Notes under the pieces: model-generated
The model's database searches: none
The model's input: the letters and a program-made list of their open reading frames with translations, nothing else
What the model was told of the DNA's origin: nothing
In this document: piece after piece, positions 1-64,000 of the stretch
Layout of the letters: every line of letters starts with the position of its first letter
Numbering within the stretch: position 1 is the first letter of the stretch
Program-made: the position numbers and the translations under genes
From: a bacterium
Lineage (GTDB): Bacteria; Joyebacterota; Joyebacteria; Joyebacterales; Joyebacteraceae
NCBI GenBank assembly: GCA_025774935.1
Contig: JALGZK010000008.1
Location: 17,576 to 81,575, forward strand
Direction of reading: 5' to 3'
Length of the DNA: 64,000 nucleotides

Positions 1-2
1 CG

Positions 3-182
3 TTCGGCATGGGGTTCATCCTCTTGATCGTCGTCGTCATCCCCTTCTGGAAGATCTTCCAGAAGGCGGGCTTCGCGCCGGCGTTGAGCCTCGTGATGCT
101 CATCCCGATCGTCAACATCGTAGCGCTCTACATGCTCGCGTTCTCGGAGTGGCGCGGCCCGTACGGCGGGTACCGGTCGTAG
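3..182 (+). CDS. C-terminal fragment of a small hydrophobic membrane protein (5' end lies outside the window)
   Basis: The frame is open from the window edge to TAG at 180-182. The translation FGMGFILLIVVVIPFWKIFQKAGFAPALSLVMLIPIVNIVALYMLAFSEW forms two hydrophobic helices. It carries a PFWKIF.KAG / IP.VN motif that I associate with DUF5684-type small membrane proteins. Confidence 0.45.
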   Translation, partial: FGMGFILLIVVVIPFWKIFQKAGFAPALSLVMLIPIVNIVALYMLAFSEWRGPYGGYRS

Positions 183-204
183 CGAGCGTACAGGGGCAGC
201 ATCC

Positions 205-1089
205 ATGTGGGAACAGATCACCGCGAACCAGGTGAAGTCCGGCTTCCTCGTCGGGTTCTTCGTCCTTTTCGTCATCTTCCTCGGCTGGATCTTCGGGGAG
301 TACACGGGCTGGGGCTGGGGCGGCGCCGTCTTCGCGGGCGTGATCGCGTGCGTGGGCGCGCTCACGAGCTGGTACAACAGCGACAAGATGGTGCTCGCCA
401 TCAGCCGCGCGCGTCCCGTCGAGCACACGGAGTACCCCCACCTCCACAACACCGTCCAGGGACTCGCGATCGCGGCCGGGATCCCCGAACCCAAGCTCTA
501 CATCATCGACGACACCGCGCCGAACGCATTCGCGACCGGCAGGGACCCCGAGCACTCGGCGATAGCCGTCACGACCGGACTCCTCCAGAAGCTCAACAGG
601 GTCGAGCTCGAGGGCGTCATCGGACACGAGATGTCGCACATCGCCGACCGCGACACGCTCCTTATGACGATTACGGTCATCCTCGTCGGGACCGTCGCGC
701 TCGTGAGCGACTGGATGTTCCGGAGCTTCATCTGGGGCCGCAGGTCCAGGAGCCGCGAGTCGGGACAGGCGGGGGCGATCATCCTCGTCGTCGCGCTCGT
801 GCTCGCGATCCTCTCCCCCCTGATCGCCCAAGTGATCAAGCTTGCGATCTCGCGGCGGCGGGAGTTTCTGGCCGACGCGAACGGGGCGCGGCTGACACGG
901 TACCCCGAGGGACTCGCGAGCGCACTTGAGAAGATCTCCGCTGACCCGGAGCCGCTCGAGGTCGCCAACAAGGCCACCGCGCACCTCTATATAGAGAACC
1001 CGCTCAAGGACGAGAAGCGCGCCATGAACAAGCTCTTCTCGACGCACCCGCCGGTCGAGGAGCGGATCGCGATCCTCCGGTCGATGTAG
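205..1089 (+). CDS. htpX: M48-family zinc metalloprotease HtpX
   Basis: 294-aa ORF with several hydrophobic segments. It has the HExxH motif GHEMSHIADRD and a C-terminal STHPPVEERI typical of HtpX. Confidence 0.9.
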   Translation: MWEQITANQVKSGFLVGFFVLFVIFLGWIFGEYTGWGWGGAVFAGVIACVGALTSWYNSDKMVLAISRARPVEHTEYPHLHNTVQGLAIAAGIPEPKLYIIDDTAPNAFATGRDPEHSAIAVTTGLLQKLNRVELEGVIGHEMSHIADRDTLLMTITVILVGTVALVSDWMFRSFIWGRRSRSRESGQAGAIILVVALVLAILSPLIAQVIKLAISRRREFLADANGARLTRYPEGLASALEKISADPEPLEVANKATAHLYIENPLKDEKRAMNKLFSTHPPVEERIAILRSM

Positions 1090-1124
1090 GTCGCGGGCCG
1101 CTCGTGAGGCGGGACACAGGAACG

Positions 1125-1156
1125 AAAAAGGGGACGCCGACCGGCGTCCCCTTTCT
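1125..1156. terminator. Bidirectional intrinsic terminator between convergent htpX and polX
   Basis: A 10-bp perfect stem AGGGGACGCC/GGCGTCCCCT (1129-1152) with loop GACC. It is flanked by an A-run on the 5' side and TTT on the 3' side. Confidence 0.6.
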
Positions 1157-1181
1157 CATACCCTCGCGGCATCGCGCCGCC

Positions 1182-2894
1182 CTAGCTCTGCCCGAGCCAC
1201 TTCCTGAGCGCCGCGAGCGTCAGGCAGTTCAGGACGTTCTTCTTCGTGAGCCAGCCGCGACGCGCCGTCCGTACGCCGAGCTCCATCATCCAGAGCTGGT
1301 CGACGTGGTGGGAGTCGGTCCCGATCGCGACCGCGACGCCCATCTCCGCCGCGCGGCGGGAGTTCACGTCGTTCAGGTCGAGCCGCTCGTGGTAGGCGTT
1401 GATCTCGAGCGCGGTCCCCGTCTCGGCGGCGACCTCCATCACCCGCTCCATGTCGACCTCGTACGCGGGCCGCGTGCCGAGAAGGCGACCGGTCGGATGG
1501 CCGATGATGTCGACGTGCGGGTTCTCCATCGCGGAGACGATCCTCCCGGTGATCCTGTCGCGCGTCTGCGTGAACCCGCTGTGGACCGACGCCACGACGA
1601 CGTCGAGCTTCTCGAGGACGCCGTCCGGGAAGTCGAGCGTCCCGTCCGACAGGATGTCGACCTCGGTCCCCGACAGCACCGTGATGCCCTTCACCTTCCT
1701 GTTGACAGCCGCGATCTCCCTGGCCTGCTTCCGGATGCGCTCGATCGACAGCCCGTGCGCGATGCCGAGCGAGCGGGTGTGGTCGTTGATCGAGACGTAC
1801 TTGTAGCCCTCGGCCTTCGCCGCGCGCGCGACCTCCTCGATCGTCGAGTAGCCGTCGCTCCAGTTCGAGTGGACGTGGAGGTCGCCCCTTATGTGCTTCG
1901 TCTCGACGAGGTCCGGGAGGTCCTTCTCGAGCGCGGCCTCGACCTCTCCCCTGTCCTCGCGAAGCTCGGGCGGGATGAACTGGAGCCCGAGCCTCTTCAT
2001 CACAGCCTCCTCCGAGCTCCCAGCGACTCGGCGATCTCCTTTGAAGAGCCCGTACTCGTTGAGCTTGAGGCCCTTCTCCTGCGCGAGCCCGCGGAGCCGG
2101 ACGTTGTGCGCCTTCGAGCCAGTGAAGTACATGAGCGCGGCGCCCGCGGAGTCCGGCGGCACGACGCGCAGGTCGACCTGCATCGCGCCTCCGACCCGGA
2201 CGCTCGCCTTCGTCGAGCCGGCGGCGAGCACCTCCTCGACGCCGGGAAGCGAGGTGAACGCCTCGATGACCGCCTTCGGTCTCTTGCTGAACGCGAGGAC
2301 GTCGATGTCGCCGATCGTCTCGCGGTAGCGCCGGACCGACCCGGCGAGGCTCACGTCCGCGACCCCGGTCGCCTCCTTGAGCGCCTCGACGATCTCCTCG
2401 GCGGTCGGGAGGATCGCGCCGAGCGTGAGGCGCCCCGAGCGCGACTCGTACGCGCGCACCCCGGCTTCGATCTTCTCGACCTTCTTCGCGCCCATCCCGG
2501 GGAGGTCGAGGATCTTCCGGCCGCGGAGCGCGCGCTTGAGGCCGTTCATCGACTTGACCTTGAGCTCCTTCCAGAGGAGCCCGATCGTCTTGGGCCCGAG
2601 GCCTGGGACCTGGAGGAGCTCGATGAGCCCCTTCGGAATGGTCTTCCTCTCCTCCTCGTACCGCTTGATCTTCCCGGTCCGGAGGTACTCCTCGATCTGC
2701 CCCGCCGTCCCCTTCCCGATCCCGGAGATGTCTAGGATCTCGCCGGACTCGACGAGGTCGGCGACATCGACCGCGAGGTCGCCGATGATGCGCGACGAGC
2801 GCCGGTACGAGCTCACTCGGAACGCGTTGTCGCCGCGGATCTCGAGGATGTCGGCGAGCGAGTCGAAGATGGCTGCGATCTCGCGGTTCTTCAT
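1182..2894 (-). CDS. polX: Family X DNA polymerase with C-terminal PHP phosphoesterase domain (PolX)
   Basis: 570 aa. The N-terminal region is Pol-beta-like HhH/nucleotidyltransferase (GIGKGTAGQI, GSVRRYRETIGDIDVL). The C-terminal region carries PHP motifs (GDLHVHSNWSDG, NDH, GTDSHH). Confidence 0.9.
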   Translation of the reverse strand: MKNREIAAIFDSLADILEIRGDNAFRVSSYRRSSRIIGDLAVDVADLVESGEILDISGIGKGTAGQIEEYLRTGKIKRYEEERKTIPKGLIELLQVPGLGPKTIGLLWKELKVKSMNGLKRALRGRKILDLPGMGAKKVEKIEAGVRAYESRSGRLTLGAILPTAEEIVEALKEATGVADVSLAGSVRRYRETIGDIDVLAFSKRPKAVIEAFTSLPGVEEVLAAGSTKASVRVGGAMQVDLRVVPPDSAGAALMYFTGSKAHNVRLRGLAQEKGLKLNEYGLFKGDRRVAGSSEEAVMKRLGLQFIPPELREDRGEVEAALEKDLPDLVETKHIRGDLHVHSNWSDGYSTIEEVARAAKAEGYKYVSINDHTRSLGIAHGLSIERIRKQAREIAAVNRKVKGITVLSGTEVDILSDGTLDFPDGVLEKLDVVVASVHSGFTQTRDRITGRIVSAMENPHVDIIGHPTGRLLGTRPAYEVDMERVMEVAAETGTALEINAYHERLDLNDVNSRRAAEMGVAVAIGTDSHHVDQLWMMELGVRTARRGWLTKKNVLNCLTLAALRKWLGQS

Positions 2895-2933
2895 CGTTGC
2901 TCCGTGCGGCGGTCAGCGCCCGGCCGCCGCGCG

Positions 2934-4412
2934 CTAGCCCTTCACCACGCCGAGCGGCCTCAGGCGGACGACCCTCTTCGCGATCCCCGCCCTCTCCATG
3001 ACGTCGACCACCTCGGTCACGTCCTTGTACGCCTCGGGCATCTCCTCGGCGAGCGTGCGCTTGCCCTCGGCCATGACGAAGACCCCGCGCTCGGACATCT
3101 CCTGCTCGAGGTTCCTCCCCGCCGCCGCTCTCTTCGCCTTTGCACGCGACATGACGCGGCCGGCGCCGTGGCACGTGCTCCCGAACGTCTCGCGCATCGC
3201 AGCACCCGTGCCCACGCAGACGTACGAGCACGTCCCCATGTCGCCGGGGACGAGCACCGGCTGCCCGACAGCGCGATACGCGTCGGGGACGTCCGCATGT
3301 CCCGCCGGGAATGCGCGCGTCGCCCCCTTCCGGTGGACGCAGAGCGTGACCTCGCGCCCCTCCCGGGTGTGCGTCTCGAGCTTCGCGATGTTGTGGCACA
3401 CGTCGTAGAGGAGCCGGAGGCCGAGAGCGCTCTCGCTCGACTTGAGCACCTTAGCGACCGCCCGCTTCGTGAGCGCCATCATGACCTGGCGGTTCGCCCA
3501 CGCGTAGTTCGCGGCGCACGCCATCGCCGCGAGGTAGCGCTTCCCCTCGGGCGACTCGACCGGGGCGCAGGCGAGCTGCCGGTCGGGAAGCTCGATCGCG
3601 TACTTCCGCACGGCCTTCTGCATCACCTCGAGGTAGTCGTCGCAGATCTGGTACCCGAACCCGCGCGAGCCCGAGTGGATCTGAAACGCGACGCCTCCCT
3701 TCTCGAGCCCGAACGCGCTCGCGGTGTAGTCGTCGTAGATCTCGTCGATGACGTCGATCTCGAGGAAGTGGTTCCCGGACCCGAGCGTCCCGACCTGGTC
3801 GAGCCCGCGCTGGATCGCGCGCTTCCCGACCTTCGAGGGGTCCGCCATCCGGAGCCTGCCGCCTTCCTCGGTGTGGTCGAGGTCGGCGTCGGTCCCGAAC
3901 CCCTTCTTCACGGCCCACGCCGCGCCCTCGACCATGAGGTCGTCGAGGTCCTTCCGCCCGAGCTTCCCGATGGCGCCGTGCGAGCCGAGCCCGCACGGGA
4001 CGTCGCGGTAGAGCTGCTTCACGAGAGCGGGGATCCTGTCGCGGACGTCCCCGTGCGTGAGCTTAGAGGCGACGACGCGGACGCCGCAGTTGATGTCGTA
4101 GCCGACGCCGCCCGGGGAGATGACGCCGCCCTTCGCTGGATCGGTCGCCGCGACGCCGCCGATCGGGAACCCGTACCCCCAGTGGATGTCGGGCATCGCG
4201 AGCGACGCGCCGACGATGCCCTGAAGGTGCGCGACATTCGCGACCTGGTCGACGGCCTTCTCCTTCGCGATGTGCCGCATCAGTCGGTCGTCGGCGTAGA
4301 CGCGGCCTGGTACGCGCATCCCTCGCGTCTTCGGGATCTCCCAGACGCAGTCGGAGACGCGACGCATCTCGTGGCTTCCGGCCATCCGGCTCTCTCCCGC
4401 CACCCGTCTCAC
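2934..4412 (-). CDS. rtcB: RNA 3'-phosphate/5'-OH ligase RtcB
   Basis: RtcB signature blocks are present: PDIHWGYGFPIGGVAA, GGVGYDINCG, GSGNHFLE, HSGSRGFG and CHGAGR. The true start may be the ATG at 4385, which has GGGAGAG upstream. Confidence 0.93.
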   Translation of the reverse strand: MRRVAGESRMAGSHEMRRVSDCVWEIPKTRGMRVPGRVYADDRLMRHIAKEKAVDQVANVAHLQGIVGASLAMPDIHWGYGFPIGGVAATDPAKGGVISPGGVGYDINCGVRVVASKLTHGDVRDRIPALVKQLYRDVPCGLGSHGAIGKLGRKDLDDLMVEGAAWAVKKGFGTDADLDHTEEGGRLRMADPSKVGKRAIQRGLDQVGTLGSGNHFLEIDVIDEIYDDYTASAFGLEKGGVAFQIHSGSRGFGYQICDDYLEVMQKAVRKYAIELPDRQLACAPVESPEGKRYLAAMACAANYAWANRQVMMALTKRAVAKVLKSSESALGLRLLYDVCHNIAKLETHTREGREVTLCVHRKGATRAFPAGHADVPDAYRAVGQPVLVPGDMGTCSYVCVGTGAAMRETFGSTCHGAGRVMSRAKAKRAAAGRNLEQEMSERGVFVMAEGKRTLAEEMPEAYKDVTEVVDVMERAGIAKRVVRLRPLGVVKG

Positions 4413-4445
4413 CCCCTCGGTCCCGCGCTCGTTCTGTGCGGCGCG

Positions 4446-4898
4446 CTACGTGTCGAAGATGACTCGCACGGACCAGACCGCGCCGTCCTCCTCGATCCTG
4501 AGGTCGTGGTAGGTCGGGGCCTTGAGCTCGGCCTTGACCGCGTGCCTCCCGGGATCGAACGCTTCGCCGGCGACGTGCGCGCGGATCACGCCCTCGTCCA
4601 TGCCGACGATGTCGAACGAAGACATGAGGACGCGCTCCGTCTCGAAGAGATAGAGGAGCTCCGAGAGCCATCGCACCATCATGTTCTGGAGGTCATCGGC
4701 GCGCGCCTCGACCCGGACCATTTCGCGCCACGTGTCGCCTACCGTGTCGAGGTCGCACACGAGGTCGAACATGCACGCGGCGGCCTTCTCGAACGCCGAG
4801 CGCTCGTCGCGGGCGGTGAGCTCCATCCCCACGTCCGCCGTGTGCTCGATCTCGGTGTACTCGGGTCGTTCGGCCATGTGTCTCGCCCGTCCCGCCAT
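4446..4898 (-). CDS. Archease (RtcB activator)
   Basis: 150 aa with an N-terminal EHTADVG motif and archease-like size. It sits immediately upstream of rtcB on the same strand. Confidence 0.85.
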   Translation of the reverse strand: MAGRARHMAERPEYTEIEHTADVGMELTARDERSAFEKAAACMFDLVCDLDTVGDTWREMVRVEARADDLQNMMVRWLSELLYLFETERVLMSSFDIVGMDEGVIRAHVAGEAFDPGRHAVKAELKAPTYHDLRIEEDGAVWSVRVIFDT

Positions 4899-4904
4899 CG
4901 CGGC

Positions 4905-6797
4905 CTAGCCGGCACCGCCTCCCCCACCGCCGCCCCCACCTCCACCTCCGCCAGTGCCGCCACCGCCGGTGCCGCTCGCCGTGCTCATCGTGCTCCCGGC
5001 GACCGCGACCATGCTCGTCATTCCCTCGGACAGCCCCGCGATGCCGCCGAGCCCCTCGCTCATCCGCGCGGCCGAGCCCGCGTACCATGCCGCCGCGAAC
5101 GGACGCCCGGCGGCGGCCTCCATCTGCGGAATGAACTTCTCGAGCTGCTTCAGGACCTCCTTGGCGACACCGAGCGTGACGGCGTACACCAGGAAGTGCT
5201 CCCAGAGGGCGAGCGCGCCGGGCGGCGCCTCCTCGAGTTGCGAGAAGTGGAGGAGGTACTTCTTGAGCGCCTTCCACTGCTTGAACTCGAGCGCGGCCTC
5301 CGGGCTCCGCCGCTTGATGAGCGACGAGAGGACGATGGTCAGGATCGAGACGCCGAACGCGCCTATTCCCCAGAGGCTCTGAGTGATGATGACCGTCGCG
5401 ATCGAGAGCCCCGCGAACAGGATCCCGACGACGAGCCCGACGATCGCCATCATCGAGCTCTTCTTCTCGAGAAGTCCCTCGGCTTCCGCCGAGCGCTTGA
5501 CGCGCTTCTTCCACTTCTCGAACCAGCGGCGGAACGCGCTCGAGTGCTTCTGCGCGTCCTTCTTGAACGCGTCGAGCGAGAGCGTGTCGCCGACGACGGC
5601 CTCCGACGAGAACATGAAGATGAGGAGGCTCGCCTCGTGCGGGTCCACGCCCTCCAGGTCCTTGTTCGTCCACTCGAGCAGGTAATCGTACTCGGGCTTG
5701 CCGCCGAGCTTGTCGAGGAGCCCGCGGTCCTCGTTGTGGACCTCCTGGATCTTGAGGTACCCGCGGCGCGCGAGGTCCATGAGCGTCGCCACCATGTCGT
5801 CGGCGTTCACGAACCCGGAGCGGACGAGGTAGCCGACCTCGGCGGGCGGGCGCTCGGACGGAAGCTCGCGGAAGTAGTCACCCTCGAACGGTGCGTCGTG
5901 CTCCTTCCCGAACCGCGAGAAGAGGAATGCCCACACGCCGAACGCGAGGACCGCGAGGACGCCGGCGAACCAGCCGCCGGCTCGCTTCCGCTGCTGCAGG
6001 CGCGCGTACTGCTGTCGGGCCTCCCTCCGCCTCCGGTTCGCGTCCTCGACCCACTCCGACTCCTCGCTGAACGCCCGGTCCCAGATCTCACCGCTCGCGC
6101 GGACGCCGGACGCCGGCACGAGCTCCGGCGGGAAGAGGACGCGCATCTCGACGAACTTGCGCGGCCTCAGGTTGTCGACGCGGAACGTGATCGTCTGAGC
6201 GTCGACGATCTCGTACTCGCTCGTGAGCTCCGTGTGGAGCCACGCGCGGACGGCGTCCCTGTCCGCGCCCGGCGGGAGGCGGATCGTACCGGTGACCTGC
6301 CGGACGCCTTTGTCCCAGTCGTCCCCGATGAGCTTCCAGTAGAGCTGGGCGTGGTCGTCGTACACCGTGACCGCGTCGTGGACGAAGTAGTGGATGACGA
6401 ACGTCCGCTCCTCGTCGTCGGCGCGGTAGAACCACTTCCCGTAGACGGAGTCCCCCTCGTAGTCGTAGTCGACCCAGTAGGTTCCGGGCGGCCTGTCGTC
6501 GTCCAGCTCGCGGCGGGTGCCGAGCCTGTACGGCGTGTCCCCCTCGCCGATGACGAAGTCCGTGATGTCGACCCTGCCGCCTCCGGCGACCCTCGCCTTC
6601 TCCACCTTGTAGAAGGCGAACGTGAAGTCCCCGTCGAAGTCGAACGTGCGCCTCTCCATGAAGTGGAGGCTCCCGTCCATCTGCACGTCGACGCTGAGGT
6701 CGACGCGGGGTATCGTGTAGTCCTTCGCGAGCGCTGAGCACGACGTCAGGAGCGCCGCGGCGATGACGAGCGCGAGCGCCGTGAGCGTTCTTCTCAT
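4905..6797 (-). CDS. DUF2207-type membrane protein with poly-Gly C-terminus
   Basis: I trimmed the start to ATG 6797, which has a GAGGAGGTC SD and gives the lipoprotein-like signal MRRTLTALALVIAAALLTSC. A DUF2207-like extracytoplasmic domain is followed by TM helices and a G-rich tail. Confidence 0.75.
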   Translation of the reverse strand: MRRTLTALALVIAAALLTSCSALAKDYTIPRVDLSVDVQMDGSLHFMERRTFDFDGDFTFAFYKVEKARVAGGGRVDITDFVIGEGDTPYRLGTRRELDDDRPPGTYWVDYDYEGDSVYGKWFYRADDEERTFVIHYFVHDAVTVYDDHAQLYWKLIGDDWDKGVRQVTGTIRLPPGADRDAVRAWLHTELTSEYEIVDAQTITFRVDNLRPRKFVEMRVLFPPELVPASGVRASGEIWDRAFSEESEWVEDANRRRREARQQYARLQQRKRAGGWFAGVLAVLAFGVWAFLFSRFGKEHDAPFEGDYFRELPSERPPAEVGYLVRSGFVNADDMVATLMDLARRGYLKIQEVHNEDRGLLDKLGGKPEYDYLLEWTNKDLEGVDPHEASLLIFMFSSEAVVGDTLSLDAFKKDAQKHSSAFRRWFEKWKKRVKRSAEAEGLLEKKSSMMAIVGLVVGILFAGLSIATVIITQSLWGIGAFGVSILTIVLSSLIKRRSPEAALEFKQWKALKKYLLHFSQLEEAPPGALALWEHFLVYAVTLGVAKEVLKQLEKFIPQMEAAAGRPFAAAWYAGSAARMSEGLGGIAGLSEGMTSMVAVAGSTMSTASGTGGGGTGGGGGGGGGGGGGAG

Positions 6798-7008
6798 CGT
6801 GACCTCCTCGTGGGTCTCCCGCAGTAACTGTTCGGTCGTTTCGCACCACGTTACCACTGTGCCGTCCGAGTTCAAGGGCGAGTTCGCGCCGCCTCGCATG
6901 CCGGCGCGGCCTCCGAGGACTCCGTCCACGCAAAAGGGGCCGCATCGGCACGAAGCGGCCCCTCGACTCGCTCTATCCTGCACCCCGCGCCGCCGCGGGG
7001 AACCTCGC

Positions 7009-8364
7009 TTACCCCTTCGTCGCGATCGGCACGTCCTTCATCAGGAGGTACGGGAAGTAGTGGCTCCCGAAGAACCCCAACCGCCCGACGAGCTCGACGT
7101 CGCTCGAGATCTCGAGGAGGTTGTCCCTGAGGAGCTTGTAGATGTTCCCCGAGACCATCGTGTCCTTCACGCGACCGGTGACCTTCCCGCCATCGACCTT
7201 GAGGCCGTACGCGACGTTCCCGGCGAAGTCGCCCGCGGTGAGGTTGCTCATGAGGATGCCCATGATGCGGTCGACGATGACGCCGTCGTGGATGCCCGCC
7301 ACGAGCTCCTCGTGCGGCTTCTCCCCTCCCGCCATGACCCAGTTCGTGACCTCGGGAGCCGGGACCTTGCCCAGGTCCTTCGTGAGGACGAGCCTCTTCG
7401 CGCGGAGCGCGTTGCCGGTCCTCGGGAGGTCGAGCTTCTTCGCCGTCCGGAGGTCGGTGAGGAAGTTCCTGAGGACGCCGTTCTCGACCACGACGGTCGT
7501 CTGCATCGGCACGCCCTCGTCGTCGAACGGCGCCGTCTCGTAGCCACTCGCGAGGAGGCCGTCGTCCATGATCGTCACGCGCTCGTCGAAGACGGTCTCG
7601 CCGATCTTGCCCTGGAGCGGCGAGATCCCCCGGTCGACGATCGAGCCGGAGACGCCGAGGTAGAGCGTCATGAACACGTCGGCCACGGCCCGCGGCGTGA
7701 ACATGACCGTCGTCGATCCCGTCTTCGTTTCGACGTTCTTGCGCCCGAGCTTGAACTGCTGGATGACGTCGTGGACCAGCGCCTCCGGCTTGGCGTCGAC
7801 GACCGTCGAACCGTAGTAGCCGCCGCCGTCGAGCATGTTCGTTCCCTCGATGAGCCGGCCGCCCAGGTAGTGCTTGTAGAGCGTGCGCTTGTACGTCGCG
7901 TCGAACCCCGCAGACGTCGCGACCCGGATCTCCTGAAGGTCGAGGAACGTGCCGCCCTCGGCGTTGATCTCGCCCTCGTAGTCGAGTATCTGCGCGATCT
8001 CGGCCTCGGTCTGCGAGATCGCGGTGTCGATGTCGAACTCCCTCACCTCTCCGCTCGCGGCGCAGACGTCCGGGAGCTCCGCCGCGCCCGCGAAGTCGAA
8101 CGCGGCCTTCTCGCCGTGCGCCGACGTCGCGATCGCGTCGTCGACGATGCGGTCGGTGTCCTCGAGCTTCGTGCTCGTCGCGAGCCCGACCTTCCCGTCC
8201 TTCACGAGCCTGAGCGCGGCCCCTCTCTCCTCCGTGCGCGAGACCCCCTTGAGCCTCCCGGTCTCGAAGTCGACCGACGTGCGGAGCGAGTTCAGGAAGA
8301 AGACCTCGCAGCCCGAGGCGCCCTTCGCCATCGCCTTCTCGATGATCTCCCTCACGTTACTCAC
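7009..8364 (-). CDS. pmbA: PmbA/TldE-family metalloprotease component
   Basis: 451 aa of the TldD/PmbA fold family, lacking HExxxH. It overlaps the upstream tldD by 8 nt. Confidence 0.85.
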   Translation of the reverse strand: MSNVREIIEKAMAKGASGCEVFFLNSLRTSVDFETGRLKGVSRTEERGAALRLVKDGKVGLATSTKLEDTDRIVDDAIATSAHGEKAAFDFAGAAELPDVCAASGEVREFDIDTAISQTEAEIAQILDYEGEINAEGGTFLDLQEIRVATSAGFDATYKRTLYKHYLGGRLIEGTNMLDGGGYYGSTVVDAKPEALVHDVIQQFKLGRKNVETKTGSTTVMFTPRAVADVFMTLYLGVSGSIVDRGISPLQGKIGETVFDERVTIMDDGLLASGYETAPFDDEGVPMQTTVVVENGVLRNFLTDLRTAKKLDLPRTGNALRAKRLVLTKDLGKVPAPEVTNWVMAGGEKPHEELVAGIHDGVIVDRIMGILMSNLTAGDFAGNVAYGLKVDGGKVTGRVKDTMVSGNIYKLLRDNLLEISSDVELVGRLGFFGSHYFPYLLMKDVPIATKG

Positions 8365-9727
8365 CTCCGATCACGACGTTCTGGATTCTGACGTGGGGCG
8401 ACTCGTGGCTCGTCTGGAGCGGGAACTGCCCCGCCTTGCCGCAGCCGCCCGGGCCGTCGTGCGGCCGCCGGTCATTCGCGATCATGTCGATGTTCTCCAG
8501 CGTGACGAAGACGTTCCCGGTGAGCGTCACGTCCCGAACCATCTCGGCGATCTTCCCGTCCCTGATCATGTAGGCGTTCGCCGCGGTGAACGTGAACATC
8601 TCGCCGTTCGTCTGTCCGCCCTGCGCGGAGATCGCGTAGACGCCGAGCTCGATGTCCGCGAGCATGTCCTCGAAGCTGCACGTCCCGTTCTCGATGCACG
8701 TGTTCCGCATGCGGCAGACCGGCTCGAACCGGTAGTCGATCGCGCGCGCGTTCCCGGTCGGCTGCTCCCCCATCTTCCCCGCGGTCTCGCGGGAGTGGAG
8801 ACGCCCCACGAGCGCGCCCTCGCGGATGAGGTAGGTCTTCTCCGTCGGGACGCCCTCGTCGTCGTAGACGAGGTAGCCGCGGAGCCCCTTGTCGAGTCCG
8901 GAGTCGTAGACGTTCAGGATCGGCCGCCCGAACTGGCGGCCGAGCGTCATGACCTCCTGGAGGTTCTTGTCCTCGTAGACGTTGTCGCCCTCCGAGAGGT
9001 GGCCGAAGGCCTCGTGGATGAACGTCCCGCCGAGCCTCGGGTCGAGGATGACGGTGTACTCGCCGCCCTTCACCTTCGGGGCGTCGAGCTTCCCGAGCGT
9101 GATCTCGGCGACCTCGTCGATCTTGCCCTCGAGGCCGAGGGCGACGCCGAAGTCGTCGCTCGACCCGAACGGAACACCGAAGTACTGAGAGTCGCCGTCC
9201 TTCGCGGCGATCGGCGCCACCACCCCTCCGAGGTCGATCCTCTCCTGGTAGACGAGGCTCCCCTCCGAGTTCGCGAACCAGAACTTGCGGTTCCGGTCGA
9301 AGTAACGGGTCGACGTGCTCACGATGCGCTCGTCGTACCCGAGCGCCTGCTCGTTGTAGGCCTTCAGGATCTCGACCTTCTTCTCGAGCGGAACCTCGCG
9401 CGGGTCGTTCTTGAGATCGAGGAGGACGTCGTCCCGCACGGGATCGACCGGCGCGAGCTCGCTCGTCTCCGCGCCCACGAGCTTCGCCTGGTCGATCGCG
9501 TTCTGCGCGAACTCCTCGATGCGGTCGAGGCTGTTGAACGACGCGAACCCCCATCCGCCCTTGTAGAGAGCCCGTACGTTCCCCCCGAAGTCGACCTTCC
9601 TCCCGAGGTCCTCGAGCCTGGGGCCGCTGAACGTGACCCTGGACTCCTCGGTCTCCTCGACGTGCGCCTCGAGGTAGTCGCACTGCGAGGCGAACTTCTT
9701 GACGACCTGTTCCAGTCGGTCCTTCAT
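8357..9727 (-). CDS. tldD: TldD-family metalloprotease
   Basis: 456 aa with the HEAFGH motif (GGTFIHEAFGHLSEGD) and a C-terminal GxC...GG region typical of TldD. Confidence 0.9.
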   Translation of the reverse strand: MKDRLEQVVKKFASQCDYLEAHVEETEESRVTFSGPRLEDLGRKVDFGGNVRALYKGGWGFASFNSLDRIEEFAQNAIDQAKLVGAETSELAPVDPVRDDVLLDLKNDPREVPLEKKVEILKAYNEQALGYDERIVSTSTRYFDRNRKFWFANSEGSLVYQERIDLGGVVAPIAAKDGDSQYFGVPFGSSDDFGVALGLEGKIDEVAEITLGKLDAPKVKGGEYTVILDPRLGGTFIHEAFGHLSEGDNVYEDKNLQEVMTLGRQFGRPILNVYDSGLDKGLRGYLVYDDEGVPTEKTYLIREGALVGRLHSRETAGKMGEQPTGNARAIDYRFEPVCRMRNTCIENGTCSFEDMLADIELGVYAISAQGGQTNGEMFTFTAANAYMIRDGKIAEMVRDVTLTGNVFVTLENIDMIANDRRPHDGPGGCGKAGQFPLQTSHESPHVRIQNVVIGGE

Positions 9728-9761
9728 GACGTCTCCCTGTGTGTGACGGCGCCCGAGCGCG

Positions 9762-10205
9762 CTACTCGTCGATGATCTTGATCTCGTGCGTGATCGTGGT
9801 CGCCTTCGAGAGGACGTTCCCGAGCGTGCAGTACTTCTCCTCCGAGAGCTTCGCGGCCTTCTCGGCCTTGCCGCGGTCGATGTTCTTCCCGGTGATGACG
9901 TACTCGATGTGGATGCCGTCGTACCCGGACGGCGTGTCCTTGATCGGCCTCGCCTCGGCGTTCACCTCGAACGCGAGCACCTCCTGCCGCATCTTCTGGA
10001 GGATCTCGATGACGTTCATTCCGGCGCAGGCCGCGAGCGCCACGATCGGGAGCTCGGCCGGCCGGTACCCCTTACCCTCGCCGCCCCCCTTGACGCTCGC
10101 GTCGAACTTGATCTCGCGTCCCTCGCCGTCCCACCCGTCGAACTCGAACCCCTTCAACCACTTCACCTTCCCGACGAACATGCTGCTCTCCTCTCTGTGA
10201 TTCAC
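9762..10205 (-). CDS. OsmC/Ohr-family peroxiredoxin-like protein
   Basis: 147 aa with OsmC-like layout and conserved Cys residues (LAACAGMN, KYCTLGN). Confidence 0.8.
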   Translation of the reverse strand: MNHREESSMFVGKVKWLKGFEFDGWDGEGREIKFDASVKGGGEGKGYRPAELPIVALAACAGMNVIEILQKMRQEVLAFEVNAEARPIKDTPSGYDGIHIEYVITGKNIDRGKAEKAAKLSEEKYCTLGNVLSKATTITHEIKIIDE

Positions 10206-10286
10206 CAGTGTGCCCGATGGTTGCGTCCGCGGTCGCGCCTGACGCAGTTCGGCCCGGGCGTCGCCCCGGGCCGGTCGTCCTTCTTC

Positions 10287-10955
10287 CTACAGCATCGGGA
10301 TGCGGTACGCGAAGCTCAGCGCTAGGGTCAGGACGCTCCCGTCGATCGAGTCCTCCAGATCGACGGCCGCGAGTCCGATGTTGGCCTCGTCGAACTTCAC
10401 CATCGCGTACTCGGCCCTGAACTCGATGACCCACCGGTTCGACAGTACGTAGTCGACGCCCCCGTAGAAGAAGGGGCCAATCCCGGAGAGCCTGACGAAG
10501 AGGTCCGAGTCGGTCGGATCGTCTGTCTCGAGGGAGAGCTTGGCCCCGCCGATCCCGATGTACGGCTGCCACCGGTCCTCGTGGAGGAAGATGAAGCGGC
10601 CCCCCGCCCAGAAGATGTCGGTGTCCCAGTCCGTCCCGCCGGCGGAGTGGTTGCTCTGCGCCATGTGGGCCTCGATCGCGATGTTGTCGGAGAACCCGAA
10701 CAGCACTCCGAACCCGAACCCCCACCCGGTGTCGATGCTCTTCGACGAACCCTCCGGCCACTCCGGCGGGTTGTCCTGGTCGGAGTACCCGCTGCCGATC
10801 GGGAACGTGAGACGCGGGAAGTCGCCCGACATCTCGGCCCCCGCCCTCCCGGTGCGCGGGGCGGCGTCCGCGTCCGGCGCGAAGGAGGCCGCGATCGCCA
10901 GCGCGGCGACCGCAACGGCGACTGCGCGCGCGTGTGTCCTATCCGCTCGCTTCAT
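10287..10955 (-). CDS. Small outer-membrane beta-barrel protein
   Basis: I trimmed the start to ATG 10955, giving the signal peptide MKRADRTHARAVAVAVAALAIAASFAPDADA. The sequence shows alternating aromatic/hydrophobic beta-strand patterns. It overlaps the cutA stop by 17 nt, so the start is uncertain. Confidence 0.65.
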   Translation of the reverse strand: MKRADRTHARAVAVAVAALAIAASFAPDADAAPRTGRAGAEMSGDFPRLTFPIGSGYSDQDNPPEWPEGSSKSIDTGWGFGFGVLFGFSDNIAIEAHMAQSNHSAGGTDWDTDIFWAGGRFIFLHEDRWQPYIGIGGAKLSLETDDPTDSDLFVRLSGIGPFFYGGVDYVLSNRWVIEFRAEYAMVKFDEANIGLAAVDLEDSIDGSVLTLALSFAYRIPML

Positions 10956-11262
10956 CCTCGATCCACTTCCCATATTCATCCGTTGTCCCCGCGATCTCGA
11001 GCACCACGATCTCCGGCACGTCGTAGGGGTGGTTCTCCACGAGGAAGTCCCTGAGCCTCTCCACGAGGTCGGTTCGCGTCTTGAACATGCAGAGCCACTC
11101 GACCGACGTGTCGATCGAGTCCTTCCACCAGTAGGTGCTCTCAATTGGCCCCGTGATCTGCCCGCAGGCGGCGAGCCTGGCCTCGACGGCGGCGCGGACG
11201 AGCTCGCGTGCCCTCTTGGGGCCGTCGATGGTCGTCTGGAGTTGAACGAGTGCGGCCGGCAC
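10939..11262 (-). CDS. cutA: Divalent-cation tolerance protein CutA
   Basis: 107 aa with CutA1 blocks (ACGQI.GPIESTYWWKD, HPYDVPEIVVL). Confidence 0.85.
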   Translation of the reverse strand: MPAALVQLQTTIDGPKRARELVRAAVEARLAACGQITGPIESTYWWKDSIDTSVEWLCMFKTRTDLVERLRDFLVENHPYDVPEIVVLEIAGTTDEYGKWIEDEASG

Positions 11263-11363
11263 GGTCGCGGCTCCCGGGCGTGTGTGGGGTCGATTCAGGG
11301 GGCTGGAACGATGCGCCCGTCCCCCCCGAAGGGCGGTGCGGGCGCGTCAGTGTCCGATTGCCT

Positions 11364-12710
11364 CTACAGGAAAATGTACCTCAGTACGAAGAGCCCTGCA
11401 AGGACATAGACCAGCCAGTGGACCGAGCGGGCCTTACCGGAGACGGCTTTGATGACCGCGTAGCCGATGAACCCGATCGCGAGCCCGTGGGCGATGCTGG
11501 AGGTGAGCGGCATCACGATGATCGTGAGGAACGCGGGGATCGCGTCCGAGTAGTCGTCCCAGTCGATCCTCGTCACGCACTTCATCATGAGGCAGCCGAC
11601 GACGATGAGCGCGGGCGCGGTGACCGGGTGGAGGAGCGCGCCCGTCGCGCTCGCGTGGCCCCCGCCGAACATCTCCGCCAGCGGCGAGAAGAAGAGCGCG
11701 ACCAGGAAGAGCGCGGCGGTCGCGAGGTTCGCGAGACCCGTCCGGCCTCCGGCCACGACGCCCGCGACGCTCTCGACGTAGCTCGTCGTCGTCGACGTCC
11801 CGACGGCGGCGCCGACCATCGTCCCGATCGAATCGGTCGCGAGCGCCTGGTTCACCCTGGGGAGCTTCCCTTCCTTCATGAACCCGGCGCGCTCGCCGAC
11901 CCCGATGAGCGTGCCCACCGTGTCGAACATGTCGAAGAACAGGAGCACGAAGATCGGCGCCAGATACTCGACCCTGAGAGCCGCGAGCGGCCGCATCTTC
12001 AGGAACGTGGGCTCCATGCTCGGGAGCGCCAGGACCCCTGTGAACCGGATGAGCCCGGTCGCGAGCCCGGCGGCCCCCGTGACGAGGATCCCCCAGAAGA
12101 TCGCGCCCCGCACCTTCGCCGCCATGAGCGCCGACGTCACGAGGAGGCCGAAGAGCGCCAGCAGGACCGGGGGCTCCCTCAGGTTCCCGAGCGCCAGGTA
12201 CGAGCCCGGATCCGCCTGGATGATCCCGGAGTCCTTGAGCCCGAGGAACGCGATGAAGACGCCGATCCCCGCAGCGGTCGCGTACTTCAGGGGCTGCGGG
12301 ATCGCCGTCACGATCATCTCCCGCACGCGCACGACCGTGAGGACGGTGAAGACGACCCCCGAGATGAACACGATCCCGAGCGCGACCTGCCACGGGACGC
12401 CCATCGCGCCGCAGATGGTGAAGCTGAAGTAGGCGTTCAGCCCCATCCCCGGAGCGAGCGCGATCGGGTAGTTCGCGAGGAACGCCATGAGTATGGTCGC
12501 GATCGCGGAGGCGACGCACGTCGCGGCCATGACGGAGCGGAAGTCCATCGCCGCGCCCCCTGGCGCCGACAGGAGTCCGGGGTTCACGAAGATGATGTAG
12601 GCCATCGCCATGAACGTCGTCGCGCCCGCGAGGAGTTCGGTCCGGACGGTCGTCCGGTTCTCGGTGAGCTTGAAGAGCCGTTCCAGCATGGCGTCCTCCG
12701 TCCTCAGCAT
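11364..12710 (-). CDS. NCS2-family purine (adenine/guanine/hypoxanthine) permease
   Basis: 448 aa and polytopic. The N-terminus MLERLFKLTENRTTVRTELLAGATTFMAMAYIIFVNP is typical of AzgA/PbuG-type permeases. The start could instead be the ATG at 12689. Confidence 0.9.
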   Translation of the reverse strand: MLRTEDAMLERLFKLTENRTTVRTELLAGATTFMAMAYIIFVNPGLLSAPGGAAMDFRSVMAATCVASAIATILMAFLANYPIALAPGMGLNAYFSFTICGAMGVPWQVALGIVFISGVVFTVLTVVRVREMIVTAIPQPLKYATAAGIGVFIAFLGLKDSGIIQADPGSYLALGNLREPPVLLALFGLLVTSALMAAKVRGAIFWGILVTGAAGLATGLIRFTGVLALPSMEPTFLKMRPLAALRVEYLAPIFVLLFFDMFDTVGTLIGVGERAGFMKEGKLPRVNQALATDSIGTMVGAAVGTSTTTSYVESVAGVVAGGRTGLANLATAALFLVALFFSPLAEMFGGGHASATGALLHPVTAPALIVVGCLMMKCVTRIDWDDYSDAIPAFLTIIVMPLTSSIAHGLAIGFIGYAVIKAVSGKARSVHWLVYVLAGLFVLRYIFL

Positions 12711-12946
12711 GACAGGTGTCGTGCCTGGCGGTCGCAGCGCCTGCCGCGACGGCGCCCGCGGCGTTCGCGGGCAGTATATGGAGGACGGTGGCGTTCCGAC
12801 AAGTGGAAAGCGGACGGCCCGCCGGTCGCTGGGCCGCCCGCCTACCGAGGGAGGGCGAATCGTCGTGATCCTGCTCGATCACCTCAAAGGGCGCCCGGAG
12901 TCACCGCGGTGCCAACGGCGGCTCCAGGCGCCAGGGGGTCCGATCC

Positions 12947-13708
12947 TTACATCGAATTCGGGTCGACGCCGGGGTGAATCTCGTGGATGTCGATGGAGCC
13001 GTGTTCCTCGTCGTCGTGGTCTTCTTCGTGATCCATGTCCATCTCATCGTCGATGTGCATCTCGATGATGTGCCTCGTGCCGGGCTCGCCCATCATGCCG
13101 CCCATGCCGCAGCCCATCTTGCCCATCATCCTGTGGCCCATCATGCCGCCGCCCATGCCGCAGCCGCCCTTGCCGCCGGTGCCGCAACCCATCCGGCCGC
13201 CCATCATGCCGCCGCAGCCGCCGTGTCCCTTGCCGTGGCCCTTGCCGCCAGCCACGAGATCGCAGAGCTTCATGCAGAGACCGGCGTCGAAGATGGTCTT
13301 CTGGTCCTTGTCGAGGAGCCCGCGGATCTCCTGGTGCTGCTTCAGGCGGAGTTTGACCCTGTCGGTGTGGACCTTCGCGAAGTCGTCGATCTTCTTCTCG
13401 ATGGCCTTGAAGTCGGGCTCGTCCGCGGTGAGGAGCTCCGTCATCTCGATGTTCATCGCCTTCGCTCTGTTCGCGAGGGCGACCCTCTGCGCTTCGTACT
13501 TCTCCTTGATGGCGCCGATCTGCTCCTTCTGCTCGGCCGTGAACTCGGGCATCATGCCCTTGCCGCAACCACCCTTGCCGTAACCGCCCTTGCCGTCGAC
13601 GACGCACATGCGCTTCTCGACGACGCGCTGGGCGACGGCAGGGGCCGCGACGAGCCCGGTGATCGCTACGGTCAGCACGACCGCGATGAGGATGCTCTTC
13701 GTTCTCAT
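12947..13708 (-). CDS. Periplasmic Spy/CpxP/ZraP-family protein with Gly/Met/Cys/His-rich metal-binding-like tail
   Basis: I trimmed the start to ATG 13708, giving the signal peptide MRTKSILIAVVLTVAITGLVAAPAVA. The helical LTxxQ-like core contains FTAEQKEQIGAIKEKYE and LLDKDQKTIF. It has GKGGCGKG and MGGMMGHRMMGKMGCGMGGMMG repeats and an acidic His-rich end (DHEEDHDDEEHGSIDIHEIH). Confidence 0.75.
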   Translation of the reverse strand: MRTKSILIAVVLTVAITGLVAAPAVAQRVVEKRMCVVDGKGGYGKGGCGKGMMPEFTAEQKEQIGAIKEKYEAQRVALANRAKAMNIEMTELLTADEPDFKAIEKKIDDFAKVHTDRVKLRLKQHQEIRGLLDKDQKTIFDAGLCMKLCDLVAGGKGHGKGHGGCGGMMGGRMGCGTGGKGGCGMGGGMMGHRMMGKMGCGMGGMMGEPGTRHIIEMHIDDEMDMDHEEDHDDEEHGSIDIHEIHPGVDPNSM

Positions 13709-13841
13709 GACCTTCTCCCTTACTGGTGGTCGGGTCCCCCGTCTCCCTACTCCTGCCCGACCCTTCTCACACTCTGTCTGATGGACGTCTTCTGTCTTCG
13801 ATTCGGTGAACTCGTTCCGTCGTTCGCACACCCCCCATTCG

Positions 13842-13857
13842 AGCAACCGGTATGCCA
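13842..13857 (-). promoter_or_regulatory. Sigma-54 (-24/-12) promoter for the ZraP-like gene
   Basis: The minus strand reads TGGCAT-ACCGG-TTGCT, with exact GG-N10-GC spacing. It lies ~134 nt upstream of the ATG at 13708 and just downstream of a sigma-54 activator gene. Confidence 0.7.
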
Positions 13858-13972
13858 GCTTCGGTCGCGCCCGTTCCGGTTTCTTGCGAGAGCGACAACG
13901 AGCGTCCGGACTTCACCTTACGCGAGCGTGCGGTGCCGCCGGGGGCCGCCGGTCGTCCTCGGACGCGGCCGC

Positions 13973-14013
13973 CGGTGCGCAGGTCGTTCCCAGAGACCAC
14001 CAGCGGTGCGCAG
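13973..14013 (-). promoter_or_regulatory. Candidate enhancer (UAS): 10-bp direct repeat CGGTGCGCAG x2
   Basis: Identical 10-mers occur at 13973-13982 and 14004-14013, 31 bp start to start. They lie ~120-155 bp upstream of the -24/-12 element. Confidence 0.25.
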
Positions 14014-14039
14014 ATTCTTCACACCCCGCGCTGGCCTCG

Positions 14040-15380
14040 CTAGAGATCGATCCCGTACTCCTTGATCTTGTTCTGGAGGGTCCGCCTGGCGATCCCGAGG
14101 ATCTCGGCCGCGCGCGTGCGGTTGCCTTCGGTCTGTTTGAGGGTCTTCACGATGATGTCGCGCTCGACCTCGCGGATGGTCTTGCCCTCCCCGATGCTGT
14201 CGGCGTCGCCCTCCCCTCCCGCCGCCCGAACCTTCGCAGGAAGATGCTCGGGGAAGACGGTCTCGCCGCGGGAGAGGACGATCGCGCGCTGGATGGCGTT
14301 CTCGAGCTCGCGGACGTTGCCCGGCCAGTCGTAGTTGAGGGCCAGGCGCATGGCCTTCGGTGACATCTTCTTGGGCTTCGTGCCCTGCGAGTGGAGCCTG
14401 AGGAAGTGCTCTACCAGAAGCGGGACGTCCTCGGAGCGGTCGCGGAGGGGCGGAATCGTTATCGACACGACGTTCAGCCTGAAGAACAGGTCCTCTCGGA
14501 ACCGGCCCTCGGCGACCTCAGCCTCGAGGTCCTTGTTGGTCGCGGCGACAACGCGGACGTCGACGGTGATGTCGTTCCCTCCGCCGACGTGCTGGAACGT
14601 GTGGTCCTGCAGGAACCGGAGGAGCTTCGCCTGGAGCGCCGACGACATGTCCCCGATCTCGTCGAGAAAGACCGTCCCGCCGGAGGCGAGCTCGAACCGT
14701 CCCTTCTTCTGGCGGACCGCGCCAGTGAACGCGCCGCGCTCGTGACCGAAGAGCTCGCTCTCGAGGAGCCCCTCGGGGATCGCGGAGCAGTTGACCGCGA
14801 CGAACGGCTTGCGCGCTCGGTTCCCGGAACGGTGGATCTCCTGCGCGACGACCTCCTTGCCCGTCCCGCTCTCGCCGAGAAGGAGGACGCTCGCGTCGCT
14901 GTCCGCGACGCGGTGCGCGACCTCGATGACCTCGCGGAACCCTTCGCTCGCGCCGATGACGCCCCTCGACGGCTCCGCTTCCTCCTCCGCGCTCTCGTCC
15001 GGGGCCGCCGACGCCTCGGCGAACCTCGCGATCACACGGCGCACCTCGTCGATGTCTATGGGCTTGGTGATGTAGTCGAACGCCCCGAGCTTGAGCGTCT
15101 TCACCGCCGTCTCGACCGACGCGTACGCCGTCATCATCACGACCCCGGTCTGGGGCGCGAGCTCGACCATCTGCTCGAGCGCCTGGACTCCGTCGATCCC
15201 GGGCATCCGGATGTCCATGATCACCAGGTCGTGGTAGCCGGACCTGAGCTTCTCGACCGCGGACTCGCCGTCGGGAGCCGTCTCGATCTCGTGCCCGTCC
15301 TCCTCGAGCACGGCCGTCAGGAGCTGGCGCACGCTCGACTGGTCGTCGACGACGAGTATCCGGAGCCGTCCGGCTTCCAT
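14040..15380 (-). CDS. NtrC-family sigma-54-dependent response regulator (ZraR/AtoC-like)
   Basis: Receiver domain (ILVVDDQ...DLVIMDIRMPG), AAA+ domain (GESGTGKEVVA, canonical GAFTGA, FLDEIGDM) and a C-terminal Fis-type HTH. Confidence 0.92.
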   Translation of the reverse strand: MEAGRLRILVVDDQSSVRQLLTAVLEEDGHEIETAPDGESAVEKLRSGYHDLVIMDIRMPGIDGVQALEQMVELAPQTGVVMMTAYASVETAVKTLKLGAFDYITKPIDIDEVRRVIARFAEASAAPDESAEEEAEPSRGVIGASEGFREVIEVAHRVADSDASVLLLGESGTGKEVVAQEIHRSGNRARKPFVAVNCSAIPEGLLESELFGHERGAFTGAVRQKKGRFELASGGTVFLDEIGDMSSALQAKLLRFLQDHTFQHVGGGNDITVDVRVVAATNKDLEAEVAEGRFREDLFFRLNVVSITIPPLRDRSEDVPLLVEHFLRLHSQGTKPKKMSPKAMRLALNYDWPGNVRELENAIQRAIVLSRGETVFPEHLPAKVRAAGGEGDADSIGEGKTIREVERDIIVKTLKQTEGNRTRAAEILGIARRTLQNKIKEYGIDL

Positions 15381-17164
15381 CAGGCCTCCTTCGGGGCTCC
15401 CGCGGAGGGGAGCCGGATCGTGAACGTCGTGCCCTCGCCCTTCGCGCTCGACACGGAGATGTGCCCCCCGTTCCTCTCGACGATCCTCGAGACGATCGTG
15501 AGACCGAGCCCCGTCCCTTCCGGCTTCGTCGTGAAGAACGGGTCGTACAGCTTGCCGAGCTCCTCGTCGGTCATCCCCGCGCCGGTGTCGGAGACGGAAA
15601 CCGCTACCTCGCCACCCGCGATCTTTGTCTCGACCGAGAGCCTGCCCCCGCCCGACATCGCCTCGATCGCGTTCAGGATGACGTTCAGGACCGCCTGCTT
15701 GATCTGCCCGGGGTCGACGAGGGCGTCGGGAAGCTCGCTCCCGAGCGCCGCGGCGAGTTCGACCTTCCGGAACTGCGCGTCCTCGGAGACGAGAGAGATC
15801 ACCTCCCCGACGACGTCGTTGACGTCGGATGGTCTCCGGTCGGGCGCGACGGGCTTCGCGAAGTCGAGGAGCTCTTGGACGACGCGGTCGAGGCGCTCGA
15901 CCTCCTCGATCATGATGTCGGCGTATCGCTCTTCCTGCGAGCCGGGCGTGAACTTGCTGCGCAGGAACTGCGCGAACCCCTTGAGGGAGCTCAGGGGGTT
16001 GCGGACCTCGTGCGCGACGCCGGCCGCCAGACGGCCGAGCGAGGCCAGGTGCCGCTCGCGCTCGACCTCCTCCTTCAGGGCCTCCATCTCCCGCAGGTCC
16101 TGGAAGAGGACGACGGTCCCCGACCTCTCACCGTCCTCGTCGGTGAGCGACGACGCGGCGAGCGCCACTGGGATCGCGTCGCCCCGGCCGCCGATCCTCG
16201 CCTCGGTCTCGAACGTGTCGTCGGCGCCGCCCATCACGCCGTGGACGCCGGCGCGGTCGCCGTCCGCGTCGAACGTCACGACCTCGTCGAACGCCTTCCC
16301 CTCGACGTCGTCGCGGGCGAGCCCGAGCAGGGACCTCGCTCGGGTGTTCACCGTCACTACGCGCGCGTCGGAGTCCACCGAGACGAGCCCGCTTCCCATG
16401 CTCTCGATCACGTTCGTCGTGTACGAGCGCATGTTCGCCAGCGCGGTCCGCACCGAACGGTAGTGCGCCATCAGGAACAGGAAATAGATCGCGATCCCGC
16501 CGACCAGAAGGAGGATGCCCGACATCATGAACGTGTGGTTCCTCGATGCGAGGAACGCGGCCTCGAGCTCGGACGCGTCGAGACCGACGACCATGAACAG
16601 GTCGACCGGGGCGCCAGGCGGGACCGGCGTGCTGAGGAGGCTCCTCAGACGCTCGTGGATGATCTCCTCGGCCTGGATCCGGAAGAGGGACGGCGGACGG
16701 AACCTCGGGCCGCGCCTCGGGAGAGCGCGGAGGAGGGACGCGTACTCGTGGACGTTTCGCCCGTCTTCCTCGGACACGATGCTCGCCATCCGCCGGTCCT
16801 CGGGCGCGGCCAGGAGGACCTCGCGACCCGCCCAGATGGTGCCGACCCGCTCGGGATCGCTGTGCGAGACGATCGTTCCGTCCACGTCGACGATGCCGAT
16901 GTGCGCGATCTCCTCGTGCTCCGCCGCCTGCTGGAGCATGAGGTCGAGCCGCGTGCGGTCCCAGTCGGGCGCCAGGAGGCTCGCCCGGAAGGCGCCCCCG
17001 AGCGACCCGATCGCGAGGCGCGCCTGCCGGCTGAGGACGTCCTCGACCTGCCGCCTCCCCCGCTCGATGTCGCGGAAGGACGTGAAGCCGACGACGAGGG
17101 CGACCATGATGATGCCAACGACGATGGAGGTGATCGGAAGGTAGCTCGACCTCTTCGCGGGCAT
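15380..17164 (-). CDS. Sensor histidine kinase (periplasmic sensor-HAMP-PAS-HisKA-HATPase)
   Basis: I trimmed the start to ATG 17164. It has two TM segments, an H-box (GVAHEVRNPLSS), and N/G boxes (NAIEAM, DTGAGM, GTGLGL). Its stop overlaps the regulator's start codon by 1 nt. Confidence 0.9.
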   Translation of the reverse strand: MPAKRSSYLPITSIVVGIIMVALVVGFTSFRDIERGRRQVEDVLSRQARLAIGSLGGAFRASLLAPDWDRTRLDLMLQQAAEHEEIAHIGIVDVDGTIVSHSDPERVGTIWAGREVLLAAPEDRRMASIVSEEDGRNVHEYASLLRALPRRGPRFRPPSLFRIQAEEIIHERLRSLLSTPVPPGAPVDLFMVVGLDASELEAAFLASRNHTFMMSGILLLVGGIAIYFLFLMAHYRSVRTALANMRSYTTNVIESMGSGLVSVDSDARVVTVNTRARSLLGLARDDVEGKAFDEVVTFDADGDRAGVHGVMGGADDTFETEARIGGRGDAIPVALAASSLTDEDGERSGTVVLFQDLREMEALKEEVERERHLASLGRLAAGVAHEVRNPLSSLKGFAQFLRSKFTPGSQEERYADIMIEEVERLDRVVQELLDFAKPVAPDRRPSDVNDVVGEVISLVSEDAQFRKVELAAALGSELPDALVDPGQIKQAVLNVILNAIEAMSGGGRLSVETKIAGGEVAVSVSDTGAGMTDEELGKLYDPFFTTKPEGTGLGLTIVSRIVERNGGHISVSSAKGEGTTFTIRLPSAGAPKEA

Positions 17165-17308
17165 GCACGCGGCTCCGTGGCGGCGGAGACCCGCGGCCGC
17201 GGGTCCCCTGACTGAACGGGCGTTCTCTTCATTAGACACCACGCGGCGAGCCGAGAGCAAGAGCAAAGCCGGAAGGAGGAGCGAAGCCGGGCGCGGGTGT
17301 CGCGGGCG

Positions 17309-18169
17309 TCAGTACTCGCCGAGCGTGCCCGCGCGCCTCGCGTGGCGATATCCCCACCCGAGCGTGAGGAGCCCGGCCACGAGCGCGGCCGATGCCGTGA
17401 GACCGAGGAGGACGAGCGGACGGACGAGGGACGCCGGGTCGTGGTATCCGGAGAGACCGGCGCGGGCGACGCGGAGGGCGTGCGTGGTGGGAATGAGGGC
17501 GGAGAGCCCCCGGAGCCACGGCGGGAGGATGTCGACTGGGAAGTAGACGCCGCCCAGGAGGCCGGCCGCCGCGCCGAACACCCACGAGACGGGCTCGCCT
17601 TCCTTGGAGACAAGGATGACTCCCGCTGAGACGAGCCCGAAGCCGCACATCGCCGCCGCGTAGAGCACGACGGCCGCCACCGCGGCCAGCGAGAGGCAGA
17701 GCCGAACATCGAGAACGGCCGAGGCGAGAGCCAGAAGCGCCGCTCCTCCCGCGCCTGCGATCGCGAGTTCGCCGAGCCCCGACAGAACCAGGAGCGCCGG
17801 GACCGGGACGCGCGACGTCACGAGGAGCTCGAGCGTACCCTGAAGCTGCTCCCTTCTCACGGTCGCGCGGAACGACGACAGCCCGGCGGCGGCGATGCCG
17901 TGGACGATGACGCCGACGATCACGAACGACGTGTAGCTCGTCCCGTACCGGTCGAGGAACCCGCTGCCGGCGGCGTCGACGACGCGGCCCACGAACGAGA
18001 AAGTGACGAGCGAGAGGACGAGCGACGCGAGCCCGAGCGAGAGCTTCGCCCGGTAGCTCGCGTAGGTCGCAGCGCTCCTGACGACGAACGCCCACGCGAC
18101 GCGGAGGACGGCCGCGAGGGTGGAACCTCTCCAGAGGGCGAGCGCGTCGCCGTGCCCGGCGGCGCTCAC
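17309..18169 (-). CDS. ABC-2-type transporter permease
   Basis: The GTG start at 18169 overlaps the ATPase stop (GTGA). The ~286-aa product has about six hydrophobic helices. Confidence 0.8.
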   Translation of the reverse strand: MSAAGHGDALALWRGSTLAAVLRVAWAFVVRSAATYASYRAKLSLGLASLVLSLVTFSFVGRVVDAAGSGFLDRYGTSYTSFVIVGVIVHGIAAAGLSSFRATVRREQLQGTLELLVTSRVPVPALLVLSGLGELAIAGAGGAALLALASAVLDVRLCLSLAAVAAVVLYAAAMCGFGLVSAGVILVSKEGEPVSWVFGAAAGLLGGVYFPVDILPPWLRGLSALIPTTHALRVARAGLSGYHDPASLVRPLVLLGLTASAALVAGLLTLGWGYRHARRAGTLGEY

Positions 18170-18831
18170 GACCGCATCCCGCTGCCGATGCGGACGACGC
18201 TGTCGCAGCTGGAAGCCTCGGCGAGATCGTGCGTCGCGAGGAGGACCGTGCCGCCGCGCGCTGCCCATCGTGCGAACGCGCGCCGGAGGAGCGTCCGGCC
18301 ATGCGCGTCGACCGACGCGAACGGTTCGTCGAGAACGAGGATCCGGGGCCGAGCGATCATCGCCCGCGCGACCGACAGCCGGGCGAGCGCTCCCCGCGAC
18401 AGCCTCCTCGTGGGCACGCCGAGGCACGCGACGAGTCCGAGCTCGTCGGCCACGCTCTCGATCGCGAGCGCGATCCTCTTTCTCGGGACGTTTTCGAGAG
18501 TCGCGAAGAAAGCGAGGTTGTGGCGCGCCGTGAGCCGCCAGTAGAACGACCGCTTGGTGCCGAGGGAGACGCCGATCATCCTGCGAACGTGCAGGGACTC
18601 CGAGACGACGTTGTGCCCCGCCACCATCGCGAGACCCTCGGTCGGCTCCACGAGCGTCGCGACGATTTTGAGCGCGGTGGTCTTACCGGCGCCGTTCGGT
18701 CCGACGAGCGCCGAGGTCTCACCCGCACCGACGGATAGAGAGAAGGGCGCCAGCGCTTCGGCGGGGCGCCCGCTCTTGCGGTAGACCTTGCGGACGTCCT
18801 CGAGCCTGACCGCGTCGGCGCTGCGGCTCAC
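18166..18831 (-). CDS. ABC transporter ATP-binding protein
   Basis: The GTG start at 18831 overlaps the FG-GAP stop (GTGA). It has Walker A GPNGAGKTT, signature LSRGALARL and Walker B ILVLDEP. Confidence 0.9.
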   Translation of the reverse strand: MSRSADAVRLEDVRKVYRKSGRPAEALAPFSLSVGAGETSALVGPNGAGKTTALKIVATLVEPTEGLAMVAGHNVVSESLHVRRMIGVSLGTKRSFYWRLTARHNLAFFATLENVPRKRIALAIESVADELGLVACLGVPTRRLSRGALARLSVARAMIARPRILVLDEPFASVDAHGRTLLRRAFARWAARGGTVLLATHDLAEASSCDSVVRIGSGMRS

Positions 18832-20249
18832 GAGCCCTCCCCGGCCGTGCGGACGGTCAACCCCGTCGACCAGACGCCCACCCGGCCCTCCCGGAGAGAC
18901 GCGACCACGATCTCCAACCGCCCGTCGCCGTCGAGATCGACGACCGCCACGCCGCCCGAGCCTCCCGCACCGGGCAGGCCCAGCACGTCGACCACGGTCC
19001 CGTCCGCGCCGTCGACCACGAAGACGCGGTCCTTCACGTACGCGACGAGCGCCGAGGCCGCCCCCCCGCCGCTCCCGTACCGCGGCAGTCCGACGGGAAC
19101 GCACCGCTCGACGATCTTGCCGTCCACGTCGAGCCGCCAGAGCTCGCTCCCGGTGCGCGGGTTCCACGCGTACAGGAACCCGTCGCTGCATCCGAAGACG
19201 AGCTCTCGCCCGGGCCCGTCCCGGAGGTCGGCGTCGGCCATGGCGATGACCGGCTCTCCCGTCCGCGCGAGCACCTCCTTCATGCCGCAGGGCACGTCGT
19301 TCCGGGCGACGTGCGCTGCGTGGGACTCCGCGCCGAACGGCACCGTGCGCGCGAGCATCTCCCCGGTCGCTCCATCGAGAAGCACGACCGCCCCTGCGAA
19401 GCACCCGACCGCCACTTCGCGAGCGCCGTCGCCGAGAAGATCGGCGACCACCGGATCGCTGCTCGCGGCGCCTTCGGGGACGAGCGTCCCCTTCTCGCCG
19501 AGGACCGTCCGCCAGAGCGGCTCGCCCGAGGGGGCGAAGCACGCGAGGACGTTCATGTTCTCGACGACGAGCACCTCGTCGAGACCGTCACCGTCGACGT
19601 CCTCGAGCACCGGGCGGCTGAAGCCGTTGTCGAACCGGCCCTCGGCGGCCGCCGCCTCGTTCGTCCAGAGCTCGAGAGACCCGATGACGCCGGCCCCGGC
19701 GCCGTCGCGCATCCCCGCGCCGGACAGCGCGACCAGCGTCTCGTTCCGCTCCTCCCCGACCGTACACACGACGTCCGGGACGCCGTCGCCGTCCAGGAGC
19801 CCGACGGCGATCTCGCCGGCGACCCCGGGCAACCGTTGCTCGGACATCACGTTCCCGCTCGCACCGTCGAGAACGAGGAGCTCGTCCCCGACCGCGGCCA
19901 GGATCTCCGCGCGCCCGTCCGCGTCGAGATCTGCGACGTCGACCACCGCGCGTGTTGCGAATTCCCTGCGCCAGATCTCGACGCCGTCCGCGCCCACGAG
20001 CACTAGATCGCTCGGTTCCTGCCTGCAGCGCCTGACGACGAGGAGATCGACGCCGTCCGAGGCGAACCGCCCCAGCGTGACGACGGTGACCCCGCGGGCG
20101 GGCAGCCCGAGGGGCGTCTCCCGCACGAGCTCGCACGGCGGGAGCCGTAAGGACGAGGCCGCCGCGGCACTCCCCACGGGCGCACCGCCCGCCGCCCCCG
20201 CGGCGACCGCGACCGCCAGGACCGCCTGAACCAGTCTCGCGCGTCTCAT
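18828..20249 (-). CDS. Secreted FG-GAP/VCBS-type beta-propeller repeat protein
   Basis: I trimmed the start to ATG 20249 (SD GGAGGAGGGAG), giving the signal MRRARLVQAVLAVAVAAGAAGGA. It has repeated Ca-binding-like DxDxDG motifs: DLDADGRAEIL, LLDGDGVPDVV, DVDGDGLDEVLV, DLLGDGAREVAV and DLDGDGRLEIVV. Confidence 0.8.
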   Translation of the reverse strand: MRRARLVQAVLAVAVAAGAAGGAPVGSAAAASSLRLPPCELVRETPLGLPARGVTVVTLGRFASDGVDLLVVRRCRQEPSDLVLVGADGVEIWRREFATRAVVDVADLDADGRAEILAAVGDELLVLDGASGNVMSEQRLPGVAGEIAVGLLDGDGVPDVVCTVGEERNETLVALSGAGMRDGAGAGVIGSLELWTNEAAAAEGRFDNGFSRPVLEDVDGDGLDEVLVVENMNVLACFAPSGEPLWRTVLGEKGTLVPEGAASSDPVVADLLGDGAREVAVGCFAGAVVLLDGATGEMLARTVPFGAESHAAHVARNDVPCGMKEVLARTGEPVIAMADADLRDGPGRELVFGCSDGFLYAWNPRTGSELWRLDVDGKIVERCVPVGLPRYGSGGGAASALVAYVKDRVFVVDGADGTVVDVLGLPGAGGSGGVAVVDLDGDGRLEIVVASLREGRVGVWSTGLTVRTAGEGS

Positions 20250-20284
20250 GGTTCTCCCTCCTCCGCCGGCGCCGAGGGGCGGAC

Positions 20285-20455
20285 TCAGTAGTCGAGGTGA
20301 CAGAGGTCGTCGGAAGCGCACCCGGTGACGTCGGACCCGCAGTAGTCGACCGCGCTGCATCCTCCCCAGTCGATGAAGACGCGGCAGATCTCCGTGCCCC
20401 CGGTCCGCCCGGCGCCGCGCCGCGCGACCCCGTTCACCTGCTCGAGATGTCTCAT
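20285..20455 (-). CDS. Putative RiPP precursor peptide P3 (56 aa, 5 Cys)
   Basis: ATG at 20455 is preceded by GGAGAGGGG. Translation: MRHLEQVNGVARRGAGRTGGTEICRVFIDWGGCSAVDYCGSDVTGCASDDLCHLDY. It is a paralogue of P1 and P2. Confidence 0.7.
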   Translation of the reverse strand: MRHLEQVNGVARRGAGRTGGTEICRVFIDWGGCSAVDYCGSDVTGCASDDLCHLDY

Positions 20456-20488
20456 GCGTCCCGCCCCTCTCCTGCCGTCCGTGCCGAC

Positions 20489-20662
20489 CTAGTAGTCGAT
20501 CAGACAGATGTCGTCGTGGCTGCAGTCCGCGAAGTCGAACGCGCACTGATCGATGCTGTCGCAGTCGCCCCAGTCGATGAAGATGTAGCAGGCGAACGGG
20601 ACGCTCGCCATCTGCGTCGTTCCCGTCTCCCGCCCCCCGTTCGCGAGCCTGAGATGCTTCAA
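20489..20662 (-). CDS. Putative RiPP precursor peptide P2 (57 aa, 5 Cys)
   Basis: TTG at 20662 lies 8 nt after GGAGG. Translation: MKHLRLANGGRETGTTQMASVPFACYIFIDWGDCDSIDQCAFDFADCSHDDICLIDY. In the track it is hidden in the tail of shadow ORF 20489..21118. Confidence 0.7.
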   Translation of the reverse strand: MKHLRLANGGRETGTTQMASVPFACYIFIDWGDCDSIDQCAFDFADCSHDDICLIDY

Positions 20663-20700
20663 CCGCACCACCTCCTTCCACTCATCGTCCCCCGCCGAAC

Positions 20701-20880
20701 TCACGTCGTGTCGACGATGCACCCGTCGTGACTGACGCAATCGCTCTCGAAGTCCAGCAACCAGCAGGTGTCCGACACCGCACATCCCGAGTAGTCGACC
20801 AGGCACAGGTCGCGCTTGGAGCGGCCGGCAGTCGGCCCGCCCCCCGGACCCCTGCCGTTCGCAAGCCTCAGGTGCTTCAC
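20701..20880 (-). CDS. Putative RiPP precursor peptide P1 (59 aa, 5 Cys)
   Basis: GTG at 20880 is preceded by GGAGGGGAGGTGG. Translation: MKHLRLANGRGPGGGPTAGRSKRDLCLVDYSGCAVSDTCWLLDFESDCVSHDGCIVDTT. In the track it is hidden in the tail of shadow ORF 20701..21204. Confidence 0.7.
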   Translation of the reverse strand: MKHLRLANGRGPGGGPTAGRSKRDLCLVDYSGCAVSDTCWLLDFESDCVSHDGCIVDTT

Positions 20881-20921
20881 GTTCCCCACCTCCCCTCCAC
20901 GTTCTCCACCCCGGTTCCCTG

Positions 20922-23426
20922 TCACCTCCGCGCACGTGACGTCCGCGACTCGCGCCCTGTCGCGATCTCCGGCCTGGCGCTTCCTCTGGCCGCCGCCGCG
21001 AGCGCGCTCCGCTGCTCGTCCGGAAGCGACGCGTAGATCCACATCGAGAGCTCGAAGATCCTCCGCTTGAGCCTGCACCGCGGGGAGTCCGGGCCGACCG
21101 CGTCCGGTCCGACGGCATCCGGCCCGGCGGCGTCCGCGCCGGCCGCCTCGAGGTCGTGCACGCAGGGGCCGCCGCAGAGGTGGACGGCCCAACAGCCGGC
21201 GCATACGTTCACTGCATCTCGGAACCTGCGGAGGATGTTGCCGACCCTCTCGCGGTCCAGACCGCGCTCCACGTCCCCCACCGCGAACCCCGGGTTTCCG
21301 GCGAACCGGTGGCAGAACGAGAGGGCGCCGGAGGGATCGACCGAGACGTACCTCGTCCCCGCGCCGCAGGGCGTCCGCCGGCGCGCACCGGTCTCGAGTG
21401 CGAGTACCGTCTCGGTGAAGTTGCCCGTCGACGGCCGGTCCCCACGCGCGACGGCAGCGAGCTCTCCCTCCGCGAGCTCCTCGAACTCCAGCGCGAGTCG
21501 GTCAGCGAACTCCCGGCTCATCGCGGCGCCGCTCACTGGAGCGAAGTGGACGACGTACAACCCGAGACCGCGAAGGTGCTCCGCGATCTCCGCGAGCGGC
21601 CGCGAGTCCGGCGTGACCGTCGCCCGGGCGCCGACTCTCATCCCTACAGGGAGCTCCCTCAGGTTGCGGACGATCGTGTCGTACGATCCGGTGCCGTCAC
21701 GGAAGACGCGATGGGCGTCGTGCTCCGCGGCACCCCCGTCGACGCTCACAAGAGCGCGCACGCCACTTCCGTGAAGGAACGAAGCGTTCTCCGGCGTAAG
21801 GAGCGTCCCGTTCGTCGTCATGTGGAAGGAGACGGAGCGGCCCTCGGCTCCCGCGCGCCGCCTCGCGTAGTCGACGATCTCTCCGATGAGCGCGGGCTCG
21901 AGGAGCGGCTCCCCGCCGAAGAACACGATCGAGACGCGGGCCTCGCCCGCCGACTCGGAGAGAAGGAGGTCGACGGCGCGGAACGCAGTCGTCCTAGACA
22001 TGCTCGAACCGTCGCGGGCTCCGGGCCTGCCCTCGCGCACGCGTCCCCCCGACGAGAGGTAGCAGTAGTCGCAGCTCAGGTTGCAGCTGTCGGTGAGGCC
22101 GAGGGCGACGGCGGTCAGACCGGACGAGGCTCCGGCCGCGGCCCAGGCGTCGCACGGAGACCTGAGGTCCCCCGGACCGCTCCCCTTCGGCCACGGCTCC
22201 GGGCGCGCGAGCGCCCGGAGCTCACCCAGGACCTCGCCCACGACGTTCTTCCCCGCGTTCATGTTGAGCACGCCGAGCCCGCCGGGATCAGAGCCGGCTC
22301 GGAGCCACTCGACAACGTCCAGGACCGCGGCGTCGGCCTCGAAGAAGAGCCCCGAGTCGACGTCCAGCACGAGACCCCGACTGCGGACCTCGAACGCGTG
22401 GACCTTCCGGGCGAGCTCGGGAGGAACGCGTGCGTCTCGGGTGGGCACGGCCGGCGCGGCGTTCCCCGAAGCGGCCGCGGTCACCGATACGCGTCGCGTG
22501 ACCCATCCGAGCCTCTCCCTCGACTCGTCCCGCCGACGCTCGAGGTGGGAGGCGAGCCCCTCGGCCCCGAAGGCCAGCGCCGCCTCGGCCGCCATCGCGT
22601 AGTGACGGTCGATCTCGCCGGCGACGAGCGCGAGCGTCGCCGCTCCCGCCTGCGAGAGGAGGACGTCCCCCACCCGGCTCGCGGGCGGCGGTTCTTCGAG
22701 GCGCGCCGCGGCGGCGAGCAGCCACGACGGTACGGACCACCGTCCCGCCTCCAGGTCGGCCTCGAGATCCTCGAGGTCGTCCGCGAGCTGGTAGGCGGTG
22801 TGGAACCTGTCGATCACGCTCTCCATCGCGGGAAGCGCGTCGTTCCTCCCGGACAGCGCGGCGACCGCAGCGGGGCACACCTTGAGCGGCGACATCCCAC
22901 GGCCGAGCATCTCGAGCGTCGCGGGAAGCGCGCCCCCCGAGACCGCGTCCCGCCCCTCCGGTGACTCGAGGACCTCCTTCCGCCACTCGAGGCTGGCGAA
23001 ATACTCGCGCAGATACCCCACGAGCGGCTCGACGAAGGAGAAGGCGAACGAGCCGTCCCCGCGGAAGAGCCTCCCGTACTCGAGCATGAAGAGGATCAGC
23101 GAGCGGTCGGAGAGACAGCAGTCCGACGGCGAGGGCCGAGCGTCGCCGTCCATCTCGTCGTCCTGCGCGAGGAAGTGGGCCGCGCCGAACGCGTTCCCGA
23201 GTGCCATGGTCCTCGCGGCGTCGAGAGCGCCCTCGAACGGAAGGGCCTCCGCGAGGAAGAACGGAAGCCTGAGAACGAAGTTGTCCCTCGTGATCCCGCG
23301 CTCGAACGCCGGCGCCCCGGCGGAACCGGAGAGCTCCGGCATGGCGGATCTGAAGCCGATCGCAACGCGGCGCAGTTCGGCGCGGTGGTCGATCGCCGAC
23401 GAGATCGCTTCCGTGGTCGAGCGCAT
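20922..23426 (-). CDS. Radical SAM/SPASM peptide maturase fused to an N-terminal isoprenoid-synthase-like (two DDxxD) domain
   Basis: 834 aa with CxxxCxxC (TDSCNLSCDYC, residues 448-455). The full SPASM pattern is present: CGAGTRYVSVDPSGALSFC, then CAGCWAVHLCGGPC, then a final C. The N-terminal ~330 aa carry FLAQDDEMDGD (res 85-95) and YQLADDLEDLEAD (res 212-224). The start codon is uncertain because no clear SD is present. Confidence 0.88.
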   Translation of the reverse strand: MRSTTEAISSAIDHRAELRRVAIGFRSAMPELSGSAGAPAFERGITRDNFVLRLPFFLAEALPFEGALDAARTMALGNAFGAAHFLAQDDEMDGDARPSPSDCCLSDRSLILFMLEYGRLFRGDGSFAFSFVEPLVGYLREYFASLEWRKEVLESPEGRDAVSGGALPATLEMLGRGMSPLKVCPAAVAALSGRNDALPAMESVIDRFHTAYQLADDLEDLEADLEAGRWSVPSWLLAAAARLEEPPPASRVGDVLLSQAGAATLALVAGEIDRHYAMAAEAALAFGAEGLASHLERRRDESRERLGWVTRRVSVTAAASGNAAPAVPTRDARVPPELARKVHAFEVRSRGLVLDVDSGLFFEADAAVLDVVEWLRAGSDPGGLGVLNMNAGKNVVGEVLGELRALARPEPWPKGSGPGDLRSPCDAWAAAGASSGLTAVALGLTDSCNLSCDYCYLSSGGRVREGRPGARDGSSMSRTTAFRAVDLLLSESAGEARVSIVFFGGEPLLEPALIGEIVDYARRRAGAEGRSVSFHMTTNGTLLTPENASFLHGSGVRALVSVDGGAAEHDAHRVFRDGTGSYDTIVRNLRELPVGMRVGARATVTPDSRPLAEIAEHLRGLGLYVVHFAPVSGAAMSREFADRLALEFEELAEGELAAVARGDRPSTGNFTETVLALETGARRRTPCGAGTRYVSVDPSGALSFCHRFAGNPGFAVGDVERGLDRERVGNILRRFRDAVNVCAGCWAVHLCGGPCVHDLEAAGADAAGPDAVGPDAVGPDSPRCRLKRRIFELSMWIYASLPDEQRSALAAAARGSARPEIATGRESRTSRARR

Positions 23427-23580
23427 GGATGTCCCGAAGGGGATCGTGCCGGGGCGTTCAGCTGGTGGGGACTGGGAAGTGTCGTTTCTGGATGAGGACC
23501 GGCCGGCAGGGCAGTTGCGGGAGAATCATCTGCGTTCCTGCCGGCCGTTGTGGGCCAGCTCCATCCCCAGAAAGGTGAGA

Positions 23581-23596
23581 AGCAAGACGCTGACCA
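23581..23596 (-). promoter_or_regulatory. Candidate sigma-54 promoter B for the rSAM operon
   Basis: The minus strand reads TGGTCA-GCGTC-TTGCT. GG/GC spacing is correct, the -12 element is good and the -24 element is weaker. It lies ~155 nt upstream of ATG 23426. Confidence 0.35.
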
Positions 23597-23978
23597 GAGT
23601 TGCTGCTTAGGATGGAGCCCGCGGAGAACCGCGTTGTGGTGCTGCTTGTGTGCGCGCCTTTCGGTGGGCGCTGACCGTATTCGAATCCTCTGTCTATGTT
23701 GGTTACAGCTCCGGTGCTGATCGAGCTGTGGAGTTCTCAGCCGAGCACGGGCGATGCGATACCGATGAGCAGGATCACGACCATTACCTTTATTCTCACT
23801 CTCGCCGCGCTCGGCATAACTGCTACCTCTATGTCATCTCCCCTGTACTGCTCGAGGAGCCCTAGAGTCCGGAAGAGAGAAGCGAACCAAAGAGCGACCG
23901 GACTCGCCCCCCCTGCTTTGTTAACACCCTGGCCGCCTCTCCCTTCCATATTTAGTTGTCAACTACACCCCCCTCTAC

Positions 23979-23994
23979 CGCATAGGTCGTGCCA
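23979..23994 (-). promoter_or_regulatory. Candidate sigma-54 promoter A
   Basis: The minus strand reads TGGCACG-ACCT-ATGCG. The -24 element is perfect and the -12 element has the conserved GC but flanking mismatches. It lies ~555 nt upstream of ATG 23426. Confidence 0.4.
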
Positions 23995-24288
23995 GAAACG
24001 GGTGAATGAGTCCTCAGCCACTCGAAAATCGCTCAGTTCTAACTGCCACACCTACAGCAGGTTACAGAGGTGGCCCGAGATTCACTCAGGTTCGTGACCG
24101 GGCCTCATGGCAAAGATTCGACGGTAATTGAGGTGCCCATGTGGACAGCCACCGTAACTTGCTCATGTATAGGGAGTTGTGGAACCGTCGAGATTTTGAC
24201 GCCTCGTCTGGTTTTGGACGCGCTGGAAGGCCTGACGAGGGGAGGGTCGGGGCGCCGCGGGGCTGCGCTGGAGGCGCCCCGCGGACAC

Positions 24289-24314
24289 GAAAACGCCCCG
24301 GTCAAGCCCGGGGC
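24289..24314 (-). terminator. Intrinsic terminator downstream of the TPR-sigma-54 activator gene
   Basis: The minus strand has stem GCCCCGG, loop GCTTGA and stem CCGGGGC, followed by GTTTTCG. It lies ~60 nt after the stop at 24374. Confidence 0.6.
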
Positions 24315-24373
24315 CGCGTGGTGGGATCTGGTGTGAACTCGGCGCAGCCGGCGCCGGGCCGGGGTCTCCGCCC

Positions 24374-27300
24374 CTACCCGAGACCGTACTTCTTCATCTT
24401 CGCGTGGAGGCCGGTCCTCGAGAGACCGAGGACGTCGGCCGCCGCCTGCTTGTTCCAGCCGGTCCGGGAGAGCGCTTCCAGGATGCGGCTCTTCTCGAGC
24501 GCCTCGACCTCGTTCTTGAGCGAGCGGCGGTGCGGCTCTTCGTCGCCCAGGGTGATCTCATAGCGGTTCCGGAGCTCCGGGCTGATCTTGTCGATCCCGA
24601 TCATCTCCCCGTCGGCGGCCAGCGCGACGCCGCGCCGCACTTCGTTCTCGAGCTCCCTCACGTTGTTCCCGCGCCAGTCGTACCGCTGGAAGATCTCGCG
24701 GACCTCGCGGCTGAACCCGGGGATGTGCTTCCCCTCGCGCTTCGCGTAGAGCTCGCGGAAGTGCTCCATGAGGACCGGGACGTCGTCCGGGCGGTCGCGG
24801 AGAGGCGGCACCTGGATCACGACCGCGCAGAGGCGGTAGAAGAGGTCGCGCCTGAACCGCCCGGCCTTGACCTCCTCCGCCAGGTCCTTGTTGCTCGCGG
24901 AGATGACGCGCGCGTCGCTCGTCCTCGTGACGCTCTCCCCCACCCGGCGGTACTCGCCGTTCTGGAGGAACCGGAGGAGCTTCACCTGGAGCTGCTGGCT
25001 CATCTCGCCGATCTCGTCGAGGAAGAGCGTTCCGCCGGCCGCGGCCTGCACGAGGCCCTCGCGGTCGCGGTCCGCGTCGGTGAACGCGCCCTTCACATGA
25101 CCGAAGAGCTCGCTCTCCTGCAGGTTCGGAGGGATCGCACCCGCGTTCAGCGCGACGAACTTCCCCGTCCGGCTGCGGCCGTCGACGTGGACGGCGCGCG
25201 CGATGAGTTCCTTACCGGTCCCGGACTCGCCGCGGATGACGATCGGGACGTGGCTGTCCTTTAGGCGGTCGATGCTCGAGAGGATGCGCAGCATCTCCGC
25301 GTCGCGGGTGATGAGGCCCGCGTGGTTCGGCGAGTCGCCGAGCTCCTGTGCGAGCTCCCCGTTCTCCCTCCACGCGACCGACTCGCCGACCCTGGAGAAC
25401 GCGAGGCCGAGCATCCGCGACGCTGCGGCGACGAACTCGACGTCACTCTGCGTGAACGGCGCGGGCCGCTCGGACTTCATCCGGTCGGCGTAGAGCAGAT
25501 AAGTCGTGCCGCGCGCACCGCTGATCTCGGCGGGAATGAGGGCCACGGCGCCGACGCCCGGCGCGAAGTAGGCGTCCGCGGAGCGCGGGTCGCTCACGAT
25601 GAGCGGCCTCGTGTGTCCGCGGTTCCCGACGGTCGTGCGCACGAAGCGGGTGACCTCGGCCACCCCGCGTCCCGTGCGGTCGACCGACGTGGCGACGGCG
25701 GGACCGGTCTCCTCCGTGAGCGAGTAGAGGACCAGGCGGTTGGCCGGGACCGACGCCGCGATCTCGTTCGCGAACTCGTTCAGGTCCTCCGGCTTCGGCT
25801 CGGTCGTCTCGAGGAACCGGTACCCCTCGGCGATCGTGGAGTAGCGTCCCTGGCGCGAGACGCCGGCCTCCTCGAGCTCCGCGTCGAGCTCCTTCAGGAT
25901 GGCGTCGATCTCGGCGAGGCCCTCGCTGTCGTGGCTCACCTCCATCTTGAGGCGCGCCCGGTCGAGCCACGTCCTCGCCCGGTCGAGCTGGCCGCCACGC
26001 TGGAGTGCCTTGCCGCGCTCGAGCTCGCAGCGAGCCACCCAGTCGCCGGCGCCGATCCTCGTGAAGATGGCCTCGGCGGCGGAGAACCGCGCCTCGATCC
26101 TGTCCACGGGGAGGTCGCCCGGAGGCGACGAGTCGCGCATGCCGACGGCGTCGGCGAACGCGGTCTTGGCGGTCTGGAACGACTCGCCGGTCCTGCGAAG
26201 CATGTCCTCGGCGCGGTTCACGAGGACCTCGGCGGCGGTCCGCTCGCCCTTGGCGTAGCAGATGCTCGCGAGGACCCTCAGGAACGCCCCCTCCTCGAGC
26301 CTGTCGCCCAGCTCGCGGGAGAGCTTCACGCCGTCCGAGCAGTCGCGCTCGGCGTCCTCGATCCTGCCGAGCGTGAGGAGCGCCTCGGCGCGCCTCCGGA
26401 GGACCTCCCCGACGACGTCGCCGTTCGAGGCGAGGCGGTACGCGCAGCCGAGCGCCCTGTCCAGCGTCGCGAGAGCCTGCTCGTACTCGCCCTGGTCCAT
26501 CTCCAGCTCGCCGATGTACTCGAGCGCGAGCGCCTCAGCCCTGAGATACCCCTTCTCCCTCGCCACGCGGAGCGCGTTCTCGAAGAGCTCGCGCGCCCGG
26601 CCCGTTTCGCGGCGTACGCGGTACACGTTCCCGAGCGCGGTCTTCGCGGCGACGAGTCCTCGGACGGCGCCGATCCGCGAGTACGTCTCCTTGGCCTCGG
26701 TGAGCATCTCCTCCGCTTCCGCCCATCGAGACAGGCGGTAGAGCGTGATGCCCACGTTCGTCAGGCGATCGGCGATCGCCATCGAACGCCCCTGCTTCCG
26801 GTCGAGCTCGAGCGCGCTCTCGAGGTACTCGAGGGCGCCGTTCAGGTCGCCGGTACGCTTGGCGAGAATGCCGAGGTTGTTGTAGGCCGCAGCGAGGCCT
26901 GACTCGCTCGCGAGCCTCTTCTGGGAGACGAGATAGTCGGTGAAGTAGTCCCTGGCGGCCTCGGTGTTCCCGATCTCGGCGTTCGCGATGCCGAGCATCT
27001 TGCCTGCCTCAGCCAGAAGATGGCTGTCGGGACTGGTCCTGAGTGCGTCGTACGCCTTCTGAGCCGCGCGCAGCGCTTCTTCGTAGCGCCCGCTCTCGAT
27101 CTCGATCCTCGCGAGGACGACGTTCGCCTCGGCCCACGACGTCGCTTCCTCGTCCTCGAGCTCCAGATCGTCGAGCTTCGCGCAGTGTGCTCTCGCCTTG
27201 ACGTAGTTGCCGAGCCCCAGGTGGCACTTCGCGATCCGGACGCAGAGCCCCGCTACCTCGTCGTCGGAGAGCGTGGAACCCAGCTCTTCGCCGGCGGCGC

Positions 27301-27466
27301 GGCTGAAGTACCCGAGCGCGTCCGTGTAGCTGTCGGACTCGAGATAGACGTCGCCGAGTCGGATCGCGGTCAGCGCGGCTTCCCGCGCGCTCCGCGACTC
27401 CATTGCTCGGCGAAACGCCTCGAGCATCTCGCGTTCGGGCTTATCGTCCGGTCGTCGTTCAGCCAC
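24374..27466 (-). CDS. TPR-repeat / GAF / sigma-54-interaction-domain transcriptional activator
   Basis: 1030 aa. The ~500-aa N-terminus is TPR-like repeats, followed by a GAF-like segment. The AAA+ domain has GESGTGKELIA, a variant GAFTDA loop and FLDEIGEM. The C-terminus has a Fis-type HTH (AADVLGLSRTGLHAKMKKYGL). Confidence 0.9.
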   Translation of the reverse strand: MAERRPDDKPEREMLEAFRRAMESRSAREAALTAIRLGDVYLESDSYTDALGYFSRAAGEELGSTLSDDEVAGLCVRIAKCHLGLGNYVKARAHCAKLDDLELEDEEATSWAEANVVLARIEIESGRYEEALRAAQKAYDALRTSPDSHLLAEAGKMLGIANAEIGNTEAARDYFTDYLVSQKRLASESGLAAAYNNLGILAKRTGDLNGALEYLESALELDRKQGRSMAIADRLTNVGITLYRLSRWAEAEEMLTEAKETYSRIGAVRGLVAAKTALGNVYRVRRETGRARELFENALRVAREKGYLRAEALALEYIGELEMDQGEYEQALATLDRALGCAYRLASNGDVVGEVLRRRAEALLTLGRIEDAERDCSDGVKLSRELGDRLEEGAFLRVLASICYAKGERTAAEVLVNRAEDMLRRTGESFQTAKTAFADAVGMRDSSPPGDLPVDRIEARFSAAEAIFTRIGAGDWVARCELERGKALQRGGQLDRARTWLDRARLKMEVSHDSEGLAEIDAILKELDAELEEAGVSRQGRYSTIAEGYRFLETTEPKPEDLNEFANEIAASVPANRLVLYSLTEETGPAVATSVDRTGRGVAEVTRFVRTTVGNRGHTRPLIVSDPRSADAYFAPGVGAVALIPAEISGARGTTYLLYADRMKSERPAPFTQSDVEFVAAASRMLGLAFSRVGESVAWRENGELAQELGDSPNHAGLITRDAEMLRILSSIDRLKDSHVPIVIRGESGTGKELIARAVHVDGRSRTGKFVALNAGAIPPNLQESELFGHVKGAFTDADRDREGLVQAAAGGTLFLDEIGEMSQQLQVKLLRFLQNGEYRRVGESVTRTSDARVISASNKDLAEEVKAGRFRRDLFYRLCAVVIQVPPLRDRPDDVPVLMEHFRELYAKREGKHIPGFSREVREIFQRYDWRGNNVRELENEVRRGVALAADGEMIGIDKISPELRNRYEITLGDEEPHRRSLKNEVEALEKSRILEALSRTGWNKQAAADVLGLSRTGLHAKMKKYGLG

Positions 27467-27526
27467 TTGTCGGCCTCGCGTAGCAGGGATGAAACGCTTC
27501 GGCTCCCGACGCCCCTGCGCCGGCTG

Positions 27527-27880
27527 CTAGTACAGAGTGGCGAGAATGTACTTCAGGTGCGTGAACGCGAAGCGGAGCTGCGCGTACATCGACGCGAGCC
27601 TCAGCTTCCGTCCCGTGACGTTCCCGTCTCCTTCGCCCTCGCCGTCTTCCTCGGGAGGCTCAGGGACGTCGCCTTCGTCCTCGTCGCCCCCAGGGTTGTT
27701 GTGGCCCCAGCGATCGTCGTCGCCTTCGTCACCGTCGTCCCTGAGCGCGACCTGGCCGCATGCGCCAGAGCCGTTCCAGGAATTCCGGTATGCGCTCCTC
27801 GCCGAACTCGTCGTTGCCGTCAGCAAGACCAAGCCCAGCACGAGGACCACAAGCAGAGCAAGGGTGCGCCTCTTCATCAT
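27527..27880 (-). CDS. Small secreted, highly acidic hypothetical protein
   Basis: ATGATG at 27880/27877 lies 7 nt after AGGAGG. It has the signal MMKRRTLALLVVLVLGLVLLTATTSSA, a D/E/G-rich middle and an amphipathic C-terminus LRLASMYAQLRFAFTHLKYILATLY. I recognised no family. Confidence 0.55.
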   Translation of the reverse strand: MMKRRTLALLVVLVLGLVLLTATTSSARSAYRNSWNGSGACGQVALRDDGDEGDDDRWGHNNPGGDEDEGDVPEPPEEDGEGEGDGNVTGRKLRLASMYAQLRFAFTHLKYILATLY

Positions 27881-28033
27881 CGGGGTCCCTCCTTGTGGCC
27901 TGCCCTCTCGGGTCATCCTCCACGATTCGAATCTGTGCCGCCGGGAGTTCGCGTCATAGATACTCGCCCGGCGGCGAGTGACGCTGGTACTAGGGGGGTA
28001 TCCGGTGGGAAGGCCGGGGAGCCTTCCAACGTC

Positions 28034-28062
28034 ATTCTACCATTCAGGGGCAAATCCGTCAA
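28034..28062 (-). promoter_or_regulatory. Near-consensus sigma-70 promoter (TTGACG-17-TAGAAT with TG extension)
   Basis: The minus strand reads TTGACG (28062-28057), a 17-nt spacer ending in TGG, then TAGAAT (28039-28034). It lies ~150 nt upstream of the small secreted protein and activator genes. Confidence 0.5.
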
Positions 28063-28103
28063 TATCCAACCCCGGGCGACTGAACTGCATAAATGATGCC
28101 CGG

Positions 28104-28880
28104 TCACGAACTGCCCTCCCCCATAGTACCCTTGACAAACCGCGTCATCGATTCCAGACACCGCTCGAAGATCGCGGCGCCCTTCGCGGCCGTGGCCGCC
28201 CCCGGATGCCCCTCTGCGCCGGTCCAGCCGTCTGCCGGCGGTCCCGTCCCCACACCCTCCGGATAGGCCCTGAACCGCTCTTCCTGCTCTTCCGCACCGC
28301 TCTCCGGAATCCGCTCCTTCCTCACTCGTTCGGGGAACAGATGCAGAGCGAGGGACGTTTCGACCTCGCCCGCGTGCTCTACCCCTGTCTGATGAGTGAG
28401 AAGGTCCCCCGTTTCCACCCAATATGGGAAGACGACGAAGACCTCGCAAACATTCGCTTCGAGGAGCGGGAGGGCGGCCTGCTTGATGGCCTCGTGGTGG
28501 GCGAACCCGTAGCCGTCTGTGGCGCACCCGTGTGCGGTCACGAGGAAGAACCGGCGGAACCCGTATCTCGACCAGTCGGCCAGTAGGGACCCTAGCCCCT
28601 CGCGCAGCCCGTCGAAGGAGAACCCGGCCGTGCCTGGAACGAACCGGTCGCACGGGAGGTTCACGCCGTACTCGAGGGTCGGGGCGAGCGGGATGCCGGT
28701 CTCCCTCGCGATTCCCGCTGCGAAGGCCTCGGCGATGAGCGTGTCCGTTGAGAGTGGAAGATGGGGGCCGTGCTGCTCGCAGGTCCCGATCGGCAAGATG
28801 AGGGCGTCCGAACCCTCGAGCCAGGTCCGGACCTCCTGCCACGTCATGTCGGCGAGCTTCCTCGTCCGGTCGGGCACCAC
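28104..28880 (-). CDS. Creatininase-family amidohydrolase
   Basis: 258 aa with ILPIGTCEQHGPHLPLSTD and HAGEVETS motifs typical of the creatinine amidohydrolase / MftE-like family. Confidence 0.85.
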   Translation of the reverse strand: MVPDRTRKLADMTWQEVRTWLEGSDALILPIGTCEQHGPHLPLSTDTLIAEAFAAGIARETGIPLAPTLEYGVNLPCDRFVPGTAGFSFDGLREGLGSLLADWSRYGFRRFFLVTAHGCATDGYGFAHHEAIKQAALPLLEANVCEVFVVFPYWVETGDLLTHQTGVEHAGEVETSLALHLFPERVRKERIPESGAEEQEERFRAYPEGVGTGPPADGWTGAEGHPGAATAAKGAAIFERCLESMTRFVKGTMGEGSS

Positions 28881-28900
28881 TCCCCCTAAGTCGCGTCCCG

Positions 28901-29365
28901 TCAGAGCAGGAAGTCGTCCATGTCATCGTCGGCCGGCGGCCGCTCGACGACCGGGCGCTCCTCTTCTTCTGACCCGCGAGGAGCGCGTGGGGTTGGTTTC
29001 CGCGAGGAAGGTGCGGGTGGCCCGGAGGCGGTCCCCGGGCGCCGCGAGGCTCCGGATGCCCTCGGCGGCATCTCCCGGGGCGTCACCACGAGCCCCGTCC
29101 AACGCGCGGTCAGGTCGAGGAGCTCCCGGACCGACGGGTCTTCCGTCTCCCAGTTCGCCTGGTAGTAGACCCAGCGGCCCTCCCTCTCCTCGACGGCGAG
29201 CCCGGCCTCGCGGAGCCTCCTCAGATGGTAGGAGACCTGCGGCTGCGAGAGCCCCAGCTGGGAGACGATCTCGGTGACGTTGCGCCGCCCGCCGAGAAGC
29301 ACGACGAAGACCTGGAGGCGAGTCGGATCTCCGAGTTCGCGGAAGGCCTCGATCGCCTGCGTCAT
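28901..29365 (-). CDS. ArsR-family transcriptional regulator with long Pro/Arg-rich, acidic-ended C-terminal tail
   Basis: I trimmed the start to ATG 29365. The wHTH core reads LGDPTRLQVFVVLLGGRRNVTEIVSQLGLSQPQVSYHLRRLREAGL. The tail ends in DDDMDDFLL. Confidence 0.8.
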   Translation of the reverse strand: MTQAIEAFRELGDPTRLQVFVVLLGGRRNVTEIVSQLGLSQPQVSYHLRRLREAGLAVEEREGRWVYYQANWETEDPSVRELLDLTARWTGLVVTPREMPPRASGASRRPGTASGPPAPSSRKPTPRAPRGSEEEERPVVERPPADDDMDDFLL

Positions 29366-29610
29366 GGTAGCGGTCCCGTCACGCGCGGCTCCCGGAGGTT
29401 CGATGGAGGGCCATTCTCCGAAGTTCGTTCGGTGGAGGGCCGTCCGAAAGAAGGTCCTTCGAACCACGACCCCTCACCCACCGACAGTGCTAGCACCGCG
29501 CCCTCCCGCAGTCAAGCCCGGAGGCTCGCGGAACGCGTCTTCCTCCGAGCGGTCCGACCGGCTACAATGGAACCGGACGCTCCGACGTCGTTCAGGATGG
29601 GAGAGCACGC

Positions 29611-30681
29611 GTGACGAAGCCTGCGAAGGACGCGCGACGCGACGGGCCGATCGATCTGCGGGGACTCACCCTCGACGAGATCGAAAAGGTCCTCGCGAAG
29701 CTCGGCGAGCCGAGGTACCGCGCCGACCAGGTGGCGGCGTGGGTCTTCCAGCGTGGCGTTCGGACGTTCGACGAGATGACCGACCTCCCGCTGACGCTCA
29801 GGGAGAAGCTCGCAGGGGACTTCAAGCTCGCCGGAGCGGAGGTCGTGCGCCGGGAGTCGTCCGCGATCGACGGCACCGAGAAGTTCCTGCTCGAGTACGG
29901 CGACGGCTCGGCCGTCGAGGCCGTCATCCTCAGGGACTCGGGCCGGACGACCGGGTGCATCTCGACCCAGATCGGGTGCCGATTCGGATGCAGCTTCTGC
30001 GCGACGGGCGCGATGGGGTTCGTCAGGAACCTGACCGCCGGAGAGATCGTCGAGCAGATCCTCGCCCTGCGGCGCAGCGTCGACCCCGAACGCGTGTCGA
30101 ACCTCGTGTTCATGGGCATGGGCGAGCCGCTCGACAACTACGACGAGACCCTGAAGGCGATCCGGATCGCCAACGCGCCGTGGGGGCTCGGGATCGGCGC
30201 GCGGAAGATGACCGTCTCGACGGCGGGGATCGTCCCCGGCATCCGCAGGCTGGCCCAGGAGGACCTCCAGCTCAACCTCGCGGTCTCCCTCAACTCCCCG
30301 AAGCAGCGCCTCCGCTCCCAGATCATGCCGATCGCCGAACGGTACTCCCTGAACGAGCTCATGGACGCCCTCGGCGACTACGCGCGCACCACGGGACGGC
30401 ACGTAACCCTCGAATACCTGCTCCTCAAGGACATCAACGATTCCCCCGAAATGGCCGGGATGCTGGCGGACCTTGCCCGCAAACTGCCTTGCAAGGTCAA
30501 CCTCATCTGCTATAATGAGACTGAGAAGTCAGCGTACGCACCCCCCTCTGATAAGACAGTTGAGCGGTTCCTCGCGCTCCTGAGGACTCGTTGCCCGACG
30601 GTGGTGAGGAGAGTCAGCCGCGGCAGCGACATCGCCGCCGGCTGCGGCCAGTTGGCCGTGCCGAAGAAGAGGTCGCGGTAG
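29611..30681 (+). CDS. rlmN: 23S rRNA/tRNA adenine-C2 methyltransferase RlmN (radical SAM)
   Basis: GTG start. It has the N-terminal RYRADQVAAWVF block, a CxxxCxxC motif (GCRFGCSFCATG) and the C-terminal GSDIAAGCGQL. Confidence 0.92.
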   Translation: MTKPAKDARRDGPIDLRGLTLDEIEKVLAKLGEPRYRADQVAAWVFQRGVRTFDEMTDLPLTLREKLAGDFKLAGAEVVRRESSAIDGTEKFLLEYGDGSAVEAVILRDSGRTTGCISTQIGCRFGCSFCATGAMGFVRNLTAGEIVEQILALRRSVDPERVSNLVFMGMGEPLDNYDETLKAIRIANAPWGLGIGARKMTVSTAGIVPGIRRLAQEDLQLNLAVSLNSPKQRLRSQIMPIAERYSLNELMDALGDYARTTGRHVTLEYLLLKDINDSPEMAGMLADLARKLPCKVNLICYNETEKSAYAPPSDKTVERFLALLRTRCPTVVRRVSRGSDIAAGCGQLAVPKKRSR

Positions 30682-30773
30682 GCGACCGTGAGGCGCGGAA
30701 GGCCGCGGGATCCGGCAGCGATCGAGAGCGACCGCGCGGGGGATGCTCAGTCCATCGATTGGCAGCAGGGGTT

Positions 30774-31568
30774 ATGGTCCTAACGAAATCAGCAGTCGTC
30801 ACCGCAACGGCAGTGATCCTCGCAGTTTCGGCAACGTGTCTTCTCGCGGAAGAGCCTCCCGTCAGCCAGGACGACATATTCTCGGACCTCTCGGCGTTCG
30901 TCGAGAAGGTGGAGGGCGCGCTCCCCGCCGGGTGGCACGTCGTAGAGACCGACACGGGCGGGACGCCGATCGGCTGGACGGGAGAGAGCGCGGGGTTCTA
31001 CGTGATGGTCGAGGACACCGCGACGCGGTTCTTCCACCCGAAGGGCTTCCACTATTTCTCGTTCTACCGTCTCTGGCTCATGCCGTCGGACTGGGAGGGC
31101 GAGATGAGGCGCACGCCGTACGTCTCCGATTCGAGCCCCGCCTACCTGCTCGGAGTCAGCGACAGCTTCCTCGCGCTCTACCACTCGGCCGGCGGAAACG
31201 TATGGGAGGACGGGCCGGGAGAGCTCTGCGAGGCGCTCGAACTCGACAGGATCTGCTACACCGACCTCACGAGACGGACCGTCGACCTCGAGATCGAGGA
31301 GAAGCTCAAGCAGAAGCTCGACGAACTCCCGGACGCATCCACGTCGATCTCCCCGCGCCGCATCATCGGCCTCACGGGTGACGGTGCGAACCTCTACATA
31401 GAGTACCTCTTCTCACCCGACGACGAGCGCACGCCCGGGGAGCAGCTCGCGGCTCTGACCGACGCGCTCGCTGGGGACGTCTTTCTGTCGCTCCCCGAGA
31501 TCGAGTCCCTCTATCTTCGGCGTTGCACGGCCGACACTTACACTGATACCATCGTCCATCGGAACTAG
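30774..31568 (+). CDS. Secreted hypothetical protein
   Basis: I trimmed the start to ATG 30774, giving the signal-like MVLTKSAVVTATAVILAVSATCLLA. GC3-rich codon usage is consistent with coding. I recognised no family. Confidence 0.55.
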   Translation: MVLTKSAVVTATAVILAVSATCLLAEEPPVSQDDIFSDLSAFVEKVEGALPAGWHVVETDTGGTPIGWTGESAGFYVMVEDTATRFFHPKGFHYFSFYRLWLMPSDWEGEMRRTPYVSDSSPAYLLGVSDSFLALYHSAGGNVWEDGPGELCEALELDRICYTDLTRRTVDLEIEEKLKQKLDELPDASTSISPRRIIGLTGDGANLYIEYLFSPDDERTPGEQLAALTDALAGDVFLSLPEIESLYLRRCTADTYTDTIVHRN

Positions 31569-31664
31569 GCGAAACCCGTCTCCCCTTCCCGGTCGTCCTA
31601 TTGGTGAGCTCTGCAACTGCGAGCGTCGCCGACGGCCGCTTCCTGCTGCTTGCGGAGGGTTTCC

Positions 31665-32855
31665 ATGTCTGCCCGGAGAGTCGCGCTTCTCGTCCTGATC
31701 GTCGTCACTGCAGCCTCCACCCACGTGTTCGCGCACGAGATCCCAGACGCGTTCCTCGAGGTCGACGCGTCCGACTTCACGAGCTTCTGCCTGGACGACG
31801 GGGGATGTATCGGCCCCGCCGGCAGGTACTACTACAACCGCGTCGACGGGATAAACTTCTACCTCGGCCTCCGCTACCGGTCCGACATGCACCTCCACCC
31901 CCGGGTCCTCGCGCTCTGGGGCTGGCCGTCGGCGCGGAGCGGCAGCATGTACCAGCTCGAGTTCGAGCAGCCCCTCATCGACCAGAACAGCCTGTCGTTC
32001 GGGGTCGGCTTCTACGACAAGACCAACACGTCGCGGCAGGACGCGGAGCGGGTCCAGGACCTCGACAACAACCTCCGCGCCATGTTCGCCCGCCGCGACC
32101 TTCGCGACTACTTCACGTCGGAGGGCGGGAACTTCTTCGTGAACTACGTCGTGACGCCCCAGCTCAGGTTCCGTCTCGAGTTCAAGAGCGAGAACCTCTC
32201 GTCGCTCGACACGGCGCAGAGCGTCTGGTCGCTCTTCCGGAACGACGAGGACTGGCGCGAGAACCCGCCTCTCACGGTGGGCATCGAGAACGGGCAGCGC
32301 GAGTTCGAGGGCAAGATGAAGAGCTGGGTCGGGTCGTTCGAGTACGACACGCGGGACGAGTTCGAGTACTCGGGGTGGCGCCTCCGCGGGTACTACACGT
32401 ACTCCGGCGAGAGGTCGGGCGGGGACTACGACTTCCGGAGGATCGACTTCGACGTCATGCCTTACTGGCGCATCACCGAGACCCAGACCCTGACGCTCAA
32501 GGCGTGGTGGGGACTCGGCAGCGGCACCGACTACCCGTCGCAGGAGATGTTCTACCTCGGCGGCATGGAGAACATGGCCGGATACGGTGACAAGGAGTTC
32601 TCCGGCAAGAACGTGTTCTGGGGTAGAGTCGAGTACGGCGTGCACGTCTGGGAGGAGTTCGAGGTCATCTACTACGGTGATCTCGGCGAAGCGTGGAACG
32701 GATCGACGGGTTTCGACTCGAGCGAGATCCTGTACGATCTCGGTATCGGGTTCAGGTGGGATTTCCCGGGACTCGGCGACTTCAGGATCGACGCGGCGCA
32801 CGCGCTCGAGGACGGGCGCGACCTCCAGGTCGACTTCAGGCTGTACGTCTACTAG
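31665..32855 (+). CDS. Omp85/BamA-family (surface antigen D15) outer-membrane beta-barrel without obvious POTRA repeats
   Basis: ATG at 31665 follows GGAGGG. It has a signal peptide and barrel motifs: YNRVDGINF, FYLGGMENMAGYG and DLGIGFRWDFPGLGDFRIDAA. Confidence 0.7.
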   Translation: MSARRVALLVLIVVTAASTHVFAHEIPDAFLEVDASDFTSFCLDDGGCIGPAGRYYYNRVDGINFYLGLRYRSDMHLHPRVLALWGWPSARSGSMYQLEFEQPLIDQNSLSFGVGFYDKTNTSRQDAERVQDLDNNLRAMFARRDLRDYFTSEGGNFFVNYVVTPQLRFRLEFKSENLSSLDTAQSVWSLFRNDEDWRENPPLTVGIENGQREFEGKMKSWVGSFEYDTRDEFEYSGWRLRGYYTYSGERSGGDYDFRRIDFDVMPYWRITETQTLTLKAWWGLGSGTDYPSQEMFYLGGMENMAGYGDKEFSGKNVFWGRVEYGVHVWEEFEVIYYGDLGEAWNGSTGFDSSEILYDLGIGFRWDFPGLGDFRIDAAHALEDGRDLQVDFRLYVY

Positions 32856-33023
32856 CTGAGGCGCCGACGAGGCGCGGAGAAACACATACATCCAGAGATG
32901 GCCGTCAGAGAACGGTCCCGTCGCGCGGGCGGACCGCGTCCCCTCTCGTGGGGATGCGTTCGTCCGCGTGAGTGTAGGAGGGGTCGCCCGGACGGTCGAC
33001 GGAAGGCAAAGGGGGCAGGTCTC

Positions 33024-35567
33024 ATGAGAGTGCTCGCGGCGATACTCACGGCGGCCGTGGCGACGGCGCTTCTTCTGCCGGGAACCGCGCAGGCGGACGT
33101 CCTCGGCAACACGTGGCTCCGGGGCGCGAGCTCGGTCGCGCTCAACGACGACGCGACGGCGATCTTCCTGAACCCGGCGGGGCTCGCTCTGTACGGGGAG
33201 ACCAGCGGCTACGGCTCGCTGTCGACGGCCGGCGGCAACAGCGAGGGCGCGGCGTTCGCGTTCAAGGGCGGCGGCTTCGGGTTCGCCTGGAACAGGCAGT
33301 ACATGTGGGAGCCGTACGGCGACTCGGAGAGCAACGGCTACCGTCTGACCGGCAAGATGGTCGACACCTACACGCTCGGGCTCGGGTTCGGAGAGGCCCG
33401 GAAGTGGGGACTCGGGTTCGACTACCGGTGGTTCCGCCAGCGATACGGAGACTACGCGAAGTCGGGCACGTGGGACGTCGGGTTCATGTACCGCCCGTTC
33501 AACGGCCTGTCGCTCGGGTTCGCCGCGAGGAACCTGTCCGAGCCGACGCTCCCGACCAGCATGACCGGTTCCGCCGGGGGCGTCCGCGGCTGCGAGTGCG
33601 AGACGACGACGTCCTACGTCTCAGGCATCGCCATCCGGCCCTTCGGGAACCGCCTCACGATCATGGCCGACATGAGCGTGCCCCGGGACAACGGGTTCGA
33701 CGACGCCGTCTACTCCGGCGGCATCGAGACCGAGATCATGAACGGCCTCGTCCTCAGGGCCTCGGTCCTCGACCACAAGATCGACGGCGAGCGCCAGGAC
33801 GACTGGAGCGTCGGGCTCTGGCTGAACGGTCTGCACTTCGGAGCCGGGTACAACAGCAAGAGCTTCACGGGCGCCACCGATCACATCAGCACCTACGAGG
33901 CGCTCGTCACGGCCGAGCGCATGCGAACCGTCATCAAGCCCACGGGCCAGATCGCGGAGATCAAGATCGCAGGCCAGCTCGCCGACGTCGCTCCTGGATG
34001 GAGTTTCTTCGGTGAGCCGAGGAGCAGCGCTCAGCGCATCGTCAGGAACATCAGGACGGCTGCCAACGAGAGCGGGGTGGAGTGCATCGTCGTCAGGATC
34101 GGGGACGTCGGGCGCCCGTTCCTCGGAGGACCCTCGGGACTCATCCAGGACATCCGCGATGAGCTCGAGTGGGCCCGCGACGTCAAGGGGAAGAAGATCG
34201 TCGCGTACTTCGAGTACTTCGTGGGCACGCAGGAGTACTACCTCGCCACCGTCGCCGATCAGATCGTCCTGAACCCGATCTCGGGACTCGAGGGTATCGG
34301 GAACTACGTGAACGTCCAGCGGTTCACCGAGTCGACCGGGAAGCTCGGGATCGACTGGGACTTCATGTCCGCGGGGAAGTACAAGAGCACCTTCCACTCG
34401 ATAGGGGCGGGTCCGCTGACCGACGAGCAGCGCGAGGAGGTCCAGTCGCTCGTCGACGCGAACTACGCGGTCGTCCTCTCGGGGCTCACCGAGGGACGGG
34501 GCATGAGCCTCACGGAGGCCGCCGGACTGAGCGACGGCCGCATGCTCACCGCGCCACAGGCGCTGGAGGCCGGGCTCGTCGACCGGCTGGGGCACTACGA
34601 GGACGCCAAGACCGCGGCGAGGGAGCTCATAGGCGGGGAGATCCCCGACGATCCCGAGAAGATCGACGTCGTCGACGTCGGGAAGTGGAAGCACAAGACG
34701 TACGACTGGAACTACGGCCCGGTGGTCGCGGTGATCGGCGCCTACGGCAGCATCCACACTGGCAAGGGCGGGACCGATCCGATGTCCGGCGACCAGTCGA
34801 TCGGCTCCCAGACGATGGTCAAGACGCTCCGGCGCGCGCGGAAGGACTCGCGCGTCAAGGCCGTGATCTTCAGGGTCGACAGCGGCGGGGGCGGCGGTCT
34901 CGCGACCGACGAGATCCGACGGGAGACGAAGAAGCTCGCCGAGAAGAAGCCGTTCATCGTCTCCATGGCAGACGTCGCCGGTTCGGGCGGCTACGGAATC
35001 TCCGTCGAGGGCGACAGGATCTTCGCCCAGCCGCCGACGATCACGGGGAGCATCGGCGTCGTCGCGATGAAGCCGATCCTCGAGGAGCTCTACAACAAGA
35101 TCGACGCGACGAGCGAGACCTTCAAGCGCGGCGAGCACTCGGACCAGTGGTCACTCATGCGGGGAATGACGGAGGAAGAGCTCGAGATGGCGCGCGAGGT
35201 CATCGACTGGTTCTACGAGGACTTCCTCAAGAGCGTCGCCGAGGGTCGGGGCATGGAGGTGGACGAGCTTCGCGAGCTCGCGGAGGGCAGGGTCTACACC
35301 GGCACCCAGGCGCTCGAGGTCGGTCTCATCGACGAGCTCGGCGGGCTCTCGGCCGCGATCGACTACGCCTGCGAGACGATCGACGTCGAGAGGGAGAAGG
35401 CGGCGATCGTCTTCTACAGGAAGAAGAGCTCCTTCTGCGACATGATGATGTCTCAGGCAACGAGAACTCTGGGCCTGCACCGCTTTATCAGCATCGACGA
35501 GGGCGGGCTCGAGGACCTCTACCAGCTGGAGATGACGAACGACGTGCTGGACGCTCTGGTGGAGTAG
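33024..35567 (+). CDS. sppA: Signal peptide peptidase SppA (tandem S49 domains) with ~330-aa beta-barrel-like N-terminal extension
   Basis: I trimmed the start to ATG 33024, giving the signal MRVLAAILTAAVATALLLPGTAQA. The C-terminal two-thirds carry two ClpP/S49 modules (SAGKYKS..., GSGGYGIS...). The N-terminal region begins ...ALNDDATAIFLNPAGLA, which resembles FadL/PorV-type barrels. Confidence 0.8.
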   Translation: MRVLAAILTAAVATALLLPGTAQADVLGNTWLRGASSVALNDDATAIFLNPAGLALYGETSGYGSLSTAGGNSEGAAFAFKGGGFGFAWNRQYMWEPYGDSESNGYRLTGKMVDTYTLGLGFGEARKWGLGFDYRWFRQRYGDYAKSGTWDVGFMYRPFNGLSLGFAARNLSEPTLPTSMTGSAGGVRGCECETTTSYVSGIAIRPFGNRLTIMADMSVPRDNGFDDAVYSGGIETEIMNGLVLRASVLDHKIDGERQDDWSVGLWLNGLHFGAGYNSKSFTGATDHISTYEALVTAERMRTVIKPTGQIAEIKIAGQLADVAPGWSFFGEPRSSAQRIVRNIRTAANESGVECIVVRIGDVGRPFLGGPSGLIQDIRDELEWARDVKGKKIVAYFEYFVGTQEYYLATVADQIVLNPISGLEGIGNYVNVQRFTESTGKLGIDWDFMSAGKYKSTFHSIGAGPLTDEQREEVQSLVDANYAVVLSGLTEGRGMSLTEAAGLSDGRMLTAPQALEAGLVDRLGHYEDAKTAARELIGGEIPDDPEKIDVVDVGKWKHKTYDWNYGPVVAVIGAYGSIHTGKGGTDPMSGDQSIGSQTMVKTLRRARKDSRVKAVIFRVDSGGGGGLATDEIRRETKKLAEKKPFIVSMADVAGSGGYGISVEGDRIFAQPPTITGSIGVVAMKPILEELYNKIDATSETFKRGEHSDQWSLMRGMTEEELEMAREVIDWFYEDFLKSVAEGRGMEVDELRELAEGRVYTGTQALEVGLIDELGGLSAAIDYACETIDVEREKAAIVFYRKKSSFCDMMMSQATRTLGLHRFISIDEGGLEDLYQLEMTNDVLDALVE

Positions 35568-35622
35568 ACGGGGCGTTCGATGGGGCGTCCCGCGACGAGT
35601 CGGGCGCGACGTGTGAGACGCG

Positions 35623-35654
35623 AGAGGGCCGTGGCGATGATGCCGCGGCCCTCT
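35623..35654. terminator. Bidirectional hairpin between convergent sppA and the beta-helix gene
   Basis: A 13-bp stem AGAGGGCCGTGGC / GCCGCGGCCCTCT with one mismatch and loop GATGAT, followed by TT. Confidence 0.45.
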
Positions 35655-35708
35655 TCATGTGTCGTGCGACTGTCGCCGGCAAGCGAGCCCGACCTCGAGC
35701 ACCGTCGG

Positions 35709-36974
35709 TTACCGGTACATGGACTTGATCACTCCCCACGAGGAGTCCGTCGCGATCCAGGTCGTGGCGCAGCCGAAGCCGCGCGCACCGATAAGCTCGC
35801 CCCATATGTTGTTCTCGGGGAGGCACTGCGACGCGCCGTCTACAGTCACGTCCCCCATCGGGAGGCTGCAGAACATCGGGTCGACGAAGAGATTGTCGTA
35901 GTAGACACCGCACAGATCATCGCCGCCGGCGTTTCCGAAGATGTCCGAGCGCGTGATCGTCGGGATTCCAGCAGAAGCGGCGCAGTGGACTCCCTTCCCT
36001 TCGGTGCTGAAGGCGACGATCGTGTTCGTGATCTCGGCGCTCCCCGACGGCCCGCGGATGAAGAGGCCGCCTCCGAGCAGAGCGGCGTTCCTCACGAACG
36101 TGCAGTTCTGGAACACCGCCGGGGTCCCGTTGTCGCACCCGCCTCCCGCGTGATCCGCCGTGTTCCCGAAGAACGTGCAGTGCGAGAACGTAGGCGAGGC
36201 GCCGACGTCGGTGCTGACGCCGCCGCCCAGCTCCGTCGCGTGGTTCCTCAGGAAGAGCGTGCTCTCGAGCTCAGCGGCGCCACCATCGAAGAGGATACCG
36301 GCGCCCATCTCGGCGGTGTTGTCATCGAACACGCAGTCGGTGAGCGTCGGGTCGCAGCCGGTCCCGGAGATCATCCCGCCACCGTAGTAGCTCTCGTTCC
36401 CGAAGAAGATGACCCGCGTCAGTTCCGGGGACGAGTCGTAGGCGACGCGGAGGCCGCCGCCCAGGTACTCAGACCAGCAGTTGGTGATGACGCAGTCCTC
36501 GAAAACCGGGAACGAAGAATCTACGATGTTGACACCTCCCCCGGCGTGCGCCTCGCACGAGGAGATGCGGCAGTTCCTGACCGTCGGGGACGACCCGATG
36601 CACGTGATGCCTCCCCCTTCCGATCTGAACCCGTTCACGATGTCGAAGCCGTCTGCGACCGTGCCCGGCCCCTCGCCGTTCGAGAAGTCGAAGCCTCGCC
36701 CGGAGATCTCGCAGTCGATGACGACGGCACCGCCTTCGGACATGGCCCGGAGGAGGAGCTCCTTTCCCCCGAATGTGAGGTTGCGGTTCTCGCCGCCTGT
36801 GTAGGTGCCCGGCGCTACGAGGATGGTGTCCCCCGGCGCCGCGGCATCGAGCCCGGCCTGAATGGTGAGGTAGTCGCCCCCGCCCGACCAGTCGACGGTG
36901 TGCGTCGTCGCGGGCGAGGTGGCGGGAAGCGCAAGACAGAAGGCGCCGAGGAGCACAGCGGTAGCGGCTCGCAT
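35709..36974 (-). CDS. Secreted right-handed parallel beta-helix repeat protein
   Basis: I trimmed the start to ATG 36974 (SD GGGAGGGAGG) with a signal peptide. It has repeated ~22-aa units of the form GGG...C...F..N.A..GGG. The C-terminal motif is SSWGVIKSMYR. Confidence 0.8.
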   Translation of the reverse strand: MRAATAVLLGAFCLALPATSPATTHTVDWSGGGDYLTIQAGLDAAAPGDTILVAPGTYTGGENRNLTFGGKELLLRAMSEGGAVVIDCEISGRGFDFSNGEGPGTVADGFDIVNGFRSEGGGITCIGSSPTVRNCRISSCEAHAGGGVNIVDSSFPVFEDCVITNCWSEYLGGGLRVAYDSSPELTRVIFFGNESYYGGGMISGTGCDPTLTDCVFDDNTAEMGAGILFDGGAAELESTLFLRNHATELGGGVSTDVGASPTFSHCTFFGNTADHAGGGCDNGTPAVFQNCTFVRNAALLGGGLFIRGPSGSAEITNTIVAFSTEGKGVHCAASAGIPTITRSDIFGNAGGDDLCGVYYDNLFVDPMFCSLPMGDVTVDGASQCLPENNIWGELIGARGFGCATTWIATDSSWGVIKSMYR

Positions 36975-37171
36975 AGTGCCTCCCTCCCGCGGACACGGCA
37001 TCCCGCCGTCCGCCGCGGCTGCGCCGAGAGACGGGTGTCGGCGGAGTTTCTGACCGCAGTTCATTGTACTCCCTGTGGCGGTCATTCGTCAAGAAGGGAG
37101 AGCCGAGATCGGGCTCTGATCCCTCCTGCGGCCCTCCTGATACCGGAGGAGAGCCGCCTCCCGGCCGCCGC

Positions 37172-37200
37172 TTGACTTGCCGCACACGCGCGCCTATCCT
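37172..37200 (+). promoter_or_regulatory. Candidate sigma-70 promoter for the hdr supercluster (TTGACT-17-TATCCT)
   Basis: TTGACT at 37172-37177, a 17-nt spacer, then TATCCT at 37195-37200. It would give a ~370-nt leader. Confidence 0.35.
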
Positions 37201-37580
37201 GTAGTCTACGGAAGGTAGCTGTCCTTCCTCAGGGGTGTTGCGCGCCTCCCGAAGCCACGCGCGCCTGCACGTTGAGCAGAAACCGGAGCTCCCCGCCGCT
37301 CTCGCCCCGACCAAGCCAGAGACACGGAAGTGCAGATGGGACCGTCGTTCCCGGAAGGTGAGCGGCGGCGCCCTTGCGTATTTCCCGTTCGGCGTCTCAC
37401 GACGGATCCACTCACAGCCGGCATCCTGTCGGCACGACCCCGACCGCAGCGTGACCGACTCACGAGCGGGCAGAGCGTCGTGTCGAGACGTTCTGTTCCG
37501 GGCGGACCCCACTTCCGCGGCAACCGCCGCCCCGCGGGAGCATCTTAAGGCATCGGAAGGACCCGCTCACCGGAGACCTC

Positions 37581-38513
37581 ATGGAGACCGACAGCCCTCA
37601 TCCCGATCCGTATGTCCCCGAGAGGAACGAACCGCTCGTCGCGGGCGTGAGCAACAAGATCGGCTCCGTCCTCGTCGTCGGCTCCGGCATCTCCGGCATG
37701 CAGGCGGCGCTGGATCTCGCCGATGGCGGCTACTACGTCTACCTTCTCGACAGCGAGCCCGCGATCGGCGGCCTCATGTCGAAGCTCGACAAGACCTTCC
37801 CCACCAACGACTGCGCGATGTGCGTCATGAGCCCCAAGCTCGTGGACTGCGGTCGCCACCTCAACATCGAGCTCGTCACCTACGCTGATGTGAAGAACAT
37901 CGACGGCGTTCCCGGCAACTACAACGTCGAGATCGTCCGGAAGGCGAAGTCGGTCGACGAGGAGAAGTGCACCGGGTGCGGTGACTGCGTGACGGGCTGC
38001 CCGTCGCGGTACGTGGTCCGTCCCCCCGCCGAGGGCGCCCTCTACGAGCCGGAGACCACGGCGGACGAGAGAGATTTCATCGACCGGCTCCTCCGTGAGG
38101 AGGAGGACGTCGAGGGCAACCTCCTCTCGGTCCTCCAGGACGTGAGCGAGTACTCCCGCTACCTTCCCGAGCACGTCCTCAAGTACCTCTCGGACAAGAC
38201 CGGGATCCCCCTGGCGAGGATGATCTCGGTCGCGACGTTCTACGACGCGTTCTCGCTGGAGCCCAGGGGCGAGCACACGATCTCGGTCTGCATGGGAACC
38301 GCATGTCACGTGAAGGGCTCGGGCCTCCTCCAGTCGAGGCTCGAGGACATCCTCCAGATCCAGAGCGGCGAGACCACGGCCGATGGCAAGTTCACACTCC
38401 AGACCGTGAGGTGCATCGGCTGCTGCGCTCTCGCGCCGGCCGTCCGCATCGACGAAGAGACCTTCGGGTTCGTGATGGTGCGCGGGCTCGAGAAGATACT
38501 CAACAGGTTCTAG
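37581..38513 (+). CDS. Fusion protein: HdrA N-terminal FAD-binding fragment + NuoE-like thioredoxin-fold [2Fe-2S] domain
   Basis: Residues ~27-150 align by eye to HdrA (49354) residues ~143-265: VLVVGSGISGMQAALDLA..., TFPTNDCAMCVMSPK and CTGCGDCVTGCP. The C-terminal half has the NuoE/HoxE pattern (VCMGTACHVKG...CIGCCALAP). Confidence 0.85.
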   Translation: METDSPHPDPYVPERNEPLVAGVSNKIGSVLVVGSGISGMQAALDLADGGYYVYLLDSEPAIGGLMSKLDKTFPTNDCAMCVMSPKLVDCGRHLNIELVTYADVKNIDGVPGNYNVEIVRKAKSVDEEKCTGCGDCVTGCPSRYVVRPPAEGALYEPETTADERDFIDRLLREEEDVEGNLLSVLQDVSEYSRYLPEHVLKYLSDKTGIPLARMISVATFYDAFSLEPRGEHTISVCMGTACHVKGSGLLQSRLEDILQIQSGETTADGKFTLQTVRCIGCCALAPAVRIDEETFGFVMVRGLEKILNRF

Positions 38514-38516
38514 CGC

Positions 38517-40424
38517 ATGGCACGCATCAACACACAGGCGGAGTTCGAGCGCGTCGCGAGGGAGGCCGCGGAGCGGTACTGGGGCCGAGGGCTCACGATC
38601 CGGATCGGCATGGCCTCGTGCGGGCTCGCGGCGGGGGCGGGCGCCCTCTACGACGTTGCCGCCGAGCGCGTGAAGGCGAACGGGAACGGTCTCGCCCTGA
38701 CGAGGCTGGGATGCCGGGGAAGCTGCGTCACCGAGCCGATGGTCGACGTGGTCTCCCCGGACTTCCACCTGACCTTCGGGAACGTCACGAAGGCTGGGCT
38801 CGAGGCCATCATGGACGCCGCGGTGGCCGACGACTTCAGTTCGTTCGAGGACGCGGACGCCGTCTGGCAGGAGCGCGAGGAGCTCCGAACCGACGGGACG
38901 GTCTACCGCACCCGGCGAGGCACGCCGTCGCGAATCCCGGACATATCGGAAGTCCCTTTCTACACGCCTCAGCGGAAGATCATCACTCGGAACTGCGGCC
39001 TCATCGACCCCTTCAGCATCGAAGAGGCCCTGGCGAGGGACGGCTACGCCGCGCTCGTCAAGGTGCTCACGGAGAACGACCCGGCGGGTGTCATCAAGAC
39101 CGTGACCGACTCGGGCCTCAGGGGACGAGGCGGCGCCGGGTTCCCGACGGGCCGGAAGTGGGCGTTCGCGAGAGAGGCGGCCGGGGACGAGAAATACGTC
39201 TTCGTGAACGCGGACGAGGGCGACCCCGGTGCGTTCATGGACCGGTCGGTCCTCGAGAGCGATCCCCACGCCGTCCTCGAGGGCCTGGCCATCGGCGCGT
39301 TCGCCGTCGGGGCCTCCAAGGGCATCATCTACGTCAGGGCCGAGTACCCGCTCGCGGTGCAGACCCTGAGGAACGCGATCGTCCAGGCCCGCGAGTACGG
39401 GTTCCTGGGAGAGAACATCCTCGGCTCGGACTTCAGCTTCGACGTCTCGCTCCGCATCGGAGCGGGCGCGTTCGTCTGCGGCGAGGAGACCGCGCTCATC
39501 GCCTCCGCCGAGGGCAGGGTCGGAGAGCCGAGGCCGCGTCCCCCCTACCCCGCGCAGTGCGGGTACAAGGGAGCGCCGACGGTCATCAACAACGTGAAGA
39601 CCTGGTCGGCCGTCGCTCCGATCATCCTGAACGGGGCGGAGTGGTTCGCCGAGGTCGGCTCGGAGAACAGCAAGGGCACGGCTGTCTTCTGCGTCACGGG
39701 CACGATCAAGAACACGGGGCTGGTCGAGGTCCCGATGGGCATGAGCCTGAACGACATCATCCACGACATCGGAGGAGGACCCGAGCGCGAGGGGGCCGAG
39801 CTCAAGGCCGTGCAGACCGGCGGGCCGTCCGGCGGCTGCCTGCCGAAGGAACAGTTCGACCTCAGGGTCGACTACGAGCAGCTCACCGAGGCCGGGTCGA
39901 TGATGGGCTCGGGCGGGATGATCGTCGTCGACGACAGAACGTGCATGGTCAACCTCGCGAAGTTCTTCCTGAACTTCACGATGGACGAGTCGTGCGGGAA
40001 GTGCACGCCGTGTCGGGAGGGAACGCGGAGGATGTACGACCTCCTTGAGAAGATCACGTCGGGGAAAGGCACGGAGGAGGACGTCAGGCTCCTCGAGGAG
40101 CTCGCGGTCTACGTGAAGGACACGTCGCTCTGCGGTCTCGGGGCGACGGCGCCCAACCCCGTGCTCTCGACGCTGAGGTACTTCCAAGACGAGTACGACG
40201 CGCACATCAAGGAGCACCGGTGCCCCGCCGGGGAGTGCGAGGCCCTGATCAGCTTCCACGTGGTCCCCGACAAGTGCACGGTCTGCGGGGCGTGCGCGAA
40301 GGTCTGTCCGGTGAACGCGGTCCTCGAGGCCGGCGAGGCTCCCCCGACGATCGAGCAGGACGCGTGCACCAGGTGCCGCACGTGCTTCGAGGTGTGTCCT
40401 TCGGACGCCATCCGAATCGACTAG
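38517..40424 (+). CDS. NuoF-like NAD(P)H-binding flavoprotein with N-terminal thioredoxin-like domain and C-terminal 2x[4Fe-4S] ferredoxin domain
   Basis: It has the GLRGRGGAGFPTGRKW and ADEGDPGAF motifs, the N3 cluster motif ESCGKCTPCREG, and C-terminal CTVCGACAKVCP / CTRCRTCFEVCP. The architecture resembles the beta subunits of bifurcating hydrogenases and formate dehydrogenases. Confidence 0.9.
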   Translation: MARINTQAEFERVAREAAERYWGRGLTIRIGMASCGLAAGAGALYDVAAERVKANGNGLALTRLGCRGSCVTEPMVDVVSPDFHLTFGNVTKAGLEAIMDAAVADDFSSFEDADAVWQEREELRTDGTVYRTRRGTPSRIPDISEVPFYTPQRKIITRNCGLIDPFSIEEALARDGYAALVKVLTENDPAGVIKTVTDSGLRGRGGAGFPTGRKWAFAREAAGDEKYVFVNADEGDPGAFMDRSVLESDPHAVLEGLAIGAFAVGASKGIIYVRAEYPLAVQTLRNAIVQAREYGFLGENILGSDFSFDVSLRIGAGAFVCGEETALIASAEGRVGEPRPRPPYPAQCGYKGAPTVINNVKTWSAVAPIILNGAEWFAEVGSENSKGTAVFCVTGTIKNTGLVEVPMGMSLNDIIHDIGGGPEREGAELKAVQTGGPSGGCLPKEQFDLRVDYEQLTEAGSMMGSGGMIVVDDRTCMVNLAKFFLNFTMDESCGKCTPCREGTRRMYDLLEKITSGKGTEEDVRLLEELAVYVKDTSLCGLGATAPNPVLSTLRYFQDEYDAHIKEHRCPAGECEALISFHVVPDKCTVCGACAKVCPVNAVLEAGEAPPTIEQDACTRCRTCFEVCPSDAIRID

Positions 40425-40442
40425 CAGGAGCGACCGAGCGAC

Positions 40443-43400
40443 GTGAAGGAACACGAAGAAACCAGATGCTCAGAGCATGACGTGTGCGTGAACGCGGTGC
40501 GGATCACGCTCGACGGCGTGCCCATGGAGGTGGAGCTCGGGACGACGATCCTCGCGGCGGCCACGTCGGCCGGCGTGACGATCCCCACGCTCTGCCACTA
40601 CGGCGGGCTCGAGCCGGCGGGCGCCTGCCGCATCTGCGTCGTGGAGCTCAAGACCGAGCGGGGCAGCAGGCTCGTGCCGGCGTGCCACTACGCCATCGAG
40701 GCCCCCGCCGACATCTCCACGAGCTCTGAGCGCGTCGTCTCGTCGAGGAAGATGACGATCGAGCTCCTCCTCGCCCGCTGCCCGGAAGTGCCGGCACTCC
40801 AGGAGCTCGCCGCGGAGTACGGCGTCGAGACCACGCGCCTCCCGTCGGACGACGACGACTGCATTCTCTGCGGGCTCTGCGTGCGGACCTGCCGCGACCT
40901 CATGGACACCGAGGCGCTCTCGATGGTCGGGCGCGGGCACGGCCGCCGGGTCGCCCCGCCGTACGACAAGAAGTCGCTCGTCTGCATGAGCTGCGGCGCC
41001 TGCGCGTTCGTCTGTCCGACGAACAAGATCAAGATCGCCGATCTGTACGCCGGCAGGACCAGCGAGAACCTCTCGACCTACGACGAGAGGCTCGTTCCCG
41101 TCGGGAACATCCGCCTGAACTACTCGCAGCAGATCCCGAAGGTCCCGGTGATCGACCGCGAGAACTGCGTCCACTTCGTGACAGGCGCGTGCGGCGCGTG
41201 CGAGAAGATCTGCAACGTCGGCGCGATCGACTACGACCAGGAGGACCGCGAGGAGACCCTGAACGTCGGCGCGGTAATCGTGACGCCGGGGTACGACTCG
41301 TACGACGCGTCCCAGAAGGGCGCGCTCGGCTACGGGCGCTACGAGAACGTCCTCACGAACCTCCAGTTCGAGCGGATCCTGAGCGCATCGGGTCCGTGCG
41401 AGGGCGAGATCCGGCGCCCCTCGGACGGCGCGCATCCGAGGAAGGTCGCGTTCCTCCAGTGCGTCGGCTCGCGCGACACGAACGAGGAAGGGAAGCCGTA
41501 CTGCTCGTCGATCTGCTGCATGGCCTCCATCAAGGAGGCGGTCATCGCGCGCGAGCACGACTCGAACGTCGAGCCCACCATCTTCTACATAGACATGCGA
41601 ACGCAGGGCAAGGAGTTCGAGCGGTACTTCGAGGGCGCCAGGAACGACCACGGCATCGTCTTCAAGAGGAGCAGCGTAGCGAAGCTCTACGAGAAGCCGG
41701 CCACGAAGAACCTCGTGGTCCGGCACGTGGACGAGGAGACCGGCGAGATCGCTGAGGAGGAGTTCGACCTCGTCGTCCTCGCCGCTGGCCTCGTCGCGCA
41801 CGAGAGCAACGCCGGTCTCGCCGAGAGCCTCAACATCACGCTCAACGAGCACGGGTTCTGCGAGGGACACACGTACCAGGTGCCGGGAAGCGGTGGTGGG
41901 AACGGCGGTGGGAACGGCGACGGGACGGCCGGGCAGGGCGCCGGGGCGACCGCCGGGTCGGCCGCCGGCATCTTCACGGGCGGCGCCTTCACCGAGCCCC
42001 GATACATCCCGGAGGCCGTCGTCGAGGGGAGCTGCGCCGCCTCGGGCGCCGCGAGGCTACTCGCGGAGGCGCGCGGGACGCTCGCCAGGAAGAAGAAGTA
42101 CCCGAAGCAGCTCGACGTCGCGAAGGCCGTGCCGCGCATCGGCGTGTTCATCTGCCGCTGCGGGATCAACATCGCGGGAACGGTCAACGTCCCGGACGTG
42201 GTCGCCTACTCCGCGACCCTCGGGAACGTCGTCCACGCGTCCGAGTTCGTCTACTCGTGCTCGCAGGACTCGCTCGAGGTCATCAAGGAGACCGTCGCCG
42301 AGCACAAGCTGAACCGCGTGGTGGTCGCGTCGTGCACGCCGAGGACTCACGAGTACCTCTTCGCCGACACCATCCGCGAAGCGGGTCTCAACCGCTACTA
42401 CTTCGAGCTCGCTTCGATCCGGGAACACTGCTCCTGGGTCCACATGCAGGAGCCCGAGCTGGCGACGCAGAAGGCGAAGGAACTCGTGGAGATGATGGTG
42501 AGCAAGGTCCGGGGCGCGCGCCCCGTGAGCCTCGAATACTCGCCGGTCGTCCACCGCGGGCTCGTCATCGGGGGCGGCGTGAGCGGGATGAACGCCGCGC
42601 TGAGCCTCGCCGAGCAGGGCTACGAGGTCGACCTCGTCGAGAAGGAAGGGAAGCTCGGAGGTAACTACCTCAAGCACCGACGCCCGGTCTGGAACCTCTA
42701 CTCCCCGACATACCTCGAGGACCTCGAGGCCGCCGTGCGGGCCAACTCGAACGTCACGCTCCACCTGAACTCGGAGGTGATCCTCTTCTCCGGGGTCGTC
42801 GGGAACTTCTACGCCGAGGTCTGCAACCGCGAGACGGGAGAGGAGCACGAGATTAGCTGCGGCGCGGCCGTCGTCGCGACCGGCGCCGTCGAACGCGAGC
42901 CCGTGGAGTACGGATACGGCACCGACGAGCGGATCATGACGCAGCTCGAGTTCGAGAGCCTGCTGGGCGGCGAGGACGAGCCCGCGCCGGACATCAAGAG
43001 CGTCGCCATGATCCAGTGCGTCGGCTCCCGCGAGGAACCGAACCTCTACTGCAGCAGGATCTGCTGCACGCAGGCCATCCAGAACGCGATGGAGCTCAAG
43101 CGGAGGAACCCCGACGCCACCGTCCACATCATCTACCGCGACATCAGGACGTACGGGGTCCGCGAGGAGCTCTACCGCGAAGCCAGGGAGGCAGGCGTCC
43201 TCTTTCTGCGGTACGACGTCGACCGGAAGCCGGAGGTGACGACAGGCCCGGACGGTCTCAAGCTCAAGGTCTACGACCGGATATCCCGGCGCGAGGTCGA
43301 GCTCGGCCCGGACGCGGTCGTCCTCTCCACCGGCCTCGCCCCGAGACCCGACAGCGAGGAGCTCAGCAAGGTCCTCCGCGTACCGCTCACGCGGGACGGG

Positions 43401-43832
43401 TTCTTCCTCGAGGCGCACGCGAAGATCCGCCCCGTCGACTTCACGTCCGAGGGGCTCTTCCTCGCGGGTCTCGCCCACTCGCCTCGCTTCACGAACGAGT
43501 GTGTGACGCAGAGCCTCGGCGCCTCGGCGCGGGCCGCGACGATCCTCTCGAAGGACAAGGTCGAGTCGAAGGCCGAGATCGTCGAGGTCAACCTCGCCCG
43601 CTGCTCAGGCTGTGCGCTCTGCGTCGGGATGTGCCCGTACGAGGCGAGGCAGCTCGACCCCGAGAGCGGGAAGGCCACCGTGAACGACATCCTGTGCCAG
43701 GGCTGCGGCGCCTGCGCGGGCATCTGCCCGAACAAGGCGACCGTCCAGCACCTGTACAGACAGACACAGATCATGCACATGCTTGAACCCGTCGGCGCGC
43801 AGGCGGGAACGGAGGCGGAGGCGTCGGAGTAA
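40443..43832 (+). CDS. Giant fusion: NuoG-N-terminal-like [2Fe-2S]/[4Fe-4S] module + C-terminal remainder of a split HdrA + a second HdrA/QmoB-like unit
   Basis: 1129 aa. The N-terminus reads ITLDGVPMEVELGTTILAAA...CHY...GACRICVVE, followed by CILCGLCVRTC and CMSCGACAFVCP. Residues ~235-540 align to HdrA residues ~280-570 (QCVGSRD, CSSICCM). Residues ~560-1110 form another HdrA-like unit (GVFICRCGINIAG, GGGVSGMNAAL, QCVGSRE, CSRICC, CSGCALCVGMCP, CQGCGACAGICP). GTG start; the exact start is uncertain. Confidence 0.85.
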   Translation: MKEHEETRCSEHDVCVNAVRITLDGVPMEVELGTTILAAATSAGVTIPTLCHYGGLEPAGACRICVVELKTERGSRLVPACHYAIEAPADISTSSERVVSSRKMTIELLLARCPEVPALQELAAEYGVETTRLPSDDDDCILCGLCVRTCRDLMDTEALSMVGRGHGRRVAPPYDKKSLVCMSCGACAFVCPTNKIKIADLYAGRTSENLSTYDERLVPVGNIRLNYSQQIPKVPVIDRENCVHFVTGACGACEKICNVGAIDYDQEDREETLNVGAVIVTPGYDSYDASQKGALGYGRYENVLTNLQFERILSASGPCEGEIRRPSDGAHPRKVAFLQCVGSRDTNEEGKPYCSSICCMASIKEAVIAREHDSNVEPTIFYIDMRTQGKEFERYFEGARNDHGIVFKRSSVAKLYEKPATKNLVVRHVDEETGEIAEEEFDLVVLAAGLVAHESNAGLAESLNITLNEHGFCEGHTYQVPGSGGGNGGGNGDGTAGQGAGATAGSAAGIFTGGAFTEPRYIPEAVVEGSCAASGAARLLAEARGTLARKKKYPKQLDVAKAVPRIGVFICRCGINIAGTVNVPDVVAYSATLGNVVHASEFVYSCSQDSLEVIKETVAEHKLNRVVVASCTPRTHEYLFADTIREAGLNRYYFELASIREHCSWVHMQEPELATQKAKELVEMMVSKVRGARPVSLEYSPVVHRGLVIGGGVSGMNAALSLAEQGYEVDLVEKEGKLGGNYLKHRRPVWNLYSPTYLEDLEAAVRANSNVTLHLNSEVILFSGVVGNFYAEVCNRETGEEHEISCGAAVVATGAVEREPVEYGYGTDERIMTQLEFESLLGGEDEPAPDIKSVAMIQCVGSREEPNLYCSRICCTQAIQNAMELKRRNPDATVHIIYRDIRTYGVREELYREAREAGVLFLRYDVDRKPEVTTGPDGLKLKVYDRISRREVELGPDAVVLSTGLAPRPDSEELSKVLRVPLTRDGFFLEAHAKIRPVDFTSEGLFLAGLAHSPRFTNECVTQSLGASARAATILSKDKVESKAEIVEVNLARCSGCALCVGMCPYEARQLDPESGKATVNDILCQGCGACAGICPNKATVQHLYRQTQIMHMLEPVGAQAGTEAEASE

Positions 43833-43866
43833 CGCGGCGCCACTCCCCTCCCCGAAAGGAGCAGAG

Positions 43867-44352
43867 GTGGAAGCGACGGTAGAAGGGAAGACACCGACGG
43901 AAGACGGCACCCCGACCACGAGCCAGGGCGCAGGGCCCTTCGAGCCCAAGATCATTGCGTTCGTGTGCAACTGGTGCACGTACGCCGCCGCGGACCTGGC
44001 GGGGACCTCGAGGATCCAGTACCCGCCGAACGTGAAGATCGTGCGGCTCATGTGCAGCGGCGCGATCGATCCGATCTACGTGCTCCGCGCGATCACGGGC
44101 GGGTTCGACGGGGTCCTGATCGGCGGATGCCATCCCGGCGACTGCCACTACCAGACTGGGAACTACAAGGCGCGCAGGCGCGTCACGATCCTGAAGGAGA
44201 TCCTGAAGTCGGTCGGGTACGACGAAGAGAGGGTGTGGCTCCGCTGGATCTCCGCGAGCGAGGGAGGCGCGTTCGCCGCCACGGTGAGCGAGATGGTCGA
44301 GGCACTCAAGTCGCACGGCCCCAACGTTCTCACGACCAACTGGAACAAGTAG
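43867..44352 (+). CDS. mvhD: MvhD-like (methyl-viologen-reducing hydrogenase delta subunit family) [2Fe-2S] protein
   Basis: I chose the GTG start at 43867 after AAAGGAG. It has the blocks IIAFVCNWCTYAAADLAG, VRLMCSG and GGCHPGDCHY. Confidence 0.85.
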   Translation: MEATVEGKTPTEDGTPTTSQGAGPFEPKIIAFVCNWCTYAAADLAGTSRIQYPPNVKIVRLMCSGAIDPIYVLRAITGGFDGVLIGGCHPGDCHYQTGNYKARRRVTILKEILKSVGYDEERVWLRWISASEGGAFAATVSEMVEALKSHGPNVLTTNWNK

Positions 44353-44358
44353 AGACCA

Positions 44359-45480
44359 ATGAAGAAGAGACTGAAGCTGGATTCGAACGGGCACGGGATG
44401 GAGGAGGCGCTGGGGCGCCTCGCGAGGCTCATGATCTCGACGGGAGGGGTGGACCGGGTCTTCATCCCGCAGCACGACGAGACGGGCGAGGCGGTCTACG
44501 CGACGCTCGTCGCCGACGTGGACGCCCTCAAGGACCCCGCGCCGCTCGTGCCGTACATCAACGGCAACAAGGGACGGGAGGCGGGTCTCTCCACGCCGAA
44601 GAACGGCGAGAACAAGACCGCCGTCTTCGTGCGTCCGTGCGAGGCCCGGGCGATCATCGAGCTCTCGAAGCTCATGCAGGCGCATCGGGAGAGCATGCTC
44701 CTGATCACGTCCGACTGCCCGGGGACCCTCACGCTCGAGGACTACAAGCGCCTCCGCGAGGAGCACCCGGACCACCGCGAGGAGGTCGCGGCGTTCTACG
44801 CGCCGTTCCACGGAGGAGAGCGCCTCGAAGGACACGAGGTCCGCGAGTGCTGCACGTTCTGCGAGTCGCTCGCGCATCCCATGAGCGACATCCGCCTTCT
44901 CCTCGTCGGAGCGCCGGAAGGAACGGTCGTCGTCGAGGCCACGTCGGAGGCCGGCGAGCGGGTGCTCTCGAAGCTCGAGATGGAGGAAGCGGCGGAGGTC
45001 GACGAAGCCGTGCGGGAGAAGTTCACCGAGGGTCAGAAGTCGCGCCACGCCGAGATGGAGGCACACTGGGACGAGGTGGTCCACTCGGTCGAGGACTTCA
45101 TGCACCTCGTCCAGCACTGCCGCAGGTGCTACAACTGCCGGGCCGAGTGCCCGATCTGCTACTGCCGCGAGTGCGTGTTCCAGACGGCCACGTTCGAGGT
45201 GACGCCCGACGCGTTCGGGAGGCGAGCCGACCAGTACGGCGTCGTCAAGATGCCGCCCGACACGCTGGTCTTCCACCTGACGAGGATGAACCACATGGTG
45301 ACGTCCTGCGTCTCCTGCGGTCAGTGCACCGAGGCCTGCCCTCAGAAGATCCCCGTGGGGAAGATCTTCTCCGCGGTGGGCAGGAGGGTTCAGGACGTCT
45401 TCGACTACAGGGCCGGCGCCGATACGGCCGACGAACTGCCGCATGCAGTCTTCCGTGAGGACGAGCTCGAGCCGCGCTAG
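44359..45480 (+). CDS. Iron-sulfur protein, FrhB/FdhB-like N-terminal region + 2x[4Fe-4S] dicluster domain
   Basis: 373 aa with VFVRPCEARAIIEL (FrhB-like) and the cluster motifs CRRCYNCRAECPIC and CVSCGQCTEACP. The family assignment is tentative. Confidence 0.65.
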   Translation: MKKRLKLDSNGHGMEEALGRLARLMISTGGVDRVFIPQHDETGEAVYATLVADVDALKDPAPLVPYINGNKGREAGLSTPKNGENKTAVFVRPCEARAIIELSKLMQAHRESMLLITSDCPGTLTLEDYKRLREEHPDHREEVAAFYAPFHGGERLEGHEVRECCTFCESLAHPMSDIRLLLVGAPEGTVVVEATSEAGERVLSKLEMEEAAEVDEAVREKFTEGQKSRHAEMEAHWDEVVHSVEDFMHLVQHCRRCYNCRAECPICYCRECVFQTATFEVTPDAFGRRADQYGVVKMPPDTLVFHLTRMNHMVTSCVSCGQCTEACPQKIPVGKIFSAVGRRVQDVFDYRAGADTADELPHAVFREDELEPR

Positions 45481-45509
45481 GCGCGCCGGGCTTCTCCTGG
45501 AGAATCGCG

Positions 45510-46229
45510 ATGGCAACAGAACTGAAAGAGAAGGACGTCACAGAGGCCGGCGACGACGGCATGGTCAGCATCTTCGTGATGGGCAAGGAGTACCGGGTGC
45601 CCGACGCGCTGACCATCATGAAGGCGACCGAGTACGCGGGCTACCGGTTCATCCGCGGCTGCGGGTGCCGGGGCGGCGCGTGCGGGGCGTGCGCGACCGT
45701 CTACCGGACGGGCGACGACTACCGGATCAAGGTGGGGCTCGCGTGCCAGACGCTGATCGAGCCGGGGATGCACCTCACGCAGATCCCGTTCTATCCGGCG
45801 AACAAGGCGATCTACGACCTCGATCTGGCCGAGCCGACGGTCGAAGAGGTACTCAAGCACTACCCCGAGATCGCCAGGTGCCTCTGCTGCGAGGTCTGCA
45901 CGCGGGCGTGCCCGCAGGACCTCGAGGTCATGTACTACATCCAAGCGGCGCTCCGGGGAGACGTGAAGGAAGTGTCCCGGCTCTCGTTCGAGTGCATCAT
46001 GTGCGGGCTCTGTGTGTCTCGGTGTCCCGCCGAGCTCATGCACTACAACGTGGCCATCCTCTGCCGGAGGCTCTACGCGAGGTACGGCATGAAGAGGGCC
46101 GAGCACGTCGCTGAGCGCGTCCGCGAGATCGAGGAAGGGAAATACGACTCGGAACTCGACGAGCTGGTCGGGATGGACGAGAAGGACCTCGTGAAGGCCT
46201 ACGAGGGCCGTGACTTCGAGGAAGCATAA
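45510..46229 (+). CDS. Succinate dehydrogenase/fumarate reductase iron-sulfur subunit-like protein
   Basis: 239 aa with an N-terminal 2Fe-2S-like GCGCRGGACGACA, followed by CLCCEVCTRACP and CIMCGLCVSRCP. Confidence 0.75.
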   Translation: MATELKEKDVTEAGDDGMVSIFVMGKEYRVPDALTIMKATEYAGYRFIRGCGCRGGACGACATVYRTGDDYRIKVGLACQTLIEPGMHLTQIPFYPANKAIYDLDLAEPTVEEVLKHYPEIARCLCCEVCTRACPQDLEVMYYIQAALRGDVKEVSRLSFECIMCGLCVSRCPAELMHYNVAILCRRLYARYGMKRAEHVAERVREIEEGKYDSELDELVGMDEKDLVKAYEGRDFEEA

Positions 46230-46240
46230 GGAGACGTGAC

Positions 46241-47869
46241 GTGCCGTATTCCAGGGAGATGATGGAGTCGGTCAGGAAGGTCGTGGAGACGCGCCCGGCC
46301 AGGATCGCCGAGGCGAAGGAGGGGAAGCACTTCCCCCGTCTCGGCCAGGACGACATCGAGGCCATCCTGAAGAAGTACCACCCGGACTACAGGGACGGGA
46401 CGAAGCGGGAGGTCAGGGTCGGGGCCGGGAAGGGCACGATCGTCCCGAACGAGCTCGCGGATCTCCTCGAGGCGCGACCGATGATCCGGCCCGAGGACGT
46501 GGAGCTCGGCACCGTCGACGTCGACACCGACGTCCTCGTGATCGGAGGCGGTGGGGCGGGCGCCGCGGCGGCTCTCACGGCGGCCGCGGAGGGGGTGAAC
46601 GTCACGGTCGCCACGAAGCTCAGGCTCGGGGACGCGAACACGATGATGGCCGAGGGAGGCATCCAGGCGGCCGACAAGGCGAGCGACTCGCCGGTGCTGC
46701 ACTTCCTCGACATCCTCGGCGGAGGGCACTTCACGAACGACCGCGAGCTGGTACGCACGCTCGTCAGCGACGCGCCGTCGATCATCGGGTGGCTCGAGGA
46801 TCTCGGCGTCCTCTTCGACAAGGAGGAAGAGGACGGCACGATGCAGACGCTGCACGGCGGCGGGACGTCGCGCAAGCGCATGCACTCGGCGGGCGACATG
46901 ACCGGAGCCGAGATCATGCGGACGCTCCGGGACGAGGTCAAGAACCACCCGGACGAGATCCGCGTGCTCGAGTTCTCCCCGGCGGTCGAGCTCATCCTGG
47001 GCGACGCAGGCGGAGTGGCGGGAGCGGTGCTCTACAACATGGAGACCGAGCAGTACATCGTCGTGCGCGCGAAGACCACCATCATCGCGACAGGCGGGTT
47101 CGGCAGGCTCCACATCCAGGGATTCCCCACGACGAACCACTACGGCGCCACGGCCGACGGCATCGTCCTCGCCTACCGCGCGGGAGCGGCGCTCAAGTTC
47201 CTGGAGGCGACGCAGTTCCATCCCACGGGAGCGGTCTTCCCGGAACAGAACGTCGGCCTCCTCATCACGGAGAAGGTGCGGGGCGCCGGCGCGCAGGTCG
47301 TCAACGTCGAGGGTGAGCAGTTCGTCTATCCGCTCGAGACGCGCGACGTGGAGTCGGCGGCGATCATCCGCGAGTGCGAGGAACGCGGGAAGGGCGTCGT
47401 GACGCCCACGGGGCGCAAGGGGTGCTGGCTCGACTCTCCGATGGTCGAGGTCCTGCGAGGCGCGGGGACCATGCAGAACGATTTCCCCGCCAAGTACAGG
47501 CAGTTCATGCGGCACGACATCGACATCAGCAAGCTCCCGATGCTCATCTACCCGACGCTCCACTACCAGAACGGCGGCGTCGCGATCAACGCGGAAGCCG
47601 AGGCCGAGAGGGAGAACCTCTACCTCGCCGGAGAGGTCACCGGGGGCATCCACGGCACCAACCGGCTGATGGGGAACTCGCTCCTGGACATCCTGGTCTA
47701 CGGACGCCGCGCCGGACTGAACGCGGCAAGGAAGAGCAAGGAGACGCAGCCGGGCAGGCTGACGCTCGAGCATCTGAGCGAGTACGCAGCCGAGCTCGAG
47801 AAGGCGGGGATCGGGAGCGAGGCAGTCTCTCCCATGCTCCTCCCCGACTACGCCGGCAAGCTCGGATAG
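46241..47869 (+). CDS. FAD-dependent flavoprotein of the SdhA/FrdA/NadB/AprA superfamily
   Basis: GTG start, 542 aa. It has the dinucleotide fold DVLVIGGGGAGAAAAL plus the blocks AEGGIQAA, TQFHPTG and GTNRLMGNSLLD. Confidence 0.85.
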   Translation: MPYSREMMESVRKVVETRPARIAEAKEGKHFPRLGQDDIEAILKKYHPDYRDGTKREVRVGAGKGTIVPNELADLLEARPMIRPEDVELGTVDVDTDVLVIGGGGAGAAAALTAAAEGVNVTVATKLRLGDANTMMAEGGIQAADKASDSPVLHFLDILGGGHFTNDRELVRTLVSDAPSIIGWLEDLGVLFDKEEEDGTMQTLHGGGTSRKRMHSAGDMTGAEIMRTLRDEVKNHPDEIRVLEFSPAVELILGDAGGVAGAVLYNMETEQYIVVRAKTTIIATGGFGRLHIQGFPTTNHYGATADGIVLAYRAGAALKFLEATQFHPTGAVFPEQNVGLLITEKVRGAGAQVVNVEGEQFVYPLETRDVESAAIIRECEERGKGVVTPTGRKGCWLDSPMVEVLRGAGTMQNDFPAKYRQFMRHDIDISKLPMLIYPTLHYQNGGVAINAEAEAERENLYLAGEVTGGIHGTNRLMGNSLLDILVYGRRAGLNAARKSKETQPGRLTLEHLSEYAAELEKAGIGSEAVSPMLLPDYAGKLG

Positions 47870-47905
47870 CCGAAGGCCATCCGGCGAGCGGCCGAGAGGA
47901 ATGCG

Positions 47906-48319
47906 ATGAAACTGGTTCTTGAACGCGGGGACTTCACGAGGACCTTCCACGAGAGGCTGAAGGAGCTCTCGGGGCAGGACCTCTTCACCTGCTATCAGTG
48001 CGGGAAGTGCTCGGCAGGCTGTCCGAGCGCCGCCGTGATGGACGCTCCCCCGCACGCCATTGTCCGGCTCGCGTGGTTCGGCCAGGAGGATGACCTCATG
48101 AAGCTCAACTCCTACTGGCTCTGCGCGGCGTGCCTGACGTGCGACCTCCGTTGCCCCAAGGGCATCGACATATCGCGGATCATGGAGGCGCTGCGCGTGA
48201 TGTTCCTGCGCCCGAGAGAAGAGCCCGACATGGTGCCGCCCGAGTCCCTTCCGAAAGACATGCTCTCGAGGATCCCGCAGCAGGCGCTCGTGGCGGGAAT
48301 GAGGAAGTACACGAAATGA
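47906..48319 (+). CDS. hdrC: Heterodisulfide reductase subunit C-like (copy 1)
   Basis: 137 aa with CYQCGKCSAGCP and CAACLTCDLRCP. Its stop overlaps the hdrB start (ATGA). Confidence 0.85.
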   Translation: MKLVLERGDFTRTFHERLKELSGQDLFTCYQCGKCSAGCPSAAVMDAPPHAIVRLAWFGQEDDLMKLNSYWLCAACLTCDLRCPKGIDISRIMEALRVMFLRPREEPDMVPPESLPKDMLSRIPQQALVAGMRKYTK

Positions 48320-49329
48320 GGACCTTCTACTACCCCGGCTGCACACTGCCAGACAAGGCGCGCGACTTCGACACGTCCGCGCGCACGACCTGCGACCTCC
48401 TCGGCATCGAGCTCGAGGAGATGGAGAGGTGGGTCTGCTGCGGCTCCGCGTTCAAGCTCGACCGCACGAACGTGATGCAGCACCTGGCGCCGATCAGGAA
48501 CCTCGCGGAGGTGCACAAGGAGGGCGGGAGGCTCATGACCCTGTGCGTCTTCTGCTACAACTCCCTGAAGCGGGCGAACTACGCGTTCAACGCCGCGTCC
48601 GACCGACAGGAGATCCTGAACGACTTCATCGAGTCCGACTACGACGGCAAGGTCCAGGTGGTCCACCTCCTGGAGATGCTCAAGGACGACGTGAGCTTCG
48701 AGGCGCTCGCCGAGCAGGTGAAGCGTCCGCTTACGGGTCTCAAGGTCGCGGTGTTCTACGGCTGCCTCCTCATGCGCCCGTTCAAAGAAGTCGGGTTCGA
48801 GGATCCGGAGAACCCCTCCGTCCTCGAGAGGCTGTTCGAGGCACTCGGCGCCGAGGTCGTCCCGTACCCCCACCACCTCGAGTGCTGCGGGTCGTACCTC
48901 TCGCTCAAAGACCCCGAGCACACGACAACGTGCGTCACGAAGATCCTCGGGTCGGCCGTCGCCGAAGGCGCCAACGCGATCGTCACGAGCTGCCCGATGT
49001 GCAACTTCAACTTCGAGTTCTTCGGCGGAGACCTCGTCTCGAGAAACCAGATCCACACGTTCTACTTCACGGAACTCCTGGCGCTCGCGCTGGGCGCCGA
49101 CAAGGAGCTGTGCGGGCTCGAGCAGCACGAGACCGACGTCGATGGCTTCCTCCAGGACCTCTTCGCCGGACGCGCGGCAACCGAGCCAGTGGCCCCAGAG
49201 CCGGCGACGGAGGAACCGCCCGCCGAGGAGCCCGAGGCCGCCGCGCCCGAGGCGCCCGAGCGACCGGCGGCGAAAGAAGTGCCGGCTGAGAAGGAAGGAG
49301 TCGCCGGGGAGCGCGATCCGAGCGAGTGA
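48316..49329 (+). CDS. hdrB: Heterodisulfide reductase subunit B-like (copy 1) with Pro/Glu/Ala-rich C-terminal tail
   Basis: I trimmed the start to ATG 48316. It has two CCG domains (VCCGSAF, LECCGSYL) and the N-terminal YYPGCTL. The tail reads AATEPVAPEPATEEPPAEEPEAAAPEAPERPAAKE. Confidence 0.85.
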   Translation: MRTFYYPGCTLPDKARDFDTSARTTCDLLGIELEEMERWVCCGSAFKLDRTNVMQHLAPIRNLAEVHKEGGRLMTLCVFCYNSLKRANYAFNAASDRQEILNDFIESDYDGKVQVVHLLEMLKDDVSFEALAEQVKRPLTGLKVAVFYGCLLMRPFKEVGFEDPENPSVLERLFEALGAEVVPYPHHLECCGSYLSLKDPEHTTTCVTKILGSAVAEGANAIVTSCPMCNFNFEFFGGDLVSRNQIHTFYFTELLALALGADKELCGLEQHETDVDGFLQDLFAGRAATEPVAPEPATEEPPAEEPEAAAPEAPERPAAKEVPAEKEGVAGERDPSE

Positions 49330-49353
49330 CGCCGCCCCTGGCGCGCTGAACGG

Positions 49354-51309
49354 ATGACGAGAATCGGAGTGTTCTGTTGCTGGTGCGGGTCGAACATCGG
49401 CGGGGTCGTGGATCTCGACCGGGTGAACGAAGCTGCTTCGAAGATGCCCGGGGTCGTCCACGCGGAGTGCTACCGCTACTTCTGCTCGCAGCCCGGCCAG
49501 AATATGATCGAGGACGCCATCCGGGAGCACGAGCTCACGGGAGTGGTCATCGCGGCCTGTTCTCCGAGCATGCACGAGGGTACGTTCCGGAAGGCGGCGG
49601 AGCGGGCCGGGCTCAATCGGTATCAGGTGGAGATCGTCAACACGCGCGAGCAGGTCGCGTGGGTGCACCAGGACGAACACGAGGCGGCGACCGAGAAGGC
49701 GATCGCGCTCATCGCCGCCATGGTCGAGAAGACGCGGCAGGACAAGCCCCTCTCCCCCGGCCGCGCTCCGGTCGTAAAGCGGGCACTCGTCATCGGGGCC
49801 GGGATCAGCGGCGTCCAGACCGCGCTCGACATCGCCAACGGGGGCTGCGAGGTGATCCTCGTTGAGAAGGAACCGTCGATCGGCGGACACATGGCGCAGC
49901 TGTCGGAGACGTTCCCGACCCTCGACTGCTCGCAGTGCATCATGACGCCGAAGATGGTCGACGTCGCGCAGCACGAGCGCATCAACCTCCTCACGTACTC
50001 GAACGTGGAGGAGATGTCGGGGAGCGTCGGGAACTTCCACGTGAAGATCAGGCGATTGGCCGCGTACGTGGACCGCGACAAGTGCACGAGCTGCGGCGTC
50101 TGCATCGAGAAGTGCCCAGTCAAGGTGTCTTCGGAGTTCGAGATGAACCTCGTCGAGAGGAAGGCCATCTACGTGAACTCGCCGCAGGCCGTTCCGAGCA
50201 CGCCGGTCATCGACGCGGGGAACTGCCTGTTCCTCACGGAGGGGAAGTGCGGCGTCTGCAAGAAGGTCTGCGAGATCGAGGCTGTCGACTACGAGCAGAC
50301 GGACGAGGTCCTCGAGTTCGACGTCGGGGCCGCGGTCGTGGCGACGGGGTTCGACGAGTTCGACCCGAACCTGAAGCCCGAGCTCGGCTACGGGCGCTAC
50401 GAGAACGTCATCACCGGGCTCGAGATGGAGCGGCTGTGCTCGTCGTCTGGTCCGACGGGCGGCGAGATCCTGCTCAACGGGAAGAGCCCGAAGGACGTCG
50501 TCTTCCTCCAGTGCGTGGGCTCGCGCGACGAGTCGGTCGGGAACGAGCACTGCTCGAGGATCTGCTGCATGTCGACCGCGAAGCAGGCGTTCCTGGTCAA
50601 GGAGAAGATCCCGGGAGCGACGGCGACCGTCTTCTACATGGACATCCGCGCGTTCGGGAAGGGCTACGAGGAGTTCTACGACCGCGTCCGGAAGATGGGC
50701 GTCGACTACCGGCGCGGGAGCGCCTCGGAGATCTACCGGCGGAAAGACAGGCTCGTCGTCCGGGCGGAGGACACGCTCGCGGGCGAGCCGGTCGAGGTCG
50801 AGGCGGATCTCGTCGTCCTCGCCGCGGGGCTCGTTCCGCGACGGGACGCAGACGAGATCGCGCAGACGATGAAGCTGTCGCGCTCGACCGACGGGTTCAT
50901 CAGGGAGTCGCACCCGAAGCTCCACCCCGTCGAGACCACGACGGCGGGCATCTTCCTCGCCGGCTGCAGCCAGGGCCCGAAGGACATCCCCGATGCGGTC
51001 GCGCAGGCGGGATGCGCGGCGGCCAAGGTGTTGAGCCTCCTCGCCGCAGGCGAGCTCACCTCCGAGGCAGCGATCGCGGAGGTGAACGAGGAGCGGTGCG
51101 CGGCGTGCGGGATGTGCGAGACGGCGTGCCCGTACGACGCGAGGACGCTCGACGAGGAGAGGAGCGTCGCCGAGGTCGACGAGCTCCTCTGCCAGGGATG
51201 CGGCGCGTGCGTGGCGGCGTGCATGAACAAGGCGTGCGAGCTCAAGAACCTGACGACGCGGCAGATCGGCTCGATGGTGTCGCAGCTTGGCGAGAGAGGA
51301 CGGCACTGA
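49354..51309 (+). CDS. hdrA: Heterodisulfide reductase subunit A (full-length, copy 1)
   Basis: 651 aa. It has the N-terminal Cys domain GVFCCWCGSNIGG, the FAD fold VIGAGISGVQ, an inserted ferredoxin (CTSCGVCIEKCP, CGVCKKVC), the blocks QCVGSRD and CSRICC, and a C-terminal ferredoxin (CAACGMCETACP, CQGCGACVAAC). Confidence 0.92.
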   Translation: MTRIGVFCCWCGSNIGGVVDLDRVNEAASKMPGVVHAECYRYFCSQPGQNMIEDAIREHELTGVVIAACSPSMHEGTFRKAAERAGLNRYQVEIVNTREQVAWVHQDEHEAATEKAIALIAAMVEKTRQDKPLSPGRAPVVKRALVIGAGISGVQTALDIANGGCEVILVEKEPSIGGHMAQLSETFPTLDCSQCIMTPKMVDVAQHERINLLTYSNVEEMSGSVGNFHVKIRRLAAYVDRDKCTSCGVCIEKCPVKVSSEFEMNLVERKAIYVNSPQAVPSTPVIDAGNCLFLTEGKCGVCKKVCEIEAVDYEQTDEVLEFDVGAAVVATGFDEFDPNLKPELGYGRYENVITGLEMERLCSSSGPTGGEILLNGKSPKDVVFLQCVGSRDESVGNEHCSRICCMSTAKQAFLVKEKIPGATATVFYMDIRAFGKGYEEFYDRVRKMGVDYRRGSASEIYRRKDRLVVRAEDTLAGEPVEVEADLVVLAAGLVPRRDADEIAQTMKLSRSTDGFIRESHPKLHPVETTTAGIFLAGCSQGPKDIPDAVAQAGCAAAKVLSLLAAGELTSEAAIAEVNEERCAACGMCETACPYDARTLDEERSVAEVDELLCQGCGACVAACMNKACELKNLTTRQIGSMVSQLGERGRH

Positions 51310-51351
51310 CGAGGTGAGGTTCCGAGAGACGACATCGGACGGGAAGGCTCG

Positions 51352-53298
51352 ATGAATCGCATAGGGGTATTCTGCTGCTGGTGCGGCTCCAACATCGCGG
51401 GGGTCCTCGACCTCGACCGGGTCCTCGAGGAGACCGCTAAGATACCCGGCGTGGCGCACACGGAGTACTACAAGTACTTCTGTTCGCAGCCGGGCCAGGA
51501 GATGGTCATCAACGCCATCCGCGAGCACGAGCTCGACGGCGTGGTCATGGCCGCCTGCTCCCCCAGCATGCACGAGGGCACCTTCAGGAAGGCCGCCCAG
51601 CGCGCCGGGCTGAACGAGTACCAGCTCGAGATCGTGAACGTCCGCGAGCAGTGCTCGTGGGTCCACCAGCTCGAGAAGGACGCCGCGACGGACAAGGCTA
51701 TCAAGCTCATTGCCGCGATGGTCGAGAAGACGAAGCAGAACGAGCCGCTCACGGCCGGGACGGCGCCGGTCGTCCAGCGGGCTCTCGTGATCGGCGCCGG
51801 CATCAGCGGGATGCAGGCCGCGCTCGACATCGCCAACGGCGGGTGCGAGGTTGTCCTCGTCGAGAAGGAGCCCTCGATCGGCGGACACATGGCGCAGCTC
51901 TCCGAGACGTTCCCGACACTCGACTGCTCGCAGTGCATCATGACGCCTAGGATGGTCGAGGTCGCCCAACACGAGAACATCAGGCTCATGACCTACTCGA
52001 ACGTCGACGAGGTGACCGGCAACGTCGGCAACTTCCACGTCAAGGTCCGGACGAAGGCGGCGTTCGTCGACCGCGACACGTGCACGGGCTGCGGGCTCTG
52101 CATCGAGAAGTGCCCCGCGAAGACGAGCTCGGAGTTCAGCCGGGGGCTCGAGAACAGGAAGGCGATCTACGTCAACTCGCCTCAGGCCGTTCCGAACCAG
52201 CCCGTGATCGACGCCGAGCACTGCATGTACCTCCTGAACGGGAAGTGCGGGGTCTGCAAGAAGGTCTGCGAGATCGGCGCGATCGACTACGAGCAGGAGG
52301 ACCGCTTCGAGGAGATCGACGTCGGGGCGATCGTCGTCGCGACGGGGTACGACCTCTACGACCAGAAGGAGTTCCCCGAGTTCGGCGGCGGCGAGATACC
52401 GGACGTCATCGACGGGCTCCAGTTCGAGCGCCTGAACTCCGCCAGCGGTCCGACCCTCGGCGAGATCCGACGCCCCTCGGACGGGAAGATCCCGAAGCAG
52501 ATCGTCTTCATCCAGTGCTGCGGGTCGCGGGACCCGGAGAACGGGGTACCGTACTGCTCGCGCATCTGCTGCATGTACACGGGCAAGCAGGCGATGCTCT
52601 ACAAGCACAAGGTCCACGACGGCCAGGCCTACGTCTTCTACATGGACATCCGCGCGGGCGGAAAGGGCTACGAGGAGTTCATCCAGCGGGGCATCGAGGA
52701 GACGAACACGATCTACTTCCGGGGACGCGTGTCGCGTCTCTACCGGCAGAACGGGAAGGTGATGGTCTCCGGTGTCGACACGCTGTCCGGACAGACCATC
52801 GAGATACCGGCGGACATGGTGGTCCTCGCGACGGCCATCGTGCCGAGCGAGGGCGCCGCGCAGGTCGCCGAGACTCTCAACGTCGCCACGAGCGAGAGCG
52901 GGTTCTTCGCCGAGGCGCACGTGAAGCTCCGCCCCGTCGAGACGCAGCGGCGCGGCATCTTCCTGGCGGGCTGCGCGCAGGCGCCGAAAGACATCCCGGA
53001 CGCGGTGTCGCAGGCGGGATGCGCCGCCTCGAAGGCGCTTGCCCTCCTCGCGTCGCGGCAGCTCAAGTCCGAGGCGCAGGTCGCGATCGTCGACGAGGAA
53101 CGGTGCGCCGCGTGCGGCATGTGCGTCGCGGCGTGCCCCTACGGAGCGAGAACCCTCGACGAGGAGCGGAACGTTGCCGAGGTCGACGAGAGCCTGTGCG
53201 AGGGATGCGGAGCGTGCGTGGCGACGTGTCTCAACAAGGCGTGTGAGCTCAAGAACCTGACGTCTCGACAGATCAGCACGATGGTCGGGGAACTGTAA
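51352..53298 (+). CDS. hdrA: Heterodisulfide reductase subunit A (full-length, copy 2; tandem paralogue)
   Basis: 648 aa, collinear with copy 1 and highly similar by eye (MNRIGVFCCWCGSNIAG..., CTGCGLCIEKCP, QCCGSRD, CSRICC, CAACGMCVAACP, CEGCGACVATC). Confidence 0.92.
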   Translation: MNRIGVFCCWCGSNIAGVLDLDRVLEETAKIPGVAHTEYYKYFCSQPGQEMVINAIREHELDGVVMAACSPSMHEGTFRKAAQRAGLNEYQLEIVNVREQCSWVHQLEKDAATDKAIKLIAAMVEKTKQNEPLTAGTAPVVQRALVIGAGISGMQAALDIANGGCEVVLVEKEPSIGGHMAQLSETFPTLDCSQCIMTPRMVEVAQHENIRLMTYSNVDEVTGNVGNFHVKVRTKAAFVDRDTCTGCGLCIEKCPAKTSSEFSRGLENRKAIYVNSPQAVPNQPVIDAEHCMYLLNGKCGVCKKVCEIGAIDYEQEDRFEEIDVGAIVVATGYDLYDQKEFPEFGGGEIPDVIDGLQFERLNSASGPTLGEIRRPSDGKIPKQIVFIQCCGSRDPENGVPYCSRICCMYTGKQAMLYKHKVHDGQAYVFYMDIRAGGKGYEEFIQRGIEETNTIYFRGRVSRLYRQNGKVMVSGVDTLSGQTIEIPADMVVLATAIVPSEGAAQVAETLNVATSESGFFAEAHVKLRPVETQRRGIFLAGCAQAPKDIPDAVSQAGCAASKALALLASRQLKSEAQVAIVDEERCAACGMCVAACPYGARTLDEERNVAEVDESLCEGCGACVATCLNKACELKNLTSRQISTMVGEL

Positions 53299-53900
53299 TG
53301 GCGACGAAGACGACGGCGACCATCATAGACACGACACAGGCCGGAACCGCTGGCGGCGAGCTCTGCTCCGCCGTGATCGAGTCGAGCGGCCAGCCGGTTC
53401 TCTCCTGCTACCAGTGCCAGCGGTGCGGTGGCGGGTGCCCCGTGGCCGTCGCGAGCGGGACCACTCCCAGCGACTTCCTCCGGCTCCTGTCCCTCGGCCT
53501 CGCCGACGAGGCGCGGAAGAGCCCACTCCTCTGGCTGTGCGCCGGGTGCGGGACCTGCGGCGCGCGATGCCCGAACAAGATCTCGACGAACGAGGTCATC
53601 GACGAGCTGAGGGCGGTGACGGCAGGGCGCGGGAGCGCTGCCGAGGGAACTGGCGACATCCCGGTGTTCCACCGGCTGTTCCTCAAGCAGATCCAGTACC
53701 TCGGCCGCCAGCACGAGCTCTTCCTGATCGGCGCGCTCAAGATGCGTACGCGGAAGTTCCTCAAGGACATCGATCTCGGCTATCAGATGTTCCGGAAGGG
53801 GAAGCTGCCGCTCCTGCCCCACAGGGCGTCCGGCATCCCGGAGGTGCGGTCGATCTTCAAGGCGAGGGCGAACGCGAGGAAGGGGGCCGGCGAGCGATGA
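53298..53900 (+). CDS. hdrC: Heterodisulfide reductase subunit C-like (copy 2)
   Basis: 200 aa with CYQCQRCGGGCP and CAGCGTCGARCP. Its start overlaps the hdrA stop and its stop overlaps the hdrB start (ATGA). Confidence 0.8.
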   Translation: MATKTTATIIDTTQAGTAGGELCSAVIESSGQPVLSCYQCQRCGGGCPVAVASGTTPSDFLRLLSLGLADEARKSPLLWLCAGCGTCGARCPNKISTNEVIDELRAVTAGRGSAAEGTGDIPVFHRLFLKQIQYLGRQHELFLIGALKMRTRKFLKDIDLGYQMFRKGKLPLLPHRASGIPEVRSIFKARANARKGAGER

Positions 53901-54760
53901 ACCGATACTGCTATTACCCCGGCTGCTCCCTCACCTCCTCGGCCGTCGAGTACGACCGGTCGTGCCGGTCGGTCTGCGAGGCGCTCGGGATCAGGCTCGA
54001 CGAGCCCGCCGACTGGAACTGCTGCGGCGCGTCATCAGCGCACGCGCTCGACCGTGACGTCGACCTGGCGCTCTCGGCGAGAAACATCTCACTCGCGCAC
54101 CGCGAGGGGCTCGAGATGGCGATCCCGTGCGCCGCGTGCTACTCGCGCACCGCGCACGCGTGGCAGGTGCTCAGAGACGACCCGGACGAGAGACGGAAGC
54201 TCGAGAGCGAACTCGGCTTCGAGTTCCGCGAGGACCTCCCGGTCCATCATCTCCTGCAGATCGTCGATGAGGTGACGGCGGTCCGAGGCCTGGCCAGGCC
54301 CGCCGACGATGGGGCCGAGCCCGGCGACGGGTCCGGTGACGTGACCCGGATCGTCCCCGGCGTCTCGAAGGTCGCGTGCTACTACGGCTGCCTCATCAAC
54401 CGGCCGCGGAACATCAACCCAGGCGACGACATGGAGAACCCGCAGGCGATGGAGAGGATTCTCGCCCGCGCAGGATACGAGTCCGTGCCGTGGTCGTTCG
54501 CGACGGAGTGCTGCGGTGCCTCGCTCTCGTTGACGCGCGACGACGTGGTCCGTGATCTCGTCGGGCGCATCGTCGACGCAGCGCGGGAGGCGGGCGCCGA
54601 CGCGATCGTGACCGGCTGCCCGCTCTGCCAGGTGAACCTCGAGTCGCGGCAGGACGGGGGGTTCCCCGTGTTCTACTTCACTGAGCTTCTCGGCGTAGCG
54701 CTGGGGCTTCCCGAAGCGAAGGACTGGCTCAGGATGCACCTCGTGGACACGGGCGCCTGA
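53897..54760 (+). CDS. hdrB: Heterodisulfide reductase subunit B-like (copy 2)
   Basis: I trimmed the start to ATG 53897. It has the N-terminal YYPGCSL and two CCG domains (NCCGASSAH, TECCGASLSL). Confidence 0.85.
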   Translation: MNRYCYYPGCSLTSSAVEYDRSCRSVCEALGIRLDEPADWNCCGASSAHALDRDVDLALSARNISLAHREGLEMAIPCAACYSRTAHAWQVLRDDPDERRKLESELGFEFREDLPVHHLLQIVDEVTAVRGLARPADDGAEPGDGSGDVTRIVPGVSKVACYYGCLINRPRNINPGDDMENPQAMERILARAGYESVPWSFATECCGASLSLTRDDVVRDLVGRIVDAAREAGADAIVTGCPLCQVNLESRQDGGFPVFYFTELLGVALGLPEAKDWLRMHLVDTGA

Positions 54761-54796
54761 CCCGAAGGTAGACGCCCGTGGGAATCGCGAGCAATC

Positions 54797-54818
54797 GGCT
54801 CCTCCGAAAGGGGGAGCC
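54797..54818. terminator. GNRA-loop hairpin between convergent hdrB2 and the FMN-binding gene
   Basis: Stem GGCTCCTCC, loop GAAA, stem GGGGGAGCC. It has no clear U-tract. A paralogous hairpin sits at 55708-55733. Confidence 0.35.
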
Positions 54819-54837
54819 GTCGTACGTCCGGGAGCTG

Positions 54838-55572
54838 CTACTCCGCGGTGTCCTCGACCGGAGGCTCGGTGTCGACGGGAGCATCGGTCTCCGCCGGCGT
54901 CTCTTCCGCCGGCTCCACCTCCTCCATGGGAGCGTCCTTCAGGCAGAACTCCTTGCACAGAACGACCGCCTTCGTCACTGCCGCACACGCGCTCCGGGAC
55001 GAGACCGTCGCGCCGCTCACCGCGGTGACGTTCTCCCCGATCTCGACCTCGGTCTCAGCCGTCATCCCTTCGAACTGGGTGAGGAACGTCTGGCGTTCGA
55101 TCCCCTTGCCACGTCGCTCGCCGTGCTTGAGAATCTCCACGTGCGTGACCGCGCCTTCGGAATCCAAGCCGACCAGGTAGTCGACCATGCCCCACTTCCC
55201 GGGGGCGTCGACGACGACCGCGGTCCCCAGGTCCTCGCCGTCCTTCGAGGCGTGGAAGAACAGGAAGACAGTGGTCGGTTGGTACTCGGCCGCCTCAAGC
55301 GCGACCATCGTCTCCTCGTAGTCCTCGGCCAGGGGGCAGCCCCACGCTTCCTTCTCGGCCGTCGTGAGGAGGACGTGCCTGTGCTCCTCCTCGAGCCTGA
55401 GAAGAGTCTCGGCCGAGAGCTCGTACTCCTTGGGTGTGATCGTCACGCCCTCCCCGAACGTGAGCGCCAGGGCTTCCTCGACCGTGGCGACGGTCTTCGC
55501 GTGAGAGACGCCCGAAGCCACGACCACTGCGAAGGCGAGCGCGGCAGCTGCAACGATTCCTCGCTTCGTCAT
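54838..55572 (-). CDS. Secreted FMN-binding-domain protein (ApbE substrate-like), paralogue A
   Basis: I trimmed the start to ATG 55572 (SD GGAGGTG), giving the signal MTKRGIVAAAALAFAVVVASGVSHA. It has the flavinylation-type motif TAVSGATVSS and an acidic Pro/Glu/Thr tail. Confidence 0.8.
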   Translation of the reverse strand: MTKRGIVAAAALAFAVVVASGVSHAKTVATVEEALALTFGEGVTITPKEYELSAETLLRLEEEHRHVLLTTAEKEAWGCPLAEDYEETMVALEAAEYQPTTVFLFFHASKDGEDLGTAVVVDAPGKWGMVDYLVGLDSEGAVTHVEILKHGERRGKGIERQTFLTQFEGMTAETEVEIGENVTAVSGATVSSRSACAAVTKAVVLCKEFCLKDAPMEEVEPAEETPAETDAPVDTEPPVEDTAE

Positions 55573-55585
55573 CCTGCAGCACCTC

Positions 55586-55685
55586 CTGGTGGTTTCCCGG
55601 CGGGGACCTGGCTCGGCCCCCACCCCGCTCGTGTAGAGCACATCATCTGAACCGTCGCCATTGTAGCATCGAGGTCGGCCGTCTA
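55586..55685 (-). pseudogene. Remnant of an apbE 3' end left by a tandem duplication
   Basis: The sequence is collinear with 56514-56615, the end of apbE. The encoded MLYTSGVGAEPGP matches the ApbE C-terminus VLHTSGMGTELKSP. The stop TAG (cta at 56514-56516) is CAG here. Confidence 0.55.
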
Positions 55686-55707
55686 CTCGGTGAATCTAAG
55701 AACATCA

Positions 55708-55733
55708 GCGGCTCCGCCGGAAGGGGGAGCCGC
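55708..55733 (-). terminator. Hairpin downstream of FMN-binding paralogue B
   Basis: An 8-bp stem GCGGCTCC/GGAGCCGC. It is paralogous to the hairpin at 54797-54818. Confidence 0.35.
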
Positions 55734-55750
55734 CGTGTGTCACGGACCGG

Positions 55751-56500
55751 CTACTCGCCGGTGCTCTCGGCCGGCGGCTGAGACTCCTCCGCGGCGCCTG
55801 TCTGCGACGGAGCGTCCGCCTCCGGTGGCGGCGCTGTCTCCGTGGGAGCCTCGGTCTCTTCCGGAGTGTCCTTGAGACAGAACTCCTCGCACAGGACGAC
55901 CGCTTTCGTCACGGCCGCACACGCGCTTCGAGACGAGATCGTCGCGCCGCTGACGGCGGTGATGTTCTCCATGACCTCGATCGAGGAGGTCATCCCCTCG
56001 AACTGAGTCAGGAAGGCGCGACGCTCGATTCCCTTGCCGCGTCGCTCATCATGCGCGAGGATCTCCACGCGCGTGACCGCGCCCTCGAGGTCGACCCCGA
56101 CCAGGTAGTCGACCATTCCCCACTTCCCGGGGGCGTCGACGATCACTGCGCTGCCGAGATTCTCGCCGTCCTTCGAGGCGTGGAAGAATTCGAAGCTCGT
56201 GGTCGGCTGGTACTCGAGTTCCTTGAGCTCCGCCATCGCCTCCTCGTAGTCCTCAGCGAGAGGGCACCCCCACGACTTCTTCTCGTCTGCAGTGAGGAGG
56301 GTGTGCTTGTGCTGCTCCTCCAGACTGATGAGCATTTCGGCCGTGAGTTCGTACACTTCCGGCGTGATGGTCACTCCTTCGCCGAACGTCAACGCCAGTG
56401 CCTCCTCGACGGTGGCGACGGATTTCGCGTGGGCAAAGCCCGACAGCGCGACAGCCGCGATCGTGAACGCGATGGCGGCAGCGGTTCCTCGCTTCGTCAT
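55751..56500 (-). CDS. Secreted FMN-binding-domain protein (ApbE substrate-like), paralogue B
   Basis: 249 aa with the signal MTKRGTAAAIAFTIAAVALSGFAHA, the motif TAVSGATISS and an acidic tail. By eye it is roughly three-quarters identical to paralogue A. Confidence 0.8.
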   Translation of the reverse strand: MTKRGTAAAIAFTIAAVALSGFAHAKSVATVEEALALTFGEGVTITPEVYELTAEMLISLEEQHKHTLLTADEKKSWGCPLAEDYEEAMAELKELEYQPTTSFEFFHASKDGENLGSAVIVDAPGKWGMVDYLVGVDLEGAVTRVEILAHDERRGKGIERRAFLTQFEGMTSSIEVMENITAVSGATISSRSACAAVTKAVVLCEEFCLKDTPEETEAPTETAPPPEADAPSQTGAAEESQPPAESTGE

Positions 56501-56513
56501 CCTGCTGCACCTC

Positions 56514-57626
56514 CTAGTGGTCTCCGGGCGGGGACTTGAGTTCGGTCCCCATCCCGCTCGTGTGGAGCACCTCGCCAGATACCGTCACCATTATAACCTC
56601 TAGATCAGCAAGCTGCTCGGCGAATTGCAGGCCCCTCTGAGGTCCCATCACGAACAACGCCGTGGCCCAGGCGTCGGCCATCGTCGGGTCGGGAGATATG
56701 ACGGTGATGCCGGACAGCTCTTCAGCCGGGTACCCCGTCCTGGGATCGAAGATGTGATGGTAGCGCTTCCCCTCGTGGATGAAGAACCGCTCGTAATCGC
56801 CGGAGCCCATCACTGCCGTGTCCTCGACCTCGAGGTATCCGAGAAGGCCCTCCCCCCGCGTGGCCCTGATGCCGACCTTCCAGGGGCCCCCGTCGCGCAC
56901 CCCCAGGGCGTAGATGTCGCCCCCGGCATCGATGAGAGCCTCGGTCACCCCCATCTCCTCGAGCACCCGCACACCCTCGCCGACCGCGTAGCCCTTGGCG
57001 ATCCCGCCGAGGTCGATCCTGACATCTTCCCGGGTCTTCGTGAGCGAGCCTTCTTCGAGAGTCAGGTACTCGTACCCGACTCTTTCCAGACACTCCTCGA
57101 CCTCCTGGCGCTCGGGGAGCTCCGGGGCCTCATCGTAGAAACCCCACAGCTCGATCAGGGGTGAGATGCTTACGTCGAACGCCCCGTCGGTCGAGCGAGA
57201 CATCTCGAGCGCAGGACCGACGATGCCGAGAATCTCCGTGTCGGTCACGGGGATTCCATTGTGGTTGAACGCGTGGAGGGGGCTCTCGGGGTTCAGGATG
57301 TTGAACTTGTCGTCGACCTCCTCCATCCGGTCGAGCGCGGCGTTGAGGGCGGCGACCGCGCTCTCCTCCGGACCTCGCGCGTGGATTGTGACGTAGGTCC
57401 CCATCATGAAGCGGGTCTTCTCGAATACTTCCGCCGGGGCTCCCTCGCCAACGCCTGACGTGCACGACGTGAGCACCGTGACACTCAGGGGAGCAAGCAC
57501 TATCGCGGCAACAGCGGCTCGGGCTGGTCGTCTCACGGGGATTCCCCGGCTTTGGGCCTTGTCGTGGTTGAGCGGTACCGGCGGGAACCGGATCGCGTGA
57601 CACATTCTAGCAGACTCGCACATCAA
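56514..57626 (-). CDS. apbE: FAD:protein FMN transferase ApbE (lipoprotein)
   Basis: 370 aa with lipobox-like VLTSC and ApbE blocks (FMMGTYVTI, DLGGIAKGYAV, IDAGGDIY, SGDYERF, HIFDPRTG). The start may be an internal ATG. Confidence 0.9.
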   Translation of the reverse strand: MMCESARMCHAIRFPPVPLNHDKAQSRGIPVRRPARAAVAAIVLAPLSVTVLTSCTSGVGEGAPAEVFEKTRFMMGTYVTIHARGPEESAVAALNAALDRMEEVDDKFNILNPESPLHAFNHNGIPVTDTEILGIVGPALEMSRSTDGAFDVSISPLIELWGFYDEAPELPERQEVEECLERVGYEYLTLEEGSLTKTREDVRIDLGGIAKGYAVGEGVRVLEEMGVTEALIDAGGDIYALGVRDGGPWKVGIRATRGEGLLGYLEVEDTAVMGSGDYERFFIHEGKRYHHIFDPRTGYPAEELSGITVISPDPTMADAWATALFVMGPQRGLQFAEQLADLEVIMVTVSGEVLHTSGMGTELKSPPGDH

Positions 57627-57704
57627 GGCAAATCAAAGGCCCCGAGTCCAGAGGACCCGGGGCCTTCGGTCTTCGTACATCTGTCGGCGACATCACACTA
57701 GTCG

Positions 57705-58823
57705 CTAGAACGTCGCCCTCACACCGACGTTGATGCGGCCGTACTTGAGGGCGGTCTCGTCTCCGGGCGGGTATCTGTCGCCGCTCGGATCCGTCCGCTC
57801 GGCGTCGATGGAGTCGTAGGCGAACATCACGCTGACGCCGTCCGCCGGTCGCCAGTTCGCGCCCAGCGTCCACTGCGTGTAGTTCTCGTCCATCTCGGCG
57901 CCGGCAAAGAAAAACCCGGCCCAGTTCATGTCGGTAACCGAATAGCCGCCCATCAGCTCCCACGTCGGCGTGACATCGTAGAACGCCTTCACGTACCAGC
58001 CCGAAGGCTCCCCGTCCACGTCGTCGCTGACCAGCTTCTCGTAGGTCCCGCCCAGGTACTCGCCGCGGACGTTGAACGCCGCCATGGTGTAGTCCACACC
58101 GAGGGCGTAACGGGTCATGTTGTTGCCGTCGTCGTCGTACTCCCCGTAGCCGAACGAGCCCAGGAACTTCAGGTTGCCGTTCATCAGCTCCGGCGCCGTG
58201 TGGAACATGAAGGTCCACGCGTCGTCCGTCTGACCGCTGACATCGGACGTGGGGCCGTTCGTAAGGTAGAGATACGCCGGGATCGCGTAGCCCTCGCCCT
58301 CGAAGTTCTTGTAGAACTCCACTCCCACATCGTGCCAGGAGCCGAGCCACGAGTTAGCCGAAACGACGTACGCGTTGTACTGCTCGTCCCAGAAGAGCTC
58401 GTAGCCGTAGTCCCAGCAGAACAGCGGCTTCAGGTAGCCCGCCTTCATCTCGTAGTCCGCCGGCATGTACCAGATCACCGCGGCCCTGAGAATCTCGACG
58501 TGCGCCTCGCTCGACGGGCTCCTCGTGATCTCCTCGGAGCCGAGTCTCGGCGTAGCGCCTGCCGAGAACCGGATCTCCGGCTGCGCCTCGACGGCCCAGT
58601 CGTCGGCGATCTCCCTGTAGAAGTTGAGGATCACCTGGCTCAGACCGGCCGACGCGCCGTTCTTGGAACTCGTCGTCTCGTCGTCGTACGTGATCTCACC
58701 GTCGCTCGAGTCGTAGAGGAAGAACTTGACAGTTCCGCCGACGGTCGTCTCCTGAGCGTTCACAAGCCCTGCACACATGAATACGAACATGCAGGCAGTG
58801 ACCAGGATCAGGATTGGCCTCAT
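57705..58823 (-). CDS. Outer-membrane porin-like beta-barrel protein
   Basis: I trimmed the start to ATG 58823 (SD GGGAGG), giving the signal MRPILILVTACMFVFMCAGLVNA. It has abundant alternating aromatic strands and the C-terminal INVGVRATF. Confidence 0.7.
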   Translation of the reverse strand: MRPILILVTACMFVFMCAGLVNAQETTVGGTVKFFLYDSSDGEITYDDETTSSKNGASAGLSQVILNFYREIADDWAVEAQPEIRFSAGATPRLGSEEITRSPSSEAHVEILRAAVIWYMPADYEMKAGYLKPLFCWDYGYELFWDEQYNAYVVSANSWLGSWHDVGVEFYKNFEGEGYAIPAYLYLTNGPTSDVSGQTDDAWTFMFHTAPELMNGNLKFLGSFGYGEYDDDGNNMTRYALGVDYTMAAFNVRGEYLGGTYEKLVSDDVDGEPSGWYVKAFYDVTPTWELMGGYSVTDMNWAGFFFAGAEMDENYTQWTLGANWRPADGVSVMFAYDSIDAERTDPSGDRYPPGDETALKYGRINVGVRATF

Positions 58824-58923
58824 ACCTTTACCTCCCTGCTGTGTCCGTCTTGGTCGAAACAATCGATCCGCACTGCTTCCGGTCCGATCCACCTCCTTCC
58901 CCGGCTGAAAGCCGTGCTCCAGT

Positions 58924-60165
58924 TCACTTGTGCTGCGTTGAGCGATCCGCGCTACCGCCGCCCCCGGCTACCCGGGCATCCGCCCCGGCAGACTCGAGGT
59001 ACAGCGCGGCGATGAGGTCCGTGAGAAGGGGAACGAAGTCACGGACGCCCCGGAGCTTCTTCAGGTTCCGCACACGAAACGTGTCAACAACGGTCTCCCA
59101 GAATGTCGGAATCGCGAGCCACGCCTCTGAGAGGACCGCCGCTACATCGTGGACGGGAATACCAAAAACCCTCAGCGGTGACAAGAGTTTTGTTACTCCA
59201 TGTGTCATGTCCGCCGGAGAGGTCGTTCGCACCCAGAGCGCACTTGCCATCATGAGCAAGAGTATCCTCGTGGCATAGAGCGCTCCCGTGAGGATCCCTT
59301 CCCGCGTGATCCGGACAGCACCAATTCTGACAATCACCTCCGCGCCGTCGTTGAAGAGGACCGGCAGGAGAAACGCGACCGCGAGCAGGAAGAGGTACCG
59401 CCTCATCCTTGACAGTAAGTACACGGGGGACGCGCCGGAGACGGCACCCAGGGCGAGGAGTGCGATGAGGATCCCGATGTAGAGGCGGGTCTCCGTGAAG
59501 ACGAGGACCACGATCGCGAGGACGACGATAGCGGCGACCTTGACGACGGACGGCGTGCGGTGCAGGACGGACTCGCCCGGCGCGTAGTCCCTCGGGGAGA
59601 AGGACCCGATGTCTCCGGTCGCGTGGACCGTCCCCGCCTCCTCCGCGTGGGCGTCCCGGATCCGAAGGCAGACGTTACCCGCGACGATGCCGGTCACCCA
59701 GCCCGTGACGACGGCGCCGATCACGAGCCACGGGTAGAAGATGAAGATGCCCGGATGTCTCACGAGAAGGATGTAGGCCAGGAGGAGCTGGACGGTGTTG
59801 TGGGCGATCGCCCCGACGACGCTCACGCTCACGATCGACAGCCGGGTCCGGGGAAGGGAGAGGACGACCCAGTAGACCGCGCCCATCACGAGTGTGCTCG
59901 CGATCCCGGCAGAGAAGCTCAGGATGAACCCGGGCGCCATGAACGTCCCGATGATGAACGAGCTCAGGATGGTCCGGAGGATCGTGATCTGGAGAGCGTA
60001 GCCGAACCCGTACGTGACGAGTGCGATCAACGTGAGCGTGTTGGCGAGACCCAGCCGCAAGCCGGGGATGGGATGCGGGAGAAGCGACTCCGCGATCTGG
60101 AGCACGCACGCCACGGCCACCAGGAGCGCGAGCCTGCGTGTCTTCGTGTCGGTGTGCTGTTCCAT
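58924..60165 (-). CDS. Fusion membrane protein: Gx-transporter (heptaprenyl-diphosphate-synthase-component-I-like) domain + EcfT/CbiQ-like domain
   Basis: 413 aa. The N-terminal half, LLVAVACVLQIAESLLPHPIPGLRLGLANTLTLIAL..., resembles the PF07456-type Gx family. The C-terminal half has EcfT-like helices and an Arg-rich coupling region. This is recognised by eye only. Confidence 0.65.
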   Translation of the reverse strand: MEQHTDTKTRRLALLVAVACVLQIAESLLPHPIPGLRLGLANTLTLIALVTYGFGYALQITILRTILSSFIIGTFMAPGFILSFSAGIASTLVMGAVYWVVLSLPRTRLSIVSVSVVGAIAHNTVQLLLAYILLVRHPGIFIFYPWLVIGAVVTGWVTGIVAGNVCLRIRDAHAEEAGTVHATGDIGSFSPRDYAPGESVLHRTPSVVKVAAIVVLAIVVLVFTETRLYIGILIALLALGAVSGASPVYLLSRMRRYLFLLAVAFLLPVLFNDGAEVIVRIGAVRITREGILTGALYATRILLLMMASALWVRTTSPADMTHGVTKLLSPLRVFGIPVHDVAAVLSEAWLAIPTFWETVVDTFRVRNLKKLRGVRDFVPLLTDLIAALYLESAGADARVAGGGGSADRSTQHK

Positions 60166-60190
60166 CCCACTCCCGCGCCGGGGCCCGTCC

Positions 60191-60643
60191 TCACCGCACG
60201 ATGGCGTCGAGGAACGGGGGTTCCTCCGACTCGATCGTGACCAGGGTCTTGTTGGGAACGCAGGCGATCACCTGCCTGGGACGCCGGATCCACCCGCCGT
60301 TGACGCAGATCTGCTGGGGGCAGTCCGAGGCGAGAACCCGGATCGCGCCCTCTTTGACCTCGAGCCTCACTGATGAGCCCGGCAGCTCGACGACGCGGTC
60401 GACATCGAGACCGATGGTCTCTACGAGAGCCTCGCCCTCGTAGACCTTCGCTACGGCGGGACCGGCGGCCTCCCTGCTCTGGGCCCGTCCGACCCGGATG
60501 ATCGCCGCCGTGGCCAGGACGAGCACCACGGCGATGAGGACCACGTCGGCCACCGAAGGCCGGAAGAACCGGGGATTGTCGAAGGGATCACGCCTCATGG
60601 CGGGAGGGTCCTCGCGGCCCGTGCGGGTCAGTGCCGCTCTCAT
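60191..60643 (-). CDS. NusG domain II-containing membrane-anchored protein
   Basis: 150 aa with one TM helix, followed by VYEGEALVETIGLD...LEVKEGAIRVLASDCPQQICVNGGWI...ACVPNK, typical of the NusG_II family. The start may be the ATG at 60598. Confidence 0.75.
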   Translation of the reverse strand: MRAALTRTGREDPPAMRRDPFDNPRFFRPSVADVVLIAVVLVLATAAIIRVGRAQSREAAGPAVAKVYEGEALVETIGLDVDRVVELPGSSVRLEVKEGAIRVLASDCPQQICVNGGWIRRPRQVIACVPNKTLVTIESEEPPFLDAIVR

Positions 60644-60665
60644 CGGGCCTGAGGCCGCGGGGCCG

Positions 60666-61673
60666 CTACGTCAGCCCGGACGTCGCGAAGCCTCTCTCGA
60701 GCACGAAGTCCGCGAGCCCGAGGAGGCTCACCTTGTACTGCGACTCCGCGAGCACGTCCAGGCTCTTCTTCGCGGACTCCACGTAGGCTATGGCGGTGTC
60801 CTGCGTCTTCCGGGCGGCGCCCGAGGAGAGGAGCTTCTCCCGGATGACCCCGAGCGCATCCTCTCCGGACCGCGAGTCCAAGAGGGCCGCGAGCGCCTGT
60901 CGCTCGTCCTCAGGGACGAACTCCCAGAGAACGAGGATCGGCAGGGTCGCCTCTCCTGCCGCGATGTCCTGCCCGGGCTCCTTCCCCATCCGCACCTCGT
61001 CGCCGATGAGATCGAGGTAGTCGTCGACGATCTGGAATGAGACCCCGAGGCTCAACCCGTAGTCGCCGAGGCCACCGCGGAACTGCTCGTCCTCGCTTCC
61101 GAGCGACGCGCCAACCTGCGCGGACGCGGCGAAGAGCGCGGCCGTCTTCTTTTCGACGATGTGGACGTAGCGCTCCATCGAGAGCTCGAGGTTCTTTCGC
61201 TCCCAGATCTGCAGGAGCTGTCCCTCGCACATCGACTTGGTCGCCGCGCTCATGCAGCGGACAATGCTCGAATCGTCACACCGGGAGATGAGCTCGAACG
61301 CGACGGAGTAAAGGTAGTCGCCGAGCGCGATCGAGACGTCGTCCCCCCACTTCATGTTGATCGTTGGGTTGTGGTGGCGGAGGCGGGCGTTGTCGACGAC
61401 GTCGTCGTGGAGGAGCGACGCCATGTGGATGAGCTCGACGGCGCACGCGAGGTCGACCATGTGCTCGCCGCAGGACGCCGGGCTCGCACCGCCCGACGCC
61501 TTCGCAGAGAGGAGCACGAGCGCCGGCCGGACCCGCTTGCCGCCCGACTCGAGTACGTAGCGTCCGACCTCGCTCATCGATGTGTCGGCGGTGGCAGTCA
61601 GGCACTCGTGGAGAACCGACTCCACCGTGTCGAGGTCCTCGCGCACGGGTGCGTAGATCCGCTCGAGCTCCAT
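60666..61673 (-). CDS. Long-chain trans-polyprenyl diphosphate synthase (IspB/HepT-like)
   Basis: 335 aa with FARM LLHDDVVDNARLR, SARM FQIVDDYLDL and KEPGQDI. Confidence 0.9.
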   Translation of the reverse strand: MELERIYAPVREDLDTVESVLHECLTATADTSMSEVGRYVLESGGKRVRPALVLLSAKASGGASPASCGEHMVDLACAVELIHMASLLHDDVVDNARLRHHNPTINMKWGDDVSIALGDYLYSVAFELISRCDDSSIVRCMSAATKSMCEGQLLQIWERKNLELSMERYVHIVEKKTAALFAASAQVGASLGSEDEQFRGGLGDYGLSLGVSFQIVDDYLDLIGDEVRMGKEPGQDIAAGEATLPILVLWEFVPEDERQALAALLDSRSGEDALGVIREKLLSSGAARKTQDTAIAYVESAKKSLDVLAESQYKVSLLGLADFVLERGFATSGLT

Positions 61674-61694
61674 TCCCTCCCCTTCCGCCCGGGA

Positions 61695-62147
61695 TCAGAA
61701 GTAGTCCAGCGCCTTGATCTTCTTGAGCTGGATCTCGTCGCGCTCTTCCATGCGAACGAGACTGTCGAAGAGATCCTTCACGTCGGGATCGATGTCCTGC
61801 TGCGCCACCTGCTTGTAGATCGAGATCAGGCACTCGTCGAGCTCGATCGCGATGTCGAGCACGTCCTCTGCCGTGGCGTCGGGATCGAGCGTCCGTCCCG
61901 CGAAGCGATCGCACTCCGAGGAGACCGGCTCGTATCGGATGGGGAGCACCGAGATTCGCTTGTACGTGTCGCCGGGGAACCTCGACAGCGCCTGCTGCAG
62001 GCGCCGCCGGTGCCGCGCCATGTAGTCCGTGAGGAGCCTGACTCCCTCGCGGTGCGTCTGCTCCGCGAGGCTCAGGTAGTAGTCCATCAGCAGGCACTCG
62101 AAGTCGGACGCTCGCCTCAGGACGCAGGCAACGGTCGTGACCGACAT
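61695..62147 (-). CDS. Hypothetical helical protein
   Basis: 150-aa ORF with host-like GC3 bias, packed between nqrF and the polyprenyl synthase gene. I recognised no family. Confidence 0.5.
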   Translation of the reverse strand: MSVTTVACVLRRASDFECLLMDYYLSLAEQTHREGVRLLTDYMARHRRRLQQALSRFPGDTYKRISVLPIRYEPVSSECDRFAGRTLDPDATAEDVLDIAIELDECLISIYKQVAQQDIDPDVKDLFDSLVRMEERDEIQLKKIKALDYF

Positions 62148-62158
62148 CAGACCCTCCT

Positions 62159-63253
62159 CTAGAACTCGTCGTAGAAGATGTCTTTGCCCTTGAGACCCTT
62201 GTCATCGAGGACCTTCATCACGGCCTCGATCATCGGAGGAGGTCCGCACAGGAACGCCTGCCGGTTCTCCCCGTTCTTGTCGATGTGCTTGTCGACCGAC
62301 AGGTGGATGAACCCGGTCTCCCCGTCCCACTCCTCGTCCTCGCCCAGGGGGTCGGAGAGCGCGTAGATGACCTTGAAGTTCGGGTGCTTACCAGCGAGCT
62401 CCTTGAACTCGTCGAGGTAGAAGACGTCCTGCGTCGTCCGCGCGCCGAAGAAGAGCCACAGCTTCCTGTCGGGCCAGCGGTCGTAGACGGTGTAGATGAT
62501 GTTCTTCATCGGCGCCATGCCGCAGCCGCCGCCGACGCAGATGATCTCGACCTCCGGGTCCTCGTTCAGTCGGAACTCGCCGTACGGGCCGGTGAAGATC
62601 ACGGGGTCATCGACCGAGAGGTTGTGGCAGTACGTCGAGCCGATGCCGCCCGGGACGAGCCTCACGATGAGCTCGACGTCGTTCATCTCGTACGAGGGCG
62701 AGCTGATCGAGTACGCGCGGTAGACCGGTCCCTCGGGAGAGGGAGCCTGAAGCTGGACGTACTGGCCGGGGCGCTGCTCGATCTCGGCGGGCTCGTTCAG
62801 TCTGAAGTTGACCTCGACGATGTCGTGCGTGAGCGCCTGCGTTCTCGAGACGTTCGCAGAGAACATCTTGACGTTCAGGATCTCTTCCGGGACCTTGATC
62901 CTGATGTCCTCGCGGATCTTCACCTGACACGCGAGGCGCACGCCCTGCCGCACCTGAACGCGCGTGAGGAACGGGGTCTCGGTCGGGAGGACCGGTCCGC
63001 CGCCCGCGAGAACCGTGACCTTACAGTGCCCGCACGACCCTCGCCCACCGCACGCCGAGGGTATGAAGACCTTGACCTCGTTCAGTGCCGACAGCAGCGT
63101 CTGCCCGCCGTCGACCTCGAACTCACGGTCGCCGGCGTTGATGTCGAGCTTGCAGACGCCGTAGTTGATGAGGACGCGCTCCGCCACTGTCAGGGCGATC
63201 GTGAGCCCGACCAGGAGTCCGCCGAAGACGAGTATCGGAAGAAGGAAGACCAT
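62159..63253 (-). CDS. nqrF: Na+-translocating NADH:quinone oxidoreductase subunit F
   Basis: 364 aa with an N-terminal TM helix, a 2Fe-2S ferredoxin motif (CGGRGSCGHCKV...LACQ), an FAD motif (RAYSISS) and an NAD-binding motif (GGGCGMAPM). Confidence 0.9.
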   Translation of the reverse strand: MVFLLPILVFGGLLVGLTIALTVAERVLINYGVCKLDINAGDREFEVDGGQTLLSALNEVKVFIPSACGGRGSCGHCKVTVLAGGGPVLPTETPFLTRVQVRQGVRLACQVKIREDIRIKVPEEILNVKMFSANVSRTQALTHDIVEVNFRLNEPAEIEQRPGQYVQLQAPSPEGPVYRAYSISSPSYEMNDVELIVRLVPGGIGSTYCHNLSVDDPVIFTGPYGEFRLNEDPEVEIICVGGGCGMAPMKNIIYTVYDRWPDRKLWLFFGARTTQDVFYLDEFKELAGKHPNFKVIYALSDPLGEDEEWDGETGFIHLSVDKHIDKNGENRQAFLCGPPPMIEAVMKVLDDKGLKGKDIFYDEF

Positions 63254-63260
63254 CGTTCCC

Positions 63261-63851
63261 CTACTGGATCCTCACCATTCCTGCGAAGCCCATGAAAGCC
63301 ATCGCCATCACGCCCGTGATGATCATCGCGATCGCGACGCCCCGGAACGGAACGGGCACGTCTGAGTAGCGCATCTTCTGCCTGAGCCCCGCGATCAGGA
63401 CGATTGCGAGCGTCCACCCTATTCCGCCGCCGAAGCCGAACGCAATCGACTGCCAGAACGTGTACTCGCGAATGATCATGAAGAGCGAAACACCCAGAAT
63501 CGCGCAGTTCACCGTGATGAGCGGGAGGAAGATGCCGAGAGCGTGGTAGAGCCCGAGGCTGAACCGCTCGACGAACATCTCCACGAACTGTACGAACGCG
63601 GCGATGACCGCGATGAAGACGATGAACGAGAGATACGTGAGCCCGAACGGAACGAGCACGTGGTGGTAGATGCCGTAGTTGATCGCCGTCGTGGCCGTCA
63701 TGACGAAGATGACGGCAGCGCCCAGCCCGGCCGCGGTCTCGATCTGCTTCGAGACGGCGAGAAACGAACACATCCCCAGGAAGTTCGCGAGCAGGATGTT
63801 GTTCGTGAATATGGCCGCGATCAGGATGACGAACGGCGAGAGCTCGCTCAT
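63261..63851 (-). CDS. nqrE: Na+-translocating NADH:quinone oxidoreductase subunit E
   Basis: 196 aa and polytopic, with NqrE/RnfA-type blocks NNILLANFLGMC and ITVNCAILG. It lies adjacent to nqrF. Confidence 0.88.
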   Translation of the reverse strand: MSELSPFVILIAAIFTNNILLANFLGMCSFLAVSKQIETAAGLGAAVIFVMTATTAINYGIYHHVLVPFGLTYLSFIVFIAVIAAFVQFVEMFVERFSLGLYHALGIFLPLITVNCAILGVSLFMIIREYTFWQSIAFGFGGGIGWTLAIVLIAGLRQKMRYSDVPVPFRGVAIAMIITGVMAMAFMGFAGMVRIQ

Positions 63852-64000
63852 GGCTGAGTCCCCTCATCCTCCTCGTTCGCGCCGGAGAGTGCGTTGAAGA
63901 GCGCGATCAGGAACCCGAGAGCGACGAACGCGCCGGGCGCCAGGATCGCGAGCTGGTTCGGAACGTACCACTCGGGCATGACGACGTGCCCGAAGACCGT
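63848..64000 (-). CDS. nqrD: NqrD C-terminal fragment (5' end lies outside the window)
   Basis: The frame is open to the window edge. The translation ends ...LAILAPGAFVALGFLIALFNALSGANEEDEGTQP. The stop TGA overlaps the nqrE ATG (ATGA). Confidence 0.75.
   Translation of the reverse strand, partial: TVFGHVVMPEWYVPNQLAILAPGAFVALGFLIALFNALSGANEEDEGTQP

Follow-up and report, generated by a model that had tools for sequence, protein, structure and literature searches.

The window, that is, the whole 64,000-nucleotide stretch of DNA that was analysed, ends in a minus-strand gene string consisting of two joined parts, a respiratory input module and a five-gene cassette coding for EetA, EetB::FmnA, a porin, ApbE and FMN-binding (FMN_bind) proteins. 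The cassette is conserved and was probably acquired laterally. Sequence comparison gives good support to FAD export and flavinylation by the genes of this locus. Cofactor supply is the certain role of the cassette here, and its part in electron transfer is the less secure side of the proposal. We give about even chances to the full reading, in which the NQR-type input and the cassette form an FAD-export and flavinylation route to periplasmic carriers and porin-crossing acceptors.

Organization of the locus

All genes named in an earlier note on this DNA were found by Pfam search in a single minus-strand string, which is real, and the profiles PF04205, PF02424, PF07456, PF02361, and PF07009 all matched the expected genes (Table 1). 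Intergenic gaps are 4-31 nt along the string with three exceptions, porin/apbE (168 nt), Gx::EcfT/porin (up to 100 nt) and the FMN_bind pair (178 nt), and the chosen gene starts are preceded by strong Shine-Dalgarno sites (AGGAGGTG).

Table 1. Features of the gene string in the window.
Feature	Position	Strand	Evidence or remark
FMN-binding protein 1, secreted, tandem paralogue	54838..55572	-	PF04205, E 6e-12
FMN-binding protein 2, secreted, RnfG/NqrC-like, Pro/Glu/Thr-rich tail	55751..56500	-	PF04205, E 3e-11
ApbE/FmnB FAD:protein FMN transferase, lipoprotein (lipobox LTSC)	56514..57536	-	PF02424, E 8e-84
Hairpin and promoter-like site in the 168-nt porin-apbE gap	57604..57668	-	consensus scan only
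Outer-membrane porin	57705..58823	-	Porin_4 32.8 bits, Porin_O_P 23.6 bits, both above cut-off
EetB::FmnA fusion (Gx::EcfT)	58924..60165	-	PF07456 residues 15-163; PF02361 residues 198-360
EetA homologue, single-pass NusG_II protein	60191..60643	-	PF07009, E 2e-22
Long-chain polyprenyl diphosphate synthase (DmkB/HepT/IspB-like)	60666..61673	-	PF00348, E 1e-66
150-aa helical rubrerythrin/ferritin-like protein	61695..62147	-	PF02915, weak (E 7e-5, 23.7 bits)
nqrF: N-terminal TM helix, 2Fe-2S ferredoxin, FAD and NADH domains	62159..63253	-	Fer2, FAD_binding_6, NAD_binding_1
nqrE (RnfA-like membrane subunit)	63261..63851	-	PF02508, E 6e-57
nqrD (RnfE-like), 3' end	63848..64000	-	continues past the window end, as do nqrC, nqrB, nqrA

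The respiratory input module belongs to the RNF/NQR family of NADH dehydrogenases; it has NqrF, and its NqrA still bears two 4Fe-4S motifs beside its NQRA domains. Beyond the window, nqrD (L002, 2424-3098) matched Pfam Rnf-Nqr (E 5e-58), NqrC matched FMN_bind, and NqrB matched NQR2_RnfD_RnfE. NqrE scored slightly below the cut-off of TIGR01940 (233.9 bits; cut-off 247.6), and NqrF scored 275 bits against TIGR01941 (cut-off 295). The polyprenyl synthase, found in the same position in 9 related long loci, carries the motif IHMASLLHDDVVD with small residues ahead of the first DDxxD, a trait of long-chain enzymes. One other polyprenyl synthase is encoded in the genome, on C22, and is 32% identical; the synthase beside nqr is the only long-chain prenyl-diphosphate synthase of the genome and is predicted to make the quinone tail. 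The 150-aa protein, 79-92% conserved in both other genomes of the genus, fills the slot held by a UbiA prenyltransferase in related Nqr-type loci.

Predicted FAD export and flavinylation

EetB and EetA have been defined as PF07456 and PF07009, respectively (text and Data Set S1 of Rivera-Lugo et al., 2023, PMC9973259). EetB, FmnA, and EcfA/A' export FAD for ApbE, and in Listeria this export requires EetB and the ECF-T protein FmnA; colocalisation of eetB was counted in 3,328 genomes for eetA and in 2,169 for apbE (PMC9973259). The parallel with the flavin-based extracellular electron transfer (EET) of Listeria that had been drawn earlier is real and stronger than claimed, in that the NusG_II protein is EetA and Gx is EetB, both parts of the FAD exporter. 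In EetB::FmnA, an ECF-S-like Gx domain is joined to an ECF-T-like domain, the fusion being the predicted core of the exporter, and at least 219 full-length homologues of the fusion were found at about 50% identity. Gx and NusG_II are represented by one gene each in the genome, both in the cassette, and an EcfA/A'-like ATPase pair is encoded on C14.

The cassette ApbE is the single ApbE match in the whole genome. With the GTG at 57536 as start codon, preceded by the Shine-Dalgarno site GGGGA, the protein has 340 aa, the same as in relatives. In the ApbE tree, all ApbEs of the cassette group together (support 100/100), and the rnf-linked ApbEs that the phylum's other genera carry lie outside this clade.

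The two FMN-binding proteins share about 70% amino acid identity (80-86% at the nucleotide level), and the direct repeat that holds their genes also duplicates the 3' end of apbE. FMN_bind is kept in all three genomes of the genus, as a duplicate here and as one copy in the other two; the duplicates have intact frames and strong Shine-Dalgarno sites. The motifs AVSGATVSS and AVSGATISS, read from the sequence earlier, are both present, and S184-G185-A186-T187 of FMN-binding protein 2 is invariant among 19 family members, with Thr187 as the predicted flavinylation site. The Asp with which the canonical pattern, Dxx(s/t)gA(T/S), begins is missing from the motif. The model of this protein (pLDDT 78) best matched RnfG in the PDB (7zc6_G, 9eri_G), followed by NqrC, and signals of the SPI type were called by eye in the two proteins (AHA|K, SHA|K). 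The four Cys residues that had been described as conserved are so in the two paralogues only; the nearest relatives have Tyr in place of two of them, and none of the four occurs in the wider family. The acidic tails are present as described, but they are limited to this clade, and most family members have none.

The outer-membrane porin

As judged from its AlphaFold model (pLDDT 74, which is moderate; 51-62 for the other four models), the porin is a diffusion pore of the OprP/OprO kind, a barrel of 16 strands that holds a helical loop inside. The best PDB matches were OprP (2o4v, E 2e-13), OprO, Omp32, and DcaP. Among known porins, the phosphate and pyrophosphate porins OprP and OprO, together with DcaP, have the closest folds, at a sequence identity of about 13%, and the Pfam Porin_O_P match agrees with this. 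An N-terminal coiled coil is common to DcaP and most members of the porin family and is absent in the copy of the window. An MtrB-type sheath identity was rejected, as the fold matches the OprP/OprO type and MtrB was absent among the matches.

The porin belongs to a small, specific and unnamed family, for which a search of 1.84 billion representatives gave 73 clusters at E<=1e-30, and it is 32-36% identical over its full length (E ~1e-50) to the Desulfobacterota porin in the same cassette slot. Within the genus, the porins of G000 and G002 share 86% identity, and the sister genome G001 has lost the porin and kept the remainder of the cassette. In the porin-apbE gap, a 16-bp GC-rich hairpin (57668-57634) is followed by a putative promoter, TTGCCT-16-TAGAAT. 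This hairpin and promoter-like site, the porin loss in G001, the motif without Asp and the moderate porin model are points against the full reading given above.

Conservation of the cassette and its reduced copy in this genus

The order NusG_II, Gx::EcfT, porin, ApbE, and FMN_bind is kept in 106 public porin loci of uncultured diderms, belonging to Desulfobacterota, Omnitrophota and unnamed metagenome lineages. In the tally of these loci, ApbE (68/74) and FMN_bind (60/60) lie downstream of the porin, and Gx::EcfT (51/59) and NusG_II (51/56) upstream. Outside the phylum, the order is kept at identities of about 50% for Gx::EcfT, 32-36% for the porin, 58-60% for ApbE, and 31-38% for FMN_bind. 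Dispersal of the genes in relatives, raised earlier as the finding that would speak against the proposal, was not seen, and the five-gene block including the porin stands in order across phyla. No published description of this porin cassette was found in the literature searched.

Elsewhere, the cassette adjoins either nqrABCDEF-ubiA-polyprenyl synthase or genes for cytochrome b, multihaem and OmcA/MtrC-like cytochromes. Of the 44 long loci, 20 encode cytochrome b together with one 8-haem and one OmcA/MtrC-like 10-haem cytochrome, and the same three types make up the obvious EET neighbourhood of the Desulfobacterota set. Eleven of the 44 carry nqr, and 8 of these also have UbiA and the polyprenyl synthase, giving the full nqrBCDEF-ubiA-pps-cassette array. 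Since the cassette order is kept beside respiratory or surface-cytochrome genes, the electrons are probably moved out of the cell.

The copy described here is a reduced variant, because the genus is without both partners, Aq_1264_TM and the cytochrome b/multihaem module. The 4-TM Aq_1264_TM partner was not found in the genome by tblastn and a custom HMM, nor were adjacent cytochromes or an OmcA-like protein, and Ndh2, the operational EET marker, is absent. The locus contains no NapH-, PepSY-, MsrQ-, or DsbD-like genes and no DmkA/UbiA gene, and the regulators of its relatives are likewise missing. With the membrane partner missing, no identifiable gene product supplies the two flavoproteins with electrons. 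The flavoprotein conduit with outer-membrane access suggested in the earlier note is partly supported; it gains from the conservation of the cassette and the EET neighbourhoods of relatives, but here it lacks the partner, Ndh2 and DmkA/UbiA.

The rnf locus on C21 has lost ApbE, NusG_II and Gx, all three of which are retained at rnf in the other genera of the phylum (rnfCDGEAB-UbiA-ApbE-rSAM-NusG_II-Gx-RseC). The sole ApbE and sole FAD exporter, both in the cassette, replaced this rnf-linked set, so Nqr/Rnf maturation is enough reason to keep that part of the cassette.

Proposed function and alternatives

Gene content, domain homology, fold class, order across phyla and neighbourhoods in relatives are direct observations; the biochemical steps, above all electron direction and donor, are what we infer. 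EetA and EetB::FmnA, driven by EcfA/A'-type ATPases encoded elsewhere, would export FAD to the periplasm, where the lipoprotein ApbE may use it to attach FMN covalently to the SGAT Thr of the two secreted RnfG/NqrC-like proteins. As the only ApbE, it would also have to serve NqrB/NqrC and the C21-encoded RnfD/RnfG. The flavinylated proteins might then act as soluble periplasmic electron carriers that reduce small anionic acceptors or shuttles, such as free flavins, chelated metals or quinone-like compounds, and the OprP/O-like diffusion porin of the cassette itself could be the path of these small molecules across the outer membrane. In this way, electrons would reach external acceptors via the porin.

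It is unlikely, though worth weighing, that the cassette serves only FAD export and Nqr/Rnf flavinylation in this genus, with the porin and both FMN_bind proteins left over from its acquisition and without a role in electron export. The single ApbE, Gx, and NusG_II genes of the genome, the stripped C21 rnf locus, the porin loss in G001 and the lack of either partner fit such a role, as does the frequent position of eetB beside rnf in Clostridia, for flavinylation supply. However, leftovers do not agree with FMN_bind genes kept throughout the genus and here duplicated with intact frames and strong Shine-Dalgarno sites, with an invariant SGAT site, with the joint presence of porin, ApbE, and FMN_bind in all 60 loci, or with a porin whose similarity between G000 and G002 is consistent with selection.

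We regard as improbable a non-respiratory, assimilatory or protective periplasmic reductase whose substrate, either a nutrient or a toxic compound, comes in via the porin, e.g., Fe(III) chelates for iron uptake. Iron assimilation has been linked to many ApbE-associated clusters (PMC8238504), and FMN_bind proteins of the G001 type have His/Asp-rich C-terminal tails that look metal-binding, but the locus has no iron-transport genes, and no Fur-box-like site matching the E. coli consensus, the only one used, was found in the window. Linkage to a full NADH dehydrogenase and quinone-tail synthesis, or to the OmcA/MtrC-like cytochromes of relatives, points instead to high-flux respiratory flow. A still smaller chance falls to envelope redox sensing, in which a flavinylated protein would signal the redox state of porin-entering compounds to a membrane kinase or sigma-54 activator. 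The cassette is flanked by genes for two-component or HAMP-sigma54 regulators at 32 of the 44 long loci, and the Omnitrophota set consists of RR, porin, ApbE, FMN_bind, HAMP kinase, and RR with nothing more; yet operon-adjacent regulators most simply control that operon, and a kinase, receiver, sigma-54 activator and sigma-54 promoter are all absent beside the locus in the window. Strict co-occurrence of porin and FMN_bind and disordered tails of about 40 residues in this clade, long enough for a membrane span, could suggest a physical gate in which the flavoprotein or its tail inserts in the porin for direct electron passage as a flavin analogue of MtrAB, but this is very improbable for a 16-strand pore with an inner loop, well below the MtrB sheath of 26 strands in size and with no MtrB in its fold matches, and for a tail that most family members lack.

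Comparison with known systems

Among the closest known systems is the EET locus of Listeria monocytogenes (DmkA, DmkB, Ndh2, EetA, EetB, FmnA, FmnB, PplA). Both have a DmkB-like synthase, EetA, EetB, an FmnA-like ECF-T protein, an extracytosolic ApbE/FmnB, secreted FMN_bind proteins and an NADH dehydrogenase. In contrast to Listeria, the host here is a diderm with its own porin, EetB is fused to FmnA, Ndh2 is replaced by an NQR-type pump of six subunits, and DmkA/UbiA is missing from the locus, though related Nqr-type loci carry one. PplA is a two-domain lipoprotein, whereas the flavoprotein here is single-domain, RnfG-like and SPI-secreted.

In Shewanella, the MATE exporter Bfe delivers FAD to the periplasm, where it is processed, and the flavins serve MtrC/OmcA. 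The proposed route is similar in bringing FAD to the periplasm and small flavins across the outer membrane, and OmcA/MtrC-like genes lie beside the cassette in Desulfobacterota. However, the exporter here is of the ECF type, the genes include those of a covalent flavoprotein and of a dedicated porin, and this genome has neither an MtrAB-type sheath nor an OmcA-like cytochrome. As in the porin-cytochrome conduits (MtrCAB, Geobacter Pcc/Ext, OetABI), the porin gene of the Desulfobacterota cluster lies between genes for periplasmic and surface redox proteins, but the pore is a 16-strand diffusion pore of the OprP/O type and the window encodes zero cytochromes.

For the diderm Ca. Effluviviacota, DmkAB, EetAB, FmnAB, and PplA-like genes have been inferred in Gram-negative MAGs, and Nqr/Rnf were discussed as inputs (PMC11323493). 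The porin, the fixed cassette and its cytochrome-linked version are not part of that proposal. Clusters of the rnf/nqr-apbE-eetA-eetB type that serve maturation occur in 572 Clostridia genomes (Rivera-Lugo et al., 2023, PMC9973259). There, too, the FAD exporter and ApbE adjoin a flavinylated pump, and the other genera of the phylum are arranged exactly so. The cassette here differs from them in adding a porin and free-standing secreted flavoproteins, and its ApbE and the rnf-linked ApbE of the phylum fall in separate clades.

Gene content and layout of the locus

The whole minus-strand gene string named in the earlier note was recovered by ORF listing and by Pfam and NCBIfam scans. Along the strand, nqrE and nqrF are followed by genes for a 150-aa protein and a polyprenyl synthase (PPS), and then by a cassette coding for NusG_II, a Gx::EcfT fusion, a porin, ApbE, and two FMN_bind proteins. 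Only the final 150 nt of nqrD lie inside the window, and nqrD, nqrC, nqrB, and nqrA run on along the contig. The fusion protein (413 aa) joins a Gx domain (PF07456) to an EcfT/CbiQ domain (PF02361) that spans residues 198-360 and is FmnA-like. The porin matched Porin_4 and Porin_O_P, both above the cut-off, and ApbE matched PF02424 (E 8e-84) and carries the lipobox LTSC. The genes are tightly packed, with AGGAGG-type ribosome sites at the starts of the flavoprotein and porin genes. The 168-nt gap between the porin gene and apbE holds a hairpin and a promoter-like site, which could serve for attenuation or as a separate transcription start for apbE and the flavoprotein genes. No sigma-54 promoter was found near the locus, nor any Rfam family including flavin riboswitches, nor a Fur box by the E. 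coli consensus. In one metatranscriptome, a few words of the locus were present. A 304-aa ORF upstream of nqrA was treated as spurious, having no family match and a composition like that of a wrong frame.

The 150-aa protein holds the exact slot of a UbiA prenyltransferase in related Nqr-type loci, and it is kept only inside the genus of the window. No diiron ExxH motifs were evident in it by eye.

Coordinates of features in the window and in the compared sequences
Feature	Sequence	Position	Strand	Remark
Tandem duplication of FMN_bind genes	window	54796-56573	minus	units about 913-934 nt apart; 70-88% nt identity by segment
Copied apbE 3' end	window	55613-55644 (against 56542-56573)	minus	
ApbE start codon (GTG)	window	57536	minus	most likely start; 340 aa, same as relatives
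16-bp hairpin (11 GC), weak T tail, then at once TTGCCT-16-TAGAAT promoter-like site	window	57604-57668	minus	consensus scan only
150-aa rubrerythrin-like helical protein	window	61695-62147	minus	weak rubrerythrin-like match
nqrA	L002 (DNA past the window end)	4768-6165 (C27:83767-85164)	minus	
Single FMN_bind gene, sister lineage	L016 (genome G001)	11941-12657		
Single FMN_bind gene, sister lineage	L065	3411-4121		
Aq_1264_TM	L173	12911-13363		
Aq_1264_TM	L174	11260-11739		
Aq_1264_TM	L066	1994-2452		
NapH-like Fer4_5 protein	L174	12430-13164		
Candidate EcfA/A' tandem pair	contig C14	170477-172083		298 and 176 bits to TIGR04520 (cut-off 315)
Second rnf locus	contig C21 (L063)	100.7-109.6 kb		
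Minimal module	L073 (Omnitrophota MAG)	9217-14629		also in L102

The Nqr pump

The adjoining pump comprises six subunits, NqrA-F, with equivalog scores slightly below the curated cut-offs, and NqrF (2Fe-2S, FAD, NADH) takes the place of RnfB. NqrA, encoded past the window end, scores as NQRA_2nd and NQRA_SLBB and contains two complete CxxCxxCxxxCP 4Fe-4S motifs with Fer4 Pfam matches. Both of these RnfC motifs are kept although the pump has NqrF, and the same subunit in two related loci (L153, L112) still shows RnfC_N and a weak Complex1_51K domain. Complexes of NqrF with an Fe-S-motif NqrA look like RNF/NQR intermediates. The flavinylation motif is canonical in NqrC (DAISGAT) and variant in NqrB (DAVASAT).

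The secreted flavoproteins and the porin

In the FMN_bind structural model (19-sequence alignment, pLDDT 78), the folded part is RnfG/NqrC-like and the tail is disordered. Residues S184-G185-A186-T187 are invariant across the family; with respect to the ApbE motif Dxx(s/t)gA(T/S), SGAT is thus retained, while the Asp at position -6 is replaced by Ala, Gly, or Thr throughout. The four Cys that had been described as conserved in these proteins are not so according to the alignment. In the window clade a 17-residue insert (WGCPLAEDYEE...) is present and the tails are Pro/Glu/Thr-rich, the single proteins of the sister lineage have a His/Asp-rich tail (DEHGAACDHDAKDGHDAHDDH...), and members from Desulfobacterota and Omnitrophota have no tail. 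The two genes of the window are tandem duplicates with 80-86% nt identity, and the duplicated segment takes in the 3' end of apbE; each sister genome has just one FMN_bind gene.

The best of five porin models (pLDDT 74, the others scoring lower) shows a 16-strand barrel whose inner loop is helical. Its best PDB matches were OprP, OprO, Omp32, and DcaP, and OprO was also a weak match in sequence. An MtrB-like sheath was rejected on these fold matches and the inner loop. As modeled, the porin is a small-molecule diffusion pore, not a sheath for redox proteins, and the pore is probably anion-selective. Most members of the family have an N-terminal coiled coil as in DcaP, which the porin of the window lacks. 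A motif resembling a flavin attachment site was considered in the porin and rejected, as the ITRSGSA of Desulfobacterota members reads ITRSPSS here and is not conserved. The family is small: of 1.84 billion representatives searched, 73 clusters reached E<=1e-30, each of them named 'hypothetical'.

Distribution of the cassette outside the phylum

The Gx::EcfT fusion is common, with at least 219 full-length homologs at about 50% identity, annotated only as 'Gx transporter family protein' or 'heptaprenyl diphosphate synthase'. Desulfobacterales MAG contigs with fusion homologs carry the five cassette genes in identical order, and their identities to the window are about 50% for Gx::EcfT, 32-36% for the porin over its full length, 58-60% for ApbE, and 31-38% for FMN_bind. 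A porin-profile scan of genome and metagenome collections, together with the loci already in hand, gave 106 loci, of which some contigs are duplicated between collections, so that the counts are not independent. Downstream of the porin gene, FMN_bind was found in 60 of 60 loci and ApbE in 68 of the 74 with enough sequence; upstream of it were Gx::EcfT (51/59) and NusG_II (51/56). The window has this same order, NusG_II, Gx::EcfT, porin, ApbE, FMN_bind.

The surroundings of the cassette fall into several types among the 44 long loci. Twenty, from Desulfobacterota, surround it with genes for cytochromes (an 8-haem one, an OmcA/MtrC-like 10-haem one, and a cytochrome b accompanied by a 3-haem partner) and for a HAMP-sigma54 activator. 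Eleven are nqr-linked, eight of them being full nqr(A)BCDEF-UbiA-PPS-cassette arrays of the window's type, with UbiA at the slot of the rubrerythrin-like gene. The remaining 13 are neither cytochrome- nor nqr-linked, and two of these, of Omnitrophota type, consist only of RR-porin-ApbE-FMN_bind-HAMP kinase-RR. This minimal module has no exporter genes, its porin is of the coiled-coil kind, and its make-up suggests that the same core is used for sensing there.

Many of these loci also code for Aq_1264_TM (PF27139, precomputed Pfam), a protein of about 150 aa with four membrane helices and one invariant His. Among the long loci, it accompanies the cassette in 21 of the 24 non-cytochrome ones but in none of the 20 that are linked to cytochromes, and one or the other of Aq_1264_TM and the cytochrome b/multihaem module is present in 41 of 44. 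This mutual exclusion suggests that the two fill the same role, and Aq_1264_TM is a candidate inner-membrane electron-transfer partner. In one Nqr-type relative, L174, a NapH-like Fer4_5 membrane iron-sulfur protein is encoded about 1.2 kb downstream of the cassette; such proteins are one published flavinylation-associated class of transmembrane electron-transfer proteins. In the genome of the window, G000, neither Aq_1264_TM (tblastn, and an HMM built for it and run on every ORF of 70 aa or more) nor homologs of the OmcA/MtrC-like, cytochrome b, or 8-haem proteins (tblastn) were found, and its few multihaem ORFs are on other contigs. The copy in G000 may be partly vestigial, since it has no identifiable inner-membrane donor.

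Origin of the cassette within the phylum

A Gx gene was present in all 31 genomes of the phylum examined. Outside the genus of the window and one other, Gx is unfused and lies within rnfCDGEAB-UbiA-ApbE-radical SAM-NusG_II-Gx-RseC, and the genomes with this arrangement have no porin and no free FMN_bind protein. G000 has a second, ancestral rnf locus, rnfCDGEAB-UbiA-(249-aa ORF)-radical SAM-RseC, from which the genes for ApbE, NusG_II, and Gx have been lost; all other genera of the phylum have them at that place. In G000 these three genes occur only in the window. In one sister genome the nqr-to-FMN_bind string lacks the porin and includes only one FMN_bind gene, and the other has porin-ApbE-FMN_bind.

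In an ApbE tree (IQ-TREE, 80 sequences), all cassette ApbEs formed one clade (100/100), and a second, separate clade (100/100) comprised those linked to rnf in the phylum's other genera. The genus of the window was nested among metagenome cassette loci; Nqr-linked loci occupied several deep branches, and cytochrome-linked loci made up essentially one derived clade. The simplest reading is that the genus obtained the cassette by lateral transfer, after which the ancestral rnf-linked genes for flavinylation were lost. The window cassette is now the only source of the ApbE, NusG_II, and Gx functions in G000. One acquired cassette would thus provide flavin cofactors for both ion-pumping redox complexes of this organism.

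Proposed function

In the well-supported half of the proposed mechanism, EetA/EetB::FmnA would export FAD with the candidate EcfA/A' proteins, and ApbE would flavinylate the secreted proteins and, necessarily, Nqr and Rnf. For the other half, we infer from comparative evidence that the flavoproteins act as periplasmic electron carriers, whose outside partners would be small acceptors or shuttles using the porin. The strict porin-ApbE-FMN_bind linkage and the attachment of the cassette to NADH dehydrogenase and quinone-biosynthesis genes, or to EET-type cytochromes, both point in this direction. We give this overall model about even chances. A role in housekeeping only, with FAD export and flavinylation serving just Nqr and Rnf, is unlikely. 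Assimilatory iron reduction, redox sensing, of which the minimal Omnitrophota-type module is suggestive, and a physical gate at the pore are each still less probable.

A broader reading is offered tentatively. The secreted, covalently flavinylated RnfG-like protein and the dedicated OprP/O-like porin may together form a haem-free respiratory electron route across the diderm outer membrane, in which a small flavin-type shuttle would be loaded with electrons in the periplasm before passing through the pore. The inputs at the inner membrane would be interchangeable: either NQR, a dedicated quinone, and Aq_1264_TM, or else cytochrome b and multihaem cytochromes. The form linked to NQR would be the older, and the pump with NqrF and an Fe-S-binding NqrA/RnfC would be a surviving RNF-to-NQR intermediate.

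Three components are packaged in the cassette: the FAD exporter, the flavin transferase with its secreted flavoprotein, and a small porin of its own. It recurs next to genes for NADH dehydrogenase and quinone biosynthesis or next to surface cytochromes, a pattern pointing to a modular outward route in sediment bacteria. Its parts lend themselves to direct tests: a flavoprotein of about 170 residues, a porin of 370-420 residues with an assayable substrate, and, in relatives, a His-bearing membrane partner of 150 residues. The cassette would also bear on how flavins get to surface cytochromes.

Comparison with known systems

Gram-positive bacteria are the established setting of flavin-based extracellular electron transfer, and the electron export known from diderms employs large barrels through which multihaem cytochromes are threaded. 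Extracytosolic electron-transfer machinery that relies on flavinylation is already known; the porin-linked cassette of diderms, with its interchangeable inputs and the reduced NQR-linked copy, is undescribed in the literature searched. That search, outside which many subscription papers lie, found no description of a porin/ApbE/FMN_bind cassette. Three papers from the Light laboratory never mention a porin, and ApbE goes unmentioned in a study of the EET conduits found in syntrophic sulfate reducers. Listeria-type EET genes were proposed in a diderm candidate phylum in 2024, without porin and without cassette (PMC11323493).

The parallel with the Listeria EET locus drawn in the earlier note holds, and it is closer than was realized there. 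In Listeria, as shown by Rivera-Lugo et al. (2023; PMC9973259), the ECF-S-like EetB (PF07456), FmnA of ECF-T-like type, and EcfA/A' jointly export FAD for the extracytosolic ApbE (FmnB), and NusG_II (PF07009) is named EetA in Data Set S1 of that paper. By this mapping, NusG_II corresponds to EetA and Gx to EetB, and the string of the window reads as DmkB-like, EetA, EetB::FmnA, FmnB, and PplA-like functions. EetA, EetB, an FmnA-like ECF-T, and an extracytosolic ApbE/FmnB are common to both loci. A separate housekeeping EcfT is on contig C16 of G000. Unlike PplA, the window flavoproteins contain one FMN_bind domain each, their signals lack a lipobox Cys, and their fold over the full length is RnfG-like; they are at most functional analogs of PplA. 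No UbiA/MenA-type DmkA lies beside the DmkB-like PPS in the locus; the UbiA homologs of G000 are on contigs C21 and C32, and UbiA and PPS are adjacent in eight related Nqr-type loci. The locus also has no gene for Ndh2 (K03885), the membrane-bound type II NADH dehydrogenase that is the operational EET marker of Meheust et al. (2021). In its absence, the cluster is 'NQR', not 'EET', by their rules, and NqrF is what makes it so. Where the cassette is attached to an NADH dehydrogenase and quinone-biosynthesis genes, the arrangement is a functional mirror of the whole Listeria locus.

The pump differs from Na+-NQR, in which NqrA has no cofactors according to a 2025 review (PMC12174285), in that its NqrA carries two 4Fe-4S motifs. 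The locus also differs from the MtrCAB and Pcc porin-cytochrome conduits, in which multihaem cytochromes of the periplasm and the cell surface go with a large sheath barrel; no CxxCH-rich ORF adjoins it, and its barrel is modeled as a small OprP-like one.
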